Positions 1 through 64,000 of a DNA stretch of 64,000 bases are shown one piece after another. The DNA lies in contig CAZDHX010000003.1 of assembly GCA_964505425.1 (NCBI GenBank), positions 28,004 to 92,003 of the forward strand, written 5' to 3'. The notes below the pieces were generated by a model. That model ran no database searches, was not told the origin of the DNA, and worked only from the letters and a program-made list of their open reading frames with translations. This DNA comes from an uncultured Dehalococcoidales bacterium (GTDB taxonomy: Bacteria > Chloroflexota > Dehalococcoidia > Dehalococcoidales > BS750m-G39). Both the position numbers and the translations under genes were made by a program. Each line of letters begins with the position of its first letter. The first letter of the stretch is position 1.

Positions 1-1071
1 GCCGCGCATGCCCTCGATTATCTTCAAGCCCGTTGCCAGCGGCGTGCGCAGGTGCTCCGTCCCCTCCACCTCGTCGCACTGGAAGAGGTAGTAGGGGCGC
101 ACCTTAATCCTGAGCAGACCCTGGCACAGCTTGGTCTGTATCTCCACGCTGTCATTTATACCACGCAGCAGCACGCTTTGGTTGTTTACTGGCACGCCGC
201 TCCGCAAAAGCCTATCGCAGGCGACGGCTGCCTCCGGAGTGAGCTCGCGGTAGTGGTTAAAGTGGGTGTTAAACCAGATAGGACCGTATTTAGACAGCAT
301 GGTGCAGAGCTCATCGTCAATACGCTGGGGCAGCACCACCGGGAAGCGGCTGCCAATGCGGATGATTTCAACATGCTCTATCTTCCTCAACCGGGAGATA
401 ACGCTCTCTAGGTGGGGGGTGGATAAGGTCAGGGGGTCACCGCCGGAGATGACCACATCCCTGACCGCCTTGTGATTTCGGATATAGTCCAGCATGGCTT
501 CAACCTGGGCAGGGGTGCGCACCCAGCCACCGTGACGCCACTCCCGCTTGCGGGTGCAGTGGCGGCAGAGCATGGGACAGATATCGGTCAGCACCATGAG
601 GACTCGGTCCGGGTAGCGATGGACCAGCCCGGGGACAACCGAGTCCCGCCCCTCCTCAAGGGGGTCTTCCGAGCCGATGCCGCATAGGGCTATCTCGTCA
701 AAGGCGGGCACCGCCTGCCCCCTGATGGGGTCACGGGGGTCAGTGGGGTCAATCAGGGAGAGGTAATAGGGGGTTATGGAGAGCGGGTACTTAATGGTGA
801 CCAGCTTGAGCTTGGCCTGCTCTTCAGCAGTCAGGGGTATATAGCTGGCTAACTGCTCAACGGTGGTAATACGGTGGCGGAAGTGCCATTTCCAGTCGTT
901 CCATAGACTATCGGGGATGCGCCCAAAGAACCGCTGTCTCTGGGCGCCAGTACTGGGAGGCTCTTCCTCAGGAGCTAGCAGGGCAGTTTCGCCTGGAGGT
1001 TCCTCTTCGGCCTCGGCAGTAGTCTCCTTAAAAGATTTTTCTGCCTCTAGGGCAGACTGGTTTTTCATCAT
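1..1071 (-). CDS. kamA: Lysine 2,3-aminomutase family radical-SAM enzyme (KamA/AblA-like); C-terminus cut by the left window edge
   Basis: Absent from the ORF track because it runs off the edge. My reverse-strand translation from ATGATG (1071-1066) gives MMKNQSALEAE...WNDWKWHFRHRITT...ITPYYLSLIDP...VPGLVHRYPDRVLMVLTDICPMLCRHCTRKR (CxxxCxxC cluster motif)...VISGGDPL...RPYYLFQCD. These blocks line up with Clostridium KamA as I recall it. Confidence 0.85.
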   Translation of the reverse strand, partial: MMKNQSALEAEKSFKETTAEAEEEPPGETALLAPEEEPPSTGAQRQRFFGRIPDSLWNDWKWHFRHRITTVEQLASYIPLTAEEQAKLKLVTIKYPLSITPYYLSLIDPTDPRDPIRGQAVPAFDEIALCGIGSEDPLEEGRDSVVPGLVHRYPDRVLMVLTDICPMLCRHCTRKREWRHGGWVRTPAQVEAMLDYIRNHKAVRDVVISGGDPLTLSTPHLESVISRLRKIEHVEIIRIGSRFPVVLPQRIDDELCTMLSKYGPIWFNTHFNHYRELTPEAAVACDRLLRSGVPVNNQSVLLRGINDSVEIQTKLCQGLLRIKVRPYYLFQCDEVEGTEHLRTPLATGLKIIEGMRG

Positions 1072-1190
1072 TGAAGGCGTTTTCACCTTTTTCTGGTCTC
1101 CTCTAGTGTTAGATTTTGGTATATTGGGCTCGTTTATCAGGCTACATTTTCGGTTCCCTCTCCCCCTATAAAAAAATGGTTAGGAAATAC

Positions 1191-1219
1191 TTGCCCTAAC
1201 CTTCTTTTCCTGTTATAAT
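1191..1219 (+). promoter_or_regulatory. Sigma70-type promoter for the wHTH gene (TTGCCC-N17-TATAAT)
   Basis: TTGCCC at 1191-1196, 17-nt spacer, TATAAT at 1214-1219. An AGGAGG Shine-Dalgarno sits 7 nt before ATG 1332. Confidence 0.5.
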
Positions 1220-1246
1220 TTACATGAATTACATTTCCTAAATTAA

Positions 1247-1274
1247 ATTATACATATTTTATAACAATTGTCAA
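1247..1274 (-). promoter_or_regulatory. Sigma70-type promoter for kamA (minus-strand TTGACA-N16-TATAAT)
   Basis: Plus-strand TGTCAA at 1269-1274 and ATTATA at 1247-1252 are the reverse complements of consensus -35 and -10 hexamers. The predicted TSS near 1240 gives a leader of about 170 nt. Confidence 0.55.
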
Positions 1275-1331
1275 TAGTCTTTTGGTTATTTCAGGCAAAT
1301 CATTAACGAGGCGCCGACAGGAGGTACCAGC

Positions 1332-1640
1332 ATGGGGAAATGGAAATTCGTCACCAATCACGCCCTGGTGCTCTGCCTGATTGCCCAACAGCCACGAATC
1401 ACCGCCCGGAAGATTGCCGCCACGGCAGGTATCACCGAGAAGGCAACGCGTAACATCATCAACGACCTTGAGGCTGGCGGCTACATCACCAAGACCAGGG
1501 AGGGCCGACGTATCCGCTATGGCGTTGACCCAGAGTTGCCGCTCCGCCACGAAATGCATGAGGGCAAGGCAGTGGGCGCCCTGCTGGAGGTACTGGGCTG
1601 GGTAAAGCAGCGCAAGGAGGTGAAAAGCGCAGCCATCTGA
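1332..1640 (+). CDS. Small winged-helix (ArsR/MarR-like) transcriptional regulator
   Basis: 102 aa. ITARKIAATAGITEKATRNIINDLEAGGYITKTREGRRIRY has the HTH-plus-wing pattern. The gene is divergent from kamA. Confidence 0.6.
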   Translation: MGKWKFVTNHALVLCLIAQQPRITARKIAATAGITEKATRNIINDLEAGGYITKTREGRRIRYGVDPELPLRHEMHEGKAVGALLEVLGWVKQRKEVKSAAI

Positions 1641-1653
1641 AAACGCTAGAATG

Positions 1654-3570
1654 CTACCTTTTCTTGCCGACTTTGGCTTGAAGCAACAAGCCTTCCAGAA
1701 GTTCAGAGAGTGTTACTGTAGCTACCCCGATTACTTTATCCGCCCCCCCATAGTAAACAAACAGTTGGCCATTAATGACAACAGCGCCACACGGGAAAAC
1801 GACGTTAGCTACCTGCCCCTCCTTTTCATAAGGCATCTCCGGCGAAAGTAGTGGAGTTTTCCTTCGGGCAATAACATGCGCCGGGTTGTCCAGCTCAAGG
1901 AGGGCGGCACCCACGTAGTAGCAGAGTTTGTCATCCTTTTTTGCGACAGTGTGATAAAGTAATAACCACCCCCATTTTGTCTCAATTGGTGGCGCCGCGA
2001 TGCCAATTTTCTCCGCCGGCGGTTTTTCCCTACGTCGGCTCATTATGATAGTTCCCTTTATCCACCTTCCCTCTTCAAAGTCAAGGCTATCGACAAGATC
2101 CAGCCAAATACCCGTACCGAGGCGATGGAGAATGGCATACTTGCCCTTGATTTTTCGGGGGAAGATAGCCGCATCCTTATCGTCCTTGCCTGGGGGTGAA
2201 ATCAATACCGGTCTTGCCCACTTCCAGCGCTTAGCTAGGAAATCGCTGGTGACAATAGAGGTTAACGCTACTCGCGGAAGGTGACCATCAAATGCGGTGT
2301 AGCACATATATATAGTATCGTCAAACCTAGTCAGCCTGGGGTCTTCACACCCTTTCTTCTCAAACTTCCCGCGGGGCGTGTAGATTGGCTCATCAAGCCT
2401 CTCATCAAAGGTAAACCCATCGCTGCTGGCAGCATACCCGAGCACCGAGGTGTCATCCTCGGACATGGCACGGTACACAAGGTGAACCTTTCCGTCCTCA
2501 TAGAGAGCGCCGGGGTTAAAGACCGCCTTTGCCTCCCACGAGTGCTTTGGCTCCGGCTCAAGGACAGGGTTTTTGGGGAAACGCTCCAGCTTTATCTTCT
2601 CCGCCTTAGTCGCCAGCATTTCCTCAACAAGGGTATCTAACCTGCCAGTGGCTACAGCGCACGTGGTATCAGCCGCCCCATAATAAATGTGGAGCGTCCT
2701 GCCCCGGATAAGAGCCCCGGAGGGGAAAACGATATTAGGCACTCTGCCATATATCTCGTATACCTCCTCGGGAACCAACCAAGGTCTTTCCGTACGTGCC
2801 ACAATCCTTGCCGGGTTCTCCAGATCAAGCAGAACCGCTTCAATGCCAAAAGTTGGCGGGGGTGCGAAATAATTCTGAATATACGAATAAATCAGAAGCC
2901 ACCCGTACCGCGTCCTTATCGGTGGCGCGCCCACTTCAATGTGGTCTTCGGGCGTTCGCTGCAGTGGTAGAACGTGGTCATCTAGGAAAGAGTACCAGCC
3001 TTCCCAGTACTCGGGGGACCAGATTTGCTCTTCATGGTCAAAGAAGGCAAGCCCAATCCTGGCTGGAGGTTTATCCGTGTTGACGGTGAGCACAGCTGCC
3101 ATCTTATTATCGAATTTCTCCGGGAACAGTGCCATAGCCTTGGAATTAAACGGAGCAACGGGATGCTTGGCCTCAATTCGCCTGAAGCCCTTGGTAATGG
3201 CAAGACCAATTCTGATGCCCTCAGCACGGAAGGGATAGGCAGATAGGGCGGTGTAGAAAATATAGAATTTATCACCGAGTTTAGTCACCCTGGGGTCTTC
3301 GCAGCCAAACCGTTCCCACTCATACTCAGGCTTTATGAATTGCCGGCGGCGTTTCCACTGTGTACCGTCAGTGCTCAGGGCATGACCAATGGACGAAACG
3401 TGCATCTGCACGCCATCTACCATCTGGAGCGAAGAAATCGCCCGGTAGAGGAGGTGAATCCTGCCCCCGCTGCGTACAGGGCAGCCGTTAAACGCAGCCT
3501 CTGCTTCCCAGGCATTCTCACTGTCTGGCATTAAGATAGGATTATGTTCAAAGCGCTTAATGTCATTCAT
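1654..3570 (-). CDS. Tandem double-domain GH130 family protein (glycoside phosphorylase/hydrolase-like, PF04041 type)
   Basis: 638 aa. Residues ~1-315 and ~325-638 each carry a full module (NPIL/NPVL...AFN, GCEDPR, YYGAAD/YYGGAD). Confidence 0.75.
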   Translation of the reverse strand: MNDIKRFEHNPILMPDSENAWEAEAAFNGCPVRSGGRIHLLYRAISSLQMVDGVQMHVSSIGHALSTDGTQWKRRRQFIKPEYEWERFGCEDPRVTKLGDKFYIFYTALSAYPFRAEGIRIGLAITKGFRRIEAKHPVAPFNSKAMALFPEKFDNKMAAVLTVNTDKPPARIGLAFFDHEEQIWSPEYWEGWYSFLDDHVLPLQRTPEDHIEVGAPPIRTRYGWLLIYSYIQNYFAPPPTFGIEAVLLDLENPARIVARTERPWLVPEEVYEIYGRVPNIVFPSGALIRGRTLHIYYGAADTTCAVATGRLDTLVEEMLATKAEKIKLERFPKNPVLEPEPKHSWEAKAVFNPGALYEDGKVHLVYRAMSEDDTSVLGYAASSDGFTFDERLDEPIYTPRGKFEKKGCEDPRLTRFDDTIYMCYTAFDGHLPRVALTSIVTSDFLAKRWKWARPVLISPPGKDDKDAAIFPRKIKGKYAILHRLGTGIWLDLVDSLDFEEGRWIKGTIIMSRRREKPPAEKIGIAAPPIETKWGWLLLYHTVAKKDDKLCYYVGAALLELDNPAHVIARRKTPLLSPEMPYEKEGQVANVVFPCGAVVINGQLFVYYGGADKVIGVATVTLSELLEGLLLQAKVGKKR

Positions 3571-3591
3571 AAACTTTAGAGCATACCGTGC

Positions 3592-4851
3592 CTATTTACC
3601 GGGCTTTCCCAGTCGAAACATCTTGGTCCCGCACCTGGGGCATATCCCCTGGATTGCCGCTCTGCCGTTTTTCAGGGTTACCGCTCTGGGGTCTTTCATC
3701 TCCCTTTTCGCCCGACACTTCATGCAGTATGCCCTTATTCGTTTTATTTTTACCGGAGTAACCGGTGTGATACCAACCTCTAATGGTGGCGTATAGATTG
3801 AAATTGGTGCCGCTTCTCGCGAACCGACAAGATAGTCAAGGAGTTCATCCAGTTTTACCGAAGCCACGCAAGACACCTTGTCGGCTCCACCGTAGTAGAC
3901 CAGTAGACGGTCTTCGATTACCACGGCTCCGCAGGGATAGATAACGCCGGATTTCCACCCCTCATTTTCGTACCATGCCTCGGGCTCCAAGATTGGCTCT
4001 TCAGAGCGGTATATGACCCTAGTGGGGTTTTTCAGATCAAGCAGCTTCGCCCCTATCTTATAGCGCCCCGGGTCACGCTCACCCACACCCTGGCAGATGA
4101 GTAGCCATCCCTCCTCTGTCTTGATAGGAGGAGCGCCAGCACCAACCTTTCGACTATCCCAGTAAGACGCCCTCGGCTGTATCTTGAATTCTCCTTTCAA
4201 CCACCTGGTTGTGCCGTCAAAATCCAGGTCGTCAACAAAATCAATCAAGATATCAGGGAAAATTCGGTGGAATATAACGTATTTGGAGTTTATTCTCTCC
4301 GGGAGAATGCAGGCGTTCTTATCTACAACGCCGGGGGGAGAGATGAGTACTGGCTTCTTCCATCGCCAGTTCTTGGCGAGGAAATCATTAATATGTAGTG
4401 AGGTCAGCGCTACCCGGGGCGGGCTGTATCCGTCAAAGGCAACATAGGTCATAAATACCCTGTCGTCAATCTTGGTTAGTCTCGGGTCCTCACACCCACC
4501 CCATCCTCCTCCCGACACATAATCCTCACCATTCTCCATAGGCACATAGGTGCGTTGACGATAACCTGTTGTGGGATAGACTGAGCCAGCGCCTTCAAAC
4601 GGCTCTCTGGGAACGTATATCGGTTCATCCAATCGTTCGTCAACATGGAATCCATCAACACTTGAGGCATACCCCAGAACCGATACATCCGAGTCTCCGA
4701 TTGCCCGGTACACTATATGCACCCTTCCGCCTTCATAGATGGCGCCAGGGTTAAAGACCGCTTTTGACTCCCACCAATGCTCGGGTTCCGGCTCAAGGAT
4801 AGGATTCCCCTCAAACCTCTCCAGAACAGGGTGAGCGCTTTCCCCTCTCAT
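3592..4851 (-). CDS. GH130 family protein fused to a C-terminal CxxC...CxxC zinc ribbon (DUF5679-like by recollection)
   Basis: 419 aa. The GH130 core is a close paralogue of domain 2 of the upstream gene (GCEDPRLTK, YYGGADKV). The tail is AYCMKCRAKREMKDPRAVTLKNGRAAIQGICPRCGTKMF. Confidence 0.75.
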   Translation of the reverse strand: MRGESAHPVLERFEGNPILEPEPEHWWESKAVFNPGAIYEGGRVHIVYRAIGDSDVSVLGYASSVDGFHVDERLDEPIYVPREPFEGAGSVYPTTGYRQRTYVPMENGEDYVSGGGWGGCEDPRLTKIDDRVFMTYVAFDGYSPPRVALTSLHINDFLAKNWRWKKPVLISPPGVVDKNACILPERINSKYVIFHRIFPDILIDFVDDLDFDGTTRWLKGEFKIQPRASYWDSRKVGAGAPPIKTEEGWLLICQGVGERDPGRYKIGAKLLDLKNPTRVIYRSEEPILEPEAWYENEGWKSGVIYPCGAVVIEDRLLVYYGGADKVSCVASVKLDELLDYLVGSREAAPISIYTPPLEVGITPVTPVKIKRIRAYCMKCRAKREMKDPRAVTLKNGRAAIQGICPRCGTKMFRLGKPGK

Positions 4852-4883
4852 TGCAACTGCTGCCTCCCCCAGACTCCTCTAGC

Positions 4884-4913
4884 ATTATAACATCATTAAA
4901 GACCCTACTTCAA
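4884..4913 (-). promoter_or_regulatory. Promoter for the GH130 gene pair (minus-strand TTGAAG-N18-TATAAT)
   Basis: Plus-strand CTTCAA at 4908-4913 and ATTATA at 4884-4889. A GGGGGAGG Shine-Dalgarno precedes ATG 4851. Confidence 0.45.
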
Positions 4914-5033
4914 AGAATCTTTATTCTTAACTTGCCTCTGGTGTACGGAATACGATTTGAGCACTGAACAAAACGCTATTTTGTTACTTATTGAGGGATA
5001 TTATAGAAGTGAATCTTCATATAGCAGGCAGAA

Positions 5034-5639
5034 CTATGGCTGGGTTGCCGCCAGAGCGTGGTGGTAAAGCTGCTCGAAGGTCGTGGCTGTAGTGGAGCGA
5101 AAAACATTTTCTGGAACCTTTATATAGTGCCAGGATACCCCGGTGAGCGCTGTGGCATCCTGACACCATTTAGTAGCCCGAGCATCTTTTCGAGCTACCT
5201 CTATATCCTCAAGCCCCTTGGTCTCTACCAAAAACATCTCACCAGAGACAAGCCTAACTATGAAATCAGGATAGTAGTAGCGGACGCCACCCTGAGAACT
5301 TAAGTATTCAATAGCAAAGTGAGTAGCTTCAGTGTTTTTGGCAAAGGCGGCTATATCTGGGACGCCATCAAGAAAGGCGGCGAACTCAGCTTCGTAATGA
5401 GAATCACAGGCAACCAGATTGAATATCGTCTTGTGCGCTGGATATGTCCCCTTAGTCCAGGGGAAAGCATTAGTACCACTCAGCTTGATAGGATTTCCCC
5501 GAATATGGACGGGGTGCGACTCTATAGTTAGGTTATTTATGGCTTGAGCAAAGACAGTGATAATTATCTGCCGGGCATCAGGTTCGCTGAGACGGCGCAA
5601 TATGGCTGGAAGCATATAATACAAGCCGAAAGGAGGCAA
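5034..5639 (-). pseudogene. C-terminal fragment of a type III restriction enzyme Res subunit (PD-(D/E)xK nuclease end only)
   Basis: Only 201 aa, whereas full Res subunits are ~900-1000 aa. It carries YYYPDFIVRL...FLVETKG (D...ExK nuclease motif) and ATKWCQ. An in-frame stop lies immediately upstream of the TTG start, there is no helicase domain, and GC looks lower than the flanks by eye. Confidence 0.55.
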
Positions 5640-5682
5640 GCGGTTGGTCTAGCAAGCCATCGCTAGCTTTTCTCCTAGCAAT

Positions 5683-5724
5683 CTCTTAATCAGCCGGTTA
5701 CAGGTTCGAGTCCTGTGCGGCTCA
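5683..5724 (+). pseudogene. Orphan 3' half of a tRNA-Lys(CUU): anticodon loop, variable loop, T-arm, acceptor 3' strand
   Basis: CTCTTAA (loop, anticodon CTT), TCAGC, CGGTT, ACAGG-TTCGAGT-CCTGT, GCGGCTC-A. It parallels the E. coli tRNA-Lys 3' half. No complementary 5' acceptor strand (GAGCCGC) or D-arm lies upstream. Confidence 0.6.
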
Positions 5725-5747
5725 CTATCCAGTTCACCCGAGCCTCT

Positions 5748-7454
5748 TCACAAGATCAGGTTTAATATCCCGCCGGTGATTAGGGCTGCCGCAATCATTA
5801 TCCCGGTTGACTTTAGCATATTCACTACCCCAAGCTCCCTCAGCAGAACAACAAAGGTGGCAATGCAGGGGAAAAACATAGCCAAGACCACGCTACCTAC
5901 GACCAGTTGTTTGGTGCTCAGCGCCAGCGGAGCTAGCATACCGAGAGCTACATCCTTACGCAGGAAGCCGATAACCACCGCCGTTACCGCTTCCTTGGGC
6001 AGCCCCAGAAAATTGGTTATTACTGGCGCCGTAAAGTTGGCAATAGCCTCAAAAACGCCGAAGAAATAGAGTATGTTGATTACCAAGACAGCCCCAAGGA
6101 TAATGGGAATTGCCTCTGCCAGAAAGCCGTAGACCCGCACCCCCACCTTCTGGAACATTGCCCGCCACTGCGGCAGGCGATAGGGTGGAATCTCAATCAA
6201 TAGCTCGGGGGTGAACCCCCTGACCGAAAGGCGGAGTATAACGCCCAGAATAATCCAGACCAAAAAGAGCGTCCCGTAGACGATAACGACATACTGCGCG
6301 CCACGTGCGCCAACCAAGCCGAAGATCATCGCCTGCAGGGCGGCACAGGGAATGGCAATAGAGATAAGCGTTGCCGCAATGAAGCGCTCTCTTTTACTCT
6401 CCAGGATACGGGTAGCCAGGACAGCCGGCACATTACAACCGAGCCCAAGCAGGGTGGGAATAATAGCGTAGCCGTGCAATCCCAGGCGGTGCATGACAGT
6501 ATCCACCATGACCGCCAGCCGCGGCAGGTAGCCAACATCCTCAAGGAGACTGAGCACCAGATAGAAAGAGATAACGTAAGGCAGGACCATGGCAAAGGGG
6601 ACATATAGTCCACTGGAAAGCAGCCCGAAGGACTGCAAAAAGTCAACCTGACCATTAATGAGCCGGCCAACCACAATATCATGGAGGAAACCGCCACCCT
6701 GCAACATCTCGCTCAGCCTCATCAGCACCGGCGCCCACAGTTTTTCAAACAGAGGGTCAAGGACGTAGCCAATCAGTCCCTCGCCGATAAAACGGACGAC
6801 GATAAAGGATGCCGCCAGGACCGCCAGGGCAATGATGCCGCCGGACAGCGGCTTGACGCTGGCGTCGGAAAGCCTCTCCCGCCAGGTGTGATGGCGATGG
6901 GTAACATGCTGGACCTGGTCAATAATCTTGCCCACCGCCGCCCAGCGCTGGTTACGGCGGCGAAGGGGATGGCGGGGGGAGGTAGCCCTGGGGATATTCT
7001 CCACCAGCTCTTTTATCCCCTCCCCGGTTACGGCAACGGTGGGTATAACCGGCACCCCCAGCAGCTCTCTCAGCTTATCCAGGTTGATATCTATCCCCTC
7101 GTGCTTGGTATCATCCCACATATTCAGGGCGACTATCACCGGAACACCCTTCTCCAAAAGCTGCAGGGTGAGATAAAGGTTTCTCTCCAAATTAGTAGCA
7201 TTGACCACATCTACCACCACGTCCCCGCTGCGGAGCATCTCCGAGGCTACTTCCTCGGCTTCACTGGTAGGCTCTAGGGTATAGGTGCCGGGGACGTCAA
7301 TAACCTCAGCGACCCCCTCCCCCAGCTTCATTTCCCCGCGGGTATAGCTCACCGTAGTCCCGGGATAATTGGAAACAATAACGCGGACTCCGGTGAGACG
7401 GGAGAAGAGGACGCTCTTGCCGACGTTGGGGTTGCCCATCAGGAGTATCTTCAT
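5748..7454 (-). CDS. feoB: Ferrous iron transporter FeoB
   Basis: 568 aa. N-terminal G-domain (GNPNVGKS, DVPGTYTL) followed by a polytopic membrane domain. The start overlaps the feoA stop. Confidence 0.92.
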   Translation of the reverse strand: MKILLMGNPNVGKSVLFSRLTGVRVIVSNYPGTTVSYTRGEMKLGEGVAEVIDVPGTYTLEPTSEAEEVASEMLRSGDVVVDVVNATNLERNLYLTLQLLEKGVPVIVALNMWDDTKHEGIDINLDKLRELLGVPVIPTVAVTGEGIKELVENIPRATSPRHPLRRRNQRWAAVGKIIDQVQHVTHRHHTWRERLSDASVKPLSGGIIALAVLAASFIVVRFIGEGLIGYVLDPLFEKLWAPVLMRLSEMLQGGGFLHDIVVGRLINGQVDFLQSFGLLSSGLYVPFAMVLPYVISFYLVLSLLEDVGYLPRLAVMVDTVMHRLGLHGYAIIPTLLGLGCNVPAVLATRILESKRERFIAATLISIAIPCAALQAMIFGLVGARGAQYVVIVYGTLFLVWIILGVILRLSVRGFTPELLIEIPPYRLPQWRAMFQKVGVRVYGFLAEAIPIILGAVLVINILYFFGVFEAIANFTAPVITNFLGLPKEAVTAVVIGFLRKDVALGMLAPLALSTKQLVVGSVVLAMFFPCIATFVVLLRELGVVNMLKSTGIMIAAALITGGILNLIL

Positions 7455-7780
7455 TTTGTCGACTCGTCGTCCAGTTGAACCACTATCCGGCTTGCCATGC
7501 CGAAGCCAATAGCTAGCTGCACTCTATCTACCTCAACGGTTACCGGTCCCCGCATAAGGGTGGAACTAATCTTGGTTATTCTCTTGCCCGGCATAATGCC
7601 CAGGGCGCTAAGGCGGTTCACCAAGCCGTGCCCGCCCTTCATTAGGCCATGCCTACCCCTCATCAAGTCATGCCTACCCTGAAGCTGCACTACGACACCA
7701 CTCTGCCCCGCCCGCATCCGGGCCAGGGTTGTCCGTCCCTCATCAGGGGTAAATTCTGTTCCTCCTCTTCGTCTTCTCAC
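7451..7780 (-). CDS. feoA: FeoA family protein with an internal 7-aa triplication
   Basis: FeoA/SH3-like core (GQSGVVVQLQG...RLSALGIMPGKRI...VEVDRVQLAIG). The track ORF starts at 7825, 38 nt inside fur. The in-frame GTG at 7780 lies just after the fur stop and is the start I prefer. Confidence 0.8.
   Translation of the reverse strand: MRRRRGGTEFTPDEGRTTLARMRAGQSGVVVQLQGRHDLMRGRHGLMKGGHGLVNRLSALGIMPGKRITKISSTLMRGPVTVEVDRVQLAIGFGMASRIVVQLDDESTK
7616..7678 (-). repeat. In-frame 3 x 21-bp tandem repeat inside feoA (GRHDLMR / GRHGLMK / GGHGLVN)
   Basis: Units at 7658-7678, 7637-7657 and 7616-7636. Units 1 and 2 share 17/21 nt, units 2 and 3 share 14/21 nt, by direct comparison. Confidence 0.85.
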
Positions 7781-7787
7781 TAAAAAA

Positions 7788-8246
7788 TCATCCTTTCTTC
7801 TGGCGGCACTGGGAGCAGTAACCACTCAGGCGAAGCTCAGCGTCAACAATCTCAAAATCCCCGATCTCAGGCACATCTCTCTTCAGATAGCGAGCCAGCG
7901 AGTACGGAAACTCAACGACCTTACCACAGCCAAGACATACCAGATGGTGATGCTTCCTGGCTGGCTTCATCTCGTAGTGATGGTGGCTCTCATCAAAATG
8001 GAGCTCCTCTATCAGCCCCGGCTCCTTGAACGCCTTTAAGGTGCGATAAACCGTTGACAGGCTGAGGCGGGGCTGGATAGCCCGTGCCCGGCGATAGATC
8101 TCATCGGCATCAAGGTGCCCCTTCCCCTTCTGGATAATATCCAGAATCAAGGCACGCTGGCTGGTAACCCTCTTGCCCGATTTCCTCAGGGCAAATTGGC
8201 TGCTTCCCCTCTTTCTTTGGCTTTGGTTATTGCTAATGCTTCTCAC
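7788..8246 (-). CDS. fur: Fur family metalloregulator
   Basis: 152 aa. RALILDII...LSLSTVYRTLK (wHTH), HHHYEM, HHHLVCLGCGKVVEF and CSQC metal sites. It lies upstream of feoAB. Confidence 0.9.
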   Translation of the reverse strand: MRSISNNQSQRKRGSSQFALRKSGKRVTSQRALILDIIQKGKGHLDADEIYRRARAIQPRLSLSTVYRTLKAFKEPGLIEELHFDESHHHYEMKPARKHHHLVCLGCGKVVEFPYSLARYLKRDVPEIGDFEIVDAELRLSGYCSQCRQKKG

Positions 8247-8252
8247 TTGCAG

Positions 8253-8283
8253 TTATTGTAAACCACAATAATCCGTTTGTCAA
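8253..8283 (-). promoter_or_regulatory. fur-feoAB promoter (minus-strand TTGACA-N17-TACAAT) overlapped by the palindrome TTATTGT-N5-ACAATAA
   Basis: -35 is plus-strand TGTCAA at 8278-8283 and -10 is plus-strand ATTGTA at 8255-8260. The perfect 7-5-7 inverted repeat at 8253-8271 covers the -10 and is a candidate Fur box. Confidence 0.55.
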
Positions 8284-8294
8284 TACCCCGGTCT

Positions 8295-9461
8295 CTACAG
8301 ACGGATGATATCCTCGGTGTGCTCTAAGGCTAAAAATAGAAGGAGATAATCCCTGATATGGCGGGTTACCAGGAAGTTATATCTGACGTGTTCCCGCCCG
8401 TTCTCCCCCAGCCATCGGGCATAGTCAGGATTGGTCAGCAGTTGTCTGATGCCGTAGGCAGTTCCCTCTGTTTCGTAAGTGAGGAGCCCGGTGAACCTGT
8501 TCTGCACCTGAAGGGGTATACCCCCCACTGCCGACGCCACCACCGGCTTTGCCTTCCACAGAGCCTCGGTTACGGTAAGCCCAAAACCCTCCCGGTGCGA
8601 CTTTTGAACAATGACCGCAGATGCCCTTTGCAAGGCATTTATTTCAATATCACTGCCTGGGTCTGGGGGGATAGGCAGGATATGTATGTCAGGATCATTT
8701 CCGGCTCTCTGCCTGACCTCAGTCAGCACCTTATCCGACTCCGGGTCATCAGCAGCAGCCCCTCCAGCGAAGACAAGCCGGCAGTTTATACTCTTCCGCA
8801 CCAGCTCAAAAGCCTGAATTACGCCCAGCGGGTCCTTGAGGTAGTCAAAACGTGAAATCTGGGTAATGATGGGTTTATCCTGAGGTACGGCGTATTTCGC
8901 CAGCACGGAATCAATCGTATGCTGGTCAAGCTCTTTATTCTTATCACTCAGCGGGTCTATTGATGGTGAGATAAGAAACTGGCGGATAGGTAATTCACAG
9001 GAAAAGGCCGGTGCCGAGAAAACGGCACCGTCATATTTAACAACAAAGGGCTCCAGAAAGTTCCATACCTTCTTATTGGGATGCGACAGGTCAATATGAC
9101 ATCTCCACACCCACTTCTTTCCCAGCTTCTTTTTCTTGGTAACTAGCCCCACCGGCTGAGGGTCATGGACAAAGATAATATCTCCATCCAGCCGCAGCCT
9201 TCTTACGTTCTTCTGCATCGTTTCCTGAAAGAGCGCGAAGTCGTCCTTGGTAATCTTTTCCTGCCGGCCATGCAGGGCGTTGTGAAACTTCTTGGTCACC
9301 TGGAAAAACTGCTCGTTACCCTTTATGACATCCCACCGGGCATCAACGCCAAGCTGCTTCAGGAGAGGCACCATGCGGCTCAATATCTCAGCCACTCCAC
9401 CACCAGTGGCGGTGGAGTTTATGTTCTGGATAACCTTACCCGATAGGTTGGCTGCCAGCAA
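8295..9461 (-). CDS. treT: TreT-like GT4 glycosyltransferase (trehalose glycosyltransferring synthase family)
   Basis: NSTATGGGVAEIL...ARWDVIKGNEQFFQVTKKFHNALHG...WRCHIDLS...SPSIDPLSDKN...PIITQISRFD...REGFGLTVTEALWK matches Pyrococcus TreT block by block, as I recall it. The conserved N-terminus continues upstream of the TTG at 9461 (see findings). Confidence 0.75.
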   Translation of the reverse strand: MLAANLSGKVIQNINSTATGGGVAEILSRMVPLLKQLGVDARWDVIKGNEQFFQVTKKFHNALHGRQEKITKDDFALFQETMQKNVRRLRLDGDIIFVHDPQPVGLVTKKKKLGKKWVWRCHIDLSHPNKKVWNFLEPFVVKYDGAVFSAPAFSCELPIRQFLISPSIDPLSDKNKELDQHTIDSVLAKYAVPQDKPIITQISRFDYLKDPLGVIQAFELVRKSINCRLVFAGGAAADDPESDKVLTEVRQRAGNDPDIHILPIPPDPGSDIEINALQRASAVIVQKSHREGFGLTVTEALWKAKPVVASAVGGIPLQVQNRFTGLLTYETEGTAYGIRQLLTNPDYARWLGENGREHVRYNFLVTRHIRDYLLLFLALEHTEDIIRL

Positions 9462-9514
9462 ACGGAGTTCCTCAATGGCGCTCCGGCCGGCAATAGGCTC
9501 GTAGTCAGCAATCC

Positions 9515-10888
9515 CTACTTGATTCGCTTTTCGATAAGTTGTATCAGTGCTAATCTCAGTCCCTCCAGAGTATAAGTATACGGGTCAAGCCGGTTAATCT
9601 CCTCAGCGAGTTCAGTCTCATCCAAACTATCCTGCATCCAGATTGAGAAATCGTTTAGCCCCTTCCCCAACCTCAACCTTGAATCGAAAATATGCAAAAA
9701 GAGGGAACCTAGACTTATCTTGCGCAGGGCTTCAACAAACTCCCTGAGGTCATGGACCACATAAGAAGTCGGTATGGTCACACTCACCGATTTCATGAAG
9801 TGGAATTCCCTCCCCGGCATCGCCTCCCTGAAATTGGAGCCCTTGGAAAGATATCCCTCAATGATGATGACCAGCTTGTCACGCAGAGTTCCCAGATTAG
9901 GAAAGCTAAAAGTATCAACGGTAGCCAGCTTTTCGCCCAGTACCTCATCACCCAGGGCATCATCCACCCAGATGGCGAAGTCATTAGACAGTTCCGGGGT
10001 GAGGTAATGGTGCTGTTCCAGGAAATGGTGGGTATGATAATAGATTACGGCGTCTGGCACCTCTTTCAAACCATCAACAAGTTCATGAAGGTTCTTTGCC
10101 TCAAGCCCGGTAAGCTCGGTCAGGTGTGCCCGGCTGCTAAAACGGAAGGGCTCCTTCGCTTTTCTCAAAGGATGCCCATAGTTAATAACCGTGCCCCGAA
10201 GAAGTCGACTGTTAGGGATGATAATGGTGCTTTCATCCAGAGCCTTGACAGTGGTACTGCTCCAGTTTATGGCGGTGACATAGCCTTCCTCGCCTGTTTC
10301 CAACTTTATGTAGTCGCCCACTTTAATCTGCTGGGTAGCACCAATCTGGAGACCGGCAAAAAGGTTAGGCACAATGTCCCTAAAGGCTAGCGCGGCGGCT
10401 AAGACTGCCACCGCAATGAGGAGAAGAACAGGACTGGTGGGCAGACCCCAGATATCAAGCACAATTAGCACGCCAATAACGACGATGGTGATTCTGATTA
10501 TATTGACCGCCAGGGCAACAGTCGTCTGGGGGACTTTCGCTCTGGCTAGATACCGCTTGAGCAACTGCTCACTCAAGGCGATGACTACCCAGCCGAAGGA
10601 TAAAACAAACAAGCTCCCTATCGCCCTGCCGCTGATACCCTTGATTTCCGGAGACAACACCGAGACTTGAATGGCGATGGCGATGCCCAAGAGCAGAAAC
10701 CAGAGCAAGAAGTGGCGGCGTACTATCCGGGCAACCACCTCGCTCCCCCCCCATTCCGTCCTTGCCTGCCATCGCTTGAGGAGATTGTCGACCATCCGCT
10801 TGAGCCACAAGCCAACGACATAGGTGGCAAGGAAAGCCAGCATCGGGACAACTATAATAAGCCAGTTATCAGATAGCCACTCAGCCAT
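9515..10888 (-). CDS. MscS-family mechanosensitive channel with a ~210-aa duplicated C-terminal extension
   Basis: 457 aa. N-terminal TM helices are followed by the MscS beta-domain (VGDYIKLETGEEGYVTAINWSSTTVKALDESTIIIPNSRL). Two homologous ~95-aa repeats follow (residues 248-346 and 362-455). Confidence 0.8.
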   Translation of the reverse strand: MAEWLSDNWLIIVVPMLAFLATYVVGLWLKRMVDNLLKRWQARTEWGGSEVVARIVRRHFLLWFLLLGIAIAIQVSVLSPEIKGISGRAIGSLFVLSFGWVVIALSEQLLKRYLARAKVPQTTVALAVNIIRITIVVIGVLIVLDIWGLPTSPVLLLIAVAVLAAALAFRDIVPNLFAGLQIGATQQIKVGDYIKLETGEEGYVTAINWSSTTVKALDESTIIIPNSRLLRGTVINYGHPLRKAKEPFRFSSRAHLTELTGLEAKNLHELVDGLKEVPDAVIYYHTHHFLEQHHYLTPELSNDFAIWVDDALGDEVLGEKLATVDTFSFPNLGTLRDKLVIIIEGYLSKGSNFREAMPGREFHFMKSVSVTIPTSYVVHDLREFVEALRKISLGSLFLHIFDSRLRLGKGLNDFSIWMQDSLDETELAEEINRLDPYTYTLEGLRLALIQLIEKRIK

Positions 10889-10924
10889 TCAGCTCATTAC
10901 TCCGCCGCCATTTTACCATAAATC

Positions 10925-11731
10925 TCACCGAGCCTCCTTTAACAGGAGGCTCAGAAATTTGGCTACTTCATCTGGAGACTGCAGAAAATAGCGCGCTAAA
11001 GAAGGAGAGTCCCCTTCGCCAACAAAGACCGATATGCCACGCCCGTAATCTTCAATAGCCTTGAAAGCATCCTCGTCGGTCAGGTCATCGCCAAGGTATA
11101 CCGGCAGAGGAGCGTCTTTTGGCTCACCTCCCCCAAACTTATCCATCAGGACTTTTATCACCTTACTCTTATCCCAGGCAACCGCCGGTCTGATTTCATA
11201 TACCTTCTTACCCGAGGTCATCTGCATCTTCCCCACCACCTCGGCATCACCGGTAATGCGCTCAAAGATGCGCCTCACTTCCTCACCCTTCTCGTCTGCC
11301 ACCTGGCGGTAATGAACGCTTAAGGTGAGCCCCTTATCCTCAACCATAGCCCCCTCGATCGCTCCCAGCGCCTGGCTCAGTTCGCGATACAGCCGGCTAA
11401 TGACGGGCTTGAATTCTTCAGCCACTGGACTCACGAAGCTGATTTGGGGCCCTTCTATCTCCAGCCCATGGTTCCCGGCATAGACTATGCCGCTTATGCC
11501 CACCTTCTCCTTGATGTCCACCAGCGCCCGGCCGCTAATTATAGCCAATGTCAGGCGCCGCTTACGTGCCAGAGCCTCCAGCAACTGCCTCACACCGCCA
11601 GCGAGGTCTGCCAGTTCCGGGCTTGACACAATCGGAGTAAGAGTGCCGTCATAGTCAAGGAGAAGCAATATATGGCTGGCACTCCTGAGTTGCTTGGCAA
11701 CGCCAGACCAGACAGATAGAAGATGCTCCAA
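10925..11731 (-). CDS. otsB: Trehalose-6-phosphate phosphatase (HAD family)
   Basis: 268 aa. LLLLDYDGTLTPIV (HAD motif I) and GDDLTDEDAF (motif IV). It lies 3 nt downstream of otsA. Confidence 0.88.
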   Translation of the reverse strand: MEHLLSVWSGVAKQLRSASHILLLLDYDGTLTPIVSSPELADLAGGVRQLLEALARKRRLTLAIISGRALVDIKEKVGISGIVYAGNHGLEIEGPQISFVSPVAEEFKPVISRLYRELSQALGAIEGAMVEDKGLTLSVHYRQVADEKGEEVRRIFERITGDAEVVGKMQMTSGKKVYEIRPAVAWDKSKVIKVLMDKFGGGEPKDAPLPVYLGDDLTDEDAFKAIEDYGRGISVFVGEGDSPSLARYFLQSPDEVAKFLSLLLKEAR

Positions 11732-11734
11732 CTA

Positions 11735-13210
11735 TCACTCTCCAAATTCAAATTTTAATAGTTCCGAGATTATATCCGCCGCCCACTTGTAGATATTGTT
11801 TTCCCGCACCACCTGCCTCATCTGCCTCATTCGCCGCCGCCTTTCCGCCTTAGGCATTTCCACAGCAACCTTTATGGCTTCGGCGAAATGGTCAATGGCA
11901 TAGGGGTTGGCGAACACGGCATCAGTCAGCTCCCGCGCGGAGCCGGTGAACGGGCTCAAGATGAGAACGCCGTCTCCATCAAAACGGCTGGCAACGAATT
12001 CCTTGGCAACCACATTCATACCATCGTGAAGAGAGCTTACCACAAAGAAGTCTGCCAGCCGGCGCAGTGCCATAAGCTCCGTCTGCGACTGGTGCTCCCG
12101 GAGATAAATTATGGGCTTCCAGCGCCTGGTAGCCAACCTGGAATTCGTCTCCTTTTCCACCCTCTCTATCTCATCACTGAGCTTCTTATAATCTGCGATT
12201 TCAACCCGGCTGGGAACACCAGCCTGGACAAAAACGACCTTTTCCCTGTACTGGGGGTGCTTCTCAAAAAAGCGGCCCATCGCCCTCAGCCGGTCAATGA
12301 TACCCTTGGTGTAATCCAGGCGGTCAAAACCAACACCGACTATCCTGTCAGCCAGGTTCAGCCGCTCTCTCAACTCTCCCGCCCGAGCCGCCACTTCCTG
12401 ACTCCGAGCGAACTGTGATAGCGCCTCGAAGTCCACACTGATGGGAAAAGGTCTCACTGCTGTCTTCCTGCCACCGCAGGTCACCTCATACCTATCCCAG
12501 TCAACCTTTGCCTCAATCGCCCGGTCCACGGTATCCAGAAAGTTATTGCAGTGATGGCGGGTATGAAAGCCAAGAAGGTCGTTGCCCAATAGCCCGTGTA
12601 GAATTTCTTCCTGCCAGGGGCAGATGCGGAAAGCCTCCCGATGCGGCCAGGGGATGTGCCAGAACTGGGCAGTAACGATATTGGGGTGTTTATCCTTAAT
12701 TAATCTGGAGAGCAATGTCAGGTGATAGTCCTGGACAAAGACAAACGCCTTTTTATCCCCAACCTCCTCTAATACGCTGCGGGCGAAGGCTTCGTTTACC
12801 TTCTTATAGGTCTGCCAGTCAGATTCCTCAAACACGGGCCTGGTATAGACAAGGTGGCATAAGGGCCACAATGCCTCGTTAGAAAAGCCGAAGTAGTATC
12901 CCTCCTCCTCCTCCCTGGAGAACCAGAGCCGCCTAAGGGCGTACCTGGGGTTTTCGGGGGGGATGCCCACCTTGCTATCCTTATCCACCACCTCCCTATC
13001 AGCGTCGCCGCTGCCATGAGCAACCCAGATGCCACCGCAAGCCTGCATTACCGGGTCCAGGGCAACGGTAAGACCGCTGGCAGGTATCTGGTAAACGATC
13101 TCTCCGCCGGAGAAGGTGTGCATATAAGGCTCGCGGTTAGATACCACCACGAAAAGATAACCGGCTAGCTTCTCTTTAACCAGCTCACTGAGGCTTTTCT
13201 GCGTCCACAT
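11735..13210 (-). CDS. otsA: Trehalose-6-phosphate synthase (GT20)
   Basis: 491 aa. VVVSNREPY, FSNEALWPLCH, VQDYHL, FWHIPWP, GFHT and LSPFTGSA blocks are typical of OtsA. Confidence 0.9.
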   Translation of the reverse strand: MWTQKSLSELVKEKLAGYLFVVVSNREPYMHTFSGGEIVYQIPASGLTVALDPVMQACGGIWVAHGSGDADREVVDKDSKVGIPPENPRYALRRLWFSREEEEGYYFGFSNEALWPLCHLVYTRPVFEESDWQTYKKVNEAFARSVLEEVGDKKAFVFVQDYHLTLLSRLIKDKHPNIVTAQFWHIPWPHREAFRICPWQEEILHGLLGNDLLGFHTRHHCNNFLDTVDRAIEAKVDWDRYEVTCGGRKTAVRPFPISVDFEALSQFARSQEVAARAGELRERLNLADRIVGVGFDRLDYTKGIIDRLRAMGRFFEKHPQYREKVVFVQAGVPSRVEIADYKKLSDEIERVEKETNSRLATRRWKPIIYLREHQSQTELMALRRLADFFVVSSLHDGMNVVAKEFVASRFDGDGVLILSPFTGSARELTDAVFANPYAIDHFAEAIKVAVEMPKAERRRRMRQMRQVVRENNIYKWAADIISELLKFEFGE

Positions 13211-13218
13211 CCATAAGT

Positions 13219-13247
13219 ATTCTACCGTGATTTGTCAACCTGTGCAA
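13219..13247 (-). promoter_or_regulatory. Candidate otsA promoter (minus-strand TTGCAC-N17-TAGAAT) giving a leaderless mRNA
   Basis: Plus-strand GTGCAA at 13242-13247 and ATTCTA at 13219-13224. Only 8 nt separate the -10 from ATG 13210. Confidence 0.4.
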
Positions 13248-13259
13248 GAAAGGGGCAGA

Positions 13260-14534
13260 CTAACTCAAGGCTCTTTCTATTATCTCGCCCGTCAGCCCAA
13301 TGTCCTCATCGCTATGAGCCAGGGAGACAAAAGCGGCTTCAAACTGCGAAGGCGGCCAGTAGACGCCCTCGGCAAGCAATCGCTGGAAGAATTCGGCAAA
13401 GAAGTCTTTATCCGCCTGAGCGGCGGACTGATAATCAATTACTGGACTGGCGGTGAAAAAGACGGTGAGAAGAGAGGCTATACGGGAAACGCTGACTCCA
13501 GACTTGGTCGCAGCTTTGGCTACACCTTCCGCCAAAATTGCTGATTTGGCTTCTAACTGCTCATAAACTCCTGGCGTCTGCAAGAGCTTGAGGGTTTCAA
13601 TGCCAGCGGTCATGGCCAGCGGGTTGCCTGATAGCGTCCCCGCCTGATAGACCGGGCCGAGCGGAGCCACCATCTGCATAATCTCACGCCTGCCGCCGTA
13701 TGCCCCCACCGGTAACCCCCCACCGATAATTTTCCCCAGACAGGTAAGGTCAGGGGTGATTTGATAAAGGGTCTGGGCGCCGCCGTAGGCAAGACGAAAA
13801 CCGGTTATGACCTCGTCAAAGATAAGCAGGGCGCCAAATTCCTGAGTTAACTGGCGCAGCCCCTCTAAAAAGCCGGGCTTGGGCAAAACCACCCCCATGT
13901 TGGCCGCTACCGGCTCAACGATTATGGCCGCAATCTGTTTGGGATAGTGCTCAAAGGCTTGCTTTACCGATTCTACATTATTATAGGGGGCGACCAGCGT
14001 ATCTTGGGCATAGCTTAAGGACACACCGGCAGAGTCCGGCACGCCCAGGGTCGCCAGACCTGAGCCGCCCTTGACCAGCAAGCCATCGCCGTGACCGTGA
14101 TAGCCGCCAGCGAATTTTAGAATTTTATCACGCTTGGTAAAAGCCCGAGCCAGACGTAAGGCTGACATGGCGGCTTCTGTCCCCGAGTTGACAAAGCGGA
14201 GCATTTCGATAGAGGGGATAGCCTCAGAAATCATCTTAGCTAAAGTCGTCTCCAGCTCGGTGGGAGCACCGAAGCTGGTACCATGCTCCGCCGCCCCTTT
14301 TATGGCGGCAACTACCCGAGGATGGGCATGTCCCAGAACCAGAGCCCCCCAGGAGCCAACATAGTCAATATATTCGTTACCATCAGCATCGTAAATTTTT
14401 GAGCCCTTTGCCCTGACAATGAACGGTGGAATGCCGCCGACCGCCTTAAAGGCACGGACCGGGCTATCAACCCCACCAGGCAGGTATCTCTGTGCCTCTT
14501 TAAAAAGTTTTTGGGATTTTACAAAATCTTTCAT
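13260..14534 (-). CDS. hemL: Glutamate-1-semialdehyde 2,1-aminomutase
   Basis: [29 protein letters not shown]... is the canonical HemL N-terminus. I chose the ATG at 14534 rather than the track start at 14579, which overlaps hemB. Confidence 0.92.
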
Positions 14535-14538
14535 GGCT

Positions 14539-15522
14539 CTATCTCTCTGCCGCCACCCAACGGGCAAAATCCTTGGCATGGTAGGTTATTATGATATCGG
14601 CACCAGCCCGCTTAATGGCAGTGAGAACCTCTATCACAACTCGTTTTTCGTCAAGCCAACCCTCTTTCGCTGCTGCTTTTAACATGGCATACTCGCCGCT
14701 GACATTATAAGCCGCCAGTGGACAGTTAAAGGTATTGCGCGCCTGGCGTATCACATCAAGATAAGCCAGCGCCGGCTTGACCATGACGATATCAGCACCC
14801 TCGGCAATATCCTGCTCTATCTCCCGCAGTGCCTCTCTGATATTATGATAGTCCATCTGATAAGAAAGACGGTCACCGAACTGTGGTGCCGATTCCGCCG
14901 CCTCACGGAAGGGGCCGTAAAACGCCGAGGCGTACTTGGCGGCATAGGCGAGAATCGGGATATGCTGAAAGCCATTTTTGTCCAAACTTTCTCGTATCGC
15001 CTTCACCCTGCCGTCCATCATATCCGAGGGGGCAACGATATCGGTGCCGGCTTCGGCATGAGAGAGGGCGGTCTTGGCTAAAAGAGGCAACGTCCGGTCG
15101 TTATCAACCTGGTCACCAACCACTACGCCACAGTGCCCATGACTGGTATATTCGCAGAGGCAGACATCCGTAATAACTAAAAGCTGAGGTGCTAACTTCT
15201 TGATTCTTCGTACTGCCTGCTGGACAACCCCCTCCGGGGCATAAGCCGACGAGCCGACATCGTCCTTGTGCTCCGGTATGCCGAAGAGAAGGACGGCGGG
15301 AATCTTGAGTTTGGCGACCTCTTCTACCTCGGCATCCAGCTGGTCAGGGGAAAGGCGCAAGACGCCGGGCATGGAAGCTATCTCCTGCTTTATGCCCTTC
15401 CCCTCAACGACAAAGATAGGATAAACCAAATCGCCAACATCGACGCGGCTTTCTCGAACCAATGCCCTTAGCCTCTCGGTTCTTCGTAAGCGGCGCAACC
15501 GTAATTGAGGAAAGCCTGCCAT
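14539..15522 (-). CDS. hemB: Porphobilinogen synthase (ALA dehydratase)
   Basis: 327 aa. RLRRLR...[21 protein letters not shown] (Zn site) and MVKPA. Confidence 0.93.
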
Positions 15523-17031
15523 CTAAGCCTCCTTCCCAAAATATTCTTCAATTGCTGCCACCAGGGCGGGTATAGTATGTTCGCAGGCAACAATATCAAC
15601 CCTAAGCCCAGCCTCGGTCGCCGTCTCCGCGGTCCTGGGACCGATACAGGCGACCTTTATTGCCGGCACTTTTTTCTCGAAAACCGCCGCCAGACCGGAC
15701 ACTGCTGACGAGCTGGTGAAAGTGATAACATCAATTTTGCCCTCCGAAAGCATTCGGCTGGCTTGAGCCATGGCTCCGGGCTGGGGAAGCGTCTTATAGG
15801 TGGCGATTTCATGCACCTCGGCACCAAGCCCCCTAAGCCCCTCCGCCAGCCTCTTATCGGCAATGTCAGCCCGGGGCAGCAAAAAACGCTTGCCGCCGAC
15901 CGCCTGGCTTTTGAGTCCGGTAATCAGACCCTCGCTGGAATAGACCTCGGGGATATAGTCCGCATTTATCCCTCTCTGCGCCAGGGCTTTAGCCGTCGCC
16001 GGGCCGATAGCGGCAATTTTAAGCCCACCGAGGGCACGAGCATCAAGATTCAGGTCATATAACCGCCCAAAGAAGGCGGCAACGCCGTTGCTGCTGGTGA
16101 AGACTAGCCAGTGGTAACTGGATAGGTCAGCGACGGCGTCATCCAGCTCTCGGCTGGATATTTTCTCAATACCAATGGCGGGCAGTTCAATTGCTTCCGC
16201 ACCGCGCTCGATGAGAAGCTGGCTCAAAGCGCCTGCCTGATGGTGCGCCCTGGTGACCAGGACACGCTTGCCGAAGAGGGAGAAATTATCAAACCAGCGC
16301 AGTTTCTCTCTCAGTCCGACCACCTCACCAACGACAACGACCGCCGGCGGCGTAAGACGCTGCTCTTTAACCTTGGGTACAATGTCCTTAAGACTGCCGA
16401 CCACCGTTTTCTGGCCCGGTCTTGTGCCCTCTTTGATTACCGCCACCGGAGTATCGGGAGGGCGTCCATGCTCAATCAGCCGAGATACTATCTCGGGCAG
16501 GTTCTTCATGCCCATAAGAAAAACTAAAGTATCAACCGCGGTTGCCAGTTTTGCCCAGTTGATGCTTGAGCTAATTTTGCCTGGGGCTTCATGACCGGTG
16601 ATAACCGCAAATGACGAAGCCAGCCGGCGATGGGTAAGGGGGATGCCGGCATAAGCCGGGACGGCTACCGCCGAGGTAACCCCCGGTACTACCTCAAAGG
16701 GGATGCCGTTTGCTGCCAGCGCCTCCGCTTCCTCCCCACCACGACCCAGAACATACGGGTCGCCGCCCTTAAGCCGCACCACCGTCTTGCCCTCCCTGGC
16801 TTTTTCTACAAGCAGCTCGTTTATCTTGCTCTGCGAGCTGGTGTGTTCCCCTGCCGCCTTGCCGACATAGAGCCTTTCCGCTTTCAGCGGAGCCAACTTG
16901 AGCAGTTGCTCGTCAAGCAGGCGGTCATAGACGACGACGTCAGCCTGTTCCAGACACGAAAACCCCTTTCGTGTCATCAGCCCCGGGTCACCGGGACCAG
17001 CCCCGACCAGATAGACCTTACCCCTTTTCAC
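15523..17031 (-). CDS. cobA/hemD: Fused uroporphyrinogen-III C-methyltransferase / uroporphyrinogen-III synthase
   Basis: 502 aa. The N-terminal half is SUMT (VYLVGAGPGDPGLMT, GGDPYVLGRGGEE). The C-terminal ~250 aa are HemD-like. Confidence 0.9.
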   Translation of the reverse strand: MKRGKVYLVGAGPGDPGLMTRKGFSCLEQADVVVYDRLLDEQLLKLAPLKAERLYVGKAAGEHTSSQSKINELLVEKAREGKTVVRLKGGDPYVLGRGGEEAEALAANGIPFEVVPGVTSAVAVPAYAGIPLTHRRLASSFAVITGHEAPGKISSSINWAKLATAVDTLVFLMGMKNLPEIVSRLIEHGRPPDTPVAVIKEGTRPGQKTVVGSLKDIVPKVKEQRLTPPAVVVVGEVVGLREKLRWFDNFSLFGKRVLVTRAHHQAGALSQLLIERGAEAIELPAIGIEKISSRELDDAVADLSSYHWLVFTSSNGVAAFFGRLYDLNLDARALGGLKIAAIGPATAKALAQRGINADYIPEVYSSEGLITGLKSQAVGGKRFLLPRADIADKRLAEGLRGLGAEVHEIATYKTLPQPGAMAQASRMLSEGKIDVITFTSSSAVSGLAAVFEKKVPAIKVACIGPRTAETATEAGLRVDIVACEHTIPALVAAIEEYFGKEA

Positions 17032-17941
17032 TTTTCCTTGCCTCAGCGATAATCTCCCCTGCTCCCATCCCCCGCATCTTTTGCGCCAGTCTTGCTCCTA
17101 TCTCCCCGGCGGATAGAGCACTGCCCTCCTGCGAGGCACGCAGTACCTTTTGCCCGCTTACACTGGCGACCATGCCTTCAAGCCTGAGCTTATTGTCATT
17201 GACCGTGCTTAAAGCCGCCACCGGCGCTCGGCAGCCGCCACCGATGACACGAAGAAAGGCACGCTCGGCGGTTATACCCTGCCAACCGGTAAAATTATTC
17301 AGCGGCGCAACAAGCTCCGAAACCTCTCTGTCATCAACTCGCGCCTCCACCACCAGAGCCCCCTGCCCCACCGAAGGCAGGAAATGCTCTAAAGGCAGAT
17401 ACTCGGTTATCCTTTCCTGCCAGCCGAGGCGCAACATTGCCGCCACCGCCACGATAACGCCGTCAAACTCGCCGGACAAAACCTTGCCCAGGCGGGTATC
17501 AACATTCCCTCTTATCGGGCGCGCCTGCAGGTCAGGGCGGTAGCTCATCAGCTGGACGGTGCGCCGCAGGCTGCCGGTGCCGATTTTAGCGCCGGAGCTA
17601 AGCTCACCGAGCTTTGCCCTCGCCACCAGAGCGTCTCGCGGGTCAAGCCTCTCGGTTACTGCCAGGAGACACAGCCCGGACGGCAACTCCGTGGGCACGT
17701 CTTTAAGACTGTGCACAGCGATATCAATCCTGCCGTCAAGCAGGGCTTCTTCCAGTTCCTTAACGAATATGGCAGTGTCCATAATGTCAAGCCGACTGCG
17801 GTTACGGTCACCAGTAGTTACTATTTTAATGATATTGATTTCAATATCAGGATTTACTTCTCTAATTTTGGCTACTACGGACTCGGTCTGGAGCAGGGCG
17901 AGCCGGCTGCGCCGGGAACCAACGATGAGCTTTCTTCTCAT
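17018..17941 (-). CDS. hemC: Hydroxymethylbilane synthase (porphobilinogen deaminase)
   Basis: 307 aa. GSRRSRLALLQT, IVTTGDR, AVHSLKD, RGNVDTRL and GGCRAPV. Confidence 0.93.
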   Translation of the reverse strand: MRRKLIVGSRRSRLALLQTESVVAKIREVNPDIEINIIKIVTTGDRNRSRLDIMDTAIFVKELEEALLDGRIDIAVHSLKDVPTELPSGLCLLAVTERLDPRDALVARAKLGELSSGAKIGTGSLRRTVQLMSYRPDLQARPIRGNVDTRLGKVLSGEFDGVIVAVAAMLRLGWQERITEYLPLEHFLPSVGQGALVVEARVDDREVSELVAPLNNFTGWQGITAERAFLRVIGGGCRAPVAALSTVNDNKLRLEGMVASVSGQKVLRASQEGSALSAGEIGARLAQKMRGMGAGEIIAEARKSEKG

Positions 17942-19191
17942 TTTTGGTCCTCCTCCAGCCGAAAGATTTCTTTAACCATCTCGGCATAGTTTTTACTCCC
18001 GTTGACTTTTAGATAGTGGACGGGGTCTTTGAGAATCTTGCTGACGATGGCTTTGGTCATCATCTCCAGACTATACTGCTCCTCCTCGGTGAGGCGAGGC
18101 AGTTTTTTCCTGGTGCGCTCAAAATGGGAGCGGCGTATTGCTTCCGCCTTGCTCATCAGGGCACGAATAAGCGGCCTGACCTTAAATTCCTGCCACCAGG
18201 AAGCAAAATTGTCCAGTTCATCATCTATAATTTGCACCGCTTTCCGAATCTCACTTTCGCGTTGCTGGCGGTTTACCCTGGAAAGCCCGGTGAGGTCATC
18301 AATATTGTAGAGAAAGACGTTCTTAATCTGACCCACCGCCGGCTCCACATTGCGGGGGACGGCGATATCAATTATCACCATAGGAAGTGAGCGCTTTTCC
18401 ATCGCCCGCTTTACCTGACCAACGCTCAGAATGCGGTGCGGCGCCCCGGCGCAGGTAACAACGATATTGGTGGTGAGCAATTCATCACCGACCTTATTCG
18501 GGGTGAGCGGGGTGCCACCCAGTTGAGCCGCCAGACTTGAAGCCCTCTCCTCAGTCCGCCCGACAACCACCATCCGGGATATCCCCCGGTCTTTAGCGGC
18601 TTTGGCGACCAGCCTCCCCGCCTCCCCGGCACCGATGACCAGCATCTTGCCCCCCTTAAGTTCACCGACAACGCCGGCGGCTAAATCCACCGCCACCGAG
18701 CTGACGGAGAGGGCATTTCGGCTGATTCCCGTTTCCTCACGGACGCGCCTCCCCGTCCAGACGGCGCTCTGGAAGATATGGCGCAGTGGTAGATTGACCA
18801 TCCCCACCCTTTCCGCCGCCTCCAGGGCGTGCCCCACCTGACCCAGCACCTCAAATTCGCCGACTATCATTGATTCCAGACCGCTGGCGACACGGAACAG
18901 GTGCTCCACGGCTACTTTATCCTCAAGTAGATAGACATGCTTGAGCAGGGCGGCATCAGTGATACCCAGCCGCGCCTTAAGAAAGTCCAGGCTTGCCTTC
19001 TCGGCGTGGCGAGCGTCGCTACCAATGGTATAGACCTCGGTGCGGTTGCAGGTGGAGAGGATTATGCCCCGCGATATAAAAGAGCCAAGCAGGGGCAGGG
19101 CGTCATCGAGCTTCCGGCTGCTAATAGCCACCTTCTCGCGGATAGCCACCGGCGCCGTCTGGTGGTCTATGCCGACCAAGCTGATTCTCAT
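17938..19191 (-). CDS. hemA: Glutamyl-tRNA reductase
   Basis: 417 aa. LSTCNRTEVY, EHLFRVASGLESMIVGE and VIGAGEAG (NADPH fold). Confidence 0.93.
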   Translation of the reverse strand: MRISLVGIDHQTAPVAIREKVAISSRKLDDALPLLGSFISRGIILSTCNRTEVYTIGSDARHAEKASLDFLKARLGITDAALLKHVYLLEDKVAVEHLFRVASGLESMIVGEFEVLGQVGHALEAAERVGMVNLPLRHIFQSAVWTGRRVREETGISRNALSVSSVAVDLAAGVVGELKGGKMLVIGAGEAGRLVAKAAKDRGISRMVVVGRTEERASSLAAQLGGTPLTPNKVGDELLTTNIVVTCAGAPHRILSVGQVKRAMEKRSLPMVIIDIAVPRNVEPAVGQIKNVFLYNIDDLTGLSRVNRQQRESEIRKAVQIIDDELDNFASWWQEFKVRPLIRALMSKAEAIRRSHFERTRKKLPRLTEEEQYSLEMMTKAIVSKILKDPVHYLKVNGSKNYAEMVKEIFRLEEDQK

Positions 19192-19838
19192 CTCTTTGTC
19201 CCCATAAGCCTTTCAAGCAAGAAAGCCTTAGCTTTCTCCTCCCCACCCCTCTTCAAGAGGTCAAGCATAAAATCCAGGTCGAGGGCTTCCTGCCAATCGT
19301 CTCCAGTAAGTTTAACTCCCTGGCGCTTTAGCTCAGCGCGCACCTCGCCAATTAGACGAACCAGAGAAGCGTACTCATCGCCAAAATCTTTCTCCAGCCG
19401 GGTGCGTATTTTTCGTGCCAGAGCCGGGCTTACGCCGCCGGTGGAGACGGCAATACTCAGAGCTCCCCGTCGCATATAAGAGGGTAAAATAAAATCAGAA
19501 TTTTCCGCATCATCAGCCACATTGACCAGGACCGCCTTTTCTTGAGCCTCCTTTACTACCTGCCGATTAATCTCATTACTACTGGTGGCGGCAATGGCGA
19601 TGAGCGCCCCCTGTAAATCGCCGGGCTGATAGTTTCTGCGCAGCAATTTTACCTCCCCCCTCTCAACCAGCTCATTTATTTCCTGACATGGGTCGGGGCT
19701 GATTACCTCAACACTGGCGCCGCATTCAAGAAGTGCTCTCACCTTGCGCCGGGCAACCTCTCCCCCACCGACCACTACACACCTCTTCCCCTTAATCTTG
19801 AGAAATATTGGGTAAAACTCTCGGCTCAACTTCTTCAT
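19188..19838 (-). CDS. sirC: Precorrin-2 dehydrogenase / sirohydrochlorin ferrochelatase-type protein (SirC/CysG-N/Met8 family)
   Basis: 216 aa. FLKIKGKRCVVVGGGEVARRK (Rossmann fold) and SIAVSTGGVSPALAR. Confidence 0.85.
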   Translation of the reverse strand: MKKLSREFYPIFLKIKGKRCVVVGGGEVARRKVRALLECGASVEVISPDPCQEINELVERGEVKLLRRNYQPGDLQGALIAIAATSSNEINRQVVKEAQEKAVLVNVADDAENSDFILPSYMRRGALSIAVSTGGVSPALARKIRTRLEKDFGDEYASLVRLIGEVRAELKRQGVKLTGDDWQEALDLDFMLDLLKRGGEEKAKAFLLERLMGTKR

Positions 19839-21358
19839 CCCTTTTTCCTCAGTCCGGCGATGGTGTAAACAAGGTCCATATCAAGGCTATCACGGACCAA
19901 TTCGGCCAGCCTGTCATACTCGGCGTCACGCTGGTGGTCATCGCCGGCAAAACTAAGGGGCTGCCCCTTGGCGCGGGCAATCTGCCTCAGGATGCCCCAC
20001 CGGAGTTCTTGATTGTTAAATAGCCCGTGAATATATGTCCCCAGAACGCGCCCGCTCATGTCCAGGCAGCCATCCAGGGCGTCACACGATTTACTGGAGC
20101 GCTCCCTTATGCGAAAGGTGGCGTCTCCTTCACCGCTTTCCGTCCTGCCCATATGAATCTCGTAGCCTTCAAAGCTGATATTCCGGGCTTCGGCAAGAAG
20201 CCCACGCCCAGCGACGATACTGCCCTTTACCTGGTGAGTTTCCTTACTCGGCAGAAAAGCAGTGGTTAGCGGCAAAAGACCCAGCCCCTGGCTCTGCCGG
20301 ACGTGAGACTCCACACCATCGGGGTCATCTATAAATCTACCCAGCATCTGGTAGCCGCCGCAGATACCAATAATAAAAGCACCGCTCTGGTAAAGCTCTC
20401 TAATTCTGTTGGCTAACCCGTTAGCCTTTAGCCAATCCAGATCGGCTACCGTGGTCTTGCTCCCGGGAAGAATAATCAGGTCAGGGTGGTCCAGTTCTTG
20501 GCTAGAATTTACATAGCGCACCCCCACGCAACTCTCCTTGTCCAGCGGGTCGAAATCATCAAAATTGGAGATATGGGGCAGCCTGATGACGGCGATATCT
20601 ATTTGCGCCGAGCCTTGCTGATGCCTTCGCTGTTCCAGGGCTACCGAGTCTTCCTGGGCGATATGGATATCACGGAAATAGGGAATGACGCCGGCGATGG
20701 GAACGCCAGACCTTTCTTCCAGAAACCTTAGGCCCGGCTCAAGCAGTTTTTGGTCTCCCCGGAACTTATTTATCACCAACGCCTTGATGAGGCTCAGGTC
20801 TCCCGGTTTCAGCAGCCACAGGGTACCCAGCAGGGAGGCGAAGACGCCGCCGCGGTCAATATCGCCCACCAGTAACACCGGAGAGCGGCAGTGTCGGGCA
20901 ACTCTCATGTTCACCATCTCATCGCCCATAAGATTAACCTCAGCCGGACTGCCGGCGCCCTCAATAACCACCACCTCATACTGTGAGCGGAGCTTTCGCA
21001 GTGCGCCGGTCACCACCGGCCACAACTGAGACTTCAGCTTATAATAATCAGCCGCCGTTGTTACCATCTGCGGGCGTCCCAGCACCACCACCTGGGAGCG
21101 GCTATCGGCTTCCGGCTTGAGCAGGATAGGGTTCATCTCCACCGAGCAGGATATGCCCGCCGCCTCAGCCTGCACCGCCTGTGCCCGCCCGATTTCCCCT
21201 CCGTCAGGGGTAACATAAGAGTTCAGAGACATGTTTTGCGCCTTGAACGGCGCCACGCTGAAACCGTCCTGCCGGAAGATGCGGCACAGAGCCGTCACCA
21301 GCACGCTCTTGCCCACGTGGGAGGCAGTCCCCTGCACCATGATTACCCTTCCCCTCAT
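19835..21358 (-). CDS. cbiP: Cobyric acid synthase
   Basis: 507 aa. VQGTASHVGKS, FKAQNMSLNS and a C-terminal GATase domain (ICGGYQMLG). Confidence 0.92.
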   Translation of the reverse strand: MRGRVIMVQGTASHVGKSVLVTALCRIFRQDGFSVAPFKAQNMSLNSYVTPDGGEIGRAQAVQAEAAGISCSVEMNPILLKPEADSRSQVVVLGRPQMVTTAADYYKLKSQLWPVVTGALRKLRSQYEVVVIEGAGSPAEVNLMGDEMVNMRVARHCRSPVLLVGDIDRGGVFASLLGTLWLLKPGDLSLIKALVINKFRGDQKLLEPGLRFLEERSGVPIAGVIPYFRDIHIAQEDSVALEQRRHQQGSAQIDIAVIRLPHISNFDDFDPLDKESCVGVRYVNSSQELDHPDLIILPGSKTTVADLDWLKANGLANRIRELYQSGAFIIGICGGYQMLGRFIDDPDGVESHVRQSQGLGLLPLTTAFLPSKETHQVKGSIVAGRGLLAEARNISFEGYEIHMGRTESGEGDATFRIRERSSKSCDALDGCLDMSGRVLGTYIHGLFNNQELRWGILRQIARAKGQPLSFAGDDHQRDAEYDRLAELVRDSLDMDLVYTIAGLRKKG

Positions 21359-22725
21359 CTTCCCTCCTGACCGAATTTCTGGCAGTTGTCTATGAAACGC
21401 GCCGCCATTGAAGGCAGGCTGCCCATGTGAAGATGAATATAAGAAGCGAGCAGATTCATATTGTGGAACCCCTCACGGCGTTTGCCTTTATCAATAATAC
21501 AGTACGCCTTAGAAGCGTCAGTGTTTTTCTCCAATACGGACCAGTGGAACTCATGACCGCGCACGGTTTCCCCCTGGCGCAGGAGGGGACCATCGCCCAG
21601 AGCCTGGACTGTCCGATAGCCTAAGCTCAGGCGCGGGCTGTCAATCTGAGAGGAAAGCGGGATAGCCCCTGCCATGGGATATTCGTTGCCTTCTAAATCC
21701 CGAATACTCCTGCCGAGGTACATCAGCCCCCCGCACTCAGCATAAATTGGCATCCCGCGCCCGGCAGCAAGTTTTATTTCTTGCCTGATAGGCTTATTCT
21801 CCGCCAACTCAGCGGCATAAAGCTCAGGGAAGCCACCCCCGATATAGAGACCGGAGATATCCTGCGGCAGTTCTGCATCCTGCAGGGGGCTGAAGGGCAC
21901 AATTTCTGCCCCCCACGCCCCCAGAAGGTCTAAGCTGTCCTGATAGTAAAAGCTAAAAGCCTTGTCCCTTGCTACCGCAATCCTGGCCAGGGCGGGCTTG
22001 GGTTTTGGGGGGAATAATGCCACCTCGGCTTGCGGGACCTTTGCCTCCTCTGAGAATCGTAAAACCTGCGGTATATCAAGTGTCGCCTCACATTGTGCCA
22101 CCAAAAATTTTAGAAATTCCTTACTGGCTGGATCTTCCACCATAGGAACCAAGCCCAGATGTCTTTCCGGCAGGGACAGATTGTCGCGGCGGGGTAGATA
22201 ACCCAGCACGGCAATTTTGGTGTAATGCTCAATGGCTTCCCGGCAAAATCTGAGGTGCTCGTCGCTGCCGATGCCGTTGAGGATAACGCCGCCAAGGTTA
22301 AGAGCCGGGTCAAAAGCCTTATATCCGGCAACCATCGCCGCCAGGCTGCGCGCCCCCTTTCGGCTGTCAACCACCAGTATTACCGGCGCCCCGAGGAGTT
22401 TGGCTAACTCGGCGGTGCTGCCCTCTTCATTTATTGACGAATGCCCATCATAAAGCCCCATCACCCCCTCAATAACGGCAATGTCTTTACCGTGAACCGC
22501 CCGCCCGAAAAGCTCCAGCACAGCGTCACGGGACAAAAGCCAGGTATCCAGATTGCGAGAGGCTTCGCCGGTTACCCAGCTATGATAGCTGGGGTCAATA
22601 TAATCTGGTCCCGTCTTGAAGGGCTGCACCTTAAAACCTTTTTGGCGCAGAGCACCCATCAGCCCGGTAGCAACCGTCGTCTTGCCCACGCCGCTGGTGG
22701 TACCGGCAACAACTATCGCCCTCAT
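21355..22725 (-). CDS. cbiA: Cobyrinate a,c-diamide synthase
   Basis: 456 aa. AGTTSGVGKTT, PFKTGPDYIDP and YAECGGLMYL. Confidence 0.92.
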   Translation of the reverse strand: MRAIVVAGTTSGVGKTTVATGLMGALRQKGFKVQPFKTGPDYIDPSYHSWVTGEASRNLDTWLLSRDAVLELFGRAVHGKDIAVIEGVMGLYDGHSSINEEGSTAELAKLLGAPVILVVDSRKGARSLAAMVAGYKAFDPALNLGGVILNGIGSDEHLRFCREAIEHYTKIAVLGYLPRRDNLSLPERHLGLVPMVEDPASKEFLKFLVAQCEATLDIPQVLRFSEEAKVPQAEVALFPPKPKPALARIAVARDKAFSFYYQDSLDLLGAWGAEIVPFSPLQDAELPQDISGLYIGGGFPELYAAELAENKPIRQEIKLAAGRGMPIYAECGGLMYLGRSIRDLEGNEYPMAGAIPLSSQIDSPRLSLGYRTVQALGDGPLLRQGETVRGHEFHWSVLEKNTDASKAYCIIDKGKRREGFHNMNLLASYIHLHMGSLPSMAARFIDNCQKFGQEGR

Positions 22726-24272
22726 GACTGCTCCTGACCCAGGTCGTATTTTGCCCGGTAACCACGAGGGGTTACCATCCAGCCGCCAAGGGTAAATGTG
22801 GTTGAATTGCCGACAATGACGGTGGTGTTCATGCCAATCTCGTAGTCCAGCATGTGCTCCAAATCGGTGATTAATACCTCTTGCTCCTCCCGATAAGCAT
22901 TGGTAGCAATGCCTACCGGCGTTGATGGCGAGCGATGCTTTAAGATGATTTCCCTGGCTTTAATTAGCTGGCGCTGGCGCTTCTGGCTCTTAGGATTGTA
23001 GAGAATTATTACAAAATTTCCCTCCGCCGCCAGCTCCAGCCGGCGGCTAATTTCCTGCCACGGGACGAGGTAATCGCTGAGGCTTATGCTGACAAAATCA
23101 CCATTTATGGGCGCACCGAGCAAAGCAGCACTGGCTCCCAGCAGGGGTACGCCCGGTATCACCTCTATATCTATATCCCCCGCCTGCTCGCCAAGGATTT
23201 CGCCCACCAGCCCGGCCATGCCGTAGATGCCACTGTCGCCGCTGGAGACGAGAGATACTATTCTTCTCTCCTTAGCCAAGCTAATCGCCGTCTTCACCCG
23301 CTCCACCTCTTCTCCCATGCCGCTAGCGATAACCTTTTTATCGCCGAGGTAAGGCTCAATCAGTTTGATATAGCTCTTATAGCCAACGACTACTTCACTA
23401 TTACTGATAGCCTCTCTGGCTCTAAAGGTCATTTGCTCCGGGTCTCCGGGACCGATGCCGACCAGAAAAAGTTTTCCCCCAGCGGCAGAGCGGGCAACGG
23501 CAATGGTCACTGTCCGCCTAAAACTCACCTTGGGGATAATAAGAGAGTCGCCGCCGCTGCTCAGTAGCGCCGCCGACTCACATACCGCCGGCGTCCCCAC
23601 GTGTTTCAGCACCAGGGGCGAAGGGTGGGATTTCACCTTGCCCAGCGCTTCCTTATCAAAGTACTCTACGGGCAGGCGGTATTTGCGGGCAAATTTTGAG
23701 AGCCCGGGCTCGTTCTTCTTGATATCTATGGTGGCGATATTTCGGATGCCTTTGATAGATAGTCCATATTCTGAAAAAACCTGGCTGACGGCATTTTCTA
23801 TCTCCAGAGCTGCCGTCCCGCGGTTACAGCCGATGCCAACCACCAGATTTTGAGGGATTACCTTGCTTACCTCGGAAGCAGTGGTGACCACCGCACTAGC
23901 GCCGATAAGAGAAGCTATTTTTCCGGCCATCTCGTTAGCGCCACCCTCGTGCCCCGAGAGCAGGCTCACGCTGAATGAGCCGCCTTCATCAACCACCACC
24001 ACACCCGGGTCTTTATGCTTGTCCCTGATTTCGGTAGCTATTAACCGCACGGCGATACCCACCGCCATGATAAGCACCAGGTGCCGGTAGCGGCCGAAAA
24101 CCTCTCTGACCACTTCTCCCACCGGAGAGGAAAATGGGTATTCCCCCGGCTTTGGCTCAAGAGCAAACTTTTGCGGCAGGTAAAGGTGGCCTGCGGGAAA
24201 CCGCTTTTGTAAGCGCTGACCGAGAGCCACCCCCTTTTCGGTTATGGCGACAATGGCTATGTCCTCTTTCAC
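22722..24272 (-). CDS. cbiG/cbiH: Fused CbiG (cobalt-precorrin-5A hydrolase) / CbiH (cobalt-precorrin-3 C17-methyltransferase)
   Basis: 516 aa. The N-terminal ~270 aa are CbiG-like (GIGCNRG..., PAVCESAALL). The C-terminal part is a class III methyltransferase (LFLVGIGPGDPEQMT, SSGDSGIYGMAG). Confidence 0.88.
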   Translation of the reverse strand: MKEDIAIVAITEKGVALGQRLQKRFPAGHLYLPQKFALEPKPGEYPFSSPVGEVVREVFGRYRHLVLIMAVGIAVRLIATEIRDKHKDPGVVVVDEGGSFSVSLLSGHEGGANEMAGKIASLIGASAVVTTASEVSKVIPQNLVVGIGCNRGTAALEIENAVSQVFSEYGLSIKGIRNIATIDIKKNEPGLSKFARKYRLPVEYFDKEALGKVKSHPSPLVLKHVGTPAVCESAALLSSGGDSLIIPKVSFRRTVTIAVARSAAGGKLFLVGIGPGDPEQMTFRAREAISNSEVVVGYKSYIKLIEPYLGDKKVIASGMGEEVERVKTAISLAKERRIVSLVSSGDSGIYGMAGLVGEILGEQAGDIDIEVIPGVPLLGASAALLGAPINGDFVSISLSDYLVPWQEISRRLELAAEGNFVIILYNPKSQKRQRQLIKAREIILKHRSPSTPVGIATNAYREEQEVLITDLEHMLDYEIGMNTTVIVGNSTTFTLGGWMVTPRGYRAKYDLGQEQS

Positions 24273-25018
24273 TTTTCAAAACCTCGGCCGTATAGCTTTG
24301 AACGCTGCTTCTTTTCCTTTGCCTCCAGAAAAGCGCCCACCAGTATCAATGCCTGTTTTTTTATGCCCGATGCCCTCACCTCTGCCACCAGCTTCTTCAG
24401 GGTAGTCCGCAGCATGACCTCGTCCTGCCAGCTAGCTTTATAGATTACCGCCGCCGGGGTTTCGGGGGGATAGCCGCCGGCAAGCAGTTCAGCAACAACC
24501 TTTTCTATAAGCGAGGCGCTCAGGAAAATCGCCATGCTGGACTGGTGCCGGGCCAGGCTTTTGAGGTTTTCCAGAGCCGGCACCGGCGTCTTGCCCTCCA
24601 GGCGGGTGATGATAACCGTCTGGGAAATTTCGGGAACAGTTAGCTCCGTCTTTAAGGCGGCGGCGGCGGCGAATAGGGAGCTCACGCCGGGGATAATCTC
24701 GTAGGCTATGCCCTTACCGTCCAGCACCGCCATCTGCTCCTGGATAGCGCCGTAGATGCTCGGGTCGCCACTCTGCAGCCGGGCAACGACCTTCCCTTCC
24801 TTGACCGCATTGACTATAATCCCGGTTATCTCCTCTAGAGTGAGCGAGGCGCTTCTATAAATCTCAGCCTTCTCCGGAGCAAAGCGGCAGACCTCCGGGT
24901 TTACCAGCGAATCGGCGTAGATAATGACGTCCGCCCGCTTGATGACATTCCTTGCCCGGATAGTTAAAAGCTCCGGGTCACCGGGTCCACCACCGATAAA
25001 ATATACCTTAACCGCCAT
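24269..25018 (-). CDS. cbiF: Cobalt-precorrin-4 C11-methyltransferase
   Basis: 249 aa. VYFIGGGPGDPELLT, QSGDPSIYGA and IPGVSS. Confidence 0.9.
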   Translation of the reverse strand: MAVKVYFIGGGPGDPELLTIRARNVIKRADVIIYADSLVNPEVCRFAPEKAEIYRSASLTLEEITGIIVNAVKEGKVVARLQSGDPSIYGAIQEQMAVLDGKGIAYEIIPGVSSLFAAAAALKTELTVPEISQTVIITRLEGKTPVPALENLKSLARHQSSMAIFLSASLIEKVVAELLAGGYPPETPAAVIYKASWQDEVMLRTTLKKLVAEVRASGIKKQALILVGAFLEAKEKKQRSKLYGRGFEK

Positions 25019-25019
25019 T

Positions 25020-25742
25020 TTATTTCCGCAATATCAGGAGAGAGAAATAATCAACCTTTTTTCCTTTTAGCTGGCTGATGTCACGGACTATCTCCTCGTC
25101 CTGGGTCGTGCCTCTCCTGACATAGACGCACTTATCGGTCAGTTTTAAGTCCTCAAGAATGGCGAGGAGCTTATCAAAAACGTTATTCATCTTAATAAAA
25201 ACTACCGTCTCAAAGTTGGCTATTGTCTCCCTGATAATCTTATCTTCCCGGTTACCCGAGATTATGGCAATACGCTCGTCCTCACTGGCAAGGGGGACTA
25301 TCGCCCGGGCGGCGGCGGCATTAATCGATGATATCCCGGGGATAACCTCAACCACTACCTCGGGGTGGCTCTTTTTTACCGTCTCCAGGATATAAATAAA
25401 GGTCCCGTAGAGAAGAGGGTCACCAACGTTAACAAAGGCGCAGTCCTCCCCCTTCTCAAGATGCCGCCAGATTGTATCCGCCGCCTGCTGCCAGTAATCT
25501 TTGAGCTGCTCCTTGCCTCTCAGCATGGGAAAAACCAGCTCAACAACCTTCTGTTCTGGCTCCTTTATAAGACGGGCAACAATGGACCTTGCGTAGCTCT
25601 TGCTTTGCCTGTCTTTTAATGGCACGAAGATAACCGCCACACGGGACAGGACATTATACGCCTTCAGTGTCAAGAGCTCCGGGTCACCCGGCCCCACCCC
25701 CACCCCGTAGAGGCGGCCAATTCCCGTTTTTTTGTTACCCAT
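25020..25742 (-). CDS. cbiL: Cobalt-precorrin-2 C20-methyltransferase
   Basis: 240 aa. LYGVGVGPGDPELLTLKA, GDPLLYGTF and IPGISS. Confidence 0.88.
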   Translation of the reverse strand: MGNKKTGIGRLYGVGVGPGDPELLTLKAYNVLSRVAVIFVPLKDRQSKSYARSIVARLIKEPEQKVVELVFPMLRGKEQLKDYWQQAADTIWRHLEKGEDCAFVNVGDPLLYGTFIYILETVKKSHPEVVVEVIPGISSINAAAARAIVPLASEDERIAIISGNREDKIIRETIANFETVVFIKMNNVFDKLLAILEDLKLTDKCVYVRRGTTQDEEIVRDISQLKGKKVDYFSLLILRK

Positions 25743-25765
25743 TCAACCACGCCCTCCTCAACAAT

Positions 25766-27028
25766 TTACAATTCAAAATCAGCGGGCCAGGGGCTATGAA
25801 GGCACTCCTCATAATAGCGGGCGGGCAGGCTAAGCATGGACGCCTTGGTCATCAAGGATGCCCAGTACATACCACGCCGGGTAACCTCAACATGTGTGGG
25901 GTGTTCTTCGATGAGATTCAGTAGCTTGAGCATAAGCATGAACCTCCCCATTGCCCGCTCCATCTTGACCCCGAAGCGCTTTTCAAATTCGGACTTCTCC
26001 ACCCTCAGCCGATATAGTCCCATCATGAACCACCGCCTCATCACCCGGTCTGGCGGCGTGATTGTCCCCGTAGCTATAGGTAAACCTGCTTCCACCCTTT
26101 TTATATACTCCCTGAGGGAGAAGGTATTGACATAGAACAAGCCCCCGATTTTGGTATAGGCGCTAATCCCCACCCCGATATTCTCGTCGCGGGTGCAGGT
26201 GACATACTGCGCCCCACCCCCATTGGTAAACTCCCAGCAGGTATCCTGCTTGTAGCCGTTAGCAGTAAGGAAATCAATAACGGTATAGAACATCTCCCGT
26301 TCTAAAGACGAGGGCGGGGTAGTGAGCCGCCCCTCCTGGACATCGCGATACCAGCGGGTATAGGGGAAGAGCATAAGAGGATAATACGCAATTTGATGGG
26401 CACCGGTCTTAGCCGCCACCTCCAGGTCACCCAGCAGGCTGGGGATTTGCTGCCGGGGTAGGCTATGCATCAGGTCAATGCTGACGTAGAACCCCTCACT
26501 GAGCAAAAGCTCTATCGCCTTGAGCACCGCCCTGGCATCATAGCCCCGCCCCATACCCCTCAGGACTTCAGCGTCAAAGGACTGCACCCCCAGGCTGATT
26601 TTGGTGACGCCGGCCTGCTTCACTGCCCGGCACATCTCAGCGTTTATATCCTCAGAGTTTGCCTCAAAGCCGACCTCGCCCTCCATCTCAAACCTGGACC
26701 TTACAAAATCCATAATCTCAACTATCCCCTCCCAGGTGAGGCTGGGGGTGCCGCCGCCAAAATAGACATCGCCTATCTTGATTTTCCCCAGTTTGTCACG
26801 GTAGGTCTGGATTTCTTTTTTCACCGCCTCAATATAAGGGGCGACCTTGCTCGGGGAATAGCGCAGGCTATGAAAACAACAGTAGGAGCAAAGATGGCGG
26901 CAGAAGGGCAGGTGAATATACCAGCCAATGCCATCCAGGGCCGGCGGAAATTCTGGCTCAATCGGGGAGAACCTCGTCCCTCTAAGCCCCCTCTTTATCA
27001 TTGACGGCGCCATTCTCTCTGCAATCAA
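25766..27028 (-). CDS. HemN/HemW-like radical-SAM protein (coproporphyrinogen dehydrogenase family) embedded in the cbi operon
   Basis: 420 aa. YIHLPFCRHLCSYCCF (CxxxCxxC), GGGTPS and a HemN_C-like tail. The TTG start lies 1 nt after the cbiET stop, and the stop lies 23 nt before the cbiL start. Confidence 0.8.
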   Translation of the reverse strand: MIAERMAPSMIKRGLRGTRFSPIEPEFPPALDGIGWYIHLPFCRHLCSYCCFHSLRYSPSKVAPYIEAVKKEIQTYRDKLGKIKIGDVYFGGGTPSLTWEGIVEIMDFVRSRFEMEGEVGFEANSEDINAEMCRAVKQAGVTKISLGVQSFDAEVLRGMGRGYDARAVLKAIELLLSEGFYVSIDLMHSLPRQQIPSLLGDLEVAAKTGAHQIAYYPLMLFPYTRWYRDVQEGRLTTPPSSLEREMFYTVIDFLTANGYKQDTCWEFTNGGGAQYVTCTRDENIGVGISAYTKIGGLFYVNTFSLREYIKRVEAGLPIATGTITPPDRVMRRWFMMGLYRLRVEKSEFEKRFGVKMERAMGRFMLMLKLLNLIEEHPTHVEVTRRGMYWASLMTKASMLSLPARYYEECLHSPWPADFEL

Positions 27029-27029
27029 G

Positions 27030-28250
27030 TTATTCCTCCTTCTTTACTCCGCTGACGACAAAGACCGGATTCAAGGTTTCGAAGCGGGTAAGCTCCATAA
27101 CACCAGTACTGCGGGCTATATTTACCAGGGTTATATCAGGCACAAAGCCCCTGGCTTTAAGGGCGTCGACGGCGGCGCTCAGGTTTTCCAGGGCAACGAT
27201 GTTCATAACAATGCGCCCGCCGGGCTTTAGCCTTCGGTTGACCAGGTCCAGTATCTCCTTAACTCTCCCCCCGCTACCCCCGATAAAGACGGCGGTGGGG
27301 TCGGGCAAACTGTTTAAACCATCCGGGGCAAAGGTCTTGACCACCTCAACATTAGAGGCATTAAATTTTCGGATATTTTTTCTGATTATGGCTACATCTT
27401 TTTCGTTCTTTTCTATAGCGTAGATATGCCCTTTTCTGACAAGAAAGGAGGCTTCAATAGATACCGCCCCCGAGCCGGCGCCAATATCCCAGACGATACT
27501 GTTTTCAGTAAGCGCCAGCTTGGCAAGGCTTATTGACCTCACCTCCTGCTTGGTGATAAGCCCCTCCCGGCGGCGATGGAAGTTTTCTTCGGGAATCCCC
27601 ATTATTCGCTGAGGTCTCGGCTTGGATTTCTCCCTTAATAAAATCAGGACGTTGAGTGGAGAAAACTTCATCTTGACCAAGCCGCGTAAATCGGTCTTGA
27701 CGACCTTTTCTTCTTTGCTGCCAAGGTCCTGGCAGACATAAGCCCAGTAGCCGTCAACGCCGTGTTCCAGCAACACCCTGGCAATAGCCGCCGGGGTATG
27801 CTTATTATCAGTAAAAATGCCGATTTTAGCATTTAACCCCACCACCCCGACAATCTCCGCGATGGGCCTGGAGTGGACGCTGACAAAGACGGCGTCCTCC
27901 CAGCTTTCTTTAATGCGGGCAAAGGCCAGCTGCATGGCGCTTACGTTGGGTATTATGTCAATAACGCTCTTGCCCAACTTAGCCGTCAGATAGCCGGCTA
28001 TGCCGTAAAAATTGGGTTCACCGGAAGCCAGCACGACCATTCGTTTCCGCCCCAGGTTTCTCTCGATTAAATCGGCTACTTCAGCTAGGTTATTTTTGAT
28101 AGTTATTTTCTCCCCGCTCAGCGAGGGAAACATCCGAATTAATCGCCTACCACCGAAGACAATCTCCGCCCGGTTTAGCAGGCGGCGTGCTTCCGGCAAC
28201 AAGCTTCCCTCGGGTGCCACCCCAATAATATGGACCCTATGTCTTGACAT
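27030..28250 (-). CDS. cbiE/cbiT: Fused CbiE/CbiT (cobalt-precorrin-7 C5-methyltransferase / cobalt-precorrin-6B C15-methyltransferase, decarboxylating)
   Basis: The N-terminal half is CbiE-like (HIIGVAPEG, ASGEPNFYG). The C-terminal half is CbiT-like (VWDIGAGSGAVSIE). The ATG at 28250 with a GGGAGGG Shine-Dalgarno is preferred over the track start at 28277, which overlaps cbiD. Confidence 0.88.
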   Translation of the reverse strand: MSRHRVHIIGVAPEGSLLPEARRLLNRAEIVFGGRRLIRMFPSLSGEKITIKNNLAEVADLIERNLGRKRMVVLASGEPNFYGIAGYLTAKLGKSVIDIIPNVSAMQLAFARIKESWEDAVFVSVHSRPIAEIVGVVGLNAKIGIFTDNKHTPAAIARVLLEHGVDGYWAYVCQDLGSKEEKVVKTDLRGLVKMKFSPLNVLILLREKSKPRPQRIMGIPEENFHRRREGLITKQEVRSISLAKLALTENSIVWDIGAGSGAVSIEASFLVRKGHIYAIEKNEKDVAIIRKNIRKFNASNVEVVKTFAPDGLNSLPDPTAVFIGGSGGRVKEILDLVNRRLKPGGRIVMNIVALENLSAAVDALKARGFVPDITLVNIARSTGVMELTRFETLNPVFVVSGVKKEE

Positions 28251-29328
28251 CAGCCCTCCCCAGAATAATGCCGTCATAGCTGCTCATGATACATTCCACC
28301 TCAAGTTTTCCCCCCACCTTATCACGGCACTTTTCTGCCGCCAGCAGACAGAGCTTATTACAGAATCTTTGGCTATGTTCCGGGGGGAGCATCTTGCGGA
28401 GGTGATTGGCGGTGACGGCTCCTCTCAAGGACCGGACTACCTTCTCGGGCACACCACAACCTGCCGCCACTCCCGCCAGGAAACCGATGTCCACCCTGGA
28501 ATCGCTGACATTGGTATACATGTGTCCGGCGGCAAGCTTGCTCAGCTTACCCATCATGCCCCAGATGGTTACTTTCTCAAAAGACCTCCGGGCGCATTGC
28601 TCAAGTGAGTAGCCGATAAAATCTCCGGCTTGAACGAAACATTCTTCAGCCAGTTTCAGCTCGCCCTGGGCGAATTTCTCGCTTCTCCTGCCCGTGGTCA
28701 ATACTACCTGGCGGCAGCCGCAAGCTACGGCTACATCCAACGACTGAAAGAGGCAAGCCTTATAGGCGCTAACCGAATAGGGGATGACAACCCCGGTAGT
28801 GCCCAAAATTGAGATGCCACCGATTATCCCCAGACGCGGATTCAGCGTTCTTCTGGCTAACCCTTCTCCTTCGGCTACCGAGATTACTACTTCAATGCCC
28901 TTGCCGTCATTTTCTGGCATTACCTCTCTCACCGAGCTCTCTATCATCCGGCGGGGCACGGGGTTAATCGCCGCCATACCAATCGGTATTTCCAGCCCGG
29001 GCTTGGTAATTATCCCCACTCCCTCCCCTCCCCCGATATCAATCCCCGGCTTATCCTTCCAGGAGACCTTAGCCCAGATTTCCGCCCCATGGGTGACATC
29101 CGGGTCGTCACCGGCGTCTTTTATCACCGAGCACACAGCCTGGCTTTTTCCGAAGGTGCAGTGGCTGATTTTGAATAGAGCCTGTCGTCCGGCAGGGAGA
29201 GAAACCTGAACTTGCTTGACCGCCTCCTGCTTGAGCAGAGCGATAGTCGCTGCCTGCGCTGCGGCGGCAGCACAGGCTCCGGTGGTATAGCCGGAGCGCA
29301 GAGACCGTTTATCTCGTCTCACCGTCAT
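28237..29328 (-). CDS. cbiD: Cobalt-precorrin-5B C1-methyltransferase
   Basis: 363 aa. LRSGYTTGACAAAAA, KDAGDDPDVTHG and GTTGVVIPYS. Confidence 0.9.
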   Translation of the reverse strand: MTVRRDKRSLRSGYTTGACAAAAAQAATIALLKQEAVKQVQVSLPAGRQALFKISHCTFGKSQAVCSVIKDAGDDPDVTHGAEIWAKVSWKDKPGIDIGGGEGVGIITKPGLEIPIGMAAINPVPRRMIESSVREVMPENDGKGIEVVISVAEGEGLARRTLNPRLGIIGGISILGTTGVVIPYSVSAYKACLFQSLDVAVACGCRQVVLTTGRRSEKFAQGELKLAEECFVQAGDFIGYSLEQCARRSFEKVTIWGMMGKLSKLAAGHMYTNVSDSRVDIGFLAGVAAGCGVPEKVVRSLRGAVTANHLRKMLPPEHSQRFCNKLCLLAAEKCRDKVGGKLEVECIMSSYDGIILGRADVKT

Positions 29329-30170
29329 ACGGCTTTCCTCCCCATCACTCTCAATAGCTCCCGCCTCGCCTCACCAATAGTCAGCGGCATCTCCGGGAAA
29401 TCTATTCCCTCTCTCTTTTGCAGAATCTCAACGAGATGGGCTACCCGTGGCAGCCTTAGCTCTGCTTCCCTAATCATATCGGTATCGGTAAACACCTCCG
29501 CTGGCGGTCCTTCGGTGACTATCTTACCCTTACTCATAATAGCGACGCGGTCGGAGAATAGAGGCACCAGCTCAACATCATGGGTAGCCATTATCATGGT
29601 CGTTCCCCTCTCCTGGTTCAGTTTCCGGAGTAAACGCATAATGGAACTGGCACCCTTGGGGTCCAGACCGCTGGTCGGTTCATCCAATAAAATTATTTCT
29701 GGCTCCATCGCCAGGACGCCGGCAATAGCCACCCGCCTTTTCTGCCCGAAGCTCAAGGTGTGAATGGCTCGGTCGGGAAGCTCGGCGGCACCCACCAATT
29801 TCAAGGCTTCGGCGGTTCTCCGCGTCACCTCAGCCGGCTCTAGCCCCAGGTTCACCGCGCCAAAGGCGACATCCTGCCCCACGGTAGCGCCGAAAAGCTG
29901 GTCGTTAGGGTCTTGAAAGACCATCCCCACCCGCCGGAAAATCTCTTCGTCTCTGAAGAAACGAAGCTCCCTGCCGTCCAGAAATACCTTGCCCAAGGAC
30001 GGTTTTAGTAAGCCGTTTAGCTGTTTCAGTAGCGTTGTCTTGCCGCAACCGTTAGCCCCCAGAAGGGCTAAGAATTCGCCGCCCCCTAACTCCAGGTTGA
30101 TTTTACCTAGAGCCGGGGTAAAACCGTCATAGCTAAAGGACAAGGCTTCGGTCTTTATCATGCTCTCCAC
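29325..30170 (-). CDS. cbiO: ECF cobalt transporter ATPase
   Basis: 281 aa. Walker A GANGCGKTT, signature LSFGQKRRVAIAG and Walker B ILLDEPTSGLD. Confidence 0.9.
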   Translation of the reverse strand: MESMIKTEALSFSYDGFTPALGKINLELGGGEFLALLGANGCGKTTLLKQLNGLLKPSLGKVFLDGRELRFFRDEEIFRRVGMVFQDPNDQLFGATVGQDVAFGAVNLGLEPAEVTRRTAEALKLVGAAELPDRAIHTLSFGQKRRVAIAGVLAMEPEIILLDEPTSGLDPKGASSIMRLLRKLNQERGTTMIMATHDVELVPLFSDRVAIMSKGKIVTEGPPAEVFTDTDMIREAELRLPRVAHLVEILQKREGIDFPEMPLTIGEARRELLRVMGRKAV

Positions 30171-30940
30171 TGCCCGATAAGATAGAGAATTGCCAGCACG
30201 GCGGTTAAACCAACGGCAGCCATAAAATCCTTCCGGCCAAAGTGTCCGGCATAATCAACGGCCAGAGCGCCGCTGTAACCTCGCGCTATCATCGCCTCAA
30301 AGACCCTCTCCGCCCGGTCGTAGGCTCGTAAGACCAAAATACCGCCCAGCGTGCCCACCGACCTCATACCCCGCCGCCAGTTGTCGTAGCCCAAGCGTAC
30401 CCTCTGGGCATCTTTTACGGCTATCGCCTCCTCGATAAGGACAAAGATGTAGCGATAAATCAGCAGCGACAGCTCAACAAAGACTTTAGGCAACCGGAAC
30501 CAGCGAGCCGCCCTGAGTAGCCGGTGGGCTGGCGTGGACATACCCAAGAACAGAATTAGTGACATGCCACCGATGACGCGGCACATGATTAAGAGACCAT
30601 GAGCCAGACCCTCTTCGTAGCCCACCAGGTCGAGTCCCAAAAAGGGGACGGCAAACAAAGGGGTGGTGCCATAAAAGAATAGCTGCGTAATCAGCACCAC
30701 TGCCGCCATGACCAGAGGCATAATCAGCCTCAGCATAAGTAGCCTTGGCGGAATTCTGATAGCCAGCAGGGTAGCCAGGCAAAAAACAGCGATGGCTATC
30801 GGCGTATAGATGCTCGGCGATAAGAGATTAATCACCAGGGCAACCACGGTAAAGGCTGTCTTGGTGCGTGCCTCTATCCCGGTCACCCAGTTCTCTCTGT
30901 GGGCGAAGGCATCGGAAAAAATACCGCTTTTATCAAACAT
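30158..30940 (-). CDS. cbiQ: ECF cobalt transporter T component
   Basis: 260 aa polytopic membrane protein in the cbiMNQO position. It carries a CbiQ-like RA..R motif region (AERVFEAMIARGY). Confidence 0.85.
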   Translation of the reverse strand: MFDKSGIFSDAFAHRENWVTGIEARTKTAFTVVALVINLLSPSIYTPIAIAVFCLATLLAIRIPPRLLMLRLIMPLVMAAVVLITQLFFYGTTPLFAVPFLGLDLVGYEEGLAHGLLIMCRVIGGMSLILFLGMSTPAHRLLRAARWFRLPKVFVELSLLIYRYIFVLIEEAIAVKDAQRVRLGYDNWRRGMRSVGTLGGILVLRAYDRAERVFEAMIARGYSGALAVDYAGHFGRKDFMAAVGLTAVLAILYLIGQWRA

Positions 30941-30960
30941 CTATATCAGCCAGCAGCGCT

Positions 30961-31260
30961 TCACCTCCCCGCTTTTTCAGCAATAAGCCTCCTCCAGTAG
31001 TAGCCGGTAACAAATCCACCCACTGCCCCACCGAAGGCGAAAACAAAGAGCAACAGGTCACCTTTATCGGTGTTGATGAAAGGCTCGCTTGGTTCCCTGC
31101 CGGCATCAGTGGCATATTTTTCAATGACGCTAACGTCCACCCCTCCCCAGGGACCCTCCTCTCCCTCAGGTACCTGCTTGGACAGGGCAAGCCACCCCCA
31201 GACGGCTAGAGCCACCAAAACGACCACGATAACAGTGGTGATTATCCTGGAACTTTTCAT
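30961..31260 (-). CDS. cbiN: Cobalt transport protein CbiN
   Basis: 99 aa with two TM helices flanking a soluble loop, in the position between cbiM and cbiQ. Confidence 0.8.
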   Translation of the reverse strand: MKSSRIITTVIVVVLVALAVWGWLALSKQVPEGEEGPWGGVDVSVIEKYATDAGREPSEPFINTDKGDLLLFVFAFGGAVGGFVTGYYWRRLIAEKAGR

Positions 31261-32051
31261 TAGTCACCTCCTTTTACCAGACTGGGCACTGGCTTGAAAG
31301 CTCCGGGGATTATGCGGGTTAATAACTCCGGCCGGCGGTGATAGACGAATGTTACCACTCCCCCGGTGAATAACCCCTCCAGAATGCCCAGTGGCAACTG
31401 AGTGGGAGCGAAGGCAACGGCAATGGCACCGAACATGCTCCATAATGAGCCAGTACCGTGTAAAGCCGAGGCTAGCTCAAAAGAGGTTGTAGCGTATGTT
31501 GCCCAGTCACCCAAGAGTCCGGCGGCGAAGGCAGCCACAAATATGGGGGCGTTGAACCTCCGGAACAAAACAAAGACACCAAAGCCAACGAAAGAACCAA
31601 CCAGAGCCATAGAAACGATATTAGCCCCCCAGGTAGTTATACCGCCGTGTGCCAGAAACAGGGCCTGGATAAGAAGGGCCAGCGCCCCGAGAACAGTGCT
31701 GATAAACGGCCCCACCAGGATTGCCCCCAGGGGGGTGCCGCAGGGGTGGGAACAGCTTCCCGAAACCGGGACCGGGATGGGGAAAACGGAAATTAGGAAT
31801 ATCAGCGCCCCGGCGATGCCGAGCAGAGGCAGCAGCCCTCTTACCTCTCTGGTCTTCCTTCTGATGATGATAATGCCAATGACCACAAATACGGCGGCTA
31901 TCACGTACCATATCGCTGCCCAGCTGGCGGGTAGAATCCCCTCAGCGATGTGCATGGCATATGCCGGGGTGGGGCACAATAACAGCCCGATGGCAAGCAC
32001 CAGTGCCAAGGCAATATGAGTCCTGAACCAGCTATAACCTTTATTGAGCAT
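31260..32051 (-). CDS. cbiM: Cobalt ECF S component CbiM, with a cleavable signal peptide exposing MHIAEG
   Basis: 263 aa. ...LLLCPTPAYA|MHIAEGILP: an AxA cleavage site sits directly before the metal-binding Met-His N-terminus typical of CbiM/NikM. Confidence 0.88.
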   Translation of the reverse strand: MLNKGYSWFRTHIALALVLAIGLLLCPTPAYAMHIAEGILPASWAAIWYVIAAVFVVIGIIIIRRKTREVRGLLPLLGIAGALIFLISVFPIPVPVSGSCSHPCGTPLGAILVGPFISTVLGALALLIQALFLAHGGITTWGANIVSMALVGSFVGFGVFVLFRRFNAPIFVAAFAAGLLGDWATYATTSFELASALHGTGSLWSMFGAIAVAFAPTQLPLGILEGLFTGGVVTFVYHRRPELLTRIIPGAFKPVPSLVKGGD

Positions 32052-33072
32052 TCAACCTACCTCCAGCAATCTTTAATAGAGTATTAACCGTAGCCACCGC
32101 CAGGGCGCTGCCGCCCCGAGTTCCGGCTACGGTGACATATGGTATATCCCGTTTCATTAATTCATCCTTTGATTCCTTCGCCTGCACAAAACCGACCGGC
32201 ATCCCCACAACAAGAGCCGGTCTTACCCCGTCATTATCAATCAACTCCAGCAGAGCCAGGAGGGCGGTGGGGGCATTGCCGATGGCGACTATGGCACTAT
32301 TAAGCCTCGCCCCCAGATGACGCATTGCCGCCGCGGCCCGGGTGGTATTCGGTTTTAGCCCCTCCGCTTCATCCATGGCACAAGAAACAGAACAGCCGCA
32401 GGCTTCAGCCAGACGCCGATTAATGCCGGCAGCTACCATCCGAACGTCGGTAAAGATAGGACTGCCTTTAGCTATGGCGCTTATGCCACCGGAGACCGCC
32501 GAGGAGCTGAACCTTACCAAGGGAACAAGCTGGGGATCGCCACCGGCATGGACAACATGCTTTACTACCATTCGCTCCTCTGCGGAGATTTTTAGCGAGG
32601 GAGGTAAAAGTCCTTCCACAATCTCCATACTCCTCTGCTCAATGTCCTGGGGGGAAGCCAGCGAAAGATGGGCATCCGGCAAAAGCTCCGGAGCCGCTTC
32701 CTGAATGCGCCTTGCCACGCGAGCTATTAGAAGTTCATCGTTACCGAGGGTATTGGCAGCAACAAATTGCACCTTTGGATAAATGCCCCTGAGCTTCTCA
32801 ATAAGCTGAGGGATGTCCTCGGTGATGTGCCGCCCTCTAAAAAGAAAGTAGGGCACGATTACTATCCGCTCCACCCCCCACCCTGCCAGAGACGCCACCG
32901 CTTCCTCAAAAGTGGGGCGATTAAACTGGAGTGCCGCCCCGATAACCTCAACGCCGGGGGCTAGGAGGGGCTTTACCCCTTCGCTGAGCCTCTTCAAGGT
33001 CTCAGTGACCTCGACACTACCCCGTTCACCACGACTGCCGTGGCATAAGATAACTATCCCCGTCTGCGGCAT
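32041..33072 (-). CDS. cbiX/cbiC: Fused small CbiX (sirohydrochlorin cobaltochelatase) / CbiC (cobalt-precorrin-8 methylmutase)
   Basis: The N-terminal ~120 aa are GIVILCHGSRG...VIVPYFLFRGRHITEDIP (CbiX-S type). The C-terminal ~210 aa are CbiC-like (HAGGDP, IFTDVRMV, IGNAPTAL, VVGMPVGFV). ATG 33072 is preferred because the track start at 33141 lies on the -35 hexamer. Confidence 0.85.
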   Translation of the reverse strand: MPQTGIVILCHGSRGERGSVEVTETLKRLSEGVKPLLAPGVEVIGAALQFNRPTFEEAVASLAGWGVERIVIVPYFLFRGRHITEDIPQLIEKLRGIYPKVQFVAANTLGNDELLIARVARRIQEAAPELLPDAHLSLASPQDIEQRSMEIVEGLLPPSLKISAEERMVVKHVVHAGGDPQLVPLVRFSSSAVSGGISAIAKGSPIFTDVRMVAAGINRRLAEACGCSVSCAMDEAEGLKPNTTRAAAAMRHLGARLNSAIVAIGNAPTALLALLELIDNDGVRPALVVGMPVGFVQAKESKDELMKRDIPYVTVAGTRGGSALAVATVNTLLKIAGGRLNAQ

Positions 33073-33098
33073 ATTACACAACCCGACCTGATTAAAAA

Positions 33099-33141
33099 CA
33101 AGTCTGCTTGTTAGTATACAAGCGCCGATTTTACCTGTCAA
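33099..33141 (-). promoter_or_regulatory. cbi/hem super-operon promoter (minus-strand TTGACA-N17-TATACT) with the overlapping half-site array CTTGT-N6-ACAAG-N4-CTTGT
   Basis: -35 is plus-strand TGTCAA at 33136-33141 and -10 is plus-strand AGTATA at 33113-33118. Inverted pentamers at 33119-33123, 33108-33112 and 33099-33103 span the -10 and the TSS. The leader to ATG 33072 is only ~30 nt. Confidence 0.6.
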
Positions 33142-33167
33142 TAATTGGGGGGTAAATCAAAAGCGGA

Positions 33168-33965
33168 TTACCGGCTCTTCTTCAGGCGCAGGTCGATAAG
33201 CTCGTAAGCCAGCTCTTCTTCCTGCTGCAGCCTCTTAATCAGCCCGGGGATAGCGTCATCGGTGCAGACCACGGTAAAAGGCAAGCCACAGCGGGCAGCC
33301 TCAATGGCGGCTTCGGTAACGCCGTAAAGATAGTGGGGCTCAATACCAATTCGTCTCAGCGAAACCAGAGCCTCAATGCCGATAGCCCCAAGCTGCTGAT
33401 TATCGGCGGCGCGGGTTTTTAACCGTTTCCGGTCAACCTGCCTTGAGCCACCCTTCTGAATGCTCGGCACCTGCAGGATAGTTATCCTGCCCCTGGTCAA
33501 TTCCACCAGTCCTTCAATGCTAGCCACGTCCACATCCTCACCCCGCCTCACGCTTGATACGGCAATACCCCTGGCGCCGCTCTTTGTCTGAGTGGCGGCA
33601 AAGAGCAGACCGTCCTTCATCTTAAGCCCCACCGCCTGCCCCTGATCTATATCGGACTCAGCGATGGCAGCACAGACGGTAATATTGGTCACTGCCTGCT
33701 CTACCATGGAAGCGTAGTCCCTGAGCTCCCGTAGTATCTTGAGCATCCAGTTAACTCCCTTAGTGCTCACCCGGTAGTGAGAGCGAGCGGTTGAGACAAC
33801 GAGGTCCTCATTCACCAACTGATGAATATAGTCTGATATTGCCTGCGGTGTGATGCCCAACTTAACGGCGATGCTCTTCTGCTGAATACCGGGGCCAGAG
33901 GTGGCAATCTCAACCAGTATCTGAAATCTGGTGGCGGCATTCTTATTCTGCAGTATCTCTACCAT
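33168..33965 (-). CDS. Winged-helix transcriptional regulator with a ~190-aa uncharacterised C-terminal domain (archaeal COG1497-like by recollection)
   Basis: 265 aa. N-terminus TRFQILVEIATSGPGIQQKSIAVKLGITPQAISDYIHQLVNEDLVV is a wHTH. It lies 5 nt downstream of the CDF gene, so it is probably co-transcribed with it. Confidence 0.6.
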   Translation of the reverse strand: MVEILQNKNAATRFQILVEIATSGPGIQQKSIAVKLGITPQAISDYIHQLVNEDLVVSTARSHYRVSTKGVNWMLKILRELRDYASMVEQAVTNITVCAAIAESDIDQGQAVGLKMKDGLLFAATQTKSGARGIAVSSVRRGEDVDVASIEGLVELTRGRITILQVPSIQKGGSRQVDRKRLKTRAADNQQLGAIGIEALVSLRRIGIEPHYLYGVTEAAIEAARCGLPFTVVCTDDAIPGLIKRLQQEEELAYELIDLRLKKSR

Positions 33966-33970
33966 CGCTC

Positions 33971-34897
33971 CTAGCCTCTCCTATTCTTTATGGTACAGGA
34001 AACGGAACACTGGTCGCACTCAGTAGTGCATGGCTCAACATGAATAGTGATATGAGTGCGGGGCAATTTCCTCTTTATATCTCGTTCCAGGTGGTCGCAG
34101 ACGCGGTGGGCTTCCGCCACACTCTCATGCTTGGGCATTACCAGGTGCAGGTCAACGTAGCGATAGCTCCCCGCCTTGCGAGTGCGCAGGTCGTGAAAGG
34201 CAACCATACGATAATTATACTTCATAATACAAGCCCTTATAACCGTCTCCTCCGCCTCAGGCAACTTGACGTCAATCAGCCCCCCAAACGAGCCTTTCAG
34301 CACATCATAACCTGTTTTCATAATAAGCAAGGCTACTGCCAGGGCGATAACAGGGTCTAGAATATTAAGCCCGGTAAAGCGTACGGCTAACAGCCCTCCT
34401 AGCACCGCCGCCGCGGAATAGACATCAACGGCAATATTTTGCGCGTTTGCCCGCAAGGCTATTGAGTCCACTGCCTTGGCTACCTTGGACAGGTAGCGGG
34501 AAAGAAAGATGCTGGCTATCATCGAGACCAGCATTACCGCTATACCGGCTTCAGCCAGCTCCACCACTGCTCCGGTTATTATTCTCTGTACCGCCGAATA
34601 AATAATCAAGCCGCCGACAACTAAAATCAGGCCCGCCTGCGCCACAGCGGCGATGTTCTCCACCTTGCCATGACCAAAGGGGTGCTCCCTATCGGCAGGC
34701 TTGGTGGCTATTCTAATAGCCACGAAGGTAACGACCACGGCAAGCAAATCAAGGGAGCTATCCACCGCCTGCGCTAGTATGCTGATGCTGCCGGTGATAA
34801 CCGCCACCGCCACCTTGAGCACTATCAGCCCAATTACCACGATGAGCATGAGCTTAACGGCGCTCTTTTGCTCGGAGTCTCCCCTTTTCCTGGCCAT
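33971..34897 (-). CDS. czcD: Cation diffusion facilitator (CzcD/FieF-type) metal exporter
   Basis: Six TM helices with the ...SLDLL... and HxxxD-type motif region, then a cytoplasmic domain (VDLHLVMP...HITIHVEP). ATG 34897 (MARKRGD, AGGAG Shine-Dalgarno) is preferred. The track start at 34942 lies inside the riboswitch terminator stem. Confidence 0.88.
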   Translation of the reverse strand: MARKRGDSEQKSAVKLMLIVVIGLIVLKVAVAVITGSISILAQAVDSSLDLLAVVVTFVAIRIATKPADREHPFGHGKVENIAAVAQAGLILVVGGLIIYSAVQRIITGAVVELAEAGIAVMLVSMIASIFLSRYLSKVAKAVDSIALRANAQNIAVDVYSAAAVLGGLLAVRFTGLNILDPVIALAVALLIMKTGYDVLKGSFGGLIDVKLPEAEETVIRACIMKYNYRMVAFHDLRTRKAGSYRYVDLHLVMPKHESVAEAHRVCDHLERDIKRKLPRTHITIHVEPCTTECDQCSVSCTIKNRRG

Positions 34898-34915
34898 CTC
34901 ACTCCTGCCTAAGAC

Positions 34916-35002
34916 GAAAAAACCCGTGGTGCCTGGTCCCACGGGTTCAAGTCCCGCTGCTGCAAGTTCAGCCCGGTTCTATAAAGACCTGTTCCAGGCT
35001 CT
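34916..35002 (-). promoter_or_regulatory. NiCo (czcD-motif) riboswitch with an intrinsic-terminator expression platform
   Basis: The minus strand reads AAGAGCCUGGAACAGGUCUUUAUAGAACCGGGCUGAACUUGCAGCAGCGGGACUUGAACCCGUGGGACCAGGCACCACGGGUUUUUU. The conserved ACAG / CGGGCUGAAC / GCAG / CGGGAC / CGUGGGAC blocks match my recollection of the NiCo consensus. P1 is CCUGG/CCAGG. The terminator stem ACCCGUGG/CCACGGGU plus U6 shares its 5' arm with the aptamer. A CDF exporter lies downstream. Confidence 0.7.
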
Positions 35003-35008
35003 TTAAAA

Positions 35009-35037
35009 ATTGTAACCCGGCAGCAGGGTCGTGTCAA
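35009..35037 (-). promoter_or_regulatory. Promoter of the riboswitch-czcD-regulator unit (minus-strand TTGACA-N17-TACAAT)
   Basis: Plus-strand TGTCAA at 35032-35037 and ATTGTA at 35009-35014. It sits back-to-back with the mocA-like promoter. Confidence 0.65.
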
Positions 35038-35046
35038 GGCTGGCTA

Positions 35047-35076
35047 TTGTTTTACCCACCGAGCTTGGCATATAAT
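35047..35076 (+). promoter_or_regulatory. Promoter of the mocA-like gene (TTGTTT-N18-TATAAT), predicted leaderless
   Basis: TATAAT at 35071-35076 ends 7 nt before ATG 35084. Confidence 0.5.
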
Positions 35077-35083
35077 TCAGCCG

Positions 35084-35653
35084 ATGCTATCAGCAATATT
35101 ACTGGCCGGCGGCGAATCAAAGCGCATGGGCAAGCTAAAGCAACTGATGCCCCTGGGCAAAAGCACCATTTTGGAGCAAGCCATTGATAACCTCTTAAGT
35201 TCAACAGCGGATGAGGTTATCGTGGTGGTGGGGTATAAAGCGGAAGAGATAACAAAAGCCATAGCCGCCAAGCCGGTAAAAATAATTGCTAACCCAAACT
35301 ACCAGCAGGGGATGAGCACCTCGATAATAACCGGACTAATTCTGGTTGACCCCCGGGCTGAGGCGGTTATGCTCGCCCTGGGCGACCAGCCCATGGTGAA
35401 CAGCCAGACGATTAACCAATTAATAGCCGAATTTCATAACCACGATAAAGGTATTGCCCTCCCCACCTACAGGGGCAAGCGGGGACACCCGGTCATCTTT
35501 GCCACCAAATATAAAGCGGAGCTGCTCAAGTTGAAGGGTGACATCGGCGCCAAAGAGATAATCGAACACCACCCCCAGGACGTCCTTGAGGTATCCGTTG
35601 GCTCTGAGGGCGTCATCACTGATATTGATACCGAAGAGGACTACCCTGCTTGA
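35084..35653 (+). CDS. mocA: MobA/MocA-like nucleotidyltransferase (molybdenum cofactor cytidylyl/guanylyl-transferase family)
   Basis: 189 aa. ILLAGGESKRMG..K.L, MSTSI and LGDQP motifs. Confidence 0.8.
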   Translation: MLSAILLAGGESKRMGKLKQLMPLGKSTILEQAIDNLLSSTADEVIVVVGYKAEEITKAIAAKPVKIIANPNYQQGMSTSIITGLILVDPRAEAVMLALGDQPMVNSQTINQLIAEFHNHDKGIALPTYRGKRGHPVIFATKYKAELLKLKGDIGAKEIIEHHPQDVLEVSVGSEGVITDIDTEEDYPA

Positions 35654-35681
35654 CAAAATGCTATATCGCCTGTAATATAGC
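35650..35681 (+). promoter_or_regulatory. Promoter (TTGACA-N17-TAATAT) overlapped by ModE-type operator 1, GCTATAT-N8-ATATAGC
   Basis: TTGACA at 35650-35655 and TAATAT at 35673-35678. The perfect inverted repeat lies at 35660-35666 / 35675-35681. Confidence 0.7.
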
Positions 35682-35689
35682 GTAAAGCA

Positions 35690-36073
35690 ATGGCCACCAG
35701 GACACCAAGATTCCGACCAAAAAAGCCTCCCCACCTTTCCCACCACCCCCGACCCGGCTATACGGTAAGAGGCAGGGTATGGCTGGAGAAGGACGGCGAG
35801 CTCTATATGGGCTGGGGCAGGGCAATGCTCCTGGAACGCATTGAGCAGCTTGGCTCAATAGCCGCCGCTGCCAGGTCAATGAAGCTGGGCTACCGCAATG
35901 CCTGGCTCTGGATAGAATCCGCCAACCGCCTGGCGCCATCGCCCCTGATAGAAAAGACCGCCGGCGGCGCTGGTGGGGGGCATGCCCGGCTAACCGATGA
36001 AGGGAAAAAGGCGGTTACCCGCTATAAGAAGCTGCGGGCTAGGTTTGAGGAATTCCTGAAAGAGGCGAAATAA
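35690..36073 (+). CDS. ModE N-terminal-domain-like wHTH regulator (no Mop/di-Mop domain)
   Basis: 127 aa. GRAMLLERIEQLGSIAAAARSMKLGYRNAWLWIESAN matches the ModE/LysR-like HTH block. Confidence 0.75.
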   Translation: MATRTPRFRPKKPPHLSHHPRPGYTVRGRVWLEKDGELYMGWGRAMLLERIEQLGSIAAAARSMKLGYRNAWLWIESANRLAPSPLIEKTAGGAGGGHARLTDEGKKAVTRYKKLRARFEEFLKEAK

Positions 36074-36087
36074 TTTTTTTAGCCAAC

Positions 36088-36109
36088 GCTATATCAAATG
36101 CAATATAGC
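36088..36109 (+). promoter_or_regulatory. ModE-type operator 2, (C)GCTATAT-N8-ATATAGC, upstream of the ABC importer
   Basis: Half-sites at 36088-36094 and 36103-36109 are identical to operator 1. It lies 23 nt upstream of GTG 36132. Confidence 0.65.
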
Positions 36110-36131
36110 CATTAATCCAGAAAGGGGAAAA

Positions 36132-37142
36132 GTGAAAAAGTTACTGGTTATACTACTAGCCGGTCTGTTATTACTCACCACTATCACCGGCTGTCCCACC
36201 CCCAAGGAGGAGGAACCGGTGGGCATGGCGGTGGAGTTTATGGCCCATGCCGCCAGTGCCTATATCAGCCAGGACAAAGGGTGGTTTGAGGAGGAAGGAC
36301 TGGAGCTCACCGCCTACGAAAGCTATGCCACCGGCATGGCTCTGGCGGCGGCTTTAGCCAGGGATGACATCCAGGTCGCCTACATCTGCCTGATACCGGC
36401 GATAAACGTCTACGCCAACGCCGGCGTACCCATAAAAGTCGTCGCCGGGACGCATAAGTACGGCTACGGCTTAGTCGTTGACCCCAATAAGATAAAAACG
36501 GTCAACGACCTGGAAAAGCCCGGGATTCGCCTCGGCTGTGTCCAGGTAGGCGGCGCCGTTGACGTGCTGATGCACAAGGCAATAGATAAGTATAATCTTG
36601 ACGAAGAAAAGGTGTTGGCCAACGTCCAGCGGATGAACCCGCAAAAGCTGACGCTGGCGGTCAAGATGGGACAGCTGGATGCCGCCTTTATCCCCGAGCA
36701 CTGGGCGGCCATGACCGAGGAATTCGGCTTCAGCATGCTACTGACGAGTCAGGACATCTGGCCGGATATGCAGGGCAGCGTCCTGGTAGTCAAGCAGAGC
36801 CTGATTGATAACCACCCGGAGGTCGTCCGGAAGCTGGTAAAGGTGTCGCAAAGAGCGACCGACTGGTTAAATGAGCACCCCGATGAAGCCGCCGAGGTCG
36901 TGGCTCGACAACTGGGAGCGGTTGGTAGTAACCTATTCCCGGTAGAAATAGCCGACGTGGTTGCCAAGCTGGAAATCACCCCCGCAGTTATGCTACGCTC
37001 TATGGGCAGGATGGACTACACTACCAGTATTGACCCCCAAGAGATCCAGACGACCATAGACTACATCGCCGGGCTGGACTATATAGAAAATAGCTTTAAC
37101 GCTGAGGACATTCTGGATTTGAGCTTCCTTGAAGGTGAATGA
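36132..37142 (+). CDS. ABC transporter substrate-binding lipoprotein, NMT1/SsuA/TauA (NitT/TauT) family
   Basis: 336 aa. Lipobox LLTTITGC. DLEKPGIRLGCVQVGGAVDVL...GQLDAAFIPEHW has the SsuA-like pattern. It is not ModA-, TupA- or WtpA-like by eye. Confidence 0.75.
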   Translation: MKKLLVILLAGLLLLTTITGCPTPKEEEPVGMAVEFMAHAASAYISQDKGWFEEEGLELTAYESYATGMALAAALARDDIQVAYICLIPAINVYANAGVPIKVVAGTHKYGYGLVVDPNKIKTVNDLEKPGIRLGCVQVGGAVDVLMHKAIDKYNLDEEKVLANVQRMNPQKLTLAVKMGQLDAAFIPEHWAAMTEEFGFSMLLTSQDIWPDMQGSVLVVKQSLIDNHPEVVRKLVKVSQRATDWLNEHPDEAAEVVARQLGAVGSNLFPVEIADVVAKLEITPAVMLRSMGRMDYTTSIDPQEIQTTIDYIAGLDYIENSFNAEDILDLSFLEGE

Positions 37143-37897
37143 TGCTTAAGAAACTGAGACCGGGGTGGGGACTGCTGCCGATAGCCATATTCCTGGGTAT
37201 CTGGGAACTGGTGGCTAGGCTCAACCTCGCCCCGGGGCACTTCTTCTTCCCCCCATTTTCGGTGGTGGTCCTGGAATTCTATTACCTTACCGCCAACGGG
37301 GTGCTGGGGGACAACTTCCTCGCCAGCCTGACAAGGGTCCTCATTGGCTTCACCACTGGCTCTCTAGCCGGCATAGCGGTGGGCATATTAATGGGGTGGA
37401 GGGAGAATTTTAACAAGGCGCTGCACCCCATAATCAGCCTCTTTTACCCCATACCCGCCCTCGGCTGGCTGCCCCTGCTCATGCTGTGGATTGGCATAAA
37501 CGAAATGCTGCCCATCGCCATAATATTTATCTGCTCGTTTTTCCCCGTCCTCTACAACACGGTTACCGGCATCAGAAACGTGGACAAGGACTATATCCGG
37601 GTAGCCAGAACGCTGGGAGCATCCGATGCCAAGATTTTAGCCACCGTAGCCATCCCCCTCGCCCTGCCCAATATCTTTACCGGGCTGAGGCTGGAAGCGG
37701 GCATGGCGTGGCGGGTAATAATCGCCGCCGAGATGGTGGCTATTCCCACCGGCATTGGCGCCCTGCTCATGAAAGCTGAGAGCCTCATCCGCATCGACAT
37801 CATCGTTGTCTGTCTCATCGTACTAGCCGTGATGTGCCTCGCCTTTGAAAAATTCTTCCAGTATATGGAAGCCAGAATAACCACCAAGTGGGGATGA
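37139..37897 (+). CDS. ABC transporter permease (SsuC/TauC-type)
   Basis: 252 aa with six TM helices. EAA-loop region RVARTLGASDAKILATVAIPLALP. It shares an ATGA overlap with the binding-protein gene. Confidence 0.85.
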   Translation: MMLKKLRPGWGLLPIAIFLGIWELVARLNLAPGHFFFPPFSVVVLEFYYLTANGVLGDNFLASLTRVLIGFTTGSLAGIAVGILMGWRENFNKALHPIISLFYPIPALGWLPLLMLWIGINEMLPIAIIFICSFFPVLYNTVTGIRNVDKDYIRVARTLGASDAKILATVAIPLALPNIFTGLRLEAGMAWRVIIAAEMVAIPTGIGALLMKAESLIRIDIIVVCLIVLAVMCLAFEKFFQYMEARITTKWG

Positions 37898-37898
37898 T

Positions 37899-38960
37899 AT
37901 GCCTTCTATTGAGCTACAGAATATATGCCAGTATATCTGCCACAATGTGAACCTGAAGATAAGGGATAAGGAACTAATGGTCTTACTGGGACCGAACGGT
38001 GCCGGCAAGACGACGCTGGTCAATATCATCGCCGGACTGACTGACTACGAGGGTTCGGTGCTCTTTGACGGGGTGGCGGTGGATAAGTTGCCGGCTAGCA
38101 AGCGAGAGGCAGGCTACCTCTTTCAGGAGCTGCTCCTCTTCCCCCACCTCGATGTCGCCGCCAATATCGCCTACGGCTTAAGAGCCAAAAAACAACCTCG
38201 AGACCAGATAGAAGCCAGAATAAACCAGCTTCTCCAGATGATGAAGATAGAGCACCTGGCATCACGCTACCCAAAGCATCTTAGCGGGGGTGAAAAGCAG
38301 CGGGTGGCTCTCGCCCGAGCCCTCGCCCCCTCACCCAAGGTACTACTTCTTGATGAGCCCCTCGCCAGCCTGGATGTGCCCACCACCAAGTACCTGCGCA
38401 CCGAGCTAAGGCAGATCCAGCAAAGGCTGGGGATTACCACAGTATACGTCACCCACGACCTCCAGGAGGCTGAAGAAATGGCGGACAGGATAGCCGTCAT
38501 CCAGGACGGTTATCTGGAACAGGTAGGTAAGCCGGAAGAGGTATTCTTCTACCCCCGGAACGAAACGGTCTCTGATTTTATCGGGGCGCCAAATATCCTG
38601 GACTGCGACTACTGCCGCCGTCTGGGGAGAGGGGTTGTGGAGGTCGGCTGTGGTGGGCTGACGATAATCGTCCCTCACGTCGGGAAGACGGCAAAAAGGA
38701 TTGCCATCTTCCCCCATGATATCCATATATCTGAAACCAGGCCACCGGGACCGGCGGTGAACCGCTTTAAGGGGACTGTTACCAGCGTCAACCCCACCCA
38801 TGAGGCAGTTAGCATCGGGCTCAAGGCGGGAGCCAAAGAGCTAATCGCCCGGATGCCCCACCACATATTTGAAGATATGGACCTGGCGACGGGTAAAGAG
38901 GTCTTCGTAATCCTGAAGCTGAGAAGAATAAGGGTCTATGAAGACAAAGATAGGGACTAA
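37899..38960 (+). CDS. ABC transporter ATPase with a C-terminal TOBE/Mop-like domain (ModC/WtpC/CysA-type)
   Basis: 353 aa. GPNGAGKTT, LSGGEKQRVALARAL and LLLDEPL. The C-terminal ~110 aa (FKGTVTSVNPTHEAVSIGLKAG...GKEVFVILKLRRIRV) are TOBE-like. Confidence 0.85.
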   Translation: MPSIELQNICQYICHNVNLKIRDKELMVLLGPNGAGKTTLVNIIAGLTDYEGSVLFDGVAVDKLPASKREAGYLFQELLLFPHLDVAANIAYGLRAKKQPRDQIEARINQLLQMMKIEHLASRYPKHLSGGEKQRVALARALAPSPKVLLLDEPLASLDVPTTKYLRTELRQIQQRLGITTVYVTHDLQEAEEMADRIAVIQDGYLEQVGKPEEVFFYPRNETVSDFIGAPNILDCDYCRRLGRGVVEVGCGGLTIIVPHVGKTAKRIAIFPHDIHISETRPPGPAVNRFKGTVTSVNPTHEAVSIGLKAGAKELIARMPHHIFEDMDLATGKEVFVILKLRRIRVYEDKDRD

Positions 38961-39031
38961 GCCAGCGGTCAGATTCGAACTGACGACCGGCGGTTTACGA
39001 AACCGCTGCTCTACCCCTGAGCTACGCTGGC
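38960..39031 (-). tRNA. tRNA-Thr (anticodon CGU); CCA not encoded
   Basis: Manual fold: GCCAGCG-TA-GCTC-AGGGGTA-GAGC-A-GCGGT-TTCGTAA-ACCGC-CGGTC-GTCAG-TTCGAAT-CTGAC-CGCTGGC-T. Confidence 0.92.
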
Positions 39032-39039
39032 TCAAGATT

Positions 39040-39048
39040 AGTATAGCA
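39040..39048 (-). promoter_or_regulatory. Extended -10 (TGCTATACT) for tRNA-Thr, 8 nt upstream of the mature 5' end
   Basis: Plus-strand AGTATAGCA at 39040-39048, with 39032-39039 (8 nt) between it and tRNA nucleotide 1 at 39031. Confidence 0.5.
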
Positions 39049-39092
39049 CAAAATTAAAAAATTGACGCTCAGATAGGGTTATGCTAGGATAA

Positions 39093-40034
39093 ATGGCTAT
39101 GGAAGAAGAGCTAACCAGGCTATCACCAGGCAAGGATATGCTCCTCACCATCGGCGTTTTTGACGGCGTTCACCTCGGTCACAAACATCTGATTTCCCGG
39201 TTAAAGGAGCTTGCCCACCAGCAGGGACTAGCCAGCGGCGTGGTAACCTTTCGCCAGCACCCCGAGGAGGTGTTATCCCCCAAAAATAGGCTCCCCTTCC
39301 TGACCAGCGTTGCCCAAAGAATAAACCTGCTCAAGAATGAAGGCGTCGACGCTGTTATTCCCCTCTCCTTTACCACCGAGTTAGCCCAGCTCAGCGCCCG
39401 CTCATTCCTTGAGCGGCTGCAGAAACACCTCAGAATGCGGGGGGTGGTAATCGGACCCGACTTTGCCCTGGGACGAAACAGGGAGGGGAATACCGAGACC
39501 ATGCGCCGACTGGGGCAAGAAATGAGCTTCAGCGTAAGCGTAGTGCCCCCGCTAAAAATAGACGGCGAGGTGGTAAGCAGCACCGTTACCAGGAAGGCTC
39601 TAGCCAAGGGAGATATGAAACGGGTGCAGAAGCTAATCGGGCGCCCTTTCAGACTTCAGGGGCGTGTGGTCACCGGGGTGGGGCGCGGGGTAAAGCTCGG
39701 CTTCCCCACCGCCAACCTGGAGATAGAAGCGGAACAAGCCCTCCCCCCCGACGGCGTCTATATCAGCCTGGCTCATATTGATGACCAGAGCTATTTTTCA
39801 CTGACCAACATCGGCAAGCGTCCTACCTTCGGTAACAACCAACGCCTGGTAGAGGTCTATCTTCTTGACTATGATGGCGACCTCTACGGACAGGAGCTAG
39901 AAATTGACCTACTGGAGTGGCTCCGCAGCGAGAAGAAATTCAAAACTGCCGAAGAACTGAAGAAACAGATAGCCCAGGATGTAGAGCGAGGTAGAAAGTG
40001 GCTAAGTTCACCGACGACATCAATTACCTGCTAA
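39093..40034 (+). CDS. ribF: Bifunctional riboflavin kinase / FAD synthetase
   Basis: 313 aa. IGVFDGVHLGHKHLI, then the C-terminal kinase domain (GRVVTGVGRGVKLGFPTANL, EVYLLDYDGDLYG). Confidence 0.92.
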   Translation: MAMEEELTRLSPGKDMLLTIGVFDGVHLGHKHLISRLKELAHQQGLASGVVTFRQHPEEVLSPKNRLPFLTSVAQRINLLKNEGVDAVIPLSFTTELAQLSARSFLERLQKHLRMRGVVIGPDFALGRNREGNTETMRRLGQEMSFSVSVVPPLKIDGEVVSSTVTRKALAKGDMKRVQKLIGRPFRLQGRVVTGVGRGVKLGFPTANLEIEAEQALPPDGVYISLAHIDDQSYFSLTNIGKRPTFGNNQRLVEVYLLDYDGDLYGQELEIDLLEWLRSEKKFKTAEELKKQIAQDVERGRKWLSSPTTSITC

Positions 40035-41179
40035 AGCGCGGGGTGGCGGAAATCATCGTTGAGGAGGAGATGCGGCGGCTGCTGCGCTCGGGGAAAAAGC
40101 TGCGGCTGAAGGAGGGCTTTGACCCCAGCTTCCCCGATATCCACCTCGGTCACATGGTAGCCCTGCGCAAACTGCGCCAGTTTCAGGAATTAGGGCACCA
40201 GATTGTTCTCATCGTCGCCGACTGGACGGCGCAGATTGGCGACCCCAGCGGCATGTCCGCTACCCGACCCATGCTCTCCATAGAGCAGGTCAAGGCTAAC
40301 GCCGAGACCTATATGCAGCAGTTCTTCACCATAGTTGATAGGAAAAAGACCGAAATCAGGTGGCAGAGCGAGTGGTTCGGCAAATTTACCCTCACCGATA
40401 TTATCCAGCTCACCAGCAAGTTTACCGTCGCCCAGTTTCTGGCCAGGGACGACTTCAGCAAGAGATACAAGGAGGAGCGCCCCATCGCCCTCACCGAGCT
40501 ACTCTACCCCCTCCTTCAAGCCTATGATTCAGTCGCCATTCAGGCTGATGTTGAGTTTGGCGGCACCGACCAGAAGTTTAACTTTTTGGTGGGGAGGGAG
40601 CTTCAATCTATGGTGGGACAGCCCCCGCAGCAATGCTTCATGGTCCCCCTGCTGGTCGGCACCGACGGCAGCCAGAAGATGAGCAAAAGCCTAAATAATT
40701 ATATCGGCGTCGCTGAGCCGCCCGAGGAGATTTTTGGCAAGGCGATGTCCATCCCCGACAGCCTCATCCTGAACTACCTTGAGCTCTTGACCGACGTCTC
40801 AGATAAAGAACTCGGCGAATTCAAGAAGGAGCTTGAGAATAAAGACTTTAACCCCATGACATTAAAAAAGCGTTTAGCCGGAGAGATTATAGCCCAGCTC
40901 TATAACCAGGAGGCAGCCGCCGAAGCCGAGGCGCATTTTGAAAAAACGGTGCAGAGAAAAGAGGCGCCGGAAGAGATAAAGCTGGGTACCAAGTCAGGCA
41001 AGAGCCTTCAGGATTATCTCGTGGAAAACCAGCTGGCTAAAAGTCGGAGTGAAGCCAAGCGCCTCATTGCTCAAGGTGCCGTAGATGTTAATGGCGAAAA
41101 GGTTACCGATGCCCATCAGACTGTCTCCAAGGACAGTATTATAAAAGTAGGTAAGCGAGGCTATATAAAGTCCACCTAG
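39998..41179 (+). CDS. tyrS: Tyrosine--tRNA ligase with a C-terminal S4 domain
   Basis: 393 aa. HLGH, KMSKS and an S4-like tail (AKSRSEAKRLIAQGAVDVNGEKV). The GTG start overlaps ribF by 37 nt. Confidence 0.9.
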   Translation: MAKFTDDINYLLKRGVAEIIVEEEMRRLLRSGKKLRLKEGFDPSFPDIHLGHMVALRKLRQFQELGHQIVLIVADWTAQIGDPSGMSATRPMLSIEQVKANAETYMQQFFTIVDRKKTEIRWQSEWFGKFTLTDIIQLTSKFTVAQFLARDDFSKRYKEERPIALTELLYPLLQAYDSVAIQADVEFGGTDQKFNFLVGRELQSMVGQPPQQCFMVPLLVGTDGSQKMSKSLNNYIGVAEPPEEIFGKAMSIPDSLILNYLELLTDVSDKELGEFKKELENKDFNPMTLKKRLAGEIIAQLYNQEAAAEAEAHFEKTVQRKEAPEEIKLGTKSGKSLQDYLVENQLAKSRSEAKRLIAQGAVDVNGEKVTDAHQTVSKDSIIKVGKRGYIKST

Positions 41180-42477
41180 AACCGGTACAAGACCAGCCCC
41201 GCCGGCACCTTGGGGTAAAAGTAGGTTGATTTTCTCGGCATCCTGTCGCCGGCATCGGCGATGGCTTTAATTACCTGCGGCTTAACCGGGCTTAAGAGAA
41301 AGGCAAGCTGGTATTCCCCCTCAACCACTCTGTTGACCGCATCCTCTCTGCCGTAAGTATAGCCAAGGCCTGCCTCCTCCCCACCATCGCCCACCCCCAA
41401 AAGCTTCTCCAGTATGACATGGTCAAGCACGCTGACGTTTAATTTCTTGTACCGCTCAGAATGAAAGTAGGGCATCAACTCGCTGGCAGCCGCCGGGTCA
41501 CGCAGCCTCAAGAGGAGAAGGCTGTCTCCAGCAGCGCCAAAAACAACCAGCCTGACCTCATCTTTCTCCCCACCCAGCAAATCGTCAACTCGCTGCCAAG
41601 CGCCAGGCATTTTAAGTGGCAGCTCCTCCATCTCAAAGAACGACTTTAAGCCGCCCGGTAGCTGGCTCAGGGTTGCCCGTGACAGCCCCCTCACCAGCCG
41701 GTGCGGGGGTAGAATTAAAAGCCCGGGGTCAGAAAAATCAACCAGCGTCATCATGACAAAATTAAACGCTTCATCCTCCGAGGGCGAAGAGCAGGCGCGC
41801 CTCTCCCGCCGGTAGGTAAGGGCGCTCTCATAACGATGGTGCCCGTCAGCAATATAGAGGGGCTGGGGAGCAAAATAGCTGGATAGCTTTTCAATAACCC
41901 TGGGCTCGGTGACAGCCCAGACTTCATGCCTTTCTCCATTACCGAAGCTGATTATCGGCTGGCCTGGCTCCTGTGCCGCCAGCAACGAAGAAAATTGCCC
42001 TCCCCCATCATCAAAAAGAGCTAGAATCGGGCTGGTATCAGCCTGAAGCGACCACAGCAGGCTCAGGCGGTCAGACTTGTGCCCGACCAGGGTGCCCTCG
42101 TGAGGGCGGACTATCATACTATCCCACTCCTCCAGCCTGACGGCGGCGACTATGCCGCGGCGTTTATACTCCCTCCCCCCATAGTTGAAATAATGGTCGT
42201 GGAGATAGATAGCCGGTGTTTCGTCAGCGGCAAGCACACCCTGCTCCAGCCACTGCTCCAGGGTAGCCGCAGAACGAGTATATCTATTATCAGTGGGAGT
42301 ATCCTGAGGTGACTCTCGCCCGAATTCAAGCCGGACGAAGTTATAGGCGCTCCGGTGATAGAGCTCCTGCTGCAACTGGGGGGTGATAATATCATAGGGG
42401 GGGCAGATAATATCGGCCAGGTCTTTAACCAGCTCCTGATTATAACGCACCCCGGGGAAAGGACGAATCTCAGCCAC
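41176..42477 (-). CDS. DUF1015 family protein (conserved, function unknown)
   Basis: 433 aa. IRPFPGVRYN...ICPPYDIIT...YIADGHHRYESAL is the pattern I recall for DUF1015/COG4198. Confidence 0.75.
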   Translation of the reverse strand: MAEIRPFPGVRYNQELVKDLADIICPPYDIITPQLQQELYHRSAYNFVRLEFGRESPQDTPTDNRYTRSAATLEQWLEQGVLAADETPAIYLHDHYFNYGGREYKRRGIVAAVRLEEWDSMIVRPHEGTLVGHKSDRLSLLWSLQADTSPILALFDDGGGQFSSLLAAQEPGQPIISFGNGERHEVWAVTEPRVIEKLSSYFAPQPLYIADGHHRYESALTYRRERRACSSPSEDEAFNFVMMTLVDFSDPGLLILPPHRLVRGLSRATLSQLPGGLKSFFEMEELPLKMPGAWQRVDDLLGGEKDEVRLVVFGAAGDSLLLLRLRDPAAASELMPYFHSERYKKLNVSVLDHVILEKLLGVGDGGEEAGLGYTYGREDAVNRVVEGEYQLAFLLSPVKPQVIKAIADAGDRMPRKSTYFYPKVPAGLVLYRF

Positions 42478-42489
42478 GCTTACTCTCCT

Positions 42490-43125
42490 TTACCAGGCAA
42501 CCAGAATGTCCACTATAGTATCATCGTAAGAAGGTGCCGCATAATAATAACCGGCTCTAGGCTCTATGCACTGGTAATACCGCTTACCAACAACCGGTCT
42601 CACCCTCTCATCAGTTATTGCCTCAAAATAGACCAGCCCCATATCAACCGTGTCGAAGGCAACTATGGCATGCCCCCCGTCCCGAAAGCCCAGCCCGACA
42701 TAAGCACACCGCCAACCCTTTTCCTCGGCATTATTACACACCGTGGTGGCAAAGTGCCGACACTCGTAAACACCCTCAACATATATATTCTCATCTGTCT
42801 TGTCCTGCGCCATAAACGAAACCGCCTGGGCATAAGTAGGGTCGGTGAAGACGTAACCATGACCTACGCCGGCTTTCACACCTTCGTCATAACCATCAGC
42901 CCTGCCCAAATCATAACCCTCGGTGTAGCCATCCTCCTTACCAACGGCGTAGCCCTCATCGTAACCATCCTGCTCGCCTGAACTGTAGCCAGCACTTTGA
43001 CCGGCAGGATAGCCCTTAGCATATCCGTCGGCTTCGCCCATGCCATAGGCAATGCTATAAGTAATAAAGCCCACCAGGCATACCACCACCAAAATAATTA
43101 TCGTTATAAAAAATTGTCTTAGCAT
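42490..43125 (-). CDS. Membrane-anchored protein with (D/E)GY repeats and a Cys-His-Asp papain/transglutaminase-like C-terminal domain
   Basis: 211 aa. N-terminal TM helix, then ~10 GY repeats (ADGYAKGY...EQDGYDEGY...EDGYTEGY...ADGYDEG), then GVYECRHFA...GGHAIVAFDTVD. Confidence 0.5.
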   Translation of the reverse strand: MLRQFFITIIILVVVCLVGFITYSIAYGMGEADGYAKGYPAGQSAGYSSGEQDGYDEGYAVGKEDGYTEGYDLGRADGYDEGVKAGVGHGYVFTDPTYAQAVSFMAQDKTDENIYVEGVYECRHFATTVCNNAEEKGWRCAYVGLGFRDGGHAIVAFDTVDMGLVYFEAITDERVRPVVGKRYYQCIEPRAGYYYAAPSYDDTIVDILVAW

Positions 43126-43201
43126 TTCACGCCACCCCCCTGTTCAAGTGGATATTATACCAATTTATATTTCTCACTGCTACAAACTGTGCTATACTTA
43201 A

Positions 43202-45289
<2,088 letters not shown>

Positions 45290-45291
45290 TT

Positions 45292-45864
45292 ATGAAGTTA
45301 ATTGTCGGCTTAGGTAATCCGGGGCGGGCTTACACTAATAATCGCCATAACATCGGCTTCATCTGCCTTAACCATTTTGCCCGAAGCCAGGGCATAAGAT
45401 TTGACCAAAAAAAGAGTCGCGCCCGAATTGGTAAGGGCAGGGTCGCTGGAAAGGAAGTGGTGTTAGCCAAGCCCCAGACCTATATGAATTCCAGCGGGGA
45501 ATCGGTCAGCCGGCTGGTCGAAAGGTTCAATATAAATCTTGACGACCTTATTATCATCCATGACGACCTTGACCTGCCGCTGGCTAAAATCCGCCTGAGT
45601 CATGGCTCAAGCTCCGGCGGGCACAAGGGCATTGACTCTATCATTAAAGAACTGGGAAGCCGTGAATTTATTCGCCTCCGGATAGGCATTGGACGACCGG
45701 CTGAAGCTAGCGAGGATGAAATTATTGCCTACGTCCTCAGCGATTTTACCGCCGAGCAGAAAAAAGCCATCGCCCCGGTTATACCCAGGGTCACTGAAGC
45801 CCTCCTCTGCCTCCTCACCGAGGGTCTGGAGGCAGCCATGAATAAGTTTAACCGGGATTCTTAA
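45292..45864 (+). CDS. pth: Peptidyl-tRNA hydrolase (bacterial type)
   Basis: 190 aa. LIVGLGNPG..Y..NRHNIGF and HDDLDLP. Confidence 0.92.
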   Translation: MKLIVGLGNPGRAYTNNRHNIGFICLNHFARSQGIRFDQKKSRARIGKGRVAGKEVVLAKPQTYMNSSGESVSRLVERFNINLDDLIIIHDDLDLPLAKIRLSHGSSSGGHKGIDSIIKELGSREFIRLRIGIGRPAEASEDEIIAYVLSDFTAEQKKAIAPVIPRVTEALLCLLTEGLEAAMNKFNRDS

Positions 45865-45919
45865 CCTCGCCACCTTAATCCCCACTAACACTATAGAAGC
45901 ACATAAAAAGGAGGGGAAA

Positions 45920-46366
45920 ATGGATAGCAACGAAAAGGTTCAAATCTTGCAGATGGCTTACGCTGGCGCTTTAGCGGATGCCCTCTTACAGTTCAGTAAA
46001 GAGGGCGTCCTGGAGAATGTAACCAATCGCAAGCGGCAAGAACAAATGAATACCAGTAAGCTGCGGGCTGCCCAATTCGCTATCACTAAGCCGGAGGAAG
46101 TATTCCTCAAGCTATCCGAGATTTTTGGCTGTGCCAGCTGGGAAATTATTAGAAACACGCATGGCGGTTTTACTGCTCAGGCCAGAAGCTGCAAGCTGTG
46201 TGCTATCGCTAAGAAGATTGGCGCGCCAAGCCCATGCTATCTATACTGTCTTGACCCAATGGAAGGACTCATCAAGGCGGTAAAGAATGATGCGGTTTAC
46301 ACAGTGGAAGAGACTCTGTGGGAAGGGTCCAAGTGCAGCGTAAAAGTGGGCGGGTGGGAAGAATAA
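45920..46366 (+). CDS. Cys-rich hypothetical protein (possibly L-2-amino-thiazoline-4-carboxylate hydrolase-like family)
   Basis: 148 aa. The C-terminal pattern CKLCAIAKKIGAPSPCYLYCLDP...EGSKC resembles the ATC-hydrolase family by recollection only. Confidence 0.35.
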   Translation: MDSNEKVQILQMAYAGALADALLQFSKEGVLENVTNRKRQEQMNTSKLRAAQFAITKPEEVFLKLSEIFGCASWEIIRNTHGGFTAQARSCKLCAIAKKIGAPSPCYLYCLDPMEGLIKAVKNDAVYTVEETLWEGSKCSVKVGGWEE

Positions 46367-46373
46367 ATCCCTC

Positions 46374-46402
46374 TTTGCCTACCCCAGACTCAGGTGATAT
46401 AA
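46374..46402 (+). promoter_or_regulatory. Promoter (TTGCCT-N17-TATAAT with TG extension) for the TIGR00725-eno-...-gap operon
   Basis: TTGCCT at 46374-46379 and TGATATAAT ending at 46402. ATG 46416 follows with a predicted leader of ~7 nt. Confidence 0.55.
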
Positions 46403-46415
46403 TTCCCATACACCT

Positions 46416-51050
<4,635 letters not shown>

Positions 51051-51113
51051 GTTGACATTGCCAGCCAACTATGCTAAAAATAACAGTAATATGGTCAAAT
51101 ACGAGGTGGATAA

Positions 51114-52289
51114 ATGAAATTAGTAGTTGTGGGTCTAGGACAATGCGGCGGTAGAATCGCCGATGAGTTTCTACGCCTAAACAGGAGAGCACGCAGCCAG
51201 CGAGGGATTGAGATAATTACCGGCGCCTTTGCCGTAAACACCGATGCCGCTGATTTAACCGGGCTTAAATACATAAGCCCTGATTACCAGCATAGAATCC
51301 TCATCGGAGGTCGGCGGACGGGCGGTCATGGGGTCGGCAAAATCAATGAGCTGGGGGCTGAGGTCGCCAAAGAGGACTCGGACAAGATTGTAGACGCCAT
51401 AAGAACCGCCAAGCGCTTCTTTGAGACCGATGCCTTCTTCATTATCGCCGGTGTTGCCGGCGGTACTGGCTCGGGGGCATTGCCAATAGTCACCCAGATG
51501 ATAAGAGACCGCTATGGCGATAAGCCGGCTTATGCCCTGGCTGTCCTCCCCTTCGGTCATGAAGAGCAAACCGAGGAAAGAACTATCTATAATGCCGCCA
51601 CCTGCCTTAAGTCCCTCTATAAAGTGGCTGATGCCGTCTTCCTCATTGACAATCAAAGGTATGTGAGGAAGGACTTCTCGCTTAGAAATAATATGGATAA
51701 GATAAATGCATTAATCGTTGACCAATTCTACAACATGCTTTGCGCCGGCGAGGAGACAAAACAAAAGCATATCGGGGCAAAGATGCTTGATGCCGGAGAC
51801 ATTATTCAGAGCCTGGCTGGCTGGACAACGATAGGCTATGGCAAAGCAATGGTACCCGCCTTCAATTGGTTCCACCTCTTCTCAAAGGATTTTAGAACTA
51901 AGAGCACCGAGACCCACCGCGGGATTCAAGCCATGGATGAAGCCATCAGCGAGCTCTCGCTTAAATGCAACCCTGCTGATTCAGGCAGGGCACTATACCT
52001 CGTCTCAGGGCCACCAAAGGAAATGAATATGGACCTGATTAAGGAACTGGCAGACTACCTCAGGGGGATGAGTCCGCAGGCAGTAATAAGGAACGGCGAC
52101 TATCCCCGGGAAAAGGGCGCCATTGATGTAACCGTAGTCCTGTCTGAGTTCAACGCCCTGGACAAGATAAGGGGCTACTTTGAAAGAGCCACCGATGTTA
52201 TCCACGGTCTCAAACAAAGACGTGGCGAGTTTGAGGACAAACTTAAAGAAGTAGACGAGATAGCCAAGGACCTTCCCTCACTACTATAA
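51114..52289 (+). CDS. cetZ: CetZ-like tubulin/FtsZ-superfamily GTPase
   Basis: 391 aa. GLGQCGGRIADEF (T1), AVNTDAADLTGL, GHGVGKINELGAEVAKED, DAFFIIAGVAGGTGSGALP (T4 GGTGSG signature), LIDNQRY, MLDAGDIIQSL (T7-like), LVSGPP and NGDYP. These align block by block with Haloferax CetZ1 as I recall it. Confidence 0.8.
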   Translation: MKLVVVGLGQCGGRIADEFLRLNRRARSQRGIEIITGAFAVNTDAADLTGLKYISPDYQHRILIGGRRTGGHGVGKINELGAEVAKEDSDKIVDAIRTAKRFFETDAFFIIAGVAGGTGSGALPIVTQMIRDRYGDKPAYALAVLPFGHEEQTEERTIYNAATCLKSLYKVADAVFLIDNQRYVRKDFSLRNNMDKINALIVDQFYNMLCAGEETKQKHIGAKMLDAGDIIQSLAGWTTIGYGKAMVPAFNWFHLFSKDFRTKSTETHRGIQAMDEAISELSLKCNPADSGRALYLVSGPPKEMNMDLIKELADYLRGMSPQAVIRNGDYPREKGAIDVTVVLSEFNALDKIRGYFERATDVIHGLKQRRGEFEDKLKEVDEIAKDLPSLL

Positions 52290-52311
52290 GGTCAGGTATC
52301 CAGGCCTGTTT

Positions 52312-52353
52312 GCCGGCTTTACTAGCCAGCTAGTAAAGCCGGCATTTTTATTT
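52312..52353 (+). terminator. Rho-independent terminator after the cetZ-like gene
   Basis: Perfect 14-bp stem GCCGGCTTTACTAG / CTAGTAAAGCCGGC, loop CCAG, followed by ATTTTTATTT. Confidence 0.85.
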
Positions 52354-52393
52354 AATAATCACAAATTCACCCCTTTTTGCTCAAAAAAACCCT

Positions 52394-52422
52394 TTAGCAA
52401 AGAGGCCCATATAGGGTATAAT
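52394..52422 (+). promoter_or_regulatory. dnaX promoter (TTAGCA-N17-TATAAT), near-leaderless
   Basis: TATAAT at 52417-52422 and ATG at 52433. Confidence 0.5.
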
Positions 52423-52432
52423 AAGGGCAAAG

Positions 52433-54019
52433 ATGTCTGCCCAAGTTTTTTATCGCAAGTGGCGTCCCCAAACCCTGGCCGAGGTAGTTGGTCAGGAGCA
52501 AGTAACCCAGACACTGAGCAACGCCCTCAGCAGCGGGCGCGTCTCTCACGCCTATCTCTTCTACGGTCCCCGAGGAACGGGTAAGACCAGCACCGGGCGT
52601 ATCCTGGCTAAGGCGGTGAACTGCACCGGGCGTGGGAAGAACAAGCCGTGCAACCGCTGCCAGATGTGCCAGTCAATAACCGAGGGCAGGGCTCTGGATG
52701 TGATAGAAATCGATGCCGCCAGCAACCGCGGCATTGATGAAATCAGGGAACTCCGCGAGAGGGTCAACTACGCCCCCAACCAAGCCCACCGCAAGGTCTA
52801 TATTGTGGATGAAGTCCACATGCTCACCAAGGAAGCCGCCAACGCCCTGCTCAAGACACTTGAGGAACCACCGCCCTATGTTATCTTTATCCTGGCTACC
52901 ACCGAGATTCATAAAGTGCCGGCGACAATCCTGTCCCGCTGCCAGCGCTTTGACTTCAGGCGTATTTCCCAGGCAGACGTGGTCTCAAAACTGGAGCATA
53001 TCTGCTCAAGCGAAGGCATCAAGATAGAGTCTGAAGGGCTACGGCTTATCGCCAGAAGCGCTACCGGCAGTCTGAGAGATGCCGAAAACCTGCTGGAGCA
53101 ATTAACCACCTACTACGGCAACGAGATTGAGCTCCGCCAGATTCAGACAATCCTGGGCATCACCGGAGACCAGAGGGCTAAGGAACTGCTCAGGCACATT
53201 GTAAATAATGACACCTCCGCCGGAGTGGCAACAATAAACAGCGTCAATAGCGACGGGCTGGACCTGCGCCAGTTTAATCGGGAATTAGTTGAATACCTCA
53301 GACAGTTACTGCTGGTAAAGACCGGCTCCGCGGAAGCGGTAGACCTCACCACCGAGGATATTGCCGAGCTGAAGGAGCTGGCATCACGTACTTCCCTGGC
53401 TCAGATAGCAAAGGCAATAAAGCTCTTCGGCCAGCTTGAGCTTGGTTTTGACCACTATTCAACCCTGCCCCTGGAACTAGCCCTGGTTGACTGCACCCAG
53501 CCAGTAGAGGAAAAGGTAGCCCCCCCAGCACCACAACCACATTATGAGCCTCCCCCCCCGGTAAAAGAGGTCAAGGCAGCGCCCGTCAGCGAACCCAAGA
53601 TGACACCGGCGAAGGCGCCAATGGTCAAGCCTATGCCCGCCACTGAGCCAAAGCTAGAGGCTATTCCCACCATCCCAACCCAAGCCGGTAATGAAATTGA
53701 GCGCTTAAAACAAAGCTGGCGGCAGGTCATTGAGCAGGCGCCCGATGAAGTCAAGAGGACGCCGGCGATTGCCATCCTCAGAAGCGCCGGGGTCAAGCCG
53801 GTGGCAATTGAAGATGACACCGTGGTCCTAGCCTTCAGATACCCCATTCATAAGGAGAAGATGGAATCGATAGAAAACCAAAAGGTTGCCCAGAAAATTA
53901 TAAGCAACTTCCTGGGTCGTCCCTGCCGTGTCCGCTGCACCCATGAGCCAGAGAACAACCACCTGCTTAAGGCGGCGCTAAAGTTCGGTGCCCAGGTTAC
54001 CAGCGTGGAGGAGAAATGA
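52433..54019 (+). CDS. dnaX: DNA polymerase III subunit gamma/tau
   Basis: 528 aa. YRKWRPQ, GPRGTGKTS, Zn module C..C..C.C, DEVHML, SRCQRF and a Pro-rich linker. Confidence 0.93.
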   Translation: MSAQVFYRKWRPQTLAEVVGQEQVTQTLSNALSSGRVSHAYLFYGPRGTGKTSTGRILAKAVNCTGRGKNKPCNRCQMCQSITEGRALDVIEIDAASNRGIDEIRELRERVNYAPNQAHRKVYIVDEVHMLTKEAANALLKTLEEPPPYVIFILATTEIHKVPATILSRCQRFDFRRISQADVVSKLEHICSSEGIKIESEGLRLIARSATGSLRDAENLLEQLTTYYGNEIELRQIQTILGITGDQRAKELLRHIVNNDTSAGVATINSVNSDGLDLRQFNRELVEYLRQLLLVKTGSAEAVDLTTEDIAELKELASRTSLAQIAKAIKLFGQLELGFDHYSTLPLELALVDCTQPVEEKVAPPAPQPHYEPPPPVKEVKAAPVSEPKMTPAKAPMVKPMPATEPKLEAIPTIPTQAGNEIERLKQSWRQVIEQAPDEVKRTPAIAILRSAGVKPVAIEDDTVVLAFRYPIHKEKMESIENQKVAQKIISNFLGRPCRVRCTHEPENNHLLKAALKFGAQVTSVEEK

Positions 54020-54318
54020 ATAGGTTCATGCGCCAAGCCCAAGAGCTTCAGGCAAGGCTAGCCAAAGTGCAAGAGGAGTTAGCTCAAGCCACCATTGAAG
54101 CAACCTCAGGCGGAGGGGCGGTCAAGGTCACCGTCAACGGTCAGCAGGAAGTGCAATCGGTAAAGATATCGCCTGAGGCAATAAACCCTGACGATGTGGA
54201 ACTGCTTGAGGACCTGGTACTGGCGGCAATAAACGAAGCTATGACTAAGTCCAAGGAGCTTGCCGCCGAGCGTCTGGGTAAAATAACCGGCGGCCTAAAA
54301 ATACCAGGGCTGACCTGA
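54016..54318 (+). CDS. ybaB: YbaB/EbfC nucleoid-associated protein
   Basis: 100 aa. MRQAQELQ...GGGAVKVTVNG...DDVELLEDLVLAAINEA. Confidence 0.9.
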   Translation: MNRFMRQAQELQARLAKVQEELAQATIEATSGGGAVKVTVNGQQEVQSVKISPEAINPDDVELLEDLVLAAINEAMTKSKELAAERLGKITGGLKIPGLT

Positions 54319-54333
54319 TTTAGGAGACTGGCA

Positions 54334-54942
54334 TTGAATCAAGAAATACCCACCGCCGGGGCAGTATCCAGGCTCATCCAGGAGCTAAATAAGCTGCCCG
54401 GCGTCGGACCAAAGAGCGCCCAGCGCCTTGCCTACTATCTGCTCCGAGCCCCCGAAGAACAAGCCAGGCTACTGGCTGAGGCTGTACTTTCGGTAAAGCA
54501 GAAAACTAAGCTCTGTTCCACCTGCCTTAATATCACCGATGCCGACCCCTGCCCTATCTGCCGCAGCGACCGCCGAGACAGAAGCAAAGTCTGTATCGTG
54601 GAACAGCCCCAGGATATTCTGGCTCTGGAACATATCAAGAGCTATAACGGGCTGTATCACGTGCTTCACGGGGCTATCTCTCCGACTGAGGGCGTGGGGA
54701 CGGAAGACATAAGAATTAAGGAGCTGATGAACCGGCTGGAGGGCGGCAAAATAAACGAGGTCATCCTCGCCACCAACCCCACCCTTGAGGGGGAGACTAC
54801 CGCCATGTACCTGAGCAAGCTGATTTCCCCCCTCGGTATTAAGATTACCCGCCTCGCCCGGGGACTCCCCTTCGGCACCGAGCTTGAGTACGCCGATGAC
54901 GTTACCCTCACCCGAGCCATCGAGGGCAGGCAGGAGTTTTAG
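54334..54942 (+). CDS. recR: Recombination protein RecR
   Basis: 202 aa. [13 protein letters not shown], a C4 zinc finger (CSTC...CPIC) and a Toprim domain. Confidence 0.92.
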
Positions 54943-54978
54943 ATTGTAGAAAAAGATGGGTGAGGGAGGAGGCTCAAA

Positions 54979-55284
54979 ATGAAAGACGAGCGTCCTAAAG
55001 CCAAGGTCCGTGCCCGCGCCGTGGTCGCCATAATACTGATTGCCGGCTGGTGCCTGACTGCCATAAGCGGATTTATACTCTGGGCGGCTCCCGCCGGACC
55101 CCGAGCCGGCTGGCAGGTATTATTCCTAGGGCTGACCAAACACGACTGGAGTGAAATACACCTATGGTTCGGGGTGGCGATGATAGCCATAACGCTGATT
55201 CATATCGCGCTTGACTGGAAAGCGCTGCGCGGCGTCATCCGCTACCTGACCAGCGTCTATCGCACCCCGAAGGTGCTCGAGTAG
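54979..55284 (+). CDS. DUF4405-like small membrane protein
   Basis: 101 aa with two or three TM helices and conserved His/Trp (HLWFG...LIHIALDW). Confidence 0.5.
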   Translation: MKDERPKAKVRARAVVAIILIAGWCLTAISGFILWAAPAGPRAGWQVLFLGLTKHDWSEIHLWFGVAMIAITLIHIALDWKALRGVIRYLTSVYRTPKVLE

Positions 55285-55296
55285 GTAAAATTACCA

Positions 55297-55749
55297 ATGA
55301 ACAAAAGCAGGCGAAATAGACAAGTCTCCGATGCTGACACGGCAAGGGAAGCTGCCGGGCTTGTCCGTTACATTGGAGCCAGGGAAATTGAGGAGAGGGT
55401 AAAAAGTGGGGATTATATTGAGGCTTTTGTCTACGCTGAACTCGGCATTGAAAAAATATTATGGGAAAAAATCATAAAAGTTTTCAAAGGCGGGAAGGCG
55501 GCGGCAGTTAGACAAGCCATTGAGGATAGCCGGAAGGGAAAGGACAAGTCCCGTACCAGCACCTTTGAACTCATCAAGTGGGCCCACTTTCTGGGAGCAA
55601 TTACCGAGGACGAGTTTAACGAACTCATAAACTTCAACAATGTAAGGAATAGAATTATACACGGTCATGGTCTGTGGTGGGATGTAGAAGAGTATAAGGA
55701 AATACTCAGGCAAGGGATTCGATTTTTACGGCAAAACGGTTTCAAATAA
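55297..55749 (+). CDS. Hypothetical protein with a HEPN-like RNxxxH motif
   Basis: 150 aa, predicted all-helical. NNVRNRIIHGHG near the C-terminal third fits the Rx4-6H HEPN signature. GC is lower than the neighbours by eye. Confidence 0.35.
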   Translation: MNKSRRNRQVSDADTAREAAGLVRYIGAREIEERVKSGDYIEAFVYAELGIEKILWEKIIKVFKGGKAAAVRQAIEDSRKGKDKSRTSTFELIKWAHFLGAITEDEFNELINFNNVRNRIIHGHGLWWDVEEYKEILRQGIRFLRQNGFK

Positions 55750-55783
55750 AAGCAGCTAAATGTGTCCCAGCCGGGTTTAATCC

Positions 55784-56167
55784 TTGACCGAGGGGAGAAG
55801 AGATATGGTTAACATCATTCTTTATATAGCGCTCGGCTTAGTAGCCGGGGTTCTCAGTGGCTTACTTGGTATCGGGGGAGGGGTAATTATAATACCAGCC
55901 CTGATTATTTTGTTTGGCCTGACACAGCAGCAAGCCCAGGGAACAACGCTGGCTCTAATGATCCCGCCAATTGGTCTGCTCGCTGCCTGGACTTACTACC
56001 AGCATGGCTATGTAGATGTAAAGATAGCCGCTTTTGTTTGTGTAGGCTTCTTTGTTGGTGGGTTTTTTGGCGCGAAGTTAGCCACGGCATTGTCAACCGG
56101 GGTACTGCAGAAGGTATTCGGCGTCGCCCTACTTTTAACCGCAATATATATGATTATCAGGAAATGA
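55784..56167 (+). CDS. Half-size TauE/SafE family membrane protein (4 TM)
   Basis: 127 aa. GLLGIGGGVIIIPAL...GTTLALMIPP is the TauE-type repeat unit. The ATG at 55805 is an alternative start. Confidence 0.65.
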   Translation: MTEGRRDMVNIILYIALGLVAGVLSGLLGIGGGVIIIPALIILFGLTQQQAQGTTLALMIPPIGLLAAWTYYQHGYVDVKIAAFVCVGFFVGGFFGAKLATALSTGVLQKVFGVALLLTAIYMIIRK

Positions 56168-56181
56168 AGTAAATAATCAAA

Positions 56182-56988
56182 ATGACCAGACCAAGAAACT
56201 ATCAAACAGAAGCCATAATTATTAAAAAGACAAAGCTGGGGGAGGCGGATAGAATACTCACCCTCTACACCCCACAGCTGGGCAAGATTCAGGCGGTGGC
56301 TAAGGGGGTAAGGCGCCCCCGGAGCAAGATGTCGGGGCACCTGGAACTGCTCACCCATAGCCTGGTCTCACTGGCACGCGGGAAAAATATTGATACCGTA
56401 ACCAACACTCAGACCATAAACAGCTTCTTGCCCCTAAAGAGCGACCTCAAGCTCACTTCTTACGCCCTCTATGCCACCGAGCTGGTCAACCAGTTCGGCG
56501 CCGAGAACCTGGAAAACCAGCCCCTGTTCCAGTTACTGCTCCAGACGTTGCAACGCCTCTGCCAGGGTGGCGATAGCGAGCTCGTCCTGCGCTACTTTGA
56601 GCTCCACCTCCTGAACGAGGTCGGCTACCGCCCCCAGCTCGAGTACTGCGTCTCCTGCCGCGCCAAGTTAAAGGAGACCACCAACTCATTCTGTCCCGGC
56701 GCTGGTGGCATGCTCTGCCCCACCTGCCACCGGAACCAGCCCGGCTACCCCCTTTCCGCAGACGCCCAAAAAATGTTACTATTACTACAGAATAACGACT
56801 TCAGCCTTGCCAGCGGGCTCGAAATAGAGGCGGGACTGTCCCGCCAGCTGGAGATGGTGATAAGGAACTACCTAAGATACTTACTGGAAAGGGAGATAAA
56901 GTCCGCCGCCTGGCTGGACACCTTAAGAGAGCAAAGTAATGGCATCCAGATTAGACCGTATAGCAGAGCAGCGCCGACAAAAGCTTGA
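56182..56988 (+). CDS. recO: DNA repair protein RecO
   Basis: 268 aa. OB-fold N-terminus (AIIIKKTKLGEADRILTLYT) and a Zn module C.SC...CP.C. Confidence 0.88.
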   Translation: MTRPRNYQTEAIIIKKTKLGEADRILTLYTPQLGKIQAVAKGVRRPRSKMSGHLELLTHSLVSLARGKNIDTVTNTQTINSFLPLKSDLKLTSYALYATELVNQFGAENLENQPLFQLLLQTLQRLCQGGDSELVLRYFELHLLNEVGYRPQLEYCVSCRAKLKETTNSFCPGAGGMLCPTCHRNQPGYPLSADAQKMLLLLQNNDFSLASGLEIEAGLSRQLEMVIRNYLRYLLEREIKSAAWLDTLREQSNGIQIRPYSRAAPTKA

Positions 56989-58402
56989 AAGAATTCGCGA
57001 GCGTGGCATCAATCCTTACCCGCATCGCTACCAGCGAACTCACACTACCGAGCAAGCCCTGGAACTATTCAAGCAAAAAGAAGGGGCGGTGGTCAGCATC
57101 GCCGGGCGTATCACGGCCAGCCGTCCGATGGGCAAAATATCGTTTCTTGACCTGCGTGACGGCTCGGGGAAGATTCAGCTCTGCTTTCATAAAGACCGCC
57201 TCAGCAAAGAGAGCCTGGAGCTGTTTCAGGACTTAGACATCGGCGATATTATCGGGGTCAGCGGCAAGCTTTTCCGCACCAAGAGCGGGGAGCCAACCGT
57301 TGAGGTGGCAGATTTTAGCCTGCTAGCAAAATCGCTCCAGCCCCTACCGGAAAAGTGGCACGGGCTCAGCGACGTAGAAATAAGATACCGTCAGCGCTAT
57401 CTGGACCTGATCGCCAACGCCGAAGCCAGAGAAATCTTCCGGGTGCGCAGCCAGGTCATCACCGCCATCCGCGAATTTCTAAACCAGCGAGGCTTTCTAG
57501 AAGTAGAGACGCCGGTGCTCCAGCCCTCAGCCGGGGGGGCTTTAGCCCGCCCCTTCACCACTCACCACCATGCCCTTGACCAGGACTTCTACCTCAGGAT
57601 TGCCCTCGAGCTTCACCTCAAGCGGCTGATTATCGGCGGCTTTGACAAGGTATATGAACTGGGGCGGATCTTCCGCAACGAGGGCGTCTCCACCAAGCAC
57701 AACCCCGAGTTCACCATGCTGGAAAGCTATGAAGCCTACGCTGACTATAACGACATTATGAAGACGGTTGAGGAGATGGTATCCGAAATCAGCCGACAGG
57801 TCACGGGCGGCGACAGCGTCAAGTTCGGCGAAGAAACTATCAACCTCAAGCCGCCCTGGCCGAGATTAGAACTGCGCCAGGCGATTAAAAAATACAGCAG
57901 GCTTGATTTTGAGGACTACCCCGATGCCAAGTCACTCGGGGCGGCGATGCAAAAGTTAAAGATGGAGGTCGACCCCCAAAAGGACAGGGGCAGGCTGATA
58001 GACGAGCTTATCTCAACCTTTGTCGAGCCAAAGCTCATTCAGCCTACCTTTCTTGTTGACTACCCGGTGGATATGTCGCCGCTGGCTAAGACCAAGCCGG
58101 ACAACGACCGCCTGGTGGAGCGCTTTGAAGCCTTTGCCGGCGGCATGGAAATCGCCAACGCCTTCACCGAGCTCAACGACCCCCTGGAACAGAGGGAACG
58201 CTTTATAAGACAGCAGAAGGGGCGCCAGGCGAAGGCTGATGTAGAGGAGACTATTGACCAAGACTTCCTGCTGGCGCTGGAGTACGGCATGCCCCCCACC
58301 GGCGGGCTGGGCGTTGGTATTGACCGATTGGTGATGGTGCTCACCGGGCAGCAGTCCATAAGAGAGGTGATACTCTTCCCCCAGCTTAAGGAGAAACCGT
58401 AA
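56939..58402 (+). CDS. lysS: Lysine--tRNA ligase, class II
   Basis: 487 aa. RGINPYPHRY, an OB domain and class II motifs (FRNEG, GGLGVGIDRLVM). It overlaps recO by 50 nt. Confidence 0.92.
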   Translation: MASRLDRIAEQRRQKLERIRERGINPYPHRYQRTHTTEQALELFKQKEGAVVSIAGRITASRPMGKISFLDLRDGSGKIQLCFHKDRLSKESLELFQDLDIGDIIGVSGKLFRTKSGEPTVEVADFSLLAKSLQPLPEKWHGLSDVEIRYRQRYLDLIANAEAREIFRVRSQVITAIREFLNQRGFLEVETPVLQPSAGGALARPFTTHHHALDQDFYLRIALELHLKRLIIGGFDKVYELGRIFRNEGVSTKHNPEFTMLESYEAYADYNDIMKTVEEMVSEISRQVTGGDSVKFGEETINLKPPWPRLELRQAIKKYSRLDFEDYPDAKSLGAAMQKLKMEVDPQKDRGRLIDELISTFVEPKLIQPTFLVDYPVDMSPLAKTKPDNDRLVERFEAFAGGMEIANAFTELNDPLEQRERFIRQQKGRQAKADVEETIDQDFLLALEYGMPPTGGLGVGIDRLVMVLTGQQSIREVILFPQLKEKP

Positions 58403-58411
58403 GGAGGAGAG

Positions 58412-58978
58412 ATGCCACTTATACCGGCTTTTGAAATAGGTATCTGGAACGCCTGGATTCTCATGGTCTGGCTGCTAATACCCTTCTTCGCCGAACCTCT
58501 CCATATAATACCCAAAGGTCGGGAGAAGGGAAGCGATTTCACCGCCGAGTTCAGCAAGGCGCAGAAGACGGCGCTCTTCTCTCTCCATATAATCTATCTT
58601 CTCATGATTATATACTCCGTCTTCATACCGTTAAAATTGGGGACAGCATGGTTTTATGCCGGCCTCCTTATTTATTTGTTCGGTTTATTTCTGTATGCCA
58701 TGGTCCTGGTGGGTTTTGCCACCACGCCAACTGACAAGCTGATTACCAGGGGAATATATCGTTATTCAAGAAACCCAATGCACCTCTCTCAATTTCCAAT
58801 ATTCGTAGGAGTAGGCATAGCGGCCGCTTCCTGGGTCTTCTTATTGATTGCCGTTATATACGCCATTTCGCCGATATTATGGGTAGAAGCCGAAGAACGC
58901 CACTGCCTTAAATTCTACGGTGATGACTACCGCAAATATATGAAGCAGACGCCGAGGTGGATAGGAATACCAAAATAG
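58412..58978 (+). CDS. Isoprenylcysteine carboxyl / phospholipid methyltransferase family membrane protein
   Basis: 188 aa. RGIYRYSRNPMHLS...EERHCLKFYGDDYRKYMKQTPRWI. Confidence 0.75.
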   Translation: MPLIPAFEIGIWNAWILMVWLLIPFFAEPLHIIPKGREKGSDFTAEFSKAQKTALFSLHIIYLLMIIYSVFIPLKLGTAWFYAGLLIYLFGLFLYAMVLVGFATTPTDKLITRGIYRYSRNPMHLSQFPIFVGVGIAAASWVFLLIAVIYAISPILWVEAEERHCLKFYGDDYRKYMKQTPRWIGIPK

Positions 58979-58988
58979 AGGAAAGCCT

Positions 58989-60227
58989 ATGCTCGACCTA
59001 AAGTTTATCCGGGAAAATACAGACCAGGTAAAGCAGGCGGTAGCCAACCGCCAGACCACCGCCCCGCTGGATGAGATTTTAAAGCTTGACCAGGAGCGGC
59101 GGCGGAAAATGCTTGAGCTGGAGAAGCTGAGACACGCCCGAAAGGAGACCGCCCGGGAAAAGAGAGCCGCCGCCGAGGAGGGAAGAAGCCTGCGGGAGAG
59201 GATAAAAGCTCTAGAAGATAAGGTTAATAAGCTGGATAAGCAGCTGGAAGACCTCCTATTGCAGGTGCCCAACATCCCCTACCCATCGGTGCCGGCGGGT
59301 AAAGATGAAGACGATAGCCCCGTAGTCCGTTCCTGGGGGGAGCCCCCAAAATTTGATTTCACCCCCGCACCCCACTGGAAGCTGGGTGAAACTCTGGGCA
59401 TCATCGACTTTGAGCGGGGGGTAAAATTATCTGGCACCCGCTTCTATGTGCTCAAGGGGTCGGGCGCCCGACTGCAGAGAGCCATCATCTCCTTCATGCT
59501 CGACCTGCACACCACCGAGCACGGCTACCAGGAAATATACCCGCCGTTTATGGTCAAGCGGGAGTGCATGGTCGGCTCGGGAAATTTGCCCAAATTCGCC
59601 GATAACCTCTACCACGACGAGGATGACGACCTCTGGTTCGTGCCCACGGCGGAGGTGCCGCTAACTAACCTCTACCGCGACGAGATTATACCGCCAGGGG
59701 TACTGCCCATCTATCATGTCGCCTATACCGCCTGTTTTCGGCGGGAGAAGATGTCGGCGGGCAAGGACACGCGGGGCATAAAACGGGGGCACCAGTTTGA
59801 TAAAGTAGAGCTATATAAATTCACCGAGCCAGCCGCCTCCGACGAGGCGCTGGAGAAGCTGCTAAACGACGCCGAAGATGTCTGCCAGAAGCTCGGGCTT
59901 CCCTATCGGGTGAAGCAGCTCTGCAGTGGTGAGCTGGGCTTCGCCGCCCGAGAAGCCTACGATATTGAGATGTGGGCTCCCGGCTGCGGGGAGTGGCTGG
60001 AGGTGTCGTCCTGCTCCAACTGCGGTGATTTTCAAGCCCGCCGGGCAAATATCCGCTACCGCCCCTCCCCCGAAGAAAAGCCGCAGCTCGTCCATACCCT
60101 GAATGGCTCAGGTTTAGCCCTGCCCCGGGTGCTTATCGCCATCATGGAGAACTACCAGCAGGCTGACGGCAGCATTATAATACCTGAAGTGCTCCAGCCC
60201 TACGTGGGGCAGAAGATAATTAGGTAA
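58989..60227 (+). CDS. serS: Serine--tRNA ligase
   Basis: 412 aa. N-terminal coiled-coil arm, FRRE, and SSCSNCGDFQARR. The tail is GSGLALPR. Confidence 0.93.
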   Translation: MLDLKFIRENTDQVKQAVANRQTTAPLDEILKLDQERRRKMLELEKLRHARKETAREKRAAAEEGRSLRERIKALEDKVNKLDKQLEDLLLQVPNIPYPSVPAGKDEDDSPVVRSWGEPPKFDFTPAPHWKLGETLGIIDFERGVKLSGTRFYVLKGSGARLQRAIISFMLDLHTTEHGYQEIYPPFMVKRECMVGSGNLPKFADNLYHDEDDDLWFVPTAEVPLTNLYRDEIIPPGVLPIYHVAYTACFRREKMSAGKDTRGIKRGHQFDKVELYKFTEPAASDEALEKLLNDAEDVCQKLGLPYRVKQLCSGELGFAAREAYDIEMWAPGCGEWLEVSSCSNCGDFQARRANIRYRPSPEEKPQLVHTLNGSGLALPRVLIAIMENYQQADGSIIIPEVLQPYVGQKIIR

Positions 60228-60262
60228 AAAATAACAGCCTAAGAAACCGCCTCAGTGTTTAG

Positions 60263-60520
60263 CTACGGCTCCCAAGCAATATGGATTCTACCACTATCAC
60301 CCCTAGTCACTTTCCCTCTCCACTCACCTGTTCTTTCGTAATCGTCAAGCAATCTCCTAGCAGTATCTGGGTCGCCTGCCGAATTCACAATCAAGTTTAC
60401 TATAAACGCCACTACCTCATCTGTCCTCCGCCTTGTCCATTTATAGATTAAAATCGCTACTACTACTGTCGCTAATACACCTAGTCCGCTAAGAACTAAC
60501 CCCCAATGTTCAATGCCCAT
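60263..60520 (-). CDS. Small hypothetical membrane protein
   Basis: 85 aa with one N-terminal TM helix. No recognisable motifs, and GC is lower than the neighbours by eye. Confidence 0.35.
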   Translation of the reverse strand: MGIEHWGLVLSGLGVLATVVVAILIYKWTRRRTDEVVAFIVNLIVNSAGDPDTARRLLDDYERTGEWRGKVTRGDSGRIHIAWEP

Positions 60521-60799
60521 TGAAAAACCTCCTATTTAGCCTTAGTCGCTTACACCAATACTATATCTCCTGCGACCAATTCTCAAGCCAGATAACTTAC
60601 GAGAGCCACACAATAAGAAGTAAATCTAAAGGATGTCAAAGAGGGGCTTTGCCCCTCTTAAATTTTGCTTCCCCCTCTCCTTTGACACCTCGTAAGGAGA
60701 GGGGGATACAGGGGGTAAGGTAGATAAAAGTCCCACGGGACTATTCCACCCCAAGCCCCACCTTGAAAAAGTCTTATTTCCCACCCACCCCCGTGGGTT

Positions 60800-60828
60800 T
60801 TTACTGAAAATTTAAATTGTGATATACT
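60800..60828 (+). promoter_or_regulatory. Promoter of the GNAT gene (TTTACT-N17-TATACT with TG extension)
   Basis: TTTACT at 60800-60805 and TGATATACT ending at 60828. A GGGAGG Shine-Dalgarno precedes ATG 60882. Confidence 0.5.
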
Positions 60829-60881
60829 GCTACAATCAGGAGTTGCGGGGTGACTGAAGTAAATATCTAGGGAGGTTCAAA

Positions 60882-61325
60882 ATGGGCATCAAGAAAAGCG
60901 AGGTAACTATACGCCCCCTGGTGAACAGCGATATAAGCCCCATTTTGGGTTTCTGGTGGAGCTCCTTTATTGCCAACAAGGATATGGTTGCCTCTCAATT
61001 AGGAGGGCGCCGCGACCTGAGTCTCATTGCTTCCTTTGAGGGACATTTAGTCGGCTTTATCCTGGCTCGGATTGGCTATCTGGGCATACCAATTAAAGAG
61101 GTGTGCGTCATCCATGCCGTAGCTGTTGAACCCAAATATCAGGCTCAGGGTATTGGCAGTCTATTAATTAACACCTTAAAGAGCACCTGCGAGAGTAGAG
61201 GGGTCTCAACGATGCGTGCCTTCGTTGCCGAAGATGACCACAAATTAATGAATTACTTTGAGCGGCTGGGTTTCAAGCGTAGCAACATAATCAATATGGA
61301 ACTGCACTCCGGAGGCGGGGCTTAG
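60882..61325 (+). CDS. GNAT family N-acetyltransferase
   Basis: 147 aa. IHAVAVEPKYQAQGIGSLLI is the acetyl-CoA-binding motif A. Confidence 0.8.
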   Translation: MGIKKSEVTIRPLVNSDISPILGFWWSSFIANKDMVASQLGGRRDLSLIASFEGHLVGFILARIGYLGIPIKEVCVIHAVAVEPKYQAQGIGSLLINTLKSTCESRGVSTMRAFVAEDDHKLMNYFERLGFKRSNIINMELHSGGGA

Positions 61326-61347
61326 GGTCACCAAACAAGGCGACAGG

Positions 61348-62103
61348 CTAAAACACCAAGAGGTCAAGACCGCCCAGCATATTCATCACCGCCCCGCTCA
61401 CATATCTCGCCTTGTCCGACACCAGATAGGCGACGGCATCGGCAATCTCCTGCGGGTCAGCCAGGCGGCGGGCGAGTATCCTGCTTTCAAGCTTCCGGCG
61501 CGCTTCATCAAAAAGGGGGGCATCGGTGTTGGCTAGCCCCACCAGCACCACATTAGCCGTTATATTGAACTTGGCTCCCTCAAGGGCACAGGACTTAGCC
61601 AGACCAATCAACCCCGCCTTGGCGGCGCTGTAGCTTGTCTGCCCGTAGCCTCCCATGACACCAGCTACTGAGCCAATATTGACAATGCGACCCCAGTCAT
61701 TGGCACACATATCCGCCCAGACCTCCTTGATGCAGTAAAAGGCGGAGTTAAGGCAAACCTTCACCTCGTCATCCCAGTCCTTGACCTCAATCTTATCAAT
61801 GGGGACAAAACGCCCCATCCGGGCGGCATTGTTTATCAATATATTTACCGCTCCCAGCTCTGCCTTAACCTCAGCCAGCCCCCTCTTTACGTCGTCATAA
61901 TCGCCGACATTCATCTTGACGGCGATAGACCTCCGCCCCATCTTGCTTATCTCTGCCGCCACTGACGCTGCCCCCTCAACGTGAGCCTGGCCGCTGACGG
62001 CGACATCGGCACCCTCCCTCGCCAGGGTAAGGGCAATGGCTCGCCCTATACCCCGCGGCCTTGAAGCCCCACTGACAAAGGCTACCTTCCCTTCCAAAGA
62101 CAT
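61348..62103 (-). CDS. Short-chain dehydrogenase/reductase (FabG-like)
   Basis: 251 aa. VSGASRPRGIG, NNAA and the S...YSAAK catalytic tetrad region. Confidence 0.85.
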   Translation of the reverse strand: MSLEGKVAFVSGASRPRGIGRAIALTLAREGADVAVSGQAHVEGAASVAAEISKMGRRSIAVKMNVGDYDDVKRGLAEVKAELGAVNILINNAARMGRFVPIDKIEVKDWDDEVKVCLNSAFYCIKEVWADMCANDWGRIVNIGSVAGVMGGYGQTSYSAAKAGLIGLAKSCALEGAKFNITANVVLVGLANTDAPLFDEARRKLESRILARRLADPQEIADAVAYLVSDKARYVSGAVMNMLGGLDLLVF

Positions 62104-62123
62104 TCTTTGCCTCCTCGCTAGAT

Positions 62124-62152
62124 TTGACCCCTCCCAATCGATTATCTATACT
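62124..62152 (+). promoter_or_regulatory. tRNA-Ser promoter (TTGACC-N17-TATACT), 8 nt upstream of the mature 5' end
   Basis: TTGACC at 62124-62129 and TATACT at 62147-62152. The tRNA starts at 62161. Confidence 0.6.
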
Positions 62153-62160
62153 AAACCTGC

Positions 62161-62252
62161 GGAGGGGTGTCCGAGTGGCTTATGGTGACGGTCTTGAAAA
62201 CCGTTGCTCCGAGATATCGGAGCCGTGGGTTCGAATCCCACCCCCTCCGCCA
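62161..62252 (+). tRNA. tRNA-Ser (anticodon UGA), long variable arm, CCA encoded
   Basis: Manual fold: GGAGGGG...ACGGT-CTTGAAA-ACCGT, variable arm TGCTCCGAGATATCGGAGCC, GTGGG-TTCGAAT-CCCAC, CCCCTCC-G-CCA. Confidence 0.92.
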
Positions 62253-62258
62253 GCCTAT

Positions 62259-63854
62259 CTAGTGAGGCTCAACCGAGACCTCGTTCAGCCTGACAAAACC
62301 CAGGGGATTCAGGTTATACCCCTCAATGTAGGGCTTAACCAGAACATAACTTTGCCCGAAATATATCGGCAGGCAAACAGCATCCTCAACCAGTTTTTGC
62401 TCGGCTTGCTGATACAAGGCTAAGCTCAGTTCGCTATCCTGCTCCACCCCGGCCTCCTCCAGCAGGGCATCCACCTCAGGGCTACTGTACTCGCCGTAGT
62501 TATAGTCAGCCCCGCTGTGAAACAATACATCCAGAAAATCCTGCGGGTGGGGGTAATCGGCTATCCAGCCCATGTAGAACATATTATCCTTCTCCTCCTT
62601 GAGGTAAGGATATCTCTCCGGCTCCAACTGCCTCACCTCCACCTCCACCCCCAGATTCTCTCGCCACTGGCGGACAATAGCCTCCAGCTCCGGGGAGATT
62701 AGTCCTCCCCAGCCCATGGTGGTAACGGTAATCGGGGGTAAATTAGATACATCGCCATACTTAGAATTGGCAATTAATTCCTTTGCCCTATCTATATCAA
62801 AGCTCAAACCCGATAGCCCCTCATTATAGCCGGGCATCCCCGGGGGCAGGATGCCATCTGCCCGCCGCACCATATCCTTGAATACCAGAGAGACAATTTT
62901 ATCCTTATCAATCGCCAGAGAGAAGGCGCGGCGGATATTGGCGTCATCAAACGGTGGCTCGGCGGTGTTAAAGCCGATATAGAAAAAACTCAGCTCGGGC
63001 ACAACGCTTAAATCCGAATAAAAGGGACCAGCCTCGTCAGTAACCTTCTCAATATAGCTAAGATCGACGTCGGTAACATCAATCTCACCCGTCTCATACA
63101 TATTTATCGGCCTGCCGCCCCAGAGGTGAAAGACGACCTGATTTAGCTTGGCTAGCTCTCCGTAATAAAGCTCGTTCCTCTCCAGAACAAGCAGCTCGCT
63201 CTCCTGCCACTGCTTGAGCCGAAAGGGACCAGTGCCATTAGGAGTGAGCCACCACTCCTCCCCCGCCTCCACATTTGCCCGGTCAACAACAAAGGCGGTG
63301 GGATAGGTCAGCTTGGACAAAAAGTAAGACTTGGGCGCATCTATAGTTACCTCAAGGGTGTAATCGTCAATGACCTTAACCCCATCGAGCTCCCCGGTTA
63401 CGCCGGATAACACCTCCCCCGCCCCGACGATATCGCCGAGGTAGGTAGCCGCCGTCAGAGAGCCAGTCTGTGGGTCACAGGCGCGCTCCCAGGAATACTT
63501 AAAGTCCTCAGCCTTGACCGCACTGCCGTCGTGAAATTTAACATCCTGCCTGAGGTAAAAGGTATAAGTCATGCCGTCATCGCTTATCTGCCACGACTTA
63601 GCAATATCCGGCACCGGCTCCAGCTCATCACCAAGGCGGACCAGCCCGCTAAATATTTGCATGATGTATTCACTGGAGGTCATCTCACTGGAGACTGCCG
63701 GGTCAAGGGTCAGCGGGTCAATGCCGTAGAGGTTAAGGACGCCTTCGCCGCTGGGGATGGGGGATTCCTTCTGGCACTGGTAGGCGACAACAATCAGGCT
63801 GCACACCAGGATTGCCGCCACGAGGGCATATATAATTATTCTATTTCTTTTCAA
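62259..63854 (-). CDS. ABC transporter substrate-binding protein, family 5 (peptide/nickel, OppA/DppA-type)
   Basis: 531 aa. N-terminal membrane anchor/signal, then the typical SBP_bac_5 layout (DPA..., KFHDGS, GTGPF..., P.L...). The TTG start overlaps the radC stop (TTGA). Confidence 0.85.
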
Positions 63855-64000
63855 AATAACTCCTCCCGCTTCAGGCTGAGGTATTTTTTATCGCCGATAA
63901 TGATATGGTCCAAGACGTCTATGCCCACAATCTCCCCCGCCTTAGCTAATCTTTTGGTCAAATTTATGTCATCCTCCGAGGCTTCAGGGTCGCCGGAGGG
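63851..64000 (-). CDS. radC: RadC-like JAB-domain protein, C-terminal 49 aa only (5' part beyond the window)
   Basis: My translation is [55 protein letters not shown]...D...T..L......GI..LDHIIIG is the RadC signature. Confidence 0.8.

Follow-up and report, generated by a model that had tools for sequence, protein, structure and literature searches.

The window analysed here, the whole 64-kb stretch of DNA from an uncultured Dehalococcoidales-type bacterium, contains a hem/cbi operon for vitamin B12 biosynthesis. As noted in a preliminary description of this locus, it consists of 19 co-directional genes; they lie on the reverse strand and run from 33141 to 13260. Its first biosynthetic gene is a cbiX-cbiC fusion (32041..33141), followed by the cobalt ECF transporter genes cbiM, cbiN (30961-31260), cbiQ and cbiO (29325..32051). 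Next come cbiD (28237..29328), a cbiE-cbiT fusion, here named cbiET (27030..28277), a HemN-family radical SAM gene, here named rSAM (25766..27028), cbiL (25020..25742), cbiF (24269..25018), a cbiG-cbiH fusion (22722..24272) and the amidase genes cbiA and cbiP (19835..22725). The operon is completed by sirC, hemA, hemC, a cobA-hemD fusion, hemB and hemL (13260..19838). Its hem genes end at uroporphyrinogen III, and no late heme genes were seen in the window.

Immediately upstream of the cbiX-cbiC fusion, and conserved there in related operons, is a gene for a regulator with a MarR-type wHTH and a DUF7839 domain (33168..33965). It is preceded by a CDF-family cation efflux gene (33971..34942), which has a NiCo (nickel/cobalt) riboswitch upstream (34932..35006), all on the reverse strand. 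A cobalamin riboswitch was not found anywhere in the 64 kb.

The rSAM gene encodes 420 aa and starts with TTG. An AGGAGG ribosome-binding site (27035..27040, reverse strand), seen directly in the DNA, lies 6 nt upstream of this codon and overlaps the 3' end of cbiET. Between the TAA stop codon of cbiET (27032-27030) and the rSAM start there is a gap of 1 nt, and 23 nt separate the rSAM stop from the start of cbiL (25742), in agreement with the earlier placement of the gene. The rSAM gene is co-transcribed and tightly spaced with the cbi genes.

Absence of cbiJ from the operon and from other clusters

The anaerobic corrin pathway is usually held to be fully assigned, apart from gaps such as a missing CbiJ, which depends on NAD(P)H and is about 250 aa long (Pfam PF02571). 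No operon ORF, rSAM included, matched PF02571, and neither did the other Pfam-scanned ORFs of the window; some larger ORFs at 45-64 kb were checked for cbiJ by HMM and tblastn only. An unfiltered 121-sequence CbiJ HMM and tblastn with the CbiJ of G. lovleyi gave nothing across the whole window. The view that the operon lacks cbiJ was thus borne out, its scope being the operon and the 64-kb window rather than the genome.

The same tblastn search, a 4-sequence HMM and the 121-sequence HMM detected CbiJ in L096, L103 and L128 only, all of them loci of the Bacillales type. Among the other cbi clusters sampled, 22 of 24 had no linked cbiJ, and none of the 24 carried the rSAM of this clade. In other lineages, the ORFs considered as candidates in clusters without cbiJ were rejected as CbiJ, since they encode nitroreductase-family or FAD_binding_6 proteins. 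A CbiJ profile search returned only Bacillales and Trichlorobacter proteins and is uninformative on Dehalococcoidia. For the proven producers Geobacter (PMC7726332, PMC3543383) and Desulfoluna (PMC7031245), too, the literature acknowledges the lack of cbiJ as a gap. Since its absence is the rule in the sampled clusters, that absence alone is not enough to propose a nearby gene as a substitute.

Fold, motifs and family placement of rSAM

The rSAM protein belongs to the radical SAM superfamily (PF04055, 84 bits against a cutoff of 29.5; Radical_SAM domain, E=1.7e-23), and also gave a weak match to HemN_C (24.9 bits; cutoff, 24). Its AF2 model (pLDDT 89.6) was compared by Foldseek with HemN (1OLT) and matched it with a TM of 0.76 over 419 aligned columns (E=1.2e-25), while the next matches were below 0.42. 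The model thus shows a predicted full-length HemN fold, composed of a radical SAM partial barrel, a C-terminal domain and an N-terminal segment. A profile search of the PDB returned HemN (E=3e-43) and, over the radical SAM core only, NocN (E=4e-24), which is a class C methyltransferase. Enzymes of that class combine a HemN-like fold with two SAM sites and transfer a methyl group to an sp2 carbon; of these marks, the fold was observed in rSAM, as were the aligned HemN positions given below.

The CX3CX2C motif of rSAM corresponds to C43/C47/C50 and the GGGTPS motif to residues 91-96, and both are invariant in an alignment of 21 clade members. Residues Y37, H39, GGGTPS, E122, Q149, R161 and D185 align with HemN Y56, H58, GGGTPT, E145, Q172, R184 and D209, which we take to be SAM contacts, and are likewise invariant within the clade. 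A 35-residue N-terminal segment ahead of W36-Y37 is also conserved. The clade further has a Cys triad of its own (C264, C278 and C409), which alignment did not reveal in the sister clades or in E. coli HemN, HemW and ChuW. In P0056, the most divergent clade member, all three of these cysteines are replaced together.

With HemN, rSAM shares the whole-protein fold, CX3CX2C, GGGTP, an N-terminal segment and a HemN_C-type C-terminal domain. However, the two are only 22-24% identical, the rSAM N-terminus is shorter, and the fourth Cys of HemN (E. coli C71) is F52 in rSAM, invariant in the clade, so that CX3CX2CXC is not present. Residues F310/Q311 of HemN are not conserved in rSAM, and two features of rSAM, the Cys triad and a C-terminal WP motif, are missing from HemN. 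HemN (CpdH) is the oxygen-independent coproporphyrinogen III dehydrogenase, which acts by oxidative decarboxylation; heme genes would be its expected context, whereas the neighbours of rSAM are corrin genes.

None of the curated NCBIfam models for HemN, HemW, ChuW or HemZ was passed by rSAM. Its scores were 132.6 bits for HemN/CpdH (TIGR00538, cutoff 324.95), 165.3 bits for HemW (TIGR00539, cutoff 205.4), 185.6 bits for ChuW/HutW (TIGR04107, cutoff 400) and 199 bits for PRK08629 (cutoff 355). In the tree, the rSAM clade is a superclade separate from HemN, HemW and ChuW. Together with a cbi linkage that recurs elsewhere (see below), this sets rSAM apart from ordinary members of these families. 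ChuW/HutW, the class C radical SAM methyltransferases that degrade heme anaerobically, shares with rSAM a Phe in place of the fourth Cys, although identity is only about 23-27%. The R311 of ChuW (PMC10114669) could not be mapped onto the Sakai annotation numbering and was left out of the comparison.

Occurrence and loss of rSAM in related operons

The rSAM clade is tight (identity of at least 49%). Ten further species-level relatives carry the same gene in this slot, indicating that its placement is not due to chance, and the order cbiD-cbiET-rSAM-cbiL-cbiF-cbiG(H) is common to 11 distinct Dehalococcoidales-type operons. Between species, rSAM identity is 60-84%, matching that of CbiD and CbiET, and the cbiET-rSAM-cbiL slot is fixed in relatives down to about 60% identity.

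A different context was found in the Spirochaetales-type loci L010 and L169, where a cobalamin riboswitch (84.7 bits) lies ~150 nt upstream of rSAM. There, rSAM is the first gene of an operon that also encodes an ECF S-component-like protein, fused ATPases and a CbiQ-like T component. Adjoining it are btuFCD with a riboswitch of their own, the second at these loci, and the genes cbiP and cobA. The tie of rSAM to cobamides rests on two independent signals, namely the fixed slot in the cbi operon and cobalamin-riboswitch control in another phylum.

Sister clades occur in clusters for the uptake of tetrapyrroles or metals, alongside CobN-like chelatases, BtuF-like binding proteins and TonB/ExbB. 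These contexts resemble that of ChuW, which E. coli encodes in its chu operon for heme uptake.

The gene could instead be a hitch-hiker, encoding a HemW/HemN-like protein with general tasks in heme or other Fe-S metabolism and lying here on account of the adjacent hem genes. The presence of hemA, hemL, hemB, hemC and hemD in the operon is consistent with this, as are Methanocellales copies (66-67% identity) without cobamide neighbours and a related Dehalococcoidales clade of 33-35% identity (L012-L025), for which neighbourhood clustering gave no conserved neighbours. Against it stand the two cobamide signals, with the riboswitch directly upstream of rSAM, and the end of the operon's heme branch at uroporphyrinogen III, all of which make this explanation highly improbable.

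A set of sister operons was sampled through CbiD or CbiET, that is, without reference to rSAM (n = 6). Only one of them contained rSAM, and none contained cbiJ. In the sister operons without rSAM, cbiET abuts cbiL cleanly; in-situ displacement of rSAM by cbiJ in close relatives was ruled out on this ground. Cluster counts also fit an accessory gene: for CbiD, > 120 clusters reach 66% identity, and for rSAM about 40 have 65% or more.

Operons without rSAM nest among those that bear it (bootstrap 80, 97 and 53), implying at least three losses. All 11 Dehalococcoidales-type copies seen were inside cbi operons, so the absence of rSAM from its slot looks like loss rather than relocation. Comparison of near-identical operons (L087 against L088, L178 and L091) revealed no gene that co-varies with the presence of rSAM. 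Some related operons have also shed cbiA and cbiP. Loss from the operon does not strictly prove that the gene is dispensable.

These distributions bear on the proposal, made in the preliminary description, that rSAM is a non-orthologous substitute for CbiJ, which would reduce cobalt-precorrin-6A to 6B through one or more Fe-S centres in place of the NAD(P)H-dependent enzyme. Several observations agree with it: cbiJ is missing from the window and from every related operon, as it is in proven producers, the CbiD-CbiT step has no assigned gene, and rSAM lies near cbiD and cbiET, whose products flank that step. In addition, the Bacillales-type outgroup operons have cbiJ without rSAM, the reverse being the ancestral state of the ingroup, and the Cys triad could, judging from the residues, house an electron-relay cluster. 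HutW has been reported to use NADPH directly and to yield a reduced tetrapyrrole (PMC10114669), which also speaks for the proposal.

On the other hand, likeness between rSAM and CbiJ/CobK is confined to pathway context, with no relationship in sequence or fold. The characterised HemN-family reactions that we know of are oxidative or methylating, not plain two-electron reductions. Five of the six sister operons sampled independently of rSAM dispense with both genes, the confinement of all 11 Dehalococcoidales-type copies to cbi operons points to loss and not to relocation, and the 22 other clusters without linked cbiJ all lack rSAM, so that at the level of the cluster rSAM does not accompany the absence of cbiJ, contrary to what a functional analogue would show. 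In the Bacillales-type operons cbiJ lies between cbiX and cbiC, a slot that differs from that of rSAM, and the Spirochaetales-type copy is tied to a riboswitch-controlled transporter rather than to ring-synthesis genes. The substitution proposed earlier is therefore not upheld, and we regard it as quite unlikely. The other two roles put forward there, a chaperone or a branch enzyme, are still viable.

Possible roles of rSAM in cobamide metabolism

The explanation that we tentatively favour is that rSAM is an accessory member of the HemN/HemW/ChuW family dedicated to cobamides, and not a cobalt-precorrin-6A reductase. It is probably an optional extra rather than a substitute for the missing reductase. 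That a corrin operon can encode an accessory protein which handles intermediates without being essential has a precedent in CobE, a non-enzymatic carrier of hydrogenobyrinic acid in the aerobic B12 operon, although CobE is small, unrelated to rSAM and uses neither an Fe-S cluster nor SAM.

As such an accessory enzyme, rSAM would cleave SAM reductively with its [4Fe-4S] cluster. The resulting 5'-deoxyadenosyl radical could attack a cobalt tetrapyrrole bound by the C-terminal domain, either directly or via a second SAM, as in ChuW and the class C methyltransferases. As substrate one would expect a corrinoid that is either taken up or supplied by the operon itself; the Cys triad may form a site for an extra metal, a cluster or a cobalt ligand, and the corrinoid would leave the enzyme tailored or processed. 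To our knowledge, however, no naturally ring-tailored corrinoid is known as the product of such an enzyme. The reaction may be useful but dispensable, which would explain why rSAM was ancestral to this operon type and then repeatedly lost. The features that would suggest an enzyme rather than a chaperone are two, the N-terminal segment and the operon position; the radical SAM core is kept by HemW as well.

A bolder and rather doubtful version is that the clade represents a new enzyme type acting on cobalt tetrapyrroles, with Cys264/Cys278/Cys409 as an auxiliary redox or cobalt-binding site. It could be a cobalt-precorrin-6A reductase of a radical-SAM/Fe-S kind, which, if true, would fill the long-standing missing CbiJ gap of anaerobic producers, at least in this lineage; the alternative is ChuW-like opening or tailoring of the corrin ring, for which rSAM, if this is true, would be the first anaerobic enzyme. 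In the literature searched, no description of the rSAM clade was found, nor any relevant connection of HemN-like or radical SAM proteins to cbiJ, to cobalt-precorrin-6A or to cobalamin riboswitches. Dehalococcoidia-type bacteria are known mainly as B12 consumers, and this conserved, uncharacterised HemN-family clade is a candidate for new corrinoid chemistry or trafficking in uncultured members of the group.

Trafficking would be the function if rSAM were a carrier of the HemW type, binding a cobalt tetrapyrrole (a labile intermediate or a finished corrinoid) and passing it to the following enzyme or a client protein without ring chemistry, as HemW hands over heme and CobE hydrogenobyrinic acid. 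Repeated loss is what would be expected of a helper, a non-essential helper role is plausible for rSAM, and an association with uptake systems would suit a receiving or hand-off function. Both proteins have an intact radical SAM core and a CX3CX2CxF motif, in which Phe takes the place of the fourth Cys of HemN. Nevertheless, the HemW score of rSAM (165 bits) is short of the cutoff of 205, its similarity to HemW does not exceed that to ChuW or HemN, and it lacks HNxxYW (E. coli H250-W255), which we take to be the proposed heme-binding motif of HemW, W255 being part of it. The aligned positions in rSAM are a gap, Q274, T277 and C278, the triad cysteine C278 aligning with W255, which could be read in favour of a carrier. 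E. coli HemW starts 9 residues ahead of the equivalent Tyr, without the conserved 35-residue segment of rSAM, and HemW has about 40 fewer C-terminal residues. A carrier role is possible, but we consider it doubtful.

Returning to an enzyme acting on corrinoids, a catabolic variant would be cobalt salvage, in which rSAM would methylate and open unusable imported corrinoids or metallotetrapyrroles, freeing the metal for de novo synthesis, much as ChuW/HutW free iron from heme anaerobically. Of the families with a defined function, ChuW/HutW scored highest (186 bits), and it also gave the best BLASTP reference (118 bits). Some contexts mirror the chu operon, as Peripla_BP_2, FecCD and ABC ATPase genes adjoin both chuW and some rSAM-clade loci; CobN-like proteins adjoin the sister clades, and cobalt transporters and the NiCo riboswitch lie in or beside the operon.

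Salvage is nonetheless unlikely. The ChuW score of rSAM is far under the cutoff of 400 bits, we know of no anaerobic corrinoid breakdown, and the tight placement between cbiET and cbiL would be odd for a catabolic enzyme. ChuW/HutW is linked to heme, whereas rSAM is linked to cobamides and embedded in a biosynthetic operon; the uptake-type neighbours in the rSAM clade are either under B12-riboswitch control or inside cbi operons, and no heme marker gene was seen among them. In the Spirochaetales-type loci, repression would be exerted by B12 and not by cobalt, which is not an obvious logic for metal salvage.

Operon organization and the absence of cbiJ

Nineteen co-directional minus-strand genes, identified with Pfam and NCBIfam, form one operon (33141 to 13260) in the order cbiX-cbiC fusion, cbiM, cbiN, cbiQ, cbiO, cbiD, cbiE-cbiT fusion, rSAM, cbiL, cbiF, cbiG-cbiH fusion, cbiA, cbiP, sirC, hemA, hemC, cobA-hemD fusion, hemB and hemL. 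The radical SAM gene (rSAM, 25766-27028, minus strand) encodes 420 aa. Its TTG start follows an AGGAGG box; 1 nt separates this start from the cbiET stop codon, and 23 nt separate the gene from cbiL. Sequence, Pfam and NCBIfam confirmed the layout given in the preliminary description. No promoter-like site was found around rSAM, and terminator-like sites were not in excess. The operon contains four gene fusions: CbiX-CbiC (32041-33141), CbiG-CbiH (22722-24272), CobA-HemD (15523-17031) and CbiE-CbiT (27030-28277). The first coincides with the absence of cbiJ, which sits between cbiX and cbiC in Bacillales-type operons.

The absence of cbiJ (cobalt-precorrin-6A reductase), also described earlier, was confirmed for the 64-kb window: the Pfam CbiJ model matched neither the operon ORFs nor the other scanned ORFs, and tblastn with the G. 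lovleyi CbiJ and a 121-sequence CbiJ HMM with filters off gave no match in the whole window. Proven producers often lack this gene, as in Geobacter (PMC7726332, PMC3543383), Desulfoluna (PMC7031245) and Desulforhopalus (PMC12908670). Some other cbi clusters with no detectable cbiJ have, upstream of cbiF, an ORF of the nitroreductase family (L121 8049-8897, L122 3273-4004, L145 4010-4783, L112 15113-15874), immediately 3' of cbiET in the first three, or a FAD_binding_6 oxidoreductase ORF (L141 7161-7931, L150 7121-7879, L162 7172-7897). These could be alternative reductases, or proteins akin to BluB or CobR.

Family, fold and conserved residues

The superfamily and fold of the rSAM protein are already known; it contains a Radical_SAM and a marginal HemN_C domain (Pfam). 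It stayed below the curated cutoffs of all HemN-type NCBIfam models (bits/cutoff: PRK08629 199/355, ChuW/HutW 186/400, HemW 165/205, HemN 133/325, HemZ 98/321). A profile of 21 clade members matched HemN (1OLT) at E=3e-43 and NocN, a class C methyltransferase, at 4e-24, and the AlphaFold model (pLDDT 89.6) aligned with HemN at a TM of 0.76 across 419 columns, with all other matches below 0.42. The E. coli references were about equally distant (ChuW 118 bits, HemN 110, HemW 106). In a neighbour-joining tree (all trees here are distance-based), the clade and its remoter relatives formed one superclade apart from these three proteins, so that the distinction from ordinary HemN, HemW and ChuW held, as it did with the missed cutoffs, including that of HemZ.

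Alignment with HemN showed conservation of Y37, H39, GGGTPS, E122, Q149, R161 and D185, seven positions which we take to be SAM contacts in HemN. We tentatively favour an accessory, cobamide-dedicated HemN-family enzyme, which would act on a cobalt tetrapyrrole by SAM-dependent radical chemistry. The fold, motifs, position in the operon, riboswitch control and pattern of loss are shown; catalysis, a corrinoid as the substrate and a role for three clade-specific cysteines are inferred. The fourth cysteine of HemN is replaced in rSAM by Phe, as it is in HemW and ChuW, but the HNxxYW motif of HemW is absent from rSAM and E. coli HemW lacks the 35-residue N-terminal segment conserved in the clade; a HemW-type corrinoid carrier appears somewhat unlikely.

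Three cysteines, C264, C278 and C409, are nearly invariant within the clade; neither the sister clades nor the E. coli HemN, HemW and ChuW references have this triad. All three are substituted together in the most divergent member compared (P0056), which, with their restriction to the clade, suggests that they may cooperate as a single site. Literature searches yielded neither the clade, its triad nor its double cobamide linkage.

Distribution, losses and the CbiJ step

A database search found about 56 clusters with identities of at least 49%, which make up a tight clade; the next relatives are at 41% or less. Eleven distinct Dehalococcoidales-type operons from species-representative genomes and long metagenome contigs (window/L001, L002, L003, L004, L006, L008, L009, L011, L083/L084, L087, L168) share the order cbiD-cbiET-rSAM-cbiL-cbiF-cbiG(H), and in all of them the rSAM start touches or overlaps the cbiET stop. 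Interspecies rSAM identity was 60-84%, tracking that of CbiD and CbiET.

The Spirochaetales-type copies (L010, L169; 55-56% identity) have no ring-synthesis genes among their neighbours. Here rSAM lies about 150 nt downstream of a cobalamin riboswitch (84.7 bits) and is the first gene of an operon that also encodes an ECF S-component resembling Trep_Strep, a T component resembling CbiQ and two fused ATPases. Next to it are cbiP, cobA, a gene for a NicO/DUF1007 metal transporter and another cobalamin riboswitch, this one with btuFCD. Of the two riboswitches (L010 4741-4942 and 9585-9849; L169 4714-4915 and 9558-9822), one governs btuFCD and an ABC-2 pair, the other rSAM and the ECF transporter, whose S-component has 186 aa and is weakly Trep_Strep-like. 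Two Methanocellales MAGs have copies that are 66-67% identical to the bacterial protein, suggesting a possible inter-domain transfer, and no cobamide genes were found among the neighbours of these copies. These solitary copies (L005/L082 and L007, both 10001-11260) retain the Cys triad and adjoin tRNA, RuBisCO-like, DUF362 and amidohydrolase genes. That rSAM is a hitch-hiking housekeeping gene is very improbable.

Sister clades (34-41% identity) adjoin CobN-like chelatases, BtuF-like binding proteins and ExbB/TonB components, recalling chuW within the E. coli heme-uptake operon. ChuW-like ring opening serving cobalt salvage is an unlikely role for rSAM. Relatives of rSAM at 34-41% identity that lie between a CobN-like chelatase and BtuF-like, ExbB, DUF2149 or TonB genes (L173 4035-12324, L175 879-8785, L176 1-11235) occur in archaea (Ca. 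Methanolliviera) and one bacterium, and are putative uncharacterised metallotetrapyrrole uptake or processing clusters. For a 33-35% clade in Dehalococcoidales, conserved neighbours were not found; among species-representative genomes (L002-L025), MAGs with this stand-alone clade (14) and with the cbi-linked clade (7) did not overlap, a weak indication given incomplete MAGs and a scan by two sequence motifs.

The preliminary description had proposed that rSAM might replace CbiJ. In favour of this idea, the Bacillales-type outgroup has cbiJ without rSAM and the ingroup rSAM without cbiJ, rSAM adjoins cbiD and cbiET, the Cys triad could house a redox centre, and HutW reportedly takes NADPH directly and gives a reduced tetrapyrrole (PMC10114669). 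Literature searches tied no HemN-like protein to this step. In a small rSAM-blind sample of six independent operons (CbiD homologues and a CbiET-anchored metagenome scan), only L087 had rSAM; in the other five (L086/L088, L089, L091, L094, L178) cbiET is directly followed by cbiL, and cbiJ is likewise absent. Of 24 other metagenome loci, all anchored on CbiET and holding five or more core cbi genes, two had a linked cbiJ (a lower bound, as some loci are incomplete), 22 did not, and none had rSAM. Clusters lacking both genes are thus common, and the expected presence of rSAM wherever cbiJ is missing was not observed.

Operons lacking rSAM were nested among rSAM-bearing ones when a CbiET tree was built with bootstrapping: L088 with the window, L006 and L087 (bootstrap 80), L091 with L004 (97), and L178 and L089 with L003 (53). 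This nesting implies that rSAM was probably ancestral to the operon type and lost at least three times. Loss is more likely than relocation, since all 11 Dehalococcoidales-type copies lie within cbi operons and CbiD clusters are about threefold more numerous than rSAM clusters at comparable identity. These losses, the operons lacking both genes and the Bacillales-type outgroup order (cbiJ-cbiC-cbiD-cbiET-cbiL), in which the cbiJ slot differs from that of rSAM, argue against a CbiJ surrogate, which we consider quite improbable.

Regulation and flanking genes

The window carries, in order on the minus strand, a NiCo (nickel/cobalt) riboswitch (34932-35006), a CDF efflux gene 3' of it (33971-34942), a gene for a MarR-like wHTH regulator with DUF7839 (33168-33965) and the cbi operon. 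A NiCo riboswitch was also found in a relative (L087 4371-4439). No cobalamin riboswitch was detected with Rfam in nine Dehalococcoidales-type operons (the window and eight loci), so these may be under the control of cobalt or of the MarR-DUF7839 protein instead of B12. The wHTH-DUF7839 gene lies directly upstream of cbiX-cbiC wherever the 5' end of a related operon is visible (window, L002, L003, L006, L083, L086, L087, L178), and its product is a candidate for a regulator dedicated to corrin synthesis.

Downstream of the operon (1654-13210, minus strand) are two GH130 phosphorylase-like genes, feoB-feoA-fur, a TreT-like trehalose synthase, an MscS-like channel fused to DUF5752, otsB and otsA; this block resembles a locus for compatible solutes and iron uptake. 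On the plus strand, an ORF of 274 aa (48198-49022), for which Pfam gave no match, extends into the 5' end of a gene (49019-50035) whose product resembles the 2-hydroxyglutaryl-CoA dehydratase D-component.

Follow-up and report, generated by a model that had tools for sequence, protein, structure and literature searches.

A candidate protein regulator of corrinoid genes encoded between a NiCo riboswitch and a cbi operon in an uncultured Dehalococcoidales bacterium

The window analyzed here, a 64,000-nucleotide (64-kb) stretch of contig CAZDHX010000003.1 from an uncultured Dehalococcoidales bacterium, carries on its minus strand a riboswitch, a cation efflux gene, a regulator gene, and a cbi operon. 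Read along that strand, a NiCo riboswitch and its terminator precede a gene of the CDF family, which is followed by the regulator gene and then by the promoter, the short leader, and the genes of the operon, from cbiX/C to hemL. The individual features are the following:

35009..35037, minus strand: promoter of the NiCo–CDF–regulator unit, just upstream of the aptamer (TTGACA, 17-nt spacer, TACAAT; 11 of 12 consensus positions)
34932..35006, minus strand: NiCo (czcD-type) riboswitch aptamer (RF02683, 38.3 bits against a gathering score of 37, E 4.8e-5)
34916..34948 (about), minus strand: predicted intrinsic terminator of the riboswitch expression platform, AACCCGUGGG...CCACGGGUU and then a U run (10-bp stem in the MFE fold, z about -3)
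33971..34897, minus strand: CDF-family cation efflux gene, 308 aa from ATG 34897 (Pfam Cation_efflux, E 4e-41; ZT_dimer, E 1e-23; TIGR01297, 222 bits)
33168..33965, minus strand: regulator gene, 265 aa (winged helix-turn-helix, wHTH, aa 1-66; long helix, 68-95; beta-barrel, 98-151; alpha/beta DUF7839 domain, 161-258)
33113..33141, minus strand: promoter of the cbi operon (TTGACA 33141-33136, 17-nt spacer, TATACT 33118-33113; 11 of 12 consensus positions)
33106..33123, minus strand: window-specific inverted repeat GCTTGT-N6-ACAAGC, terminator-like in the scan
33098..33111, minus strand: predicted operator box 1, ACAAGCAGACTTGT, directly after the -10 box and over the predicted transcription start
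33078..33091, minus strand: predicted operator box 2, TCAGGTCGGGTTGT, a degenerate copy over the ribosome-binding region, 20 nt downstream of box 1
13260..33072, minus strand: 19-gene operon, genes assigned with Pfam and NCBIfam, order kept in related loci

The distances given in the original prediction agree with these coordinates. The CDF stop codon (33971-33973) and the regulator ATG (33965-33963) are separated by 5 nt, and 26 nt lie between the regulator stop (33168) and the -35 box of the cbi promoter. With cbiX/C starting at ATG 33072 and a predicted transcription start near 33105/33106, the leader measures about 34 nt, close to the 30 nt or so first proposed. The TTG at 33141, which the ORF tool gave as the start of cbiX/C, was rejected, being part of the -35 box. 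The operon runs cbiX/C, cbiM, cbiN, cbiQ, cbiO, cbiD, cbiE/T, a HemN-like radical SAM gene, cbiL, cbiF, cbiG/H, cbiA, cbiP, sirC, hemA, hemC, cobA/hemD, hemB, and hemL, and thus holds the whole branch from ALA to precorrin-2. The CDF protein is a clear member of the superfamily TIGR01297 and scored below the cut-off of every Co/Ni efflux equivalog (45.7 bits against 250 for DmeF, the others likewise below theirs); it is the riboswitch, and the riboswitch only, that points to Co/Ni as its substrates.

The match of the aptamer is marginal, at 1.3 bits above threshold, and equivalent elements precede the same pair of genes in two relatives (L006, 38.7 bits; L013, 35.5 bits). The terminator and the 3′ part of the aptamer share sequence, the arrangement of an ON switch, and a CDF metal-efflux gene follows, as is found in NiCo expression platforms. 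From the riboswitch to the start of the regulator gene, a promoter scan of the window detected nothing sigma-70-like on the coding strand, and expression of the regulator therefore probably depends on the riboswitch. It had been proposed that the regulator is made only when the riboswitch is ON. This fits the arrangement in the window and does not extend to the family: CDF and NiCo precede the regulator in only three genomes (the window, L006, and L013), and at loci without CDF the regulator has its own extended -10 promoter, TGnTATAAT, with a rAAAG-N4-CTTGA box directly after it. A general family link to CDF or metal efflux was accordingly rejected, and the wiring to the cobalt riboswitch looks like a secondary, lineage-specific addition. 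Since no terminator was found between the regulator gene and the cbi promoter, read-through is a complication: a cobalt-induced CDF–regulator transcript could continue into the cbi operon.

The C-terminal domain of the regulator, whose family had been left to be assigned, belongs to DUF7839 (PF25211) with 96.3 bits against a cut-off of 27 (E 1.3e-27, residues 155-255). The N-terminal wHTH was recognized as HTH_24 (24.3 bits against 21.9), and in the AlphaFold model residues 8-66 form three helices and a beta wing; the pLDDT is 82 at full length and 89 for residues 96-265 modeled separately. Full-length homologues share this architecture, and the protein belongs to an uncharacterized family that combines a wHTH, a beta-barrel, and DUF7839. 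NCBIfam gave no match to it. The scores for the MarR family fall just under the cut-offs (MarR_2, 26.8 against 27; MarR, 23.7 against 24.6), and, compared with the compact, all-helical dimerization fold of MarR proteins of about 140 aa, the regulator has 170 extra residues forming the beta-barrel and the alpha/beta domain. The "MarR family" names given to it in databases reflect the HTH only.

The wHTH is most similar to that of DtxR/MntR-type metalloregulators (SloR and ScaR, profile E 2.6e-9). These PDB matches cover residues 12-81 only, and in the family alignment no Cys or His is conserved, so that the protein is not placed in the DtxR/MntR family, whose wHTH is followed by a helical dimerization domain with conserved His/Glu/Asp/Cys metal sites; the lack of conserved Cys or His would also count against direct sensing of Co(II). 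Nor do the sensor domains contain a recognizable B12-binding motif such as DxHxxG. The PDB profile search matched the HTH only, among its hits that of RbkR (3cta), and the full-length model retrieved only wHTH proteins with Foldseek. For residues 96-265, neither the PDB sequence search nor Foldseek gave a convincing relative (best Foldseek E 0.013). A ligand could not be assigned from structure, fold matches being limited to the wHTH or to E-values of 0.013 and worse. In the model of residues 96-265, the beta-barrel bears a vague resemblance to phage head-decoration domains, and the alpha/beta domain an equally vague one to methylglyoxal-synthase-like or P-loop-kinase-like folds. A family-wide P-x4-GGSR loop resembles a phosphate-binding loop.

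The -10 box and transcription start of the cbi promoter had been said to be covered by the repeat CTTGT-N6-ACAAG-N4-CTTGT. The repeat is there and exact, at 33098-33122, one base off the first placement (33099-33123), and its chance expectation with up to two mismatches is 0.06 per window. Its upstream CTTGT arm, which lies in the -35/-10 spacer and belongs to the window-specific inverted repeat, varies between loci, and CTTGT-N6-ACAAG was rejected as a conserved operator; only the ACAAG-N4-CTTGT part is kept. This part occurs once in the 64 kb, which alone is not significant (with up to one mismatch, 2 observed against 1.46 expected), and the apparent significance of the box comes from conservation across loci. 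In a gapless alignment of 14 target promoters, the -35 box does not vary, nor do the CAA and TT columns, and the adjoining G of each TTG is nearly invariant, which gives a conserved 14-bp operator, tCAAG-N4-CTTGt.

A matrix was trained only on cbi promoters (13). When the window site was left out of training, box 1 was still the best match in the 64 kb, at 18.7 bits against 10.3 for the next. Box 2 ranked third to fourth in the window. Two boxes at the same 20-nt spacing are also present at six related loci (L010, L011, L022, L027, L030, and L036) and in a distant clade. The same matrix also finds the regulator gene itself: its best match lies less than 300 nt from that gene in 8 of 14 independent loci (P about 1e-7), and a ninth locus (L036) has a match at +351 nt (19.1 bits) with a second box at +20. 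In the distant clade, about 30% identical, 46 of 55 loci have their best match 59-93 nt upstream of the homologue. The co-occurrence of regulator and ACAAG/CTTGT motif that had been anticipated is thus borne out, in bacterial-type and archaeal-type promoters and at differing positions. This joint travel of gene and motif indirectly supports specific binding of the regulator to the boxes, and the palindrome at the -10 box and transcription start is very probably its operator.

Gene neighborhoods link the regulator to corrinoid genes. The family-wide alignment was too diverse for scanning contigs, and a subfamily alignment was used instead. Among 25 Dehalococcoidales-type loci, 21 have the regulator directly upstream of corrinoid genes, and it stands immediately 5′ of cbiX/C at 14 independent loci. 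Elsewhere it precedes cobA/btuR (L029, L034, and L035), a series made up of a radical SAM gene, cbiZ, cbiA, cbiP, and btuR (L032), Peripla_BP_2 and FecCD genes (L030 and L036), cbiK with a BtuF-like gene (L011), or a gene for a transcobalamin-like protein with an alpha-toroid and DUF4430 (L027). BtuF/FecCD-type transporters could carry other metal chelates. No B12 genes are adjacent at four loci of the bacterial clade (L001, L015, L019, and L021), one of which (L015) has a CsoR-like neighbor, nor in the archaeal contexts examined (L028, L031, L117 of M. voltae, and L118 of Halosimplex). Because of these archaeal contexts, the putative B12 link is claimed for the Dehalococcoidales-type clade and partly for one distant clade, not for the whole family. 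Of the co-occurrence with czcD and cbi clusters that was to be expected from the original prediction, the corrinoid side holds for most loci of the Dehalococcoidales-type clade and the CDF side is confined to the three genomes mentioned above.

The prediction that no cobalamin riboswitch controls the cbi operon was upheld: RF00174 had no match in positions 10000-36500, even at E<=10, and none at the gathering threshold in the whole window or in 24 related loci (about 293 kb). The genes concerned are the same as those of operons under RF00174 control, namely de novo cbi genes, the cobalt ECF transporter, BtuF/FecCD-type uptake, cobA/btuR, and cbiZ, and the end-product negative feedback exerted by the cobalamin (AdoCbl) riboswitch is presumably the logic here too. 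In contrast to RF00174 control, there is no aptamer, the leader is short, and the predicted elements are a protein and a palindrome in promoter DNA. To our knowledge, bacteria are regarded as relying almost entirely on RNA to control B12 synthesis and uptake, and we know of no B12 riboswitches in archaea.

The reading that we favor, and hold to be rather probable, is that of a dedicated repressor of the cbi promoter that acts through two palindromes with a corrinoid as co-repressor, its dosage being set by a riboswitch in this lineage. The 265-aa protein would be the dedicated transcription factor of the promoter, and a dimer would most likely bind each of the two 14-bp palindromes, which are 20 bp, about two helical turns, apart. 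With box 1 over the transcription start and box 2 over the ribosome-binding region, the bound protein would block RNA polymerase; we infer repression rather than activation, and the position of the box over the start of a near-consensus promoter fits a repressor. The C-terminal domains would sense a corrinoid (B12/cobamide or a late intermediate), a proposal that derives from the content of the regulon only, and the system would provide, in protein form, the negative feedback that a B12 riboswitch gives elsewhere. In the window and its two relatives, the regulator gene would have lost its own autoregulated promoter and become co-transcribed with the CDF exporter. As transcription is expected to end at the NiCo riboswitch when Co/Ni is not bound, more repressor should be made as cobalt rises, and this metal input would damp cobalt uptake by cbiMNQO when cobalt is in excess. 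If the regulator were made only at high cobalt, B12 feedback at low cobalt would be lost unless the riboswitch leaks.

The original prediction was that excess Co/Ni switches on efflux and, with it, a repressor of cobalt uptake and corrin synthesis. In this form the regulator would have no ligand and its level would be set by the NiCo riboswitch, or it would sense Co/Ni directly, and in either case it would shut off cobalt uptake and corrin synthesis at metal excess. Several observations are consistent with it: the co-transcription of regulator and CDF gene behind NiCo and a terminator in three genomes, the presence of cbiMNQO in the target operon, and the likeness of the wHTH to DtxR/MntR-type metalloregulators. 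The niche is also open, as a 2021 review reports that no protein sensor is known that regulates a cobalt importer (PMC7689651). However, most loci lack CDF and NiCo and have the regulator behind a boxed promoter of its own, and at loci without a cobalt transporter, relatives are followed only by cobA, cbiZ, btuF-like, or transcobalamin-like genes. The conserved 170-residue, two-domain C-terminal part implies a ligand, which makes a repressor switched on simply by being expressed unlikely, and the DtxR-type similarity is confined to the HTH, in a family without conserved Cys or His. We therefore consider this cobalt-driven scheme unlikely. The linkage to cbi genes, a very probable operator at the -10 box and transcription start, and the NiCo–CDF–regulator unit stand; the NiCo link is limited to three genomes, and, given the linkage to corrinoid synthesis, salvage, and uptake in the Dehalococcoidales-type clade, the signal is more likely a corrinoid than cobalt.

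Alternatively, the same promoters could be repressed in response to another metabolite: an early tetrapyrrole, SAM, or a nucleotide. The operon includes the genes from hemA to hemL and sirC, that is, the whole branch to precorrin-2; the P-x4-GGSR loop is phosphate-binding-like; the folds that the alpha/beta domain weakly resembles are phosphate- and nucleotide-binding ones; and archaeal members lack neighboring B12 genes. Against this, the salvage-only contexts (cobA, cbiZ, btuF-like, and DUF4430) are specific to corrinoids and not to tetrapyrroles in general, and we judge this alternative quite improbable. That the repeats are RNA features, with a GCUUGU-N6-ACAAGC hairpin and U-rich tail ending the CDF–regulator transcript, or a 5′ hairpin stabilizing or regulating the cbi mRNA, and the adjacent regulator incidental, is very improbable: the segment is terminator-like at 33106-33123 and folds at -9.1 kcal/mol in the window, but no hairpin occurs at the equivalent place in L013, L006, and L008, box 1 shows no covariation and has its inner pair broken in 7 of 14 sequences (for which the hairpin reading of this box was rejected), the motif travels with the regulator gene in promoters of both types and at different positions, and a leader of 34 nt could not hold a B12 aptamer.

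A corrinoid-responsive repressor would have counterparts among known systems. The archaeal regulators ThiR (thiamine) and RbkR (riboflavin) are proteins that stand in for vitamin riboswitches. Like the regulator described here, they are one-component proteins with an N-terminal wHTH and a ligand domain, are encoded beside vitamin genes, and have a palindromic operator at their targets. This type occurs mostly in archaea, whereas the clade studied here is bacterial, the vitamin would be B12, and the sensor is a beta-barrel with DUF7839, which has no solved relative. With the full model, the best matches in Foldseek (E about 1e-3) are BusR, with a wHTH, a coiled coil, and an RCK_C ligand domain, and wHTH repressors of the MarR type. 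The HTH, the long helix, and a C-terminal ligand module are common to all of them; the similarity, however, does not go beyond the wHTH and the helix: the C-terminal domains share no relationship, and there is no MarR dimerization fold.

For cobalt, the closest comparison is CoaR of Synechocystis, a MerR family protein with a precorrin-isomerase-like domain, which ties cobalt efflux to corrin pathway status and for which a dual metal and tetrapyrrole input has been proposed (PMC7689651). CoaR activates an efflux ATPase, receives both signals in a single protein, and is of a family unrelated to the regulator, whereas here the proposed metal input comes from a riboswitch and the target is an operon for biosynthesis and uptake. 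CDF exporters controlled by NiCo (czcD) riboswitches have been described (Furukawa et al., 2015, as cited in PMC7689651); in them, as here, an aptamer and a terminator precede the CDF gene and form a switch that is ON with Co/Ni. What differs is the gene for a transcription factor on the same transcript, which would make the locus a cascade from riboswitch to repressor directly upstream of the target operon. AmzR (bioRxiv 2025.05.05.652248) was ruled out as a relative, as it belongs to an unrelated, zipper-type family. Our literature searches on DUF7839, COG1497, PF25211, and protein B12 regulators in Dehalococcoidia or archaea found nothing relevant, and no comparable regulator of a B12 regulon.

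More broadly, we suggest, tentatively and as a possibility that may well not hold, that DUF7839 and the beta-barrel form a previously unrecognized corrinoid-sensing module. The family would then provide the first protein transcription factor to take over from the cobalamin riboswitch the feedback control of B12 synthesis, salvage, and uptake, with relatives across the archaea, and the cascade in this lineage would join cobalt supply, read by an RNA sensor, and B12 status, read by a protein sensor, at the one promoter from which the cobalt importer is also expressed.

Corrinoids play a central part in the ecology of Dehalococcoidia-type organisms. With the protein family, the 14-bp operator, and the set of target promoters all defined, a protein-based B12 or cobalt regulon becomes directly testable. 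If the proposal is correct, it would account for the regulation of corrinoid genes in the many Dehalococcoidia-type genomes with no cobalamin riboswitches at those genes, and it would give the uncharacterized DUF7839 family a function and a DNA motif. It would also represent a natural case in which a metal riboswitch sets how much of a metabolite-sensing repressor is made, and synthetic biology might gain a new B12-responsive part.

The regulator encoded at 33965-33168 (265 aa) belongs to the DUF7839 family and does not qualify as a bona fide MarR or DtxR protein. Pfam placed HTH_24 (a winged helix-turn-helix, wHTH) above its cut-off and DUF7839 at the C-terminus (E 1.3e-27), MarR models scored just under cut-off, and no NCBIfam model matched. 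AlphaFold models (pLDDT 82 for the full length, 89 for residues 96-265) begin with the wHTH (1-66), followed by a long helix (68-95); after these come a small beta-barrel (98-151) and then an alpha/beta domain (161-258). PDB searches by sequence, profile, and Foldseek matched the wHTH only (MarR, BusR, IclR, and the DtxR-type SloR and ScaR), with nothing convincing for the C-terminal 170 residues. The family forms approximately 400 clusters at 50% identity; its nearest clade is that of Dehalococcoidales/Chloroflexota, and the methanogen and haloarchaeal members are distant. The motifs GEDVGV, P-x4-GGSR, and FG..A..EAA..GL occur throughout the family, no Cys or His is conserved across it, and we found no paper that describes it.

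All relevant features of the window lie on the minus strand.

Features of the regulator region and the cbi operon
TTGACA 35037-35032, TACAAT 35014-35009, minus: near-consensus promoter of the NiCo-CDF-regulator unit, 17-nt spacer
34932-35006, minus: NiCo riboswitch aptamer (RF02683, 38.3 bits against a gathering score of 37)
~34916-34948, minus: terminator hairpin, 10 bp plus U run, overlapping the 3' part of the aptamer
ATG 34897, stop 33971-33973, minus: CDF exporter gene (Pfam Cation_efflux and ZT_dimer; TIGR01297, 222 bits)
33965-33168, minus: regulator gene, starting five nt past the CDF stop
TTGACA 33141-33136, TATACT 33118-33113, minus: cbi promoter, 17-nt spacer, 11 of 12 consensus positions
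Operon genes 1-10, minus: cbiX/C, cbiM, cbiN, cbiQ, cbiO, cbiD, cbiE/T, HemN-like radical SAM, cbiL, cbiF
Operon genes 11-19, minus: cbiG/H, cbiA, cbiP, sirC, hemA, hemC, cobA/hemD, hemB, hemL

The -35 box of the cbi promoter lies 26 nt from the regulator stop. An ORF tool listed TTG 33141 as the start of cbiX/C, which was rejected because this triplet belongs to the -35 box; the start is ATG 33072, and the leader is thus ~34 nt long. As the original prediction had it, no cobalamin riboswitch accompanies the operon: none was detected in 10000-36500 at E<=10, in the whole window at the gathering score, or in 24 related loci (~293 kb scanned). The layout that it described (5-nt CDF-regulator gap, 26 nt to the promoter, short leader, CTTGT repeats) was likewise confirmed, with the repeats offset by one base. 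Within the operon, the HemN/HutW-like radical SAM gene (25766-27028, minus), between cbiE/T and cbiL, keeps its position in related loci, including L004 (17142-18407) and L007 (5070-6080), and a gene for CbiJ (cobalt-precorrin-6A reductase) is absent from the 19 genes. The genes otsA and otsB (trehalose-6-phosphate synthase and phosphatase; 10925-13210, minus) directly follow hemL on the same strand. A fluoride-riboswitch-like match at 19587-19645 (plus; 23.6 bits against a gathering score of 34), antisense in the sirC/cbiP coding region, is probably due to chance.

The DNA 5' of cbiX/C has diverged among loci save for four elements: the -35, the -10, and two copies of a palindrome. Box 1 (33098-33111), a 14-bp palindrome with the consensus tCAAG-N4-CTTGt, abuts the -10 on its 3' side; across 14 aligned promoters its CAA and TT columns do not vary, and the G beside them hardly does. 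Exactly 20 nt further downstream, a more degenerate copy, box 2 (33078-33091), lies over the ribosome-binding region. The composite CTTGT-N6-ACAAG-N4-CTTGT matches exactly at 33098-33122. However, its upstream CTTGT arm, in the -35/-10 spacer, which the original prediction stressed, varies among loci and was discarded, and the hairpin that it forms with ACAAG occurs in the window only. A reading of box 1 as an RNA hairpin was also rejected: covariation did not exceed that of shuffles, and 7 of the 14 sequences do not keep the inner pair. In two related loci (L006 and L007), an opposite-strand gene is inserted between the regulator and cbiX/C, and the promoter and box remain with cbiX/C. A c-di-GMP-II-GAG riboswitch (RF03169, 50 bits; L006 3301-3385 and L007 1516-1600, both minus) precedes this gene, whose 216-aa product has N-terminal RGSSKTLK repeats, one membrane helix, and no Pfam match. 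In loci with a separate regulator promoter (TGnTATAAT), the -10 is followed by a related box, rAAAG-N4-CTTGA, which suggests autoregulation.

Gene linkage was examined by tblastn of window proteins against 22 genome loci and by contig look-ups, then widened to contigs with 50-57% identical homologues (with Pfam checks), for a total of 25 independent bacterial-clade loci. Directly downstream of the regulator, on the same strand, lies the cbi operon in 14 of the 25; in one of them, L011, it begins with cbiK and also contains a BtuF-like gene. Three others have cobA/btuR followed by DUF169 and nitroreductase genes (a conserved trio; L029 2850-4424, L034 7376-8695, and L035 7584-8449), two have Peripla_BP_2 (BtuF-like) and FecCD, and one has radical SAM, cbiZ, cbiA, cbiP, and btuR. 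Transcobalamin and intrinsic factor combine two domains, an alpha-alpha toroid and DUF4430. In B12 binders of the transcobalamin type, DUF4430 forms the C-terminal domain (PMC4350170). One locus, L027, carries a protein with this toroid-DUF4430 architecture downstream of the regulator (1054-3012, plus; 652 aa, secreted, toroid prenyltransferase/SQHop-cyclase-like). The L027 regulator is 50% identical, and a pair of weak boxes occurs there at 993 and 1013, spaced by 20 nt. The regulator has no B12 neighbor in L001, L015, L019, and L021. In L015 (9525-9827, minus) and L016 (1611-1913, minus), the regulator homologue faces a divergent metal-sensing repressor of the CsoR/RcnR type, with an MMPL/RND-like transporter downstream; this is the only metal-related context seen besides the CDF/NiCo loci.

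A position weight matrix trained solely on 13 cbi-promoter boxes had its best match no more than 300 nt from the regulator gene in 8 of 14 independent non-training loci (binomial P ~1e-7); in a ninth, L036, the match lies 351 nt downstream, before a btuF-like gene (19.1 bits, second box at +20). Training without the window site still gave 33098 as the top match in the 64 kb (18.7 bits vs. 10.3 for the next). A metagenome scan yielded 55 loci of a distant clade (~30% identical to the window protein), and in 46 of these the top match lies 59-93 nt upstream of the homologue (nominal P 5e-63, many of the loci being related). Here, two boxes 20 nt apart adjoin TATAAG, a TATA-like sequence resembling a promoter of archaeal type. 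The palindrome travels with the regulator gene, the signature of the regulator's predicted binding site, and is, as judged from sequence, a family-wide cis element.

Homologues of the distant clade (L042-L116) adjoin BtuF, FecCD, and ATPase genes (seven loci), a DUF4430 protein (seven), a DUF6580 membrane protein (five), or a divergent secreted beta-propeller protein (17). In these 17 loci, the latter (555 aa, PQQ-type; for example L042 6241-7908, minus) is separated from the regulator homologue by the two-box operator, and its N-terminal ~140 residues appear DUF4430-like by eye, without a Pfam call. In Methanococcus voltae (L117 6930-7000), TTCAAGTCACTTGAA lies ~35 nt upstream of the homologue's start codon, with the same half-sites as the operator and a spacer of 3 nt vs. 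4 nt; the neighbors there are an NMT1-type binding protein and a MoeA-PBP fusion, with no B12 genes.

The cbi promoter requires no activator, and the boxes overlap its transcription start and ribosome-binding site, so repression is the natural reading, and the regulator would repress the promoter from there. Its target gene classes are those usually under a cobalamin riboswitch, some of them in loci for salvage or uptake alone, where a cobalt sensor would make little sense; this favors a corrinoid as the putative co-repressor, to which the sensor domains themselves offer no separate pointer.

The original prediction also coupled the regulator to cobalt efflux. A terminator overlapping the 3' part of the aptamer is the usual Co/Ni ON-switch arrangement. 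Among the 25 loci, a CDF gene lies ahead of the regulator in three only (the window, L006, and L013), each with a NiCo element (CDF-regulator spacing 5 nt in the window, ~12-14 nt in the other two). A mocA gene (molybdenum cofactor cytidylyltransferase; window 35084-35653, plus), divergent from the NiCo promoter, neighbors the unit in all three, so the block is syntenic. In this lineage, the NiCo-CDF unit has replaced the regulator's own boxed promoter. From the riboswitch to the regulator ATG, the coding strand of the window shows no sigma-70-like promoter, and with the genes 5 nt apart, repressor dosage should track Co/Ni through the riboswitch. Repression of the operon, and with it of cobalt import, would then be strongest when cobalt is plentiful, and B12 feedback under low cobalt would rely on riboswitch leak. 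Since the window has no real terminator to separate the regulator gene from the cbi promoter, read-through could counter repression unless the bound regulator acts as a roadblock.

ThiR and RbkR are archaeal regulators that stand in for vitamin riboswitches, and the present regulator would likewise replace one: its function would resemble that of the cobalamin riboswitch regulon, with a protein and a DNA operator instead. The nearest precedent for cobalt efflux coupled to corrin status is CoaR, which differs in being an unrelated MerR-type activator (PMC7689651); according to that review, no protein sensor that regulates a cobalt importer had been identified.

The original interpretation is borne out in part. 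On linkage and the conserved operator, the proposal that the regulator, rather than a B12 riboswitch, acts at the cbi promoter holds, and it extends to a predicted regulator-operator pair found family-wide. The cobalt feed-forward is confined to one lineage, where it is plausibly a refinement rather than the ancestral logic.

Follow-up and report, generated by a model that had tools for sequence, protein, structure and literature searches.

The window, a stretch of 64,000 nucleotides from an uncultured Dehalococcoidales bacterium, holds on its plus strand an ABC importer operon at 36132-38960, and its three open reading frames lie exactly where a first-pass annotation had placed them. The first gene (36132-37142) encodes a substrate-binding lipoprotein of 336 aa with an ITGC lipobox (Cys21), assigned from Pfam and NCBIfam profiles to a distinct NMT1/SsuA-fold subfamily. 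It overlaps by 4 nt (37139-37142) with the gene for a permease of 252 aa (37139-37897), which is TauC/SsuC/NtrB/SaoP-like by Pfam BPD_transp_1 and NCBIfam. The third gene (37899-38960) encodes an ATPase of 353 aa, in which a nucleotide-binding domain of the WtpC/CysA/PotA/MalK group (WtpC model) is followed by a C-terminal regulatory domain.

Two further genes precede the operon on the same strand: mocA, for a molybdenum cofactor cytidylyltransferase (35084-35653; TIGR03310 at 196.3 bits, above the cutoff of 186.45, and Pfam NTP_transf_3), and a gene for a winged helix-turn-helix regulator of 127 aa comprising the ModE N-terminal domain only (35690-36073; TIGR00637). Both had been recognized in the first-pass annotation, as a mocA-like gene and a ModE-N-like regulator, and the profile scores agree. 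The genes scanned 3' of the operon are housekeeping genes. Beside the operon we also observed a transporter gene controlled by a NiCo riboswitch, by eye cation-diffusion facilitator-like.

Regulator and operators

The regulator matched TIGR00637 (ModE_repress) with 75.3 bits over profile positions 2-82 of 100, and PRK10676 (ModE) with 49.6 bits. As the former score is below the cutoff of 98.5, we describe the protein as ModE-N-like, with no claim to certified ModE membership. Pfam and NCBIfam profiles detected the ModE N-terminal domain alone, with no Mop/TOBE molybdate-sensing domain on the 127 residues. Likewise, no separate Mop gene was found in related loci, where tblastn with the TOBE domain matched ATPases only. 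The same problem of metal sensing without a Mop/TOBE domain is posed by the ModE-N proteins of Desulfovibrio (PMC545781), and in one related locus (L051) a ModE-N gene lies beside a modC that itself lacks TOBE.

The perfect ModE-type operator reported earlier is real, and is present in two copies. Two exact GCTATAT-N8-ATATAGC palindromes occur in the window, operator 1 (GCTATATCGCCTGTAATATAGC; 35660-35681) before the regulator gene and operator 2 (GCTATATCAAATGCAATATAGC; 36088-36109) 23 nt 5' of the binding-protein start codon. With up to two mismatches allowed the palindrome is found three times in the window against 0.19 expected, a count reached in none of 100 shuffles. The 7-N8-7 geometry is that of the E. 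coli ModE box (PMC545781) and of the EMSA-verified ModE box of M. acetivorans (PMC12327845). A sigma-70-like promoter for the regulator gene, TTGACA-17-TAATAT (35650-35678, plus strand), has 10 of 12 consensus matches, in a scan that overall gave no significant enrichment; its -10 box falls within operator 1, and autoregulation of the regulator gene is probable.

Both operator positions are conserved in 18 related loci. The equivalent of operator 1 lies ~470-570 bp 5' of the binding-protein gene, with the consensus GTTATATC-N6-AATATAAC, and that of operator 2 lies 29-119 bp 5' of it, with TATAT/ATATA cores that are near-invariant (one deviation in 18) around a free spacer. The regulator gene is adjacent in 21 fetched loci, from Dehalococcoidales and from MAGs labelled Deltaproteobacteria, and in 11 related loci mocA lies 5' of the regulator gene or of the operon. 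In Atribacterota-type loci a regulator homologue of ~30% identity heads a longer operon, before which, in several of them, there is a related ModE-type box. Having a ModE-type DNA-binding domain and TATAT-type palindromes at the promoters presumed to be regulated, the operon would qualify on sequence as part of a ModE regulon.

Binding protein

The binding protein scored above the Pfam cutoffs for NMT1_2 (93 bits) and NMT1 (72.5 bits), whereas the NCBIfam scores were below cutoff for SsuA_fam (130.9 against 163.5 bits) and for the TauA models (30-33 against 304-490 bits). Because every equivalog-level cutoff was missed, we consider it a member of the NitT/TauT superfamily outside any named subfamily. 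The NCBIfam ModA and WtpA models, which gave 177-400 bits with bona fide ModA and WtpA encoded in related loci, did not match it at E<=0.01, so the early impression of a protein unlike ModA or WtpA holds for the two families checked. A PF13531 match was partial and marginal (25.9 bits, residues 118-203, against 93 bits for NMT1_2).

With an AlphaFold2 model (pLDDT 88.7), Foldseek returned TauA, SsuA, ThiY, PqqT, NrtA and CmpA as neighbours at 14-21% identity, the top matches being the TauA/SsuA structures 6ssy and 3ksx; other solved fold neighbours bind thiamin (4nmy), formylaminopyrimidine (ThiY, 3ix1) or PQQ (PqqT, 9b1u). NrtA and CmpA show that binding of an inorganic oxyanion is possible on this fold. 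Tight grouping with sulfonate, taurine or thiamine-precursor binders, which the first-pass annotation had named as evidence against its own proposal, was not seen: identities reach at most 21%, and the protein has a residue signature of its own.

The subfamily is small and discrete: among 1.84 billion cluster representatives, 56 matched at E<=1e-30. Its signature reads E35 H39 Y/F65 G68 C86 H108 G140 E189 W210 G215 S216, where Glu35, His39, Cys86, His108, Glu189 and Gly215-Ser216 are the private residues that define it. Pocket positions were assigned by alignment at 15-20% identity together with published TauA contacts: Cys86 aligns with Gly79 of TauA, Thr67-Gly68 with Ser60-Gly61, Gly140-Ala142 with Ser131-Thr132 and Gly215-Ser216 with Leu204-Asp205, all of these TauA positions being sulfonate and ligand contacts (PMC6906117). 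The sulfonate-binding Gln30 of TauA is replaced by Met, Thr or Asn here, and a sister subfamily in the representative search has a SaoX-type Cys-Cys at the positions that are Gly215-Ser216 here.

The sites of ModA and TupA are built from hydrogen-bond donors, to which WtpA adds carboxylates, and we know of no Mo/W binding protein that uses Cys and His in its pocket. The Glu/His/Cys/His signature may reflect something beyond plain hydrogen bonding to a free oxyanion, and it looks more like a set of metal-centre or cation ligands.

Permease and ATPase

The permease matched the NCBIfam models SaoP (150 bits), TauC (145 bits, cutoff 342), NtrB (129 bits) and SsuC (124 bits) far better than ModB (30.9 bits, cutoff 182.6) or WtpB (22.6 bits, cutoff 340), and its gene adjoins the binding-protein gene in every locus extending that far. 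The best model for the ATPase was tungstate WtpC (305 bits over residues 12-346 of 353, cutoff 440), followed by PhnT2 (287 bits), PotA (268 bits), SaoA (163 bits), TauB (145 bits) and NrtCD (141 bits), and the protein aligns end to end with M. acetivorans ModC (PDB 3d31). Profile scores thus return the same hybrid that had been described by eye, an NMT1/SsuA-type binding protein and a TauC-like permease combined with a WtpC-like, TOBE-bearing ATPase.

The TOBE/Mop-like domain occupies residues 286-341 (38754-38921; PF03459, 31.9 bits, cutoff 22.3). Taken in isolation its best PDB match, a weak one, was the molybdenum-binding ModG of Azotobacter (1h9j, E 0.14); in that weak alignment the Mop 'SARN' motif reads PAVN, with an invariant Val and no Arg, and of SARN-x3-G only the Asn and Gly are retained. 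Every clade-A orthologue with an available 3' end carries the domain. It is limited to the Dehalococcoidales/Atribacterota/Chloroflexota clade, and the short ATPases of the Firmicutes branch (229-246 aa) lack it while also scoring best with WtpC (241.6 bits). A TOBE-bearing ATPase, as first noted, is a property of the operon in the window and its clade and not of the Firmicutes orthologues.

Related loci

Orthologous operons are linked to other Mo/W-related devices. A divergent regulator that combines an HTH_17 with a PBP_like domain, and that by this architecture we class as TunR-like (compare Kazakov et al., J Bacteriol 2013), lies directly 5' in two loci (L053, L054) and two genes away in two others (L046, L047). 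A Moco riboswitch (RF01055; 79-85 bits, gathering score 36) is found directly 5' of the operon in L041, L046 (Dehalobacter restrictus) and L049; these riboswitch-bearing orthologues, from Moorellaceae and D. restrictus, are distant at 38-47% identity. Tandem riboswitches without a P3 stem, of the Tuco type, head the gene string of L026 (for the Moco and Tuco types see PMC2408646). No RF01055 riboswitch occurs within the 64-kb window.

A DUF364 gene adjoins the operon in 33 of 56 loci, and DUF364 has been reported beside molybdate/tungstate uptake genes (PMC2954201; bioRxiv 10.1101/2024.03.05.583561). Other neighbours include a MoCF_biosynth-domain protein, XdhC, YqeB (10 loci), YqeC (5 loci), MocA, WtpA and two tungsten AFOR genes, and this Mo/W context recurs in at least five phyla. 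The 64-kb window contains no canonical Mo/W transporter, DUF364, XdhC, YqeB/YqeC or Mo/W enzyme gene that we could find. The check for canonical transporters that had been proposed earlier is clear for the window but not for its relatives, some of whose genomes do carry modABC: in D. restrictus canonical modABC follows the operon directly within one gene string, and in a Nitrospirae MAG modABC is next door. These two cases indicate that the importer is no simple replacement for ModABC, and the contiguity in D. restrictus suggests a non-redundant substrate.

Discussion

The operon family described here appears to be under three independent Mo/W regulatory devices, namely ModE-type palindromes, the Moco riboswitch and a regulator with TunR-like domains. 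That parts resembling a sulfonate transporter should be controlled by three unrelated kinds of Mo/W sensor in several phyla points to what is probably an undescribed route of Mo/W uptake in anaerobes, and a literature search found no account of this family as a Mo/W transporter. The earlier suggestion of a Mo/W-responsive importer on a different binding-protein scaffold gains support from the operators in 18 loci and from the riboswitches and TunR-like-domain regulators of orthologues. Our interpretation builds on the observed gene architecture, family assignments, conserved operators, riboswitch control of orthologues and Mo-cofactor neighbourhood. From these we infer the substrate, and consider it reasonably likely that the importer belongs to a Mo/W-cofactor homeostasis regulon and that its cargo is molybdate, tungstate or both, or else a closely related inorganic form of Mo/W, for example a thio-oxyanion. 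Several observations weigh against this reading: the Glu/His/Cys/His set, the modABC genes that follow the operon in D. restrictus, the organic ligands of other proteins with this fold, the missing Mop Arg, the below-cutoff score of a regulator with no sensor domain, and a window that holds neither a Mo/W enzyme gene nor DUF364.

In the mechanism that we propose, the extracytoplasmic NMT1/SsuA-fold lipoprotein would catch the substrate in a cleft predicted to retain the backbone-amide anion site of TauA/SsuA and to add its own Glu35, His39, Cys86, His108, Glu189 and Ser216. It would hand the substrate to the TauC-like permease, presumably a homodimer, with transport powered by the WtpC-like ATPase; in the TOBE-bearing clade the TOBE domain could provide trans-inhibition as in ModC. 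The ModE-N-type regulator would act, presumably as a repressor, at two GYTATAT-N8-ATATARC operators, one overlapping its own promoter and the other just 5' of the binding-protein gene, and would sense the metal, by some means, without a Mop domain.

It should be considered that the cargo may be organic or complexed and related to the Mo cofactor, and not a bare oxyanion, for example a pterin, molybdopterin or Moco precursor taken up for salvage, or else a chelate of Mo/W that the DUF364 enzyme helps to make. Moco and ModE regulation would then reflect cofactor supply instead of metal supply. We regard this as unlikely, even though characterized members of the fold bind thiamin, formylaminopyrimidine and PQQ, three neighbours (MoCF_biosynth, XdhC and MocA) work on molybdopterin or Moco, and the gene string shared with modABC in D. 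restrictus suggests that the two importers differ in substrate. For DUF364 itself, pterin- or flavin-like substrates have been suggested (PMC2954201), and the one characterized member cyclises a SAM derivative (PMC12930334); in archaea, however, DUF364 genes are also embedded in canonical modABC and wtpABC operons, where the binding proteins accept free oxyanions (PMC2954201; bioRxiv 10.1101/2024.03.05.583561). The ATPase, moreover, is nearest to WtpC, and related loci show no conserved linkage of the operon to an exporter or to a chelator-biosynthesis cluster. To our knowledge, bacterial uptake of Moco or molybdopterin is also without precedent.

A second possibility is that the importer supplies a different element to the same enzymes, either a selenium species for selenium-dependent molybdenum hydroxylases or a thiophilic cation (Ni, Co, Zn, Fe) bound at the Glu/His/Cys/His site. 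Such residues are classical metal ligands, the SaoX-type Cys-Cys of the sister subfamily at 215-216 is a proposed metal binder (bioRxiv 10.1101/2022.07.06.499078), a solved fold neighbour (PDB 3un6) was crystallized with zinc, and the operon in the window has the NiCo riboswitch-controlled gene beside it. The selenium version could draw on YqeB and YqeC, which are maturation proteins of the selenium-dependent Mo cofactor, but both are missing from most loci. Neither selD nor a nickel/cobalt regulator or riboswitch was linked to the operon in the 56 loci, and with all three regulatory devices of the family specific for Mo/W we think this explanation quite improbable.

Pfam and JGI assign both binding protein and permease to the NitT/TauT group, which might suggest a plain importer of sulfonates, taurine, nitrate or thiamine precursors lying beside Mo-related genes by chance. 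We rejected this as very improbable in view of SsuA_fam, TauA and TauC scores far under their cutoffs, the loss of TauA Gln30, the absence of any TPP, SAM or sulfur-starvation signal that we could see, and the recurrence of the Mo/W context in at least five phyla.

Within uptake of inorganic Mo/W species, a bolder version can be put forward, though we think it unlikely as a whole. Here the binding protein would represent a fourth Mo/W class that ligates the metal through Cys86, His39, His108 and Glu35/Glu189, for thiomolybdate or thiotungstate, and the regulator would form a 'split ModE', sensing through the TOBE domain of the ATPase in trans. In this proposal, thiomolybdate and thiotungstate are the dominant species in the habitats where Dehalococcoidia, Atribacterota and anaerobic Firmicutes live, which are sulfidic and anoxic, and adaptation to thio-species would explain coexistence with ModABC. 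The split ModE, speculative and confined to the Dehalococcoidales/Atribacterota clade, could be analogous to MalK-MalT signalling.

The anaerobic metabolism of carbon, nitrogen and sulfur depends on molybdenum and tungsten enzymes, and the only binding-protein families known to us to acquire these metals are ModA, WtpA and TupA, plus the type II MolA system. At present the importer genes are annotated as 'NitT/TauT family' (JGI) or as generic ABC transporter substrate-binding proteins (NCBI). A further family on a different scaffold, if true, would alter the scoring of genomes and metagenomes for Mo/W uptake capacity, and would revise our view of how subsurface Dehalococcoidia and Atribacterota obtain these metals. 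If the Cys/His site does recognize thio-oxyanions, ideas on metal speciation would change as well, and there would be a way to study how bioavailable Mo/W is under sulfidic conditions. The importer provides a defined and testable partner for DUF364 and for sensor-less ModE-N regulators, and cultured carriers (D. restrictus, Dehalobacterium formicoaceticum and Acidaminobacter hydrogenoformans) make such experiments feasible.

Comparison with known systems

The SAO transporter SaoX/SaoP/SaoA (Haft, bioRxiv 10.1101/2022.07.06.499078) supplies the nearest permease model and, with SaoX at 75 bits, the second-best model for the binding protein, and SaoX is likewise an NMT1-type protein proposed to handle a metal-containing substrate. 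Membership of this system was nevertheless rejected: scores were 75 against 300 bits for SaoX, 150 against 295 for SaoP and 163 against 360 for SaoA, and positions 215-216 are Gly-Ser, not Cys-Cys. Our importer has no selenocysteine, Cys-Cys motif, MerB-like SaoL or other SAO gene, no SAO neighbours were seen in related loci, and SaoA lacks the TOBE domain that the ATPase here carries.

The cyanobacterial nitrate and bicarbonate importers NrtABCD and CmpABCD fall in the same wider NitT/TauT group and also use NMT1-type binding proteins, but NrtA and CmpA are ~100 residues larger, at ~14-17% identity, and the regulatory domain of NrtC/CmpC is a second NrtA-like domain instead of TOBE. TauABC and SsuABC have the same binding-protein fold, permeases of the same family and, by alignment, a common backbone-amide anion site formed by helix N-termini in both lobes. 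They differ in sequence (15-20% identity), in the sulfonate-binding Gln and taurine-binding Asp205 that are replaced here, in their ATPases (the TauB/SsuB/NrtD type has ~230-280 aa and no TOBE) and in responding to sulfur starvation, whereas regulation here is by Mo/W devices.

As in E. coli ModE and single-domain ModE-N proteins, a winged-helix N-terminal domain is paired with a 7-N8-7 TATAT-type palindrome at the transporter and regulator promoters; unlike E. coli ModE, the regulator has no Mop/TOBE molybdate-binding domain. Compared with ModABC of E. coli, WtpABC of Pyrococcus furiosus and TupABC of Eubacterium acidaminophilum, the importer, which co-occurs with canonical modABC in some genomes, departs in its NMT1/SsuA-fold binding protein, in a permease that is TauC/SsuC-like (ModB 31, WtpB 23 bits), and in a conserved pocket signature with a Cys and two His. 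It has in common with them the type I ABC importer plan with an extracytoplasmic binding protein, an ATPase that is nearest to WtpC/ModC, though below the WtpC cutoff, and that in the TOBE-bearing clade appears to keep the same nucleotide-binding domain plus TOBE architecture, control by ModE-type operators, Moco riboswitches or TunR-like-domain regulators and, as in canonical mod and wtp operons, DUF364 and Mo-cofactor genes as neighbours.

Results

Three tightly packed forward-strand genes make up the importer, at exactly the position (36132-38960) proposed by the first-pass annotation: a binding protein (36132-37142) whose lipobox, ITGC with Cys21, marks it as a lipoprotein, a permease (37139-37897) and an ATPase (37899-38960). 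The binding protein matched Pfam NMT1_2 (93 bits) and NMT1 (72.5 bits) and scored 130.9 bits on NCBIfam SsuA_fam, under the cutoff of 163.5; the NCBIfam ModA and WtpA models did not match it, in keeping with its first description as resembling neither. The permease reached 124-150 bits on SaoP, TauC, NtrB and SsuC versus 31 on ModB and 23 on WtpB. Judged by its profile matches, the ATPase is different in kind from its two partners. Its top model was the tungstate-type WtpC, matched end to end (305 bits, cutoff 440), against 145 bits for TauB and 141 for NrtCD among sulfonate/nitrate-type models, and the whole of it could be aligned with M. acetivorans ModC (PDB 3d31); residues 286-341 matched Pfam TOBE over cutoff. 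These assignments make the earlier term hybrid correct. A tRNA gene (38960-39031, minus strand) abuts the ATPase stop codon from the opposite strand and one lies in the same place in the related locus L001 (8818-8871), so the 3' boundary of the operon is conserved in that lineage.

Directly upstream, the predicted ModE-N-like regulator and mocA-like gene were both recovered. MocA is bona fide (196.3 bits, over the cutoff of 186.45), and the 127-aa regulator matched the ModE N-terminal DNA-binding domain only, at 75 bits, under the cutoff of 98.5. Metal sensing by ModE-N proteins that lack Mop domains is a question already raised for Desulfovibrio (PMC545781). The perfect ModE-type operator said to precede the operon is present twice, as the palindrome GCTATAT-N8-ATATAGC with zero mismatches at 35660-35681 and at 36088-36109, the latter 23 nt 5' of the binding-protein start codon. 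Allowing up to two mismatches, the window holds three matches versus 0.19 expected, and no shuffle got to three. The operators fit the E. coli ModE consensus ATCGnTATATA-N6-TATATAnCGAT (PMC545781) and share their 7-N8-7 geometry with the ModE box of M. acetivorans verified by EMSA, RTTATGT-N8-RCATAAY (PMC12327845). Both are retained at the same two positions in 18 related loci, the TATAT/ATATA cores essentially invariant and the spacers free, as would be expected of a protein-binding site.

Other features of the window include a nickel/cobalt (NiCo) riboswitch (RF02683, 34932-35006, minus strand, 38.3 bits versus a gathering score of 37), immediately 5' of a 323-aa membrane protein gene (33971-34942, minus strand) that is divergent from mocA and by eye looks like a cation-diffusion-facilitator exporter. 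Further upstream, 28237-33141 (minus strand) resembles by eye a cobalt-uptake and cobalamin-biosynthesis cluster, in which 31260-32051 encodes a CbiM-like protein; the ABC ATPase encoded at about 29490-30104 is a paralogue sharing 33% identity with that of the operon. A tubulin/FtsZ-family protein with a CetZ C-terminal domain (PF21011, 69.8 bits) is encoded at 51114-52289 (plus strand). CetZ is regarded as a cell-shape tubulin of archaea, which makes its occurrence in a Dehalococcoidales genome unusual.

Scanning species-representative genomes gave 45 loci, from Dehalococcoidales/Dehalococcoidia, Atribacterota, other Chloroflexota, MAGs labelled Deltaproteobacteria and two Firmicutes MAGs, and in every locus whose contig reaches far enough the genes run binding protein, permease, ATPase. 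In Dehalococcoidales loci a ModE-N gene lies immediately 5' of the operon. Atribacterota-type loci have a longer operon, which opens with a ModE-N homologue about 30% identical and continues with genes for a MoCF-domain protein, two DUF364 proteins, the binding protein, the permease and the ATPase; behind the regulator gene several of these loci carry a related box, CGTTATA-N-TATAA. In several Atribacterota loci (L015 3226-3290, L023 1726-1791, L025 3982-4123, L030 3121-3254) the spot that the ModE-like box has in sister loci, between the ModE-N-like and MoCF genes, is taken by a GC-rich hairpin repeat, TTCCTCCCCCTTGAGGGGGGAGGATTA, present singly or in up to three copies.

A second search for homologues, started from the Moorellaceae orthologue, gave a Firmicutes/Synergistota/Nitrospirota branch at 38-47% identity, with Dehalobacter restrictus, Dehalobacterium formicoaceticum and Acidaminobacter hydrogenoformans among its cultured members. 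In its module the binding-protein and permease genes are followed by one for a short ATPase (229-246 aa, without TOBE) and by DUF364. Within the window clade, whose binding proteins share 60% identity or more with that of the window, every ATPase has TOBE, in which Asn and Gly alone survive from the Mop SARN-x3-G motif. In Thermosyntropha (L040 3482-5933) and Dehalobacterium (L047 12565-16330) the transporter-DUF364 module adjoins clusters encoding 'Nitro_FeMo-Co' domain proteins of NifX/NifB-like type together with MinD/ParA-type ATPases into which 4Fe-4S ferredoxin domains are inserted. Fluoride riboswitches after the DUF364 gene of L050 (11324-11385) and before a CLC-type channel gene of L053 (3363-3435) are probably unrelated neighbours.

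Discussion

In the second branch the metal signal takes other forms. In L041, L046 (D. restrictus) and L049 the operon is immediately preceded by a Moco riboswitch (RF01055, 79-85 bits versus a gathering score of 36) that has its P3 stem. The Chloroflexota locus L026 has two tandem aptamers without P3, the tungsten-cofactor type (Regulski et al., PMC2408646), at the head of a plus-strand gene string containing a wtpA-like gene, the transporter, DUF364 and a second wtpA-like gene. Just 5' of its binding-protein gene, a 114-aa ORF (5446-5790, plus strand) finds its only match in an internal stretch (positions 538-610 of 905) of a molybdopterin-dependent aldehyde oxidoreductase model and is probably a gene remnant. 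A divergent regulator with HTH_17 and PBP_like domains is the immediate upstream neighbour in L053 and L054; in L046 and L047 it lies two genes off. We take this to be the domain make-up of the TunR family, reportedly tungstate-responsive (Kazakov et al. 2013). Thus, three unrelated Mo/W-sensing devices, ModE-type operators, Moco riboswitches and TunR-like regulators, converge on one transporter family in several phyla. Beside the TunR-like regulator and operon of L053, a Moco riboswitch (5649-5783, minus strand, 79.2 bits) precedes a TauE/SafE-family (PF01925) permease gene (4757-5572, minus strand), which may be another unrecognised Mo/W-related transporter; L046 also has a TauE-domain gene (15449-16585).

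The best-supported reading, and in our view a probable one, is a Mo/W-cofactor-regulated importer for molybdate, tungstate or a closely related inorganic species, in which an NMT1-type binding protein would work with a TauC-type permease and a WtpC-type ATPase. A Nitrospirae MAG has a modE-N/modABC cluster next door to the operon, and two tungsten aldehyde:ferredoxin oxidoreductase genes are adjacent in Moorellaceae AZ2. DUF364, a neighbour in 33 of the 56 loci, has been reported next to genes for molybdate and tungstate uptake in both archaea and bacteria (PMC2954201; bioRxiv 10.1101/2024.03.05.583561), and its sole characterised member cyclises a SAM derivative (PMC12930334). The other recurrent neighbours are MocA, YqeB, YqeC, a MoCF_biosynth-domain protein and an XdhC that most resembles the aldehyde-oxidoreductase maturation factor. 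In D. restrictus the operon runs on into canonical modA (177 bits, cutoff 62.5), modB (222 bits, cutoff 182.6) and a modC-like gene. This co-transcription with modABC, the adjoining Moco-handling genes and the known organic ligands of the binding-protein fold favour an organic or chelated, Mo-cofactor-related substrate, which we nevertheless consider unlikely.

AlphaFold2 modelled the binding protein itself with confidence (pLDDT 88.7, pTM 0.85). Its nearest solved structures, TauA, SsuA, a thiamin-binding protein, ThiY, PqqT, NrtA and CmpA, are all 14-21% identical (best PDB sequence E-value about 1e-8). At E<=1e-30 it retrieved 56 of 1.84 billion cluster representatives, many of them fragments. 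Full-length members, down to 31% identity, have in common E35, H39, Y/F65, G68, C86, H108, G140, E189, W210 and G215-S216; across 137 sequences these eleven positions (Tyr at 65) and S290, Q306 and Y317 are invariant. Just below the subfamily the pattern changes: position 86 to Gly, 35 to Leu, Phe or Gln, 108 to Asn, Thr or Ala, and 215-216 to Thr-Thr or Cys-Cys, the latter being the SaoX-type motif assigned by Haft to the binding cleft (bioRxiv 10.1101/2022.07.06.499078). E. coli TauA holds the sulfonate by Gln30 and the amides of Gly61, Gly79 and Thr132, and the amine by Glu106 and Asp205 (PMC6906117). In alignment Thr67-Gly68 equals Ser60-Gly61, Cys86 Gly79, Gly140-Ala142 Ser131-Thr132, Gly215-Ser216 Leu204-Asp205, and His39 the pocket residue Ser32. 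By these equivalences the backbone anion site seems retained, with Glu, His, Cys and His at the specificity positions. Such a residue set, read from low-identity alignments, would be consistent with oxyanion binding and hints that the metal centre is ligated directly. Its ligand-like residues, with the YqeB/YqeC neighbours, might suit another element, e.g., selenium or a thiophilic cation, but Mo/W-type regulation speaks against this and we judge it improbable. That the operon is an ordinary sulfonate-type system is very hard to credit; its binding protein groups with no characterised binder (at most 21% identity to solved relatives).

Databases name the family 'NitT/TauT family' or generic ABC transporter substrate-binding protein, and our full-text literature searches turned up no account of it as a Mo/W transporter. 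Set beside ModABC, WtpABC and TupABC, the operon would do the same job under the same regulatory logic, but with a binding protein and permease of a different lineage.

Follow-up and report, generated by a model that had tools for sequence, protein, structure and literature searches.

A CetZ-like tubulin/FtsZ-superfamily GTPase gene in a Dehalococcoidales bacterium

Background

CetZ proteins are still introduced as archaea-specific cytoskeletal elements for cell shape and motility (PMC9856176), and the boundary of the canonical CetZ clade has been set by the CetZ proteins of Thermococcales (Brown & Duggin 2023, PMC9856176). In Haloferax CetZ1, both the M-loop's tip and the tail at the C-terminus are needed for rod formation, and a tail mutant in which LESLF was changed to AESGG is non-functional (bioRxiv 10.1101/2024.04.08.588506). 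In Santana-Molina et al. 2023 (Front Microbiol, PMC9871819), CetZ-like proteins of Dehalococcoidia are mentioned and described as 'sparse paraphyletic groups'. Dehalococcoidales and SAR202 are without dcw and peptidoglycan genes, retain mraZ-mraW-ftsA-ftsZ and have S-layer walls (PMC10608941; PMC11994032); the loss of peptidoglycan has been placed in the common ancestor of the two groups (PMC10608941). On these accounts, the lineage has swapped peptidoglycan for an S-layer-type wall yet kept FtsZ and FtsA, and the MreB/peptidoglycan model leaves its cell shape unexplained. A CetZ-like polymer is an obvious candidate for the shape-setter in wall-less Dehalococcoidales and SAR202.

Here we describe a cetZ-like gene in a 64,000-nucleotide stretch of DNA (the window). 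The gene adds a member to a CetZ-like group that databases already contain and one paper has noted (PMC9871819), and it represents no new kind of system. It is a clean example of an apparent sister family of CetZ that is present, throughout a bacterial lineage, as a conserved and selected gene with a predicted transcription unit of its own.

Gene locus, expression signals and conservation

The gene occupies positions 51114–52289 of the forward strand and encodes, from an ATG start codon, a protein of 391 aa that the open reading frame list, Pfam, phmmer searches of the PDB, AF2/Foldseek and dN/dS ratios together mark as a CetZ-like GTPase of the tubulin/FtsZ superfamily. On its 5' side lie genes for NAD-dependent DNA ligase, Pth, a SLOG protein, enolase, an unknown 274-aa protein, an HGD-D-like protein and gap, and on its 3' side dnaX, ybaB, recR and recO. 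An earlier note on this DNA had described gap, dnaX-ybaB-recR, the NAD-ligase, pth and recO as bacterial-type neighbours, which they are. The host, represented by a MAG, is a Dehalococcoidales bacterium (Chloroflexota); that it is bacterial follows from the bacterial type of the flanking LigA, Pth, DnaX, YbaB, RecR and RecO and from the names of the relatives, which are Dehalococcoidales, Dehalococcoidia or SAR202.

A predicted sigma-70-type promoter (51052–51081, forward strand), found in a consensus scan with 10 of 12 matches, begins after the 2 nt that follow the stop codon of gap. In this putative promoter TTGACA (51052–51057) is followed either by an 18-nt spacer and AAAAAT or by a 17-nt spacer and TAAAAA. 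Upstream of the orthologues the -35 element TTGACA is invariant in all eight related loci (the window and L001–L007), and a -10 element TA[AC]AAT holds the same spacing in the eight while the spacer sequence itself diverges. The Shine-Dalgarno sequence GAGGTGG (51103–51109, forward strand), read from the sequence 4 nt 5' of the ATG, is kept in every one of these loci, as GAGGTG or, in L006, as GGGGTG. Downstream of the gene a hairpin scan predicts an intrinsic terminator (52311–52353, forward strand), composed of a hairpin at 52311–52344 with a 15-bp stem and a 4-nt loop, followed by TTTTTATTT. The hairpin is kept downstream of the orthologue in L001–L006, its stem varying by compensatory substitutions. 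Because they are conserved across the eight related loci, the promoter and terminator signals exceed what chance would produce. The separate candidate promoter at TTGACA and the GAGGTGG site that had been proposed for this gene are thus present and conserved, and the proposed 14-bp terminator was recovered with a stem of 15 bp. The cetZ-like gene would be driven by its own sigma-70-type promoter, possibly with additional transcript from read-through of gap, and its transcript would end at the strong intrinsic terminator.

A contig scan with one query protein returned 13 loci, from close relatives only. The order gap – cetZ-like gene – dnaX-ybaB-recR was found in seven independent Dehalococcoidales assemblies (L001–L007), and dN/dS is 0.09–0.18, a range in which gap falls as well. 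The gene is intact, under purifying selection and fixed in its chromosomal position within the order. Its GC content of 0.506 is the lowest among the 37 window genes (mean 0.545; z = -1.9), which is what might be expected if an archaeal fragment had been mis-joined during assembly or had entered as contamination, or if the gene were a decaying recent insertion. However, this value forms the lower end of an unbroken spread (0.506–0.575 across the 37 genes), the junctions between gap, the gene and dnaX recur in seven assemblies from different studies, the promoter and terminator are conserved, dN/dS is about 0.1 and the closest archaeal proteins are only 31–34% identical, so that the probability of an artefact or a decaying insertion appears negligible. 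A chimeric contig was rejected on the same recurring junctions and on the conserved intergenic signals. The view that the gene is neither a fresh insertion nor a pseudogene agrees with the dN/dS values, the seven-assembly synteny and the GC range, and a chimeric or archaeal contig, which would have undermined the claim of a CetZ in a bacterium, is contradicted by the same gene order in seven independent assemblies.

Relatives of the window protein appear to be abundant, with metagenomic sequences in the thousands that fall into three or more subfamilies. Dehalococcoidales carry several paralogues, and a related subfamily is present in SAR202. Relatives named as Dehalococcoidales, Dehalococcoidia or Chloroflexi bacterium carry PF21011, and database pipelines already annotate relatives as 'tubulin-like protein CetZ'. 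No partner gene is shared across the contexts of the window type, of the type that is 54% identical (L010/L012) and of the SAR202 type (L020–L022). Since no neighbouring partner is conserved across the three subfamilies, gene context hints at no function. At a single locus (L007), two coiled-coil ORFs rich in Ala, Glu and Lys lie between two cetZ-like copies.

Family assignment

The protein belongs to the tubulin/FtsZ superfamily and has a Rossmann-type GTPase domain with T1, T4 and T7 loops. Pfam Tubulin (PF00091) matches residues 3–182 with 124.8 bits (6.8e-36), and CetZ_C (PF21011) matches residues 189–360 with 69.8 bits (2.6e-19), where the cut-off is 21.6, covering profile positions 3–179 of 180. 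Neither FtsZ_C nor Tubulin_C was matched in the window protein at E values up to 1, and the Tubulin_2 match is weak and partial (37 bits). For the NCBIfam FtsZ equivalog TIGR00065 the cut-off is 295.2 bits, and the protein reaches 78.1, in the N-domain only. In phmmer searches of the PDB, CetZ1 (4b46) aligns over residues 1–378 with an E value of 2.1e-48, followed by CetZ2 (4b45; 1.2e-35) and the CetZ of M. thermophila (3zid; 3.3e-18). The best FtsZ match stands at 2.8e-14, with FtsZ matches aligning in the N-domain only, and BtubA and tubulin matches at 1e-6 to 1e-7 (about 5e-7 for BtubA) extend over about 100 residues only.

Structure prediction points in the same direction. The AF2 model built from alignment A3, which covers three subfamilies, has a pLDDT of 83.9 and a pTM of 0.85; an earlier model from the shallow alignment A2 (members at least 74% identical), with a pLDDT of 56.9, was set aside. 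Foldseek ranks 1–4 are 4b46, 4b45 and 3zid chains A and B, with target-normalised TM scores of 0.81–0.91, and FtsZ entries come after CetZ at about 1e-24. The proposal that the protein is a CetZ rather than an FtsZ, TubZ or BtubA/B is upheld by the CetZ_C score, the FtsZ score of 78 against 295 and the PDB matches, and the window gene almost certainly encodes a CetZ-like GTPase in a bacterium.

Other members of the superfamily were considered and set aside. Canonical FtsZ was rejected because the equivalog cut-off was failed, FtsZ_C is absent and the neighbours are gap and dnaX, not ftsA or dcw genes. Eukaryote-like tubulins and BtubA/B have Tubulin_C, a length of about 430–470 aa and paired A/B genes; the window protein is without Tubulin_C and is encoded by a single 391-aa gene in the window with no A/B pair, so this assignment was rejected as well. 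An FtsZ-like assignment through Tubulin_2 was dropped on the profile, PDB and tree evidence. The TubZ/PhuZ family was rejected on the chromosomal housekeeping context and on a position outside the TubZ-like branch of the tree. Its members were absent among the 60 PDB sequence matches listed and the top 50 Foldseek matches, and tblastn against plasmids gave only partial matches (23–28%) to Bacillus TubZ-like genes.

The fixed place beside dnaX-ybaB-recR could nevertheless suggest a DNA-segregation motor of the TubZ/PhuZ type. In seven loci the gene stays next to genes for replication and the nucleoid, the T1 sequence GQCGG is shared with a TubZ-like protein of a Bacillus plasmid, and the weak partial Tubulin_2 match would fit such a motor. 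But the conserved promoter and terminator signals set the gene apart from dnaX, the neighbours of the other subfamilies are unrelated, and neither a TubR-like gene nor centromere repeats turned up around this chromosomal gene. Together with an identity to TubZ-like protein of 23% and the lack of TubZ/PhuZ among those sequence and fold matches, this makes a segregation role highly improbable.

Sequence motifs and predicted structural elements

The three GTPase motifs named in the earlier note for the 391-aa ORF (GQCG in T1, GGTGSG in T4 and LDAGD in T7) are all present. The T1 nucleotide-binding loop, GLGQCGG (residues 7–13; 51132–51152, forward strand), was located in the sequence and in alignments; the corresponding position reads GQAGG in archaeal CetZ and GGGGG in E. 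coli FtsZ, and G7, G9, Q10 and G12 do not vary among 55 members of the family. The T4 tubulin signature, GVAGGTGSG (residues 113–121; 51450–51476, forward strand), aligns with GGGTGSG of CetZ and is invariant from A115 to G121 in the same 55 members. Alignment also places the T7 loop, LDAGD (residues 225–229; 51786–51800, forward strand), the inter-subunit GTPase-activating loop, opposite VDSSE of CetZ1 and VDFAD of E. coli FtsZ; its D226, A227 and D229 are invariant in three subfamilies, and a catalytic role is likely by analogy with the FtsZ, tubulin and CetZ literature. The motifs are mixed, GQxGG and GGTGSG being CetZ/tubulin-like and the Asp that forms the second acidic residue of T7 being FtsZ-like. 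The blocks said to track Haloferax CetZ1 (AVNT..ADL.GL, GHGVG..NELGAE, DAF..GGTGSG, DN, LAG..GY, GPP and GDYP) are all aligned in the phmmer match to 4b46; the last belongs to RNGDYP at residues 326–331.

The M-loop region (residues about 246–262; 51849–51899, forward strand) contains an aromatic and hydrophobic cluster, PAFNWFHLF, and aligns to the long M-loop of CetZ1 with its tip LLSRL. Residues 252–258 form a low-confidence loop in the AF2 model, and the function of the region in the window protein is proposed after that of the CetZ1 tip. AF2 secondary structure shows a long C-terminal helix (residues 350–384; 52161–52265, forward strand) like H11/H12 of CetZ and tubulin, and this region is reached by both the CetZ_C match (to residue 360) and the 4b46 alignment (to residue 378). 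The protein ends in a hydrophobic tail, DLPSLL (residues 386–391; 52269–52286, forward strand), recognised by its conservation across 55 sequences: P388 and L390 are invariant in all of them, which include three subfamilies. The tail presumably binds a partner.

Phylogeny and origin

In a neighbour-joining (NJ) tree of 94 sequences rooted with E. coli FtsZ, the window protein falls in a 35-tip clade (bootstrap 72/100) that contains every Dehalococcoidia-named sequence. All Chloroflexota-named sequences are in one clade and every named archaeal CetZ is outside it, a split between bacteria and archaea that rests on the named minority of tips. The 35-tip clade stands beside, not inside, a group with haloarchaeal CetZ1/2, Thermococci and Nitrososphaerales, the deeper nodes having supports of 13–21. 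Because the named bacterial sequences cluster apart from archaeal CetZ, we regard both 'archaeal CetZ-type' and 'cross-domain transfer' as inferences only. In the earlier note, a CetZ cytoskeleton in a bacterium would be a notable cross-domain transfer of a shape-control system. What stands of this is a CetZ-like gene in a bacterium; its singularity does not, since there are paralogues and SAR202 relatives, the proteins had already been noted (PMC9871819) and the named bacterial clade lies apart (bootstrap 72). The cetZ-like gene represents neither a recent transfer nor a singular one, and it bears on the history of the tubulin superfamily, in which transfer from archaea to bacteria has to be weighed against ancient sharing.

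One possible, though rather unlikely, scenario is that CetZ-like genes became fixed in the ancestor shared by Dehalococcoidales and SAR202, alongside the loss of the murein sacculus, as part of an archaeal-style envelope toolkit that would include the S-layer wall, the archaellum genes of SAR202 and HalB-type bactofilins of Chloroflexota. The protein would then be the cytoskeleton that gives a wall-less bacterium its shape, such as the disc of Dehalococcoides. This scenario is compatible with the data because the named bacterial relatives (Dehalococcoidia, SAR202 and Chloroflexi) share one clade and the loss of peptidoglycan has been placed in the same ancestor. If it is true, the 'archaea-specific' label of CetZ needs revision.

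Proposed function

Subunits of the window protein would bind GTP and join head to tail, and T7 of one subunit (D226/D229) would complete its neighbour's GTPase site, so that dynamic filaments or sheets would form. The protein probably forms such a predicted GTP-dependent polymer. The hydrophobic tip of the M-loop and the (D/G)(I/L)P(S/T)L tail may provide lateral, membrane or partner contacts, as in Haloferax CetZ1. By analogy with archaeal CetZ, the product would be a non-division, membrane-proximal cytoskeleton that shapes the cell or positions envelope or surface machinery. That a non-division role would be the most likely one follows from the retention of ftsA-ftsZ for division, the loss of peptidoglycan and the S-layer-type wall. 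A shape or envelope role, suggested by that analogy, is plausible but tentative, and the transfer of function from CetZ1 is weak because the window protein belongs to a clade separate from the studied CetZ and is about 32% identical to CetZ1. The best explanation overall, which we hold with moderate confidence, is a CetZ-like GTPase, expressed from its own transcription unit, that would act as a GTP-dependent cytoskeleton close to the membrane of a cell bounded by an S-layer and lacking peptidoglycan.

Besides FtsZ, Dehalococcoides mccartyi BTF08 expresses a distinct 'FtsZ/Tubulin GTPase' (btf_0551), and both proteins become scarcer as cells change from disc to barrel (PMC8163811). This GTPase is probably of the same kind as the window protein. 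Because FtsZ shifted in the same direction, a shape role and a division role are not told apart by this proteome, and the two D. mccartyi proteins, which changed together, were discussed as division proteins (PMC8163811). The window protein could accordingly be read as a second division-ring protein that cooperates or co-assembles with FtsZ/FtsA at mid-cell and constricts a wall-less cell, as FtsZ2 does beside FtsZ1 in archaea lacking pseudomurein; archaea without a wall depend on two paralogues of FtsZ (PMC9856176). The resemblance of DLPSLL to the FtsZ peptide DIPAFL, which docks FtsA and ZipA, and an Asp at the second acidic position of T7, as in FtsZ, where CetZ has Glu, would be consistent with a place in the ring. 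On the other hand, sequence, domain and fold side with CetZ, not with FtsZ1 or FtsZ2, a similar hydrophobic tail (ELESLF) is carried by haloarchaeal CetZ that do not function in division, and no linkage to ftsA-ftsZ was seen in the loci inspected. We therefore consider a division role unlikely.

A role as a scaffold that positions surface or motility machinery, such as type IV pili, archaellum-like filaments or chemosensory arrays, and does not determine shape, would follow the implication of CetZ1 and CetZ2 in such functions in haloarchaea and Thermococcales. The archaellum genes flaI and flaH occur in SAR202 (PMC11994032) and a pilus cluster in D. mccartyi (PMC8163811), and the upstream neighbours of the subfamily that is 54% identical, a TIG-domain protein and an unknown protein of 1151 aa, may be surface proteins. 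Yet no pilus or archaellum genes adjoin the gene in the window, in L001–L007 or in L020–L022, and a pure scaffold appears quite improbable. A surface-scaffold role is compatible with the membrane-proximal cytoskeleton preferred here and does not exclude it.

Comparison with known systems

The window protein comes from the same host class as the Dehalococcoidia proteins of Santana-Molina et al.; its C-terminus fits the CetZ_C HMM and it is not an FtsZ. In contrast to the 'sparse paraphyletic groups' described there, such proteins are seemingly abundant here, and in a simple NJ tree all bacterial-named sequences form a single clade. TubZ/PhuZ and BtubA/B differ in that the window gene is chromosomal and solitary, without TubR or a partner tubulin, and identity to the TubZ-like protein of a Bacillus plasmid is 23% although both have a T1 of the GQCGG type. 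With canonical FtsZ, whether bacterial FtsZ or archaeal FtsZ1 and FtsZ2, it shares the superfamily fold, the GTPase loops and Asp at the second acidic position of T7; compared with E. coli FtsZ, identity is 26%, the FtsZ equivalog threshold is failed and FtsZ_C is lacking.

Similarity is greatest to archaeal CetZ. The window protein is about 32% identical to CetZ1 of Haloferax volcanii (4b46), and the closest archaeal proteins are at 31–34%. In common with CetZ1, CetZ2 and the CetZ of Methanosaeta thermophila it has the GTPase domain, CetZ_C, the terminal helix and the motifs RxGDYP, GPP and GHGVG..NELGAE. With CetZ of the CetZ1 type it also shares a hydrophobic tail and a long M-loop whose tip is hydrophobic, features that are alike in kind, not in sequence: the window tail is KDLPSLL, whereas the last residues of haloarchaeal CetZ are ELESLF, ELDSLF or LENLF, and in E. 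coli FtsZ the peptide DIPAFL lies close to the C-terminus. The window protein differs from the solved CetZ in T1 (GQCGG, not GQAGG), in T7 (LDAGD, not VDSSE), in a T5 region that is one residue longer (LPFxHEEx versus LPxxDEG), in its non-acidic tail, in its bacterial host and in its separate clade. Of these differences, the bacterial host contrasts with CetZ as described from archaea, but an archaeal host is a descriptor of distribution and not a molecular criterion.

Family assignment and phylogeny

The CetZ-like gene (window positions 51114–52289, + strand; ATG start, 391 codons) encodes a protein with every motif listed in an earlier note made from the sequence alone, including the loops T1 (GLGQCGG, residues 7–13), T4 (GVAGGTGSG, residues 113–121) and T7 (LDAGD, residues 225–229) and an RNGDYP motif. 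Pfam profiles for Tubulin (124.8 bits) and, over nearly its full length, CetZ_C (69.8 bits; cut-off 21.6) matched the protein, FtsZ_C and Tubulin_C did not, and the score for the NCBIfam FtsZ equivalog, 78 bits, was well below its cut-off of 295. Among all PDB sequences, the best match was Haloferax volcanii CetZ1 (4b46, E = 2.1e-48, residues 1–378), in an alignment that contained each of the CetZ1 blocks listed in the note, followed by CetZ2 (4b45, 1.2e-35) and Methanosaeta thermophila CetZ (3zid, 3.3e-18). FtsZ entries came after these, at 1e-14 or weaker and over the N-domain alone, and tubulins and BtubA reached ~1e-7. An AlphaFold2 model built from an alignment of three subfamilies (pLDDT 83.9, pTM 0.85) has a two-domain tubulin fold with a long C-terminal helix (residues 350–384) and a disordered five-residue tail. 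In a Foldseek search of the PDB with this model, 4b46, 4b45 and 3zid A/B ranked on top (target-normalised TM 0.81–0.91) and FtsZ structures next. Profile, PDB sequence and fold searches thus all bear out a CetZ-like protein, rather than an FtsZ or one of the known bacterial tubulins.

A neighbour-joining tree (94 sequences, 375 columns) was rooted on Escherichia coli FtsZ, with CetZ1, CetZ2, four haloarchaeal megaplasmid CetZ proteins and a Bacillus TubZ-like protein as references. The window protein fell into a 35-tip clade (bootstrap 72/100) that holds all sequences named as bacterial (Chloroflexota) but consists mostly of unnamed tips; apart from the E. coli and Bacillus references, the named tips outside it are archaeal (Halogeometricum, Thermococci, Nitrososphaerales, Euryarchaeota). 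The tree is a simple distance-based one that lacks archaeal FtsZ1 and FtsZ2 as outgroups, and its deeper nodes are unsupported (bootstrap 13–21), so that a bacterial clade nested in archaeal CetZ is not separable from a sister clade. The CetZ likeness behind the note's proposal of a cross-domain transfer stands; the tree does not fix the direction of such a putative transfer.

Current CetZ papers describe the family as archaea-specific. Dehalococcoidia CetZ-like proteins were already mentioned by Santana-Molina et al. 2023 (PMC9871819). Some members already carry the label "tubulin-like protein CetZ" from the JGI and NCBI pipelines, and our literature search found no functional study of the bacterial group; the window gene therefore adds one more member to a group that is known but uncharacterised. 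The present analysis shows that this group is large, has several paralogues, is syntenic and under purifying selection, and is predicted to be independently transcribed.

Gene neighbourhood and age

As claimed in the note, the gene sits among hallmark bacterial genes (for NAD-dependent DNA ligase, Pth, DnaX, YbaB, RecR and RecO); elsewhere the window encodes haem and anaerobic cobalamin biosynthesis, trehalose synthesis, FeoB/Fur, tRNA synthetases and ABC transporters. In the database, the 120 proteins nearest to the window protein are 390–391 aa long and 74–98% identical to it; those that are named carry Dehalococcoidales bacterium, Chloroflexi bacterium RBG_13 or "Tubulin-like protein CetZ [subsurface metagenome]" as names. 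A genome scan yielded 12 loci with a CetZ-like gene, of which 11 bear the label of a Dehalococcoidales or Dehalococcoidia MAG. The remaining one, L001 (CAVTZP010000003.1), is titled "uncultured delta proteobacterium", yet it has the whole pth...recR order of the window and of Dehalococcoidales MAGs, with 78–88% protein identity, and seems to be taxonomically mislabelled.

Seven loci (L001–L007) keep the order (eno - unknown - HGD-D-like -) gap - CetZ-like gene - dnaX - ybaB - recR, to the extent that each contig covers it, which rules out a chimeric contig. Its dN/dS against the orthologues in these loci is 0.09–0.18, the same as for gap. Of 37 genes it has the lowest GC content (0.506), a value at the margin of a continuous spread. 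The gene has long resided in this genome under selection and, as the note held, is no recent insertion.

The unknown gene of this order encodes a Cys-rich 274-aa protein (48198–49022, +) without a Pfam match; it has 4-nt overlaps with eno upstream and the HGD-D-like gene downstream, and is found at the same position, with 69–87% identity, in L001, L003 and L005. It may correspond to btf_0548, an abundant hypothetical protein of Dehalococcoides mccartyi encoded three genes from a tubulin-like gene (PMC8163811).

Expression signals

The promoter, Shine-Dalgarno sequence and terminator proposed in the note are all present: a -35-like TTGACA (51052–51057, +) with a -10-like TAAAAA/AAAAAT 17/18 nt later, GAGGTGG 4 nt 5' of the ATG (+), and a hairpin with a 15-bp stem (52311–52344) followed by TTTTTATTT. 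When the window was compared with seven related loci over the orthologous intergenic sequences, the -35 hexamer did not vary, the -10 element TA[AC]AAT kept its position despite a diverging spacer, the Shine-Dalgarno sequence was retained, and the terminator stem was preserved via compensatory changes (GCCGGCTTTACTAG/CTAGTAAAGCCGGC in the window versus GCCAGCTTCGCTAG/CTAGCGAAGCTGGC in L005). This pattern argues that these predicted signals are not chance matches. The promoter-like site starts 2 nt after the stop codon of gap with no terminator between them, so read-through from gap is also possible. Downstream lies a conserved promoter-like site for dnaX (TTAGCA-17-TATAAT, 52394–52422, +), in a block (...ATATAGGGTATAATA...) that is near-identical in L001–L006, unusually strong conservation for intergenic sequence.

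Paralogues and family size

Two loci carry a tandem paralogue between gap and the main copy (L002, 4764–5933; L003, 4758–5927; 41–43% identity), with intact T4 and T7 loops and the tail ...LPTLD. A third, L007, carries a pair of copies that share 66% and 68% identity with the window protein, the extra one (~66%) at 1974–3149. Such pairs of paralogues, predicted from sequence to be GTPase-competent, make heteropolymers a possibility. Between the two copies of L007 lie two highly repetitive Ala/Glu/Lys-rich ORFs, apparently coiled-coil, of 174 and 658 aa (3221–3745 and 3805–5781, −; seen at this single locus); coiled-coil genes adjoining archaeal CetZ-like genes were remarked on by Santana-Molina et al. 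(PMC9871819).

A second subfamily (~54% identity; L008–L012) has a different gene context. In L010 and L012 the CetZ-like gene is preceded by one for a 572–622-aa protein with an IPT/TIG domain (large upstream ORFs at 719–2587 in L010 and at 454–3909 and 4140–5858 in L012), and a 1151-aa protein further upstream in L012 has no Pfam match; these large proteins could be cell-surface proteins. Two PHO4 transporter genes and a PhoU-like gene lie downstream. The third subfamily (~39% identity, 418–424 aa) goes by the names SAR202 cluster, Dehalococcoidia or Chloroflexi bacterium and occurs among ordinary bacterial genes on contigs of up to 4.7 Mb. All paralogues and subfamilies are CetZ_C-positive in precomputed Pfam annotation. 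Searched exhaustively with phmmer, a set of 1.84 billion 50%-cluster representatives returned 3183 relatives at E<=1e-3 and 83 at E<=1e-30. Transcription signals of its own, together with the unrelated gene contexts of the other subfamilies, make a TubZ-like role in segregation unlikely for the window gene.

Other features of the window

A long haem/cobalamin block (13260–33141, −) encodes a hemL-like aminotransferase, hemB, a cobA-hemD fusion, hemC, hemA and a sirohaem-synthase-like protein; cobQ, cbiA, a cbiG-methylase fusion, several tetrapyrrole methylases, a radical SAM protein and cbiD; and cbiO/Q/M cobalt transport and a CbiX-CbiC fusion. A de novo anaerobic cobalamin pathway in a Dehalococcoidales genome is worth recording, since cultured Dehalococcoides are known as corrinoid auxotrophs. 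Adjoining this cluster, a NiCo (nickel/cobalt) riboswitch (34932–35006, −; 38.3 bits, gathering score 37) lies directly upstream of a cation-efflux (CzcD-type) gene (33971–34942). A compatible-solute module (8295–13210, −) comprises a TreT-like glycosyltransferase, an MscS-type channel fused to DUF5752, trehalose-phosphatase and trehalose-6-phosphate synthase; Fur and FeoB (5748–8246) adjoin it and two GH130 phosphorylase-like genes (1654–4851) are nearby.

Predicted function and comparison with known systems

Loss of dcw/peptidoglycan genes has been reported in the common ancestor of Dehalococcoidales and SAR202, which retain mraZ-mraW-ftsA-ftsZ and have S-layer-type walls (PMC10608941; PMC11994032); SAR202 also has archaellum genes (PMC11994032). 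As far as can be told from named sequences, which are a minority among the environmental relatives, the CetZ-like group appears confined to these two Dehalococcoidia lineages without a murein wall, a correlation that merits a proper test. Since FtsZ and FtsA are retained for division, the most economical reading, held tentatively, is that the protein may act outside division and, like CetZ, help to organise cell shape or the envelope; the main rival, a cooperative role in division, seems rather improbable. In D. mccartyi BTF08, FtsZ (btf_0595) is expressed alongside a distinct "FtsZ/Tubulin GTPase" (btf_0551), a possible orthologue of the window gene; both were lower in co-cultures where discs turned barrel-shaped (PMC8163811).

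Across 55 sequences of the three subfamilies, T1 residues G7, G9, Q10 and G12, the T4 block A115–G121, T7 residues D226, A227 and D229, and C-terminal P388 and L390 are invariant. An aromatic/hydrophobic cluster of the window protein, PAFNWFHLF, aligns with the position of the CetZ1 M-loop, where the model is uncertain. From the invariant loops, the tail and the M-loop, we infer that the protein would form a GTP-dependent, head-to-tail polymer, whose M-loop and tail may make lateral, membrane or partner contacts. In CetZ1, mutation of LESLF abolished rod formation, as did removal of the hydrophobic tip of the long M-loop (bioRxiv 10.1101/2024.04.08.588506). The second acidic position of T7 is Asp in the window protein, as in FtsZ, in contrast to Glu in CetZ, and the C-terminus is (D/G)(I/L)P(S/T)L(L) in the bacterial family and ELESLF, ELDSLF or LENLF in haloarchaeal CetZ proteins.
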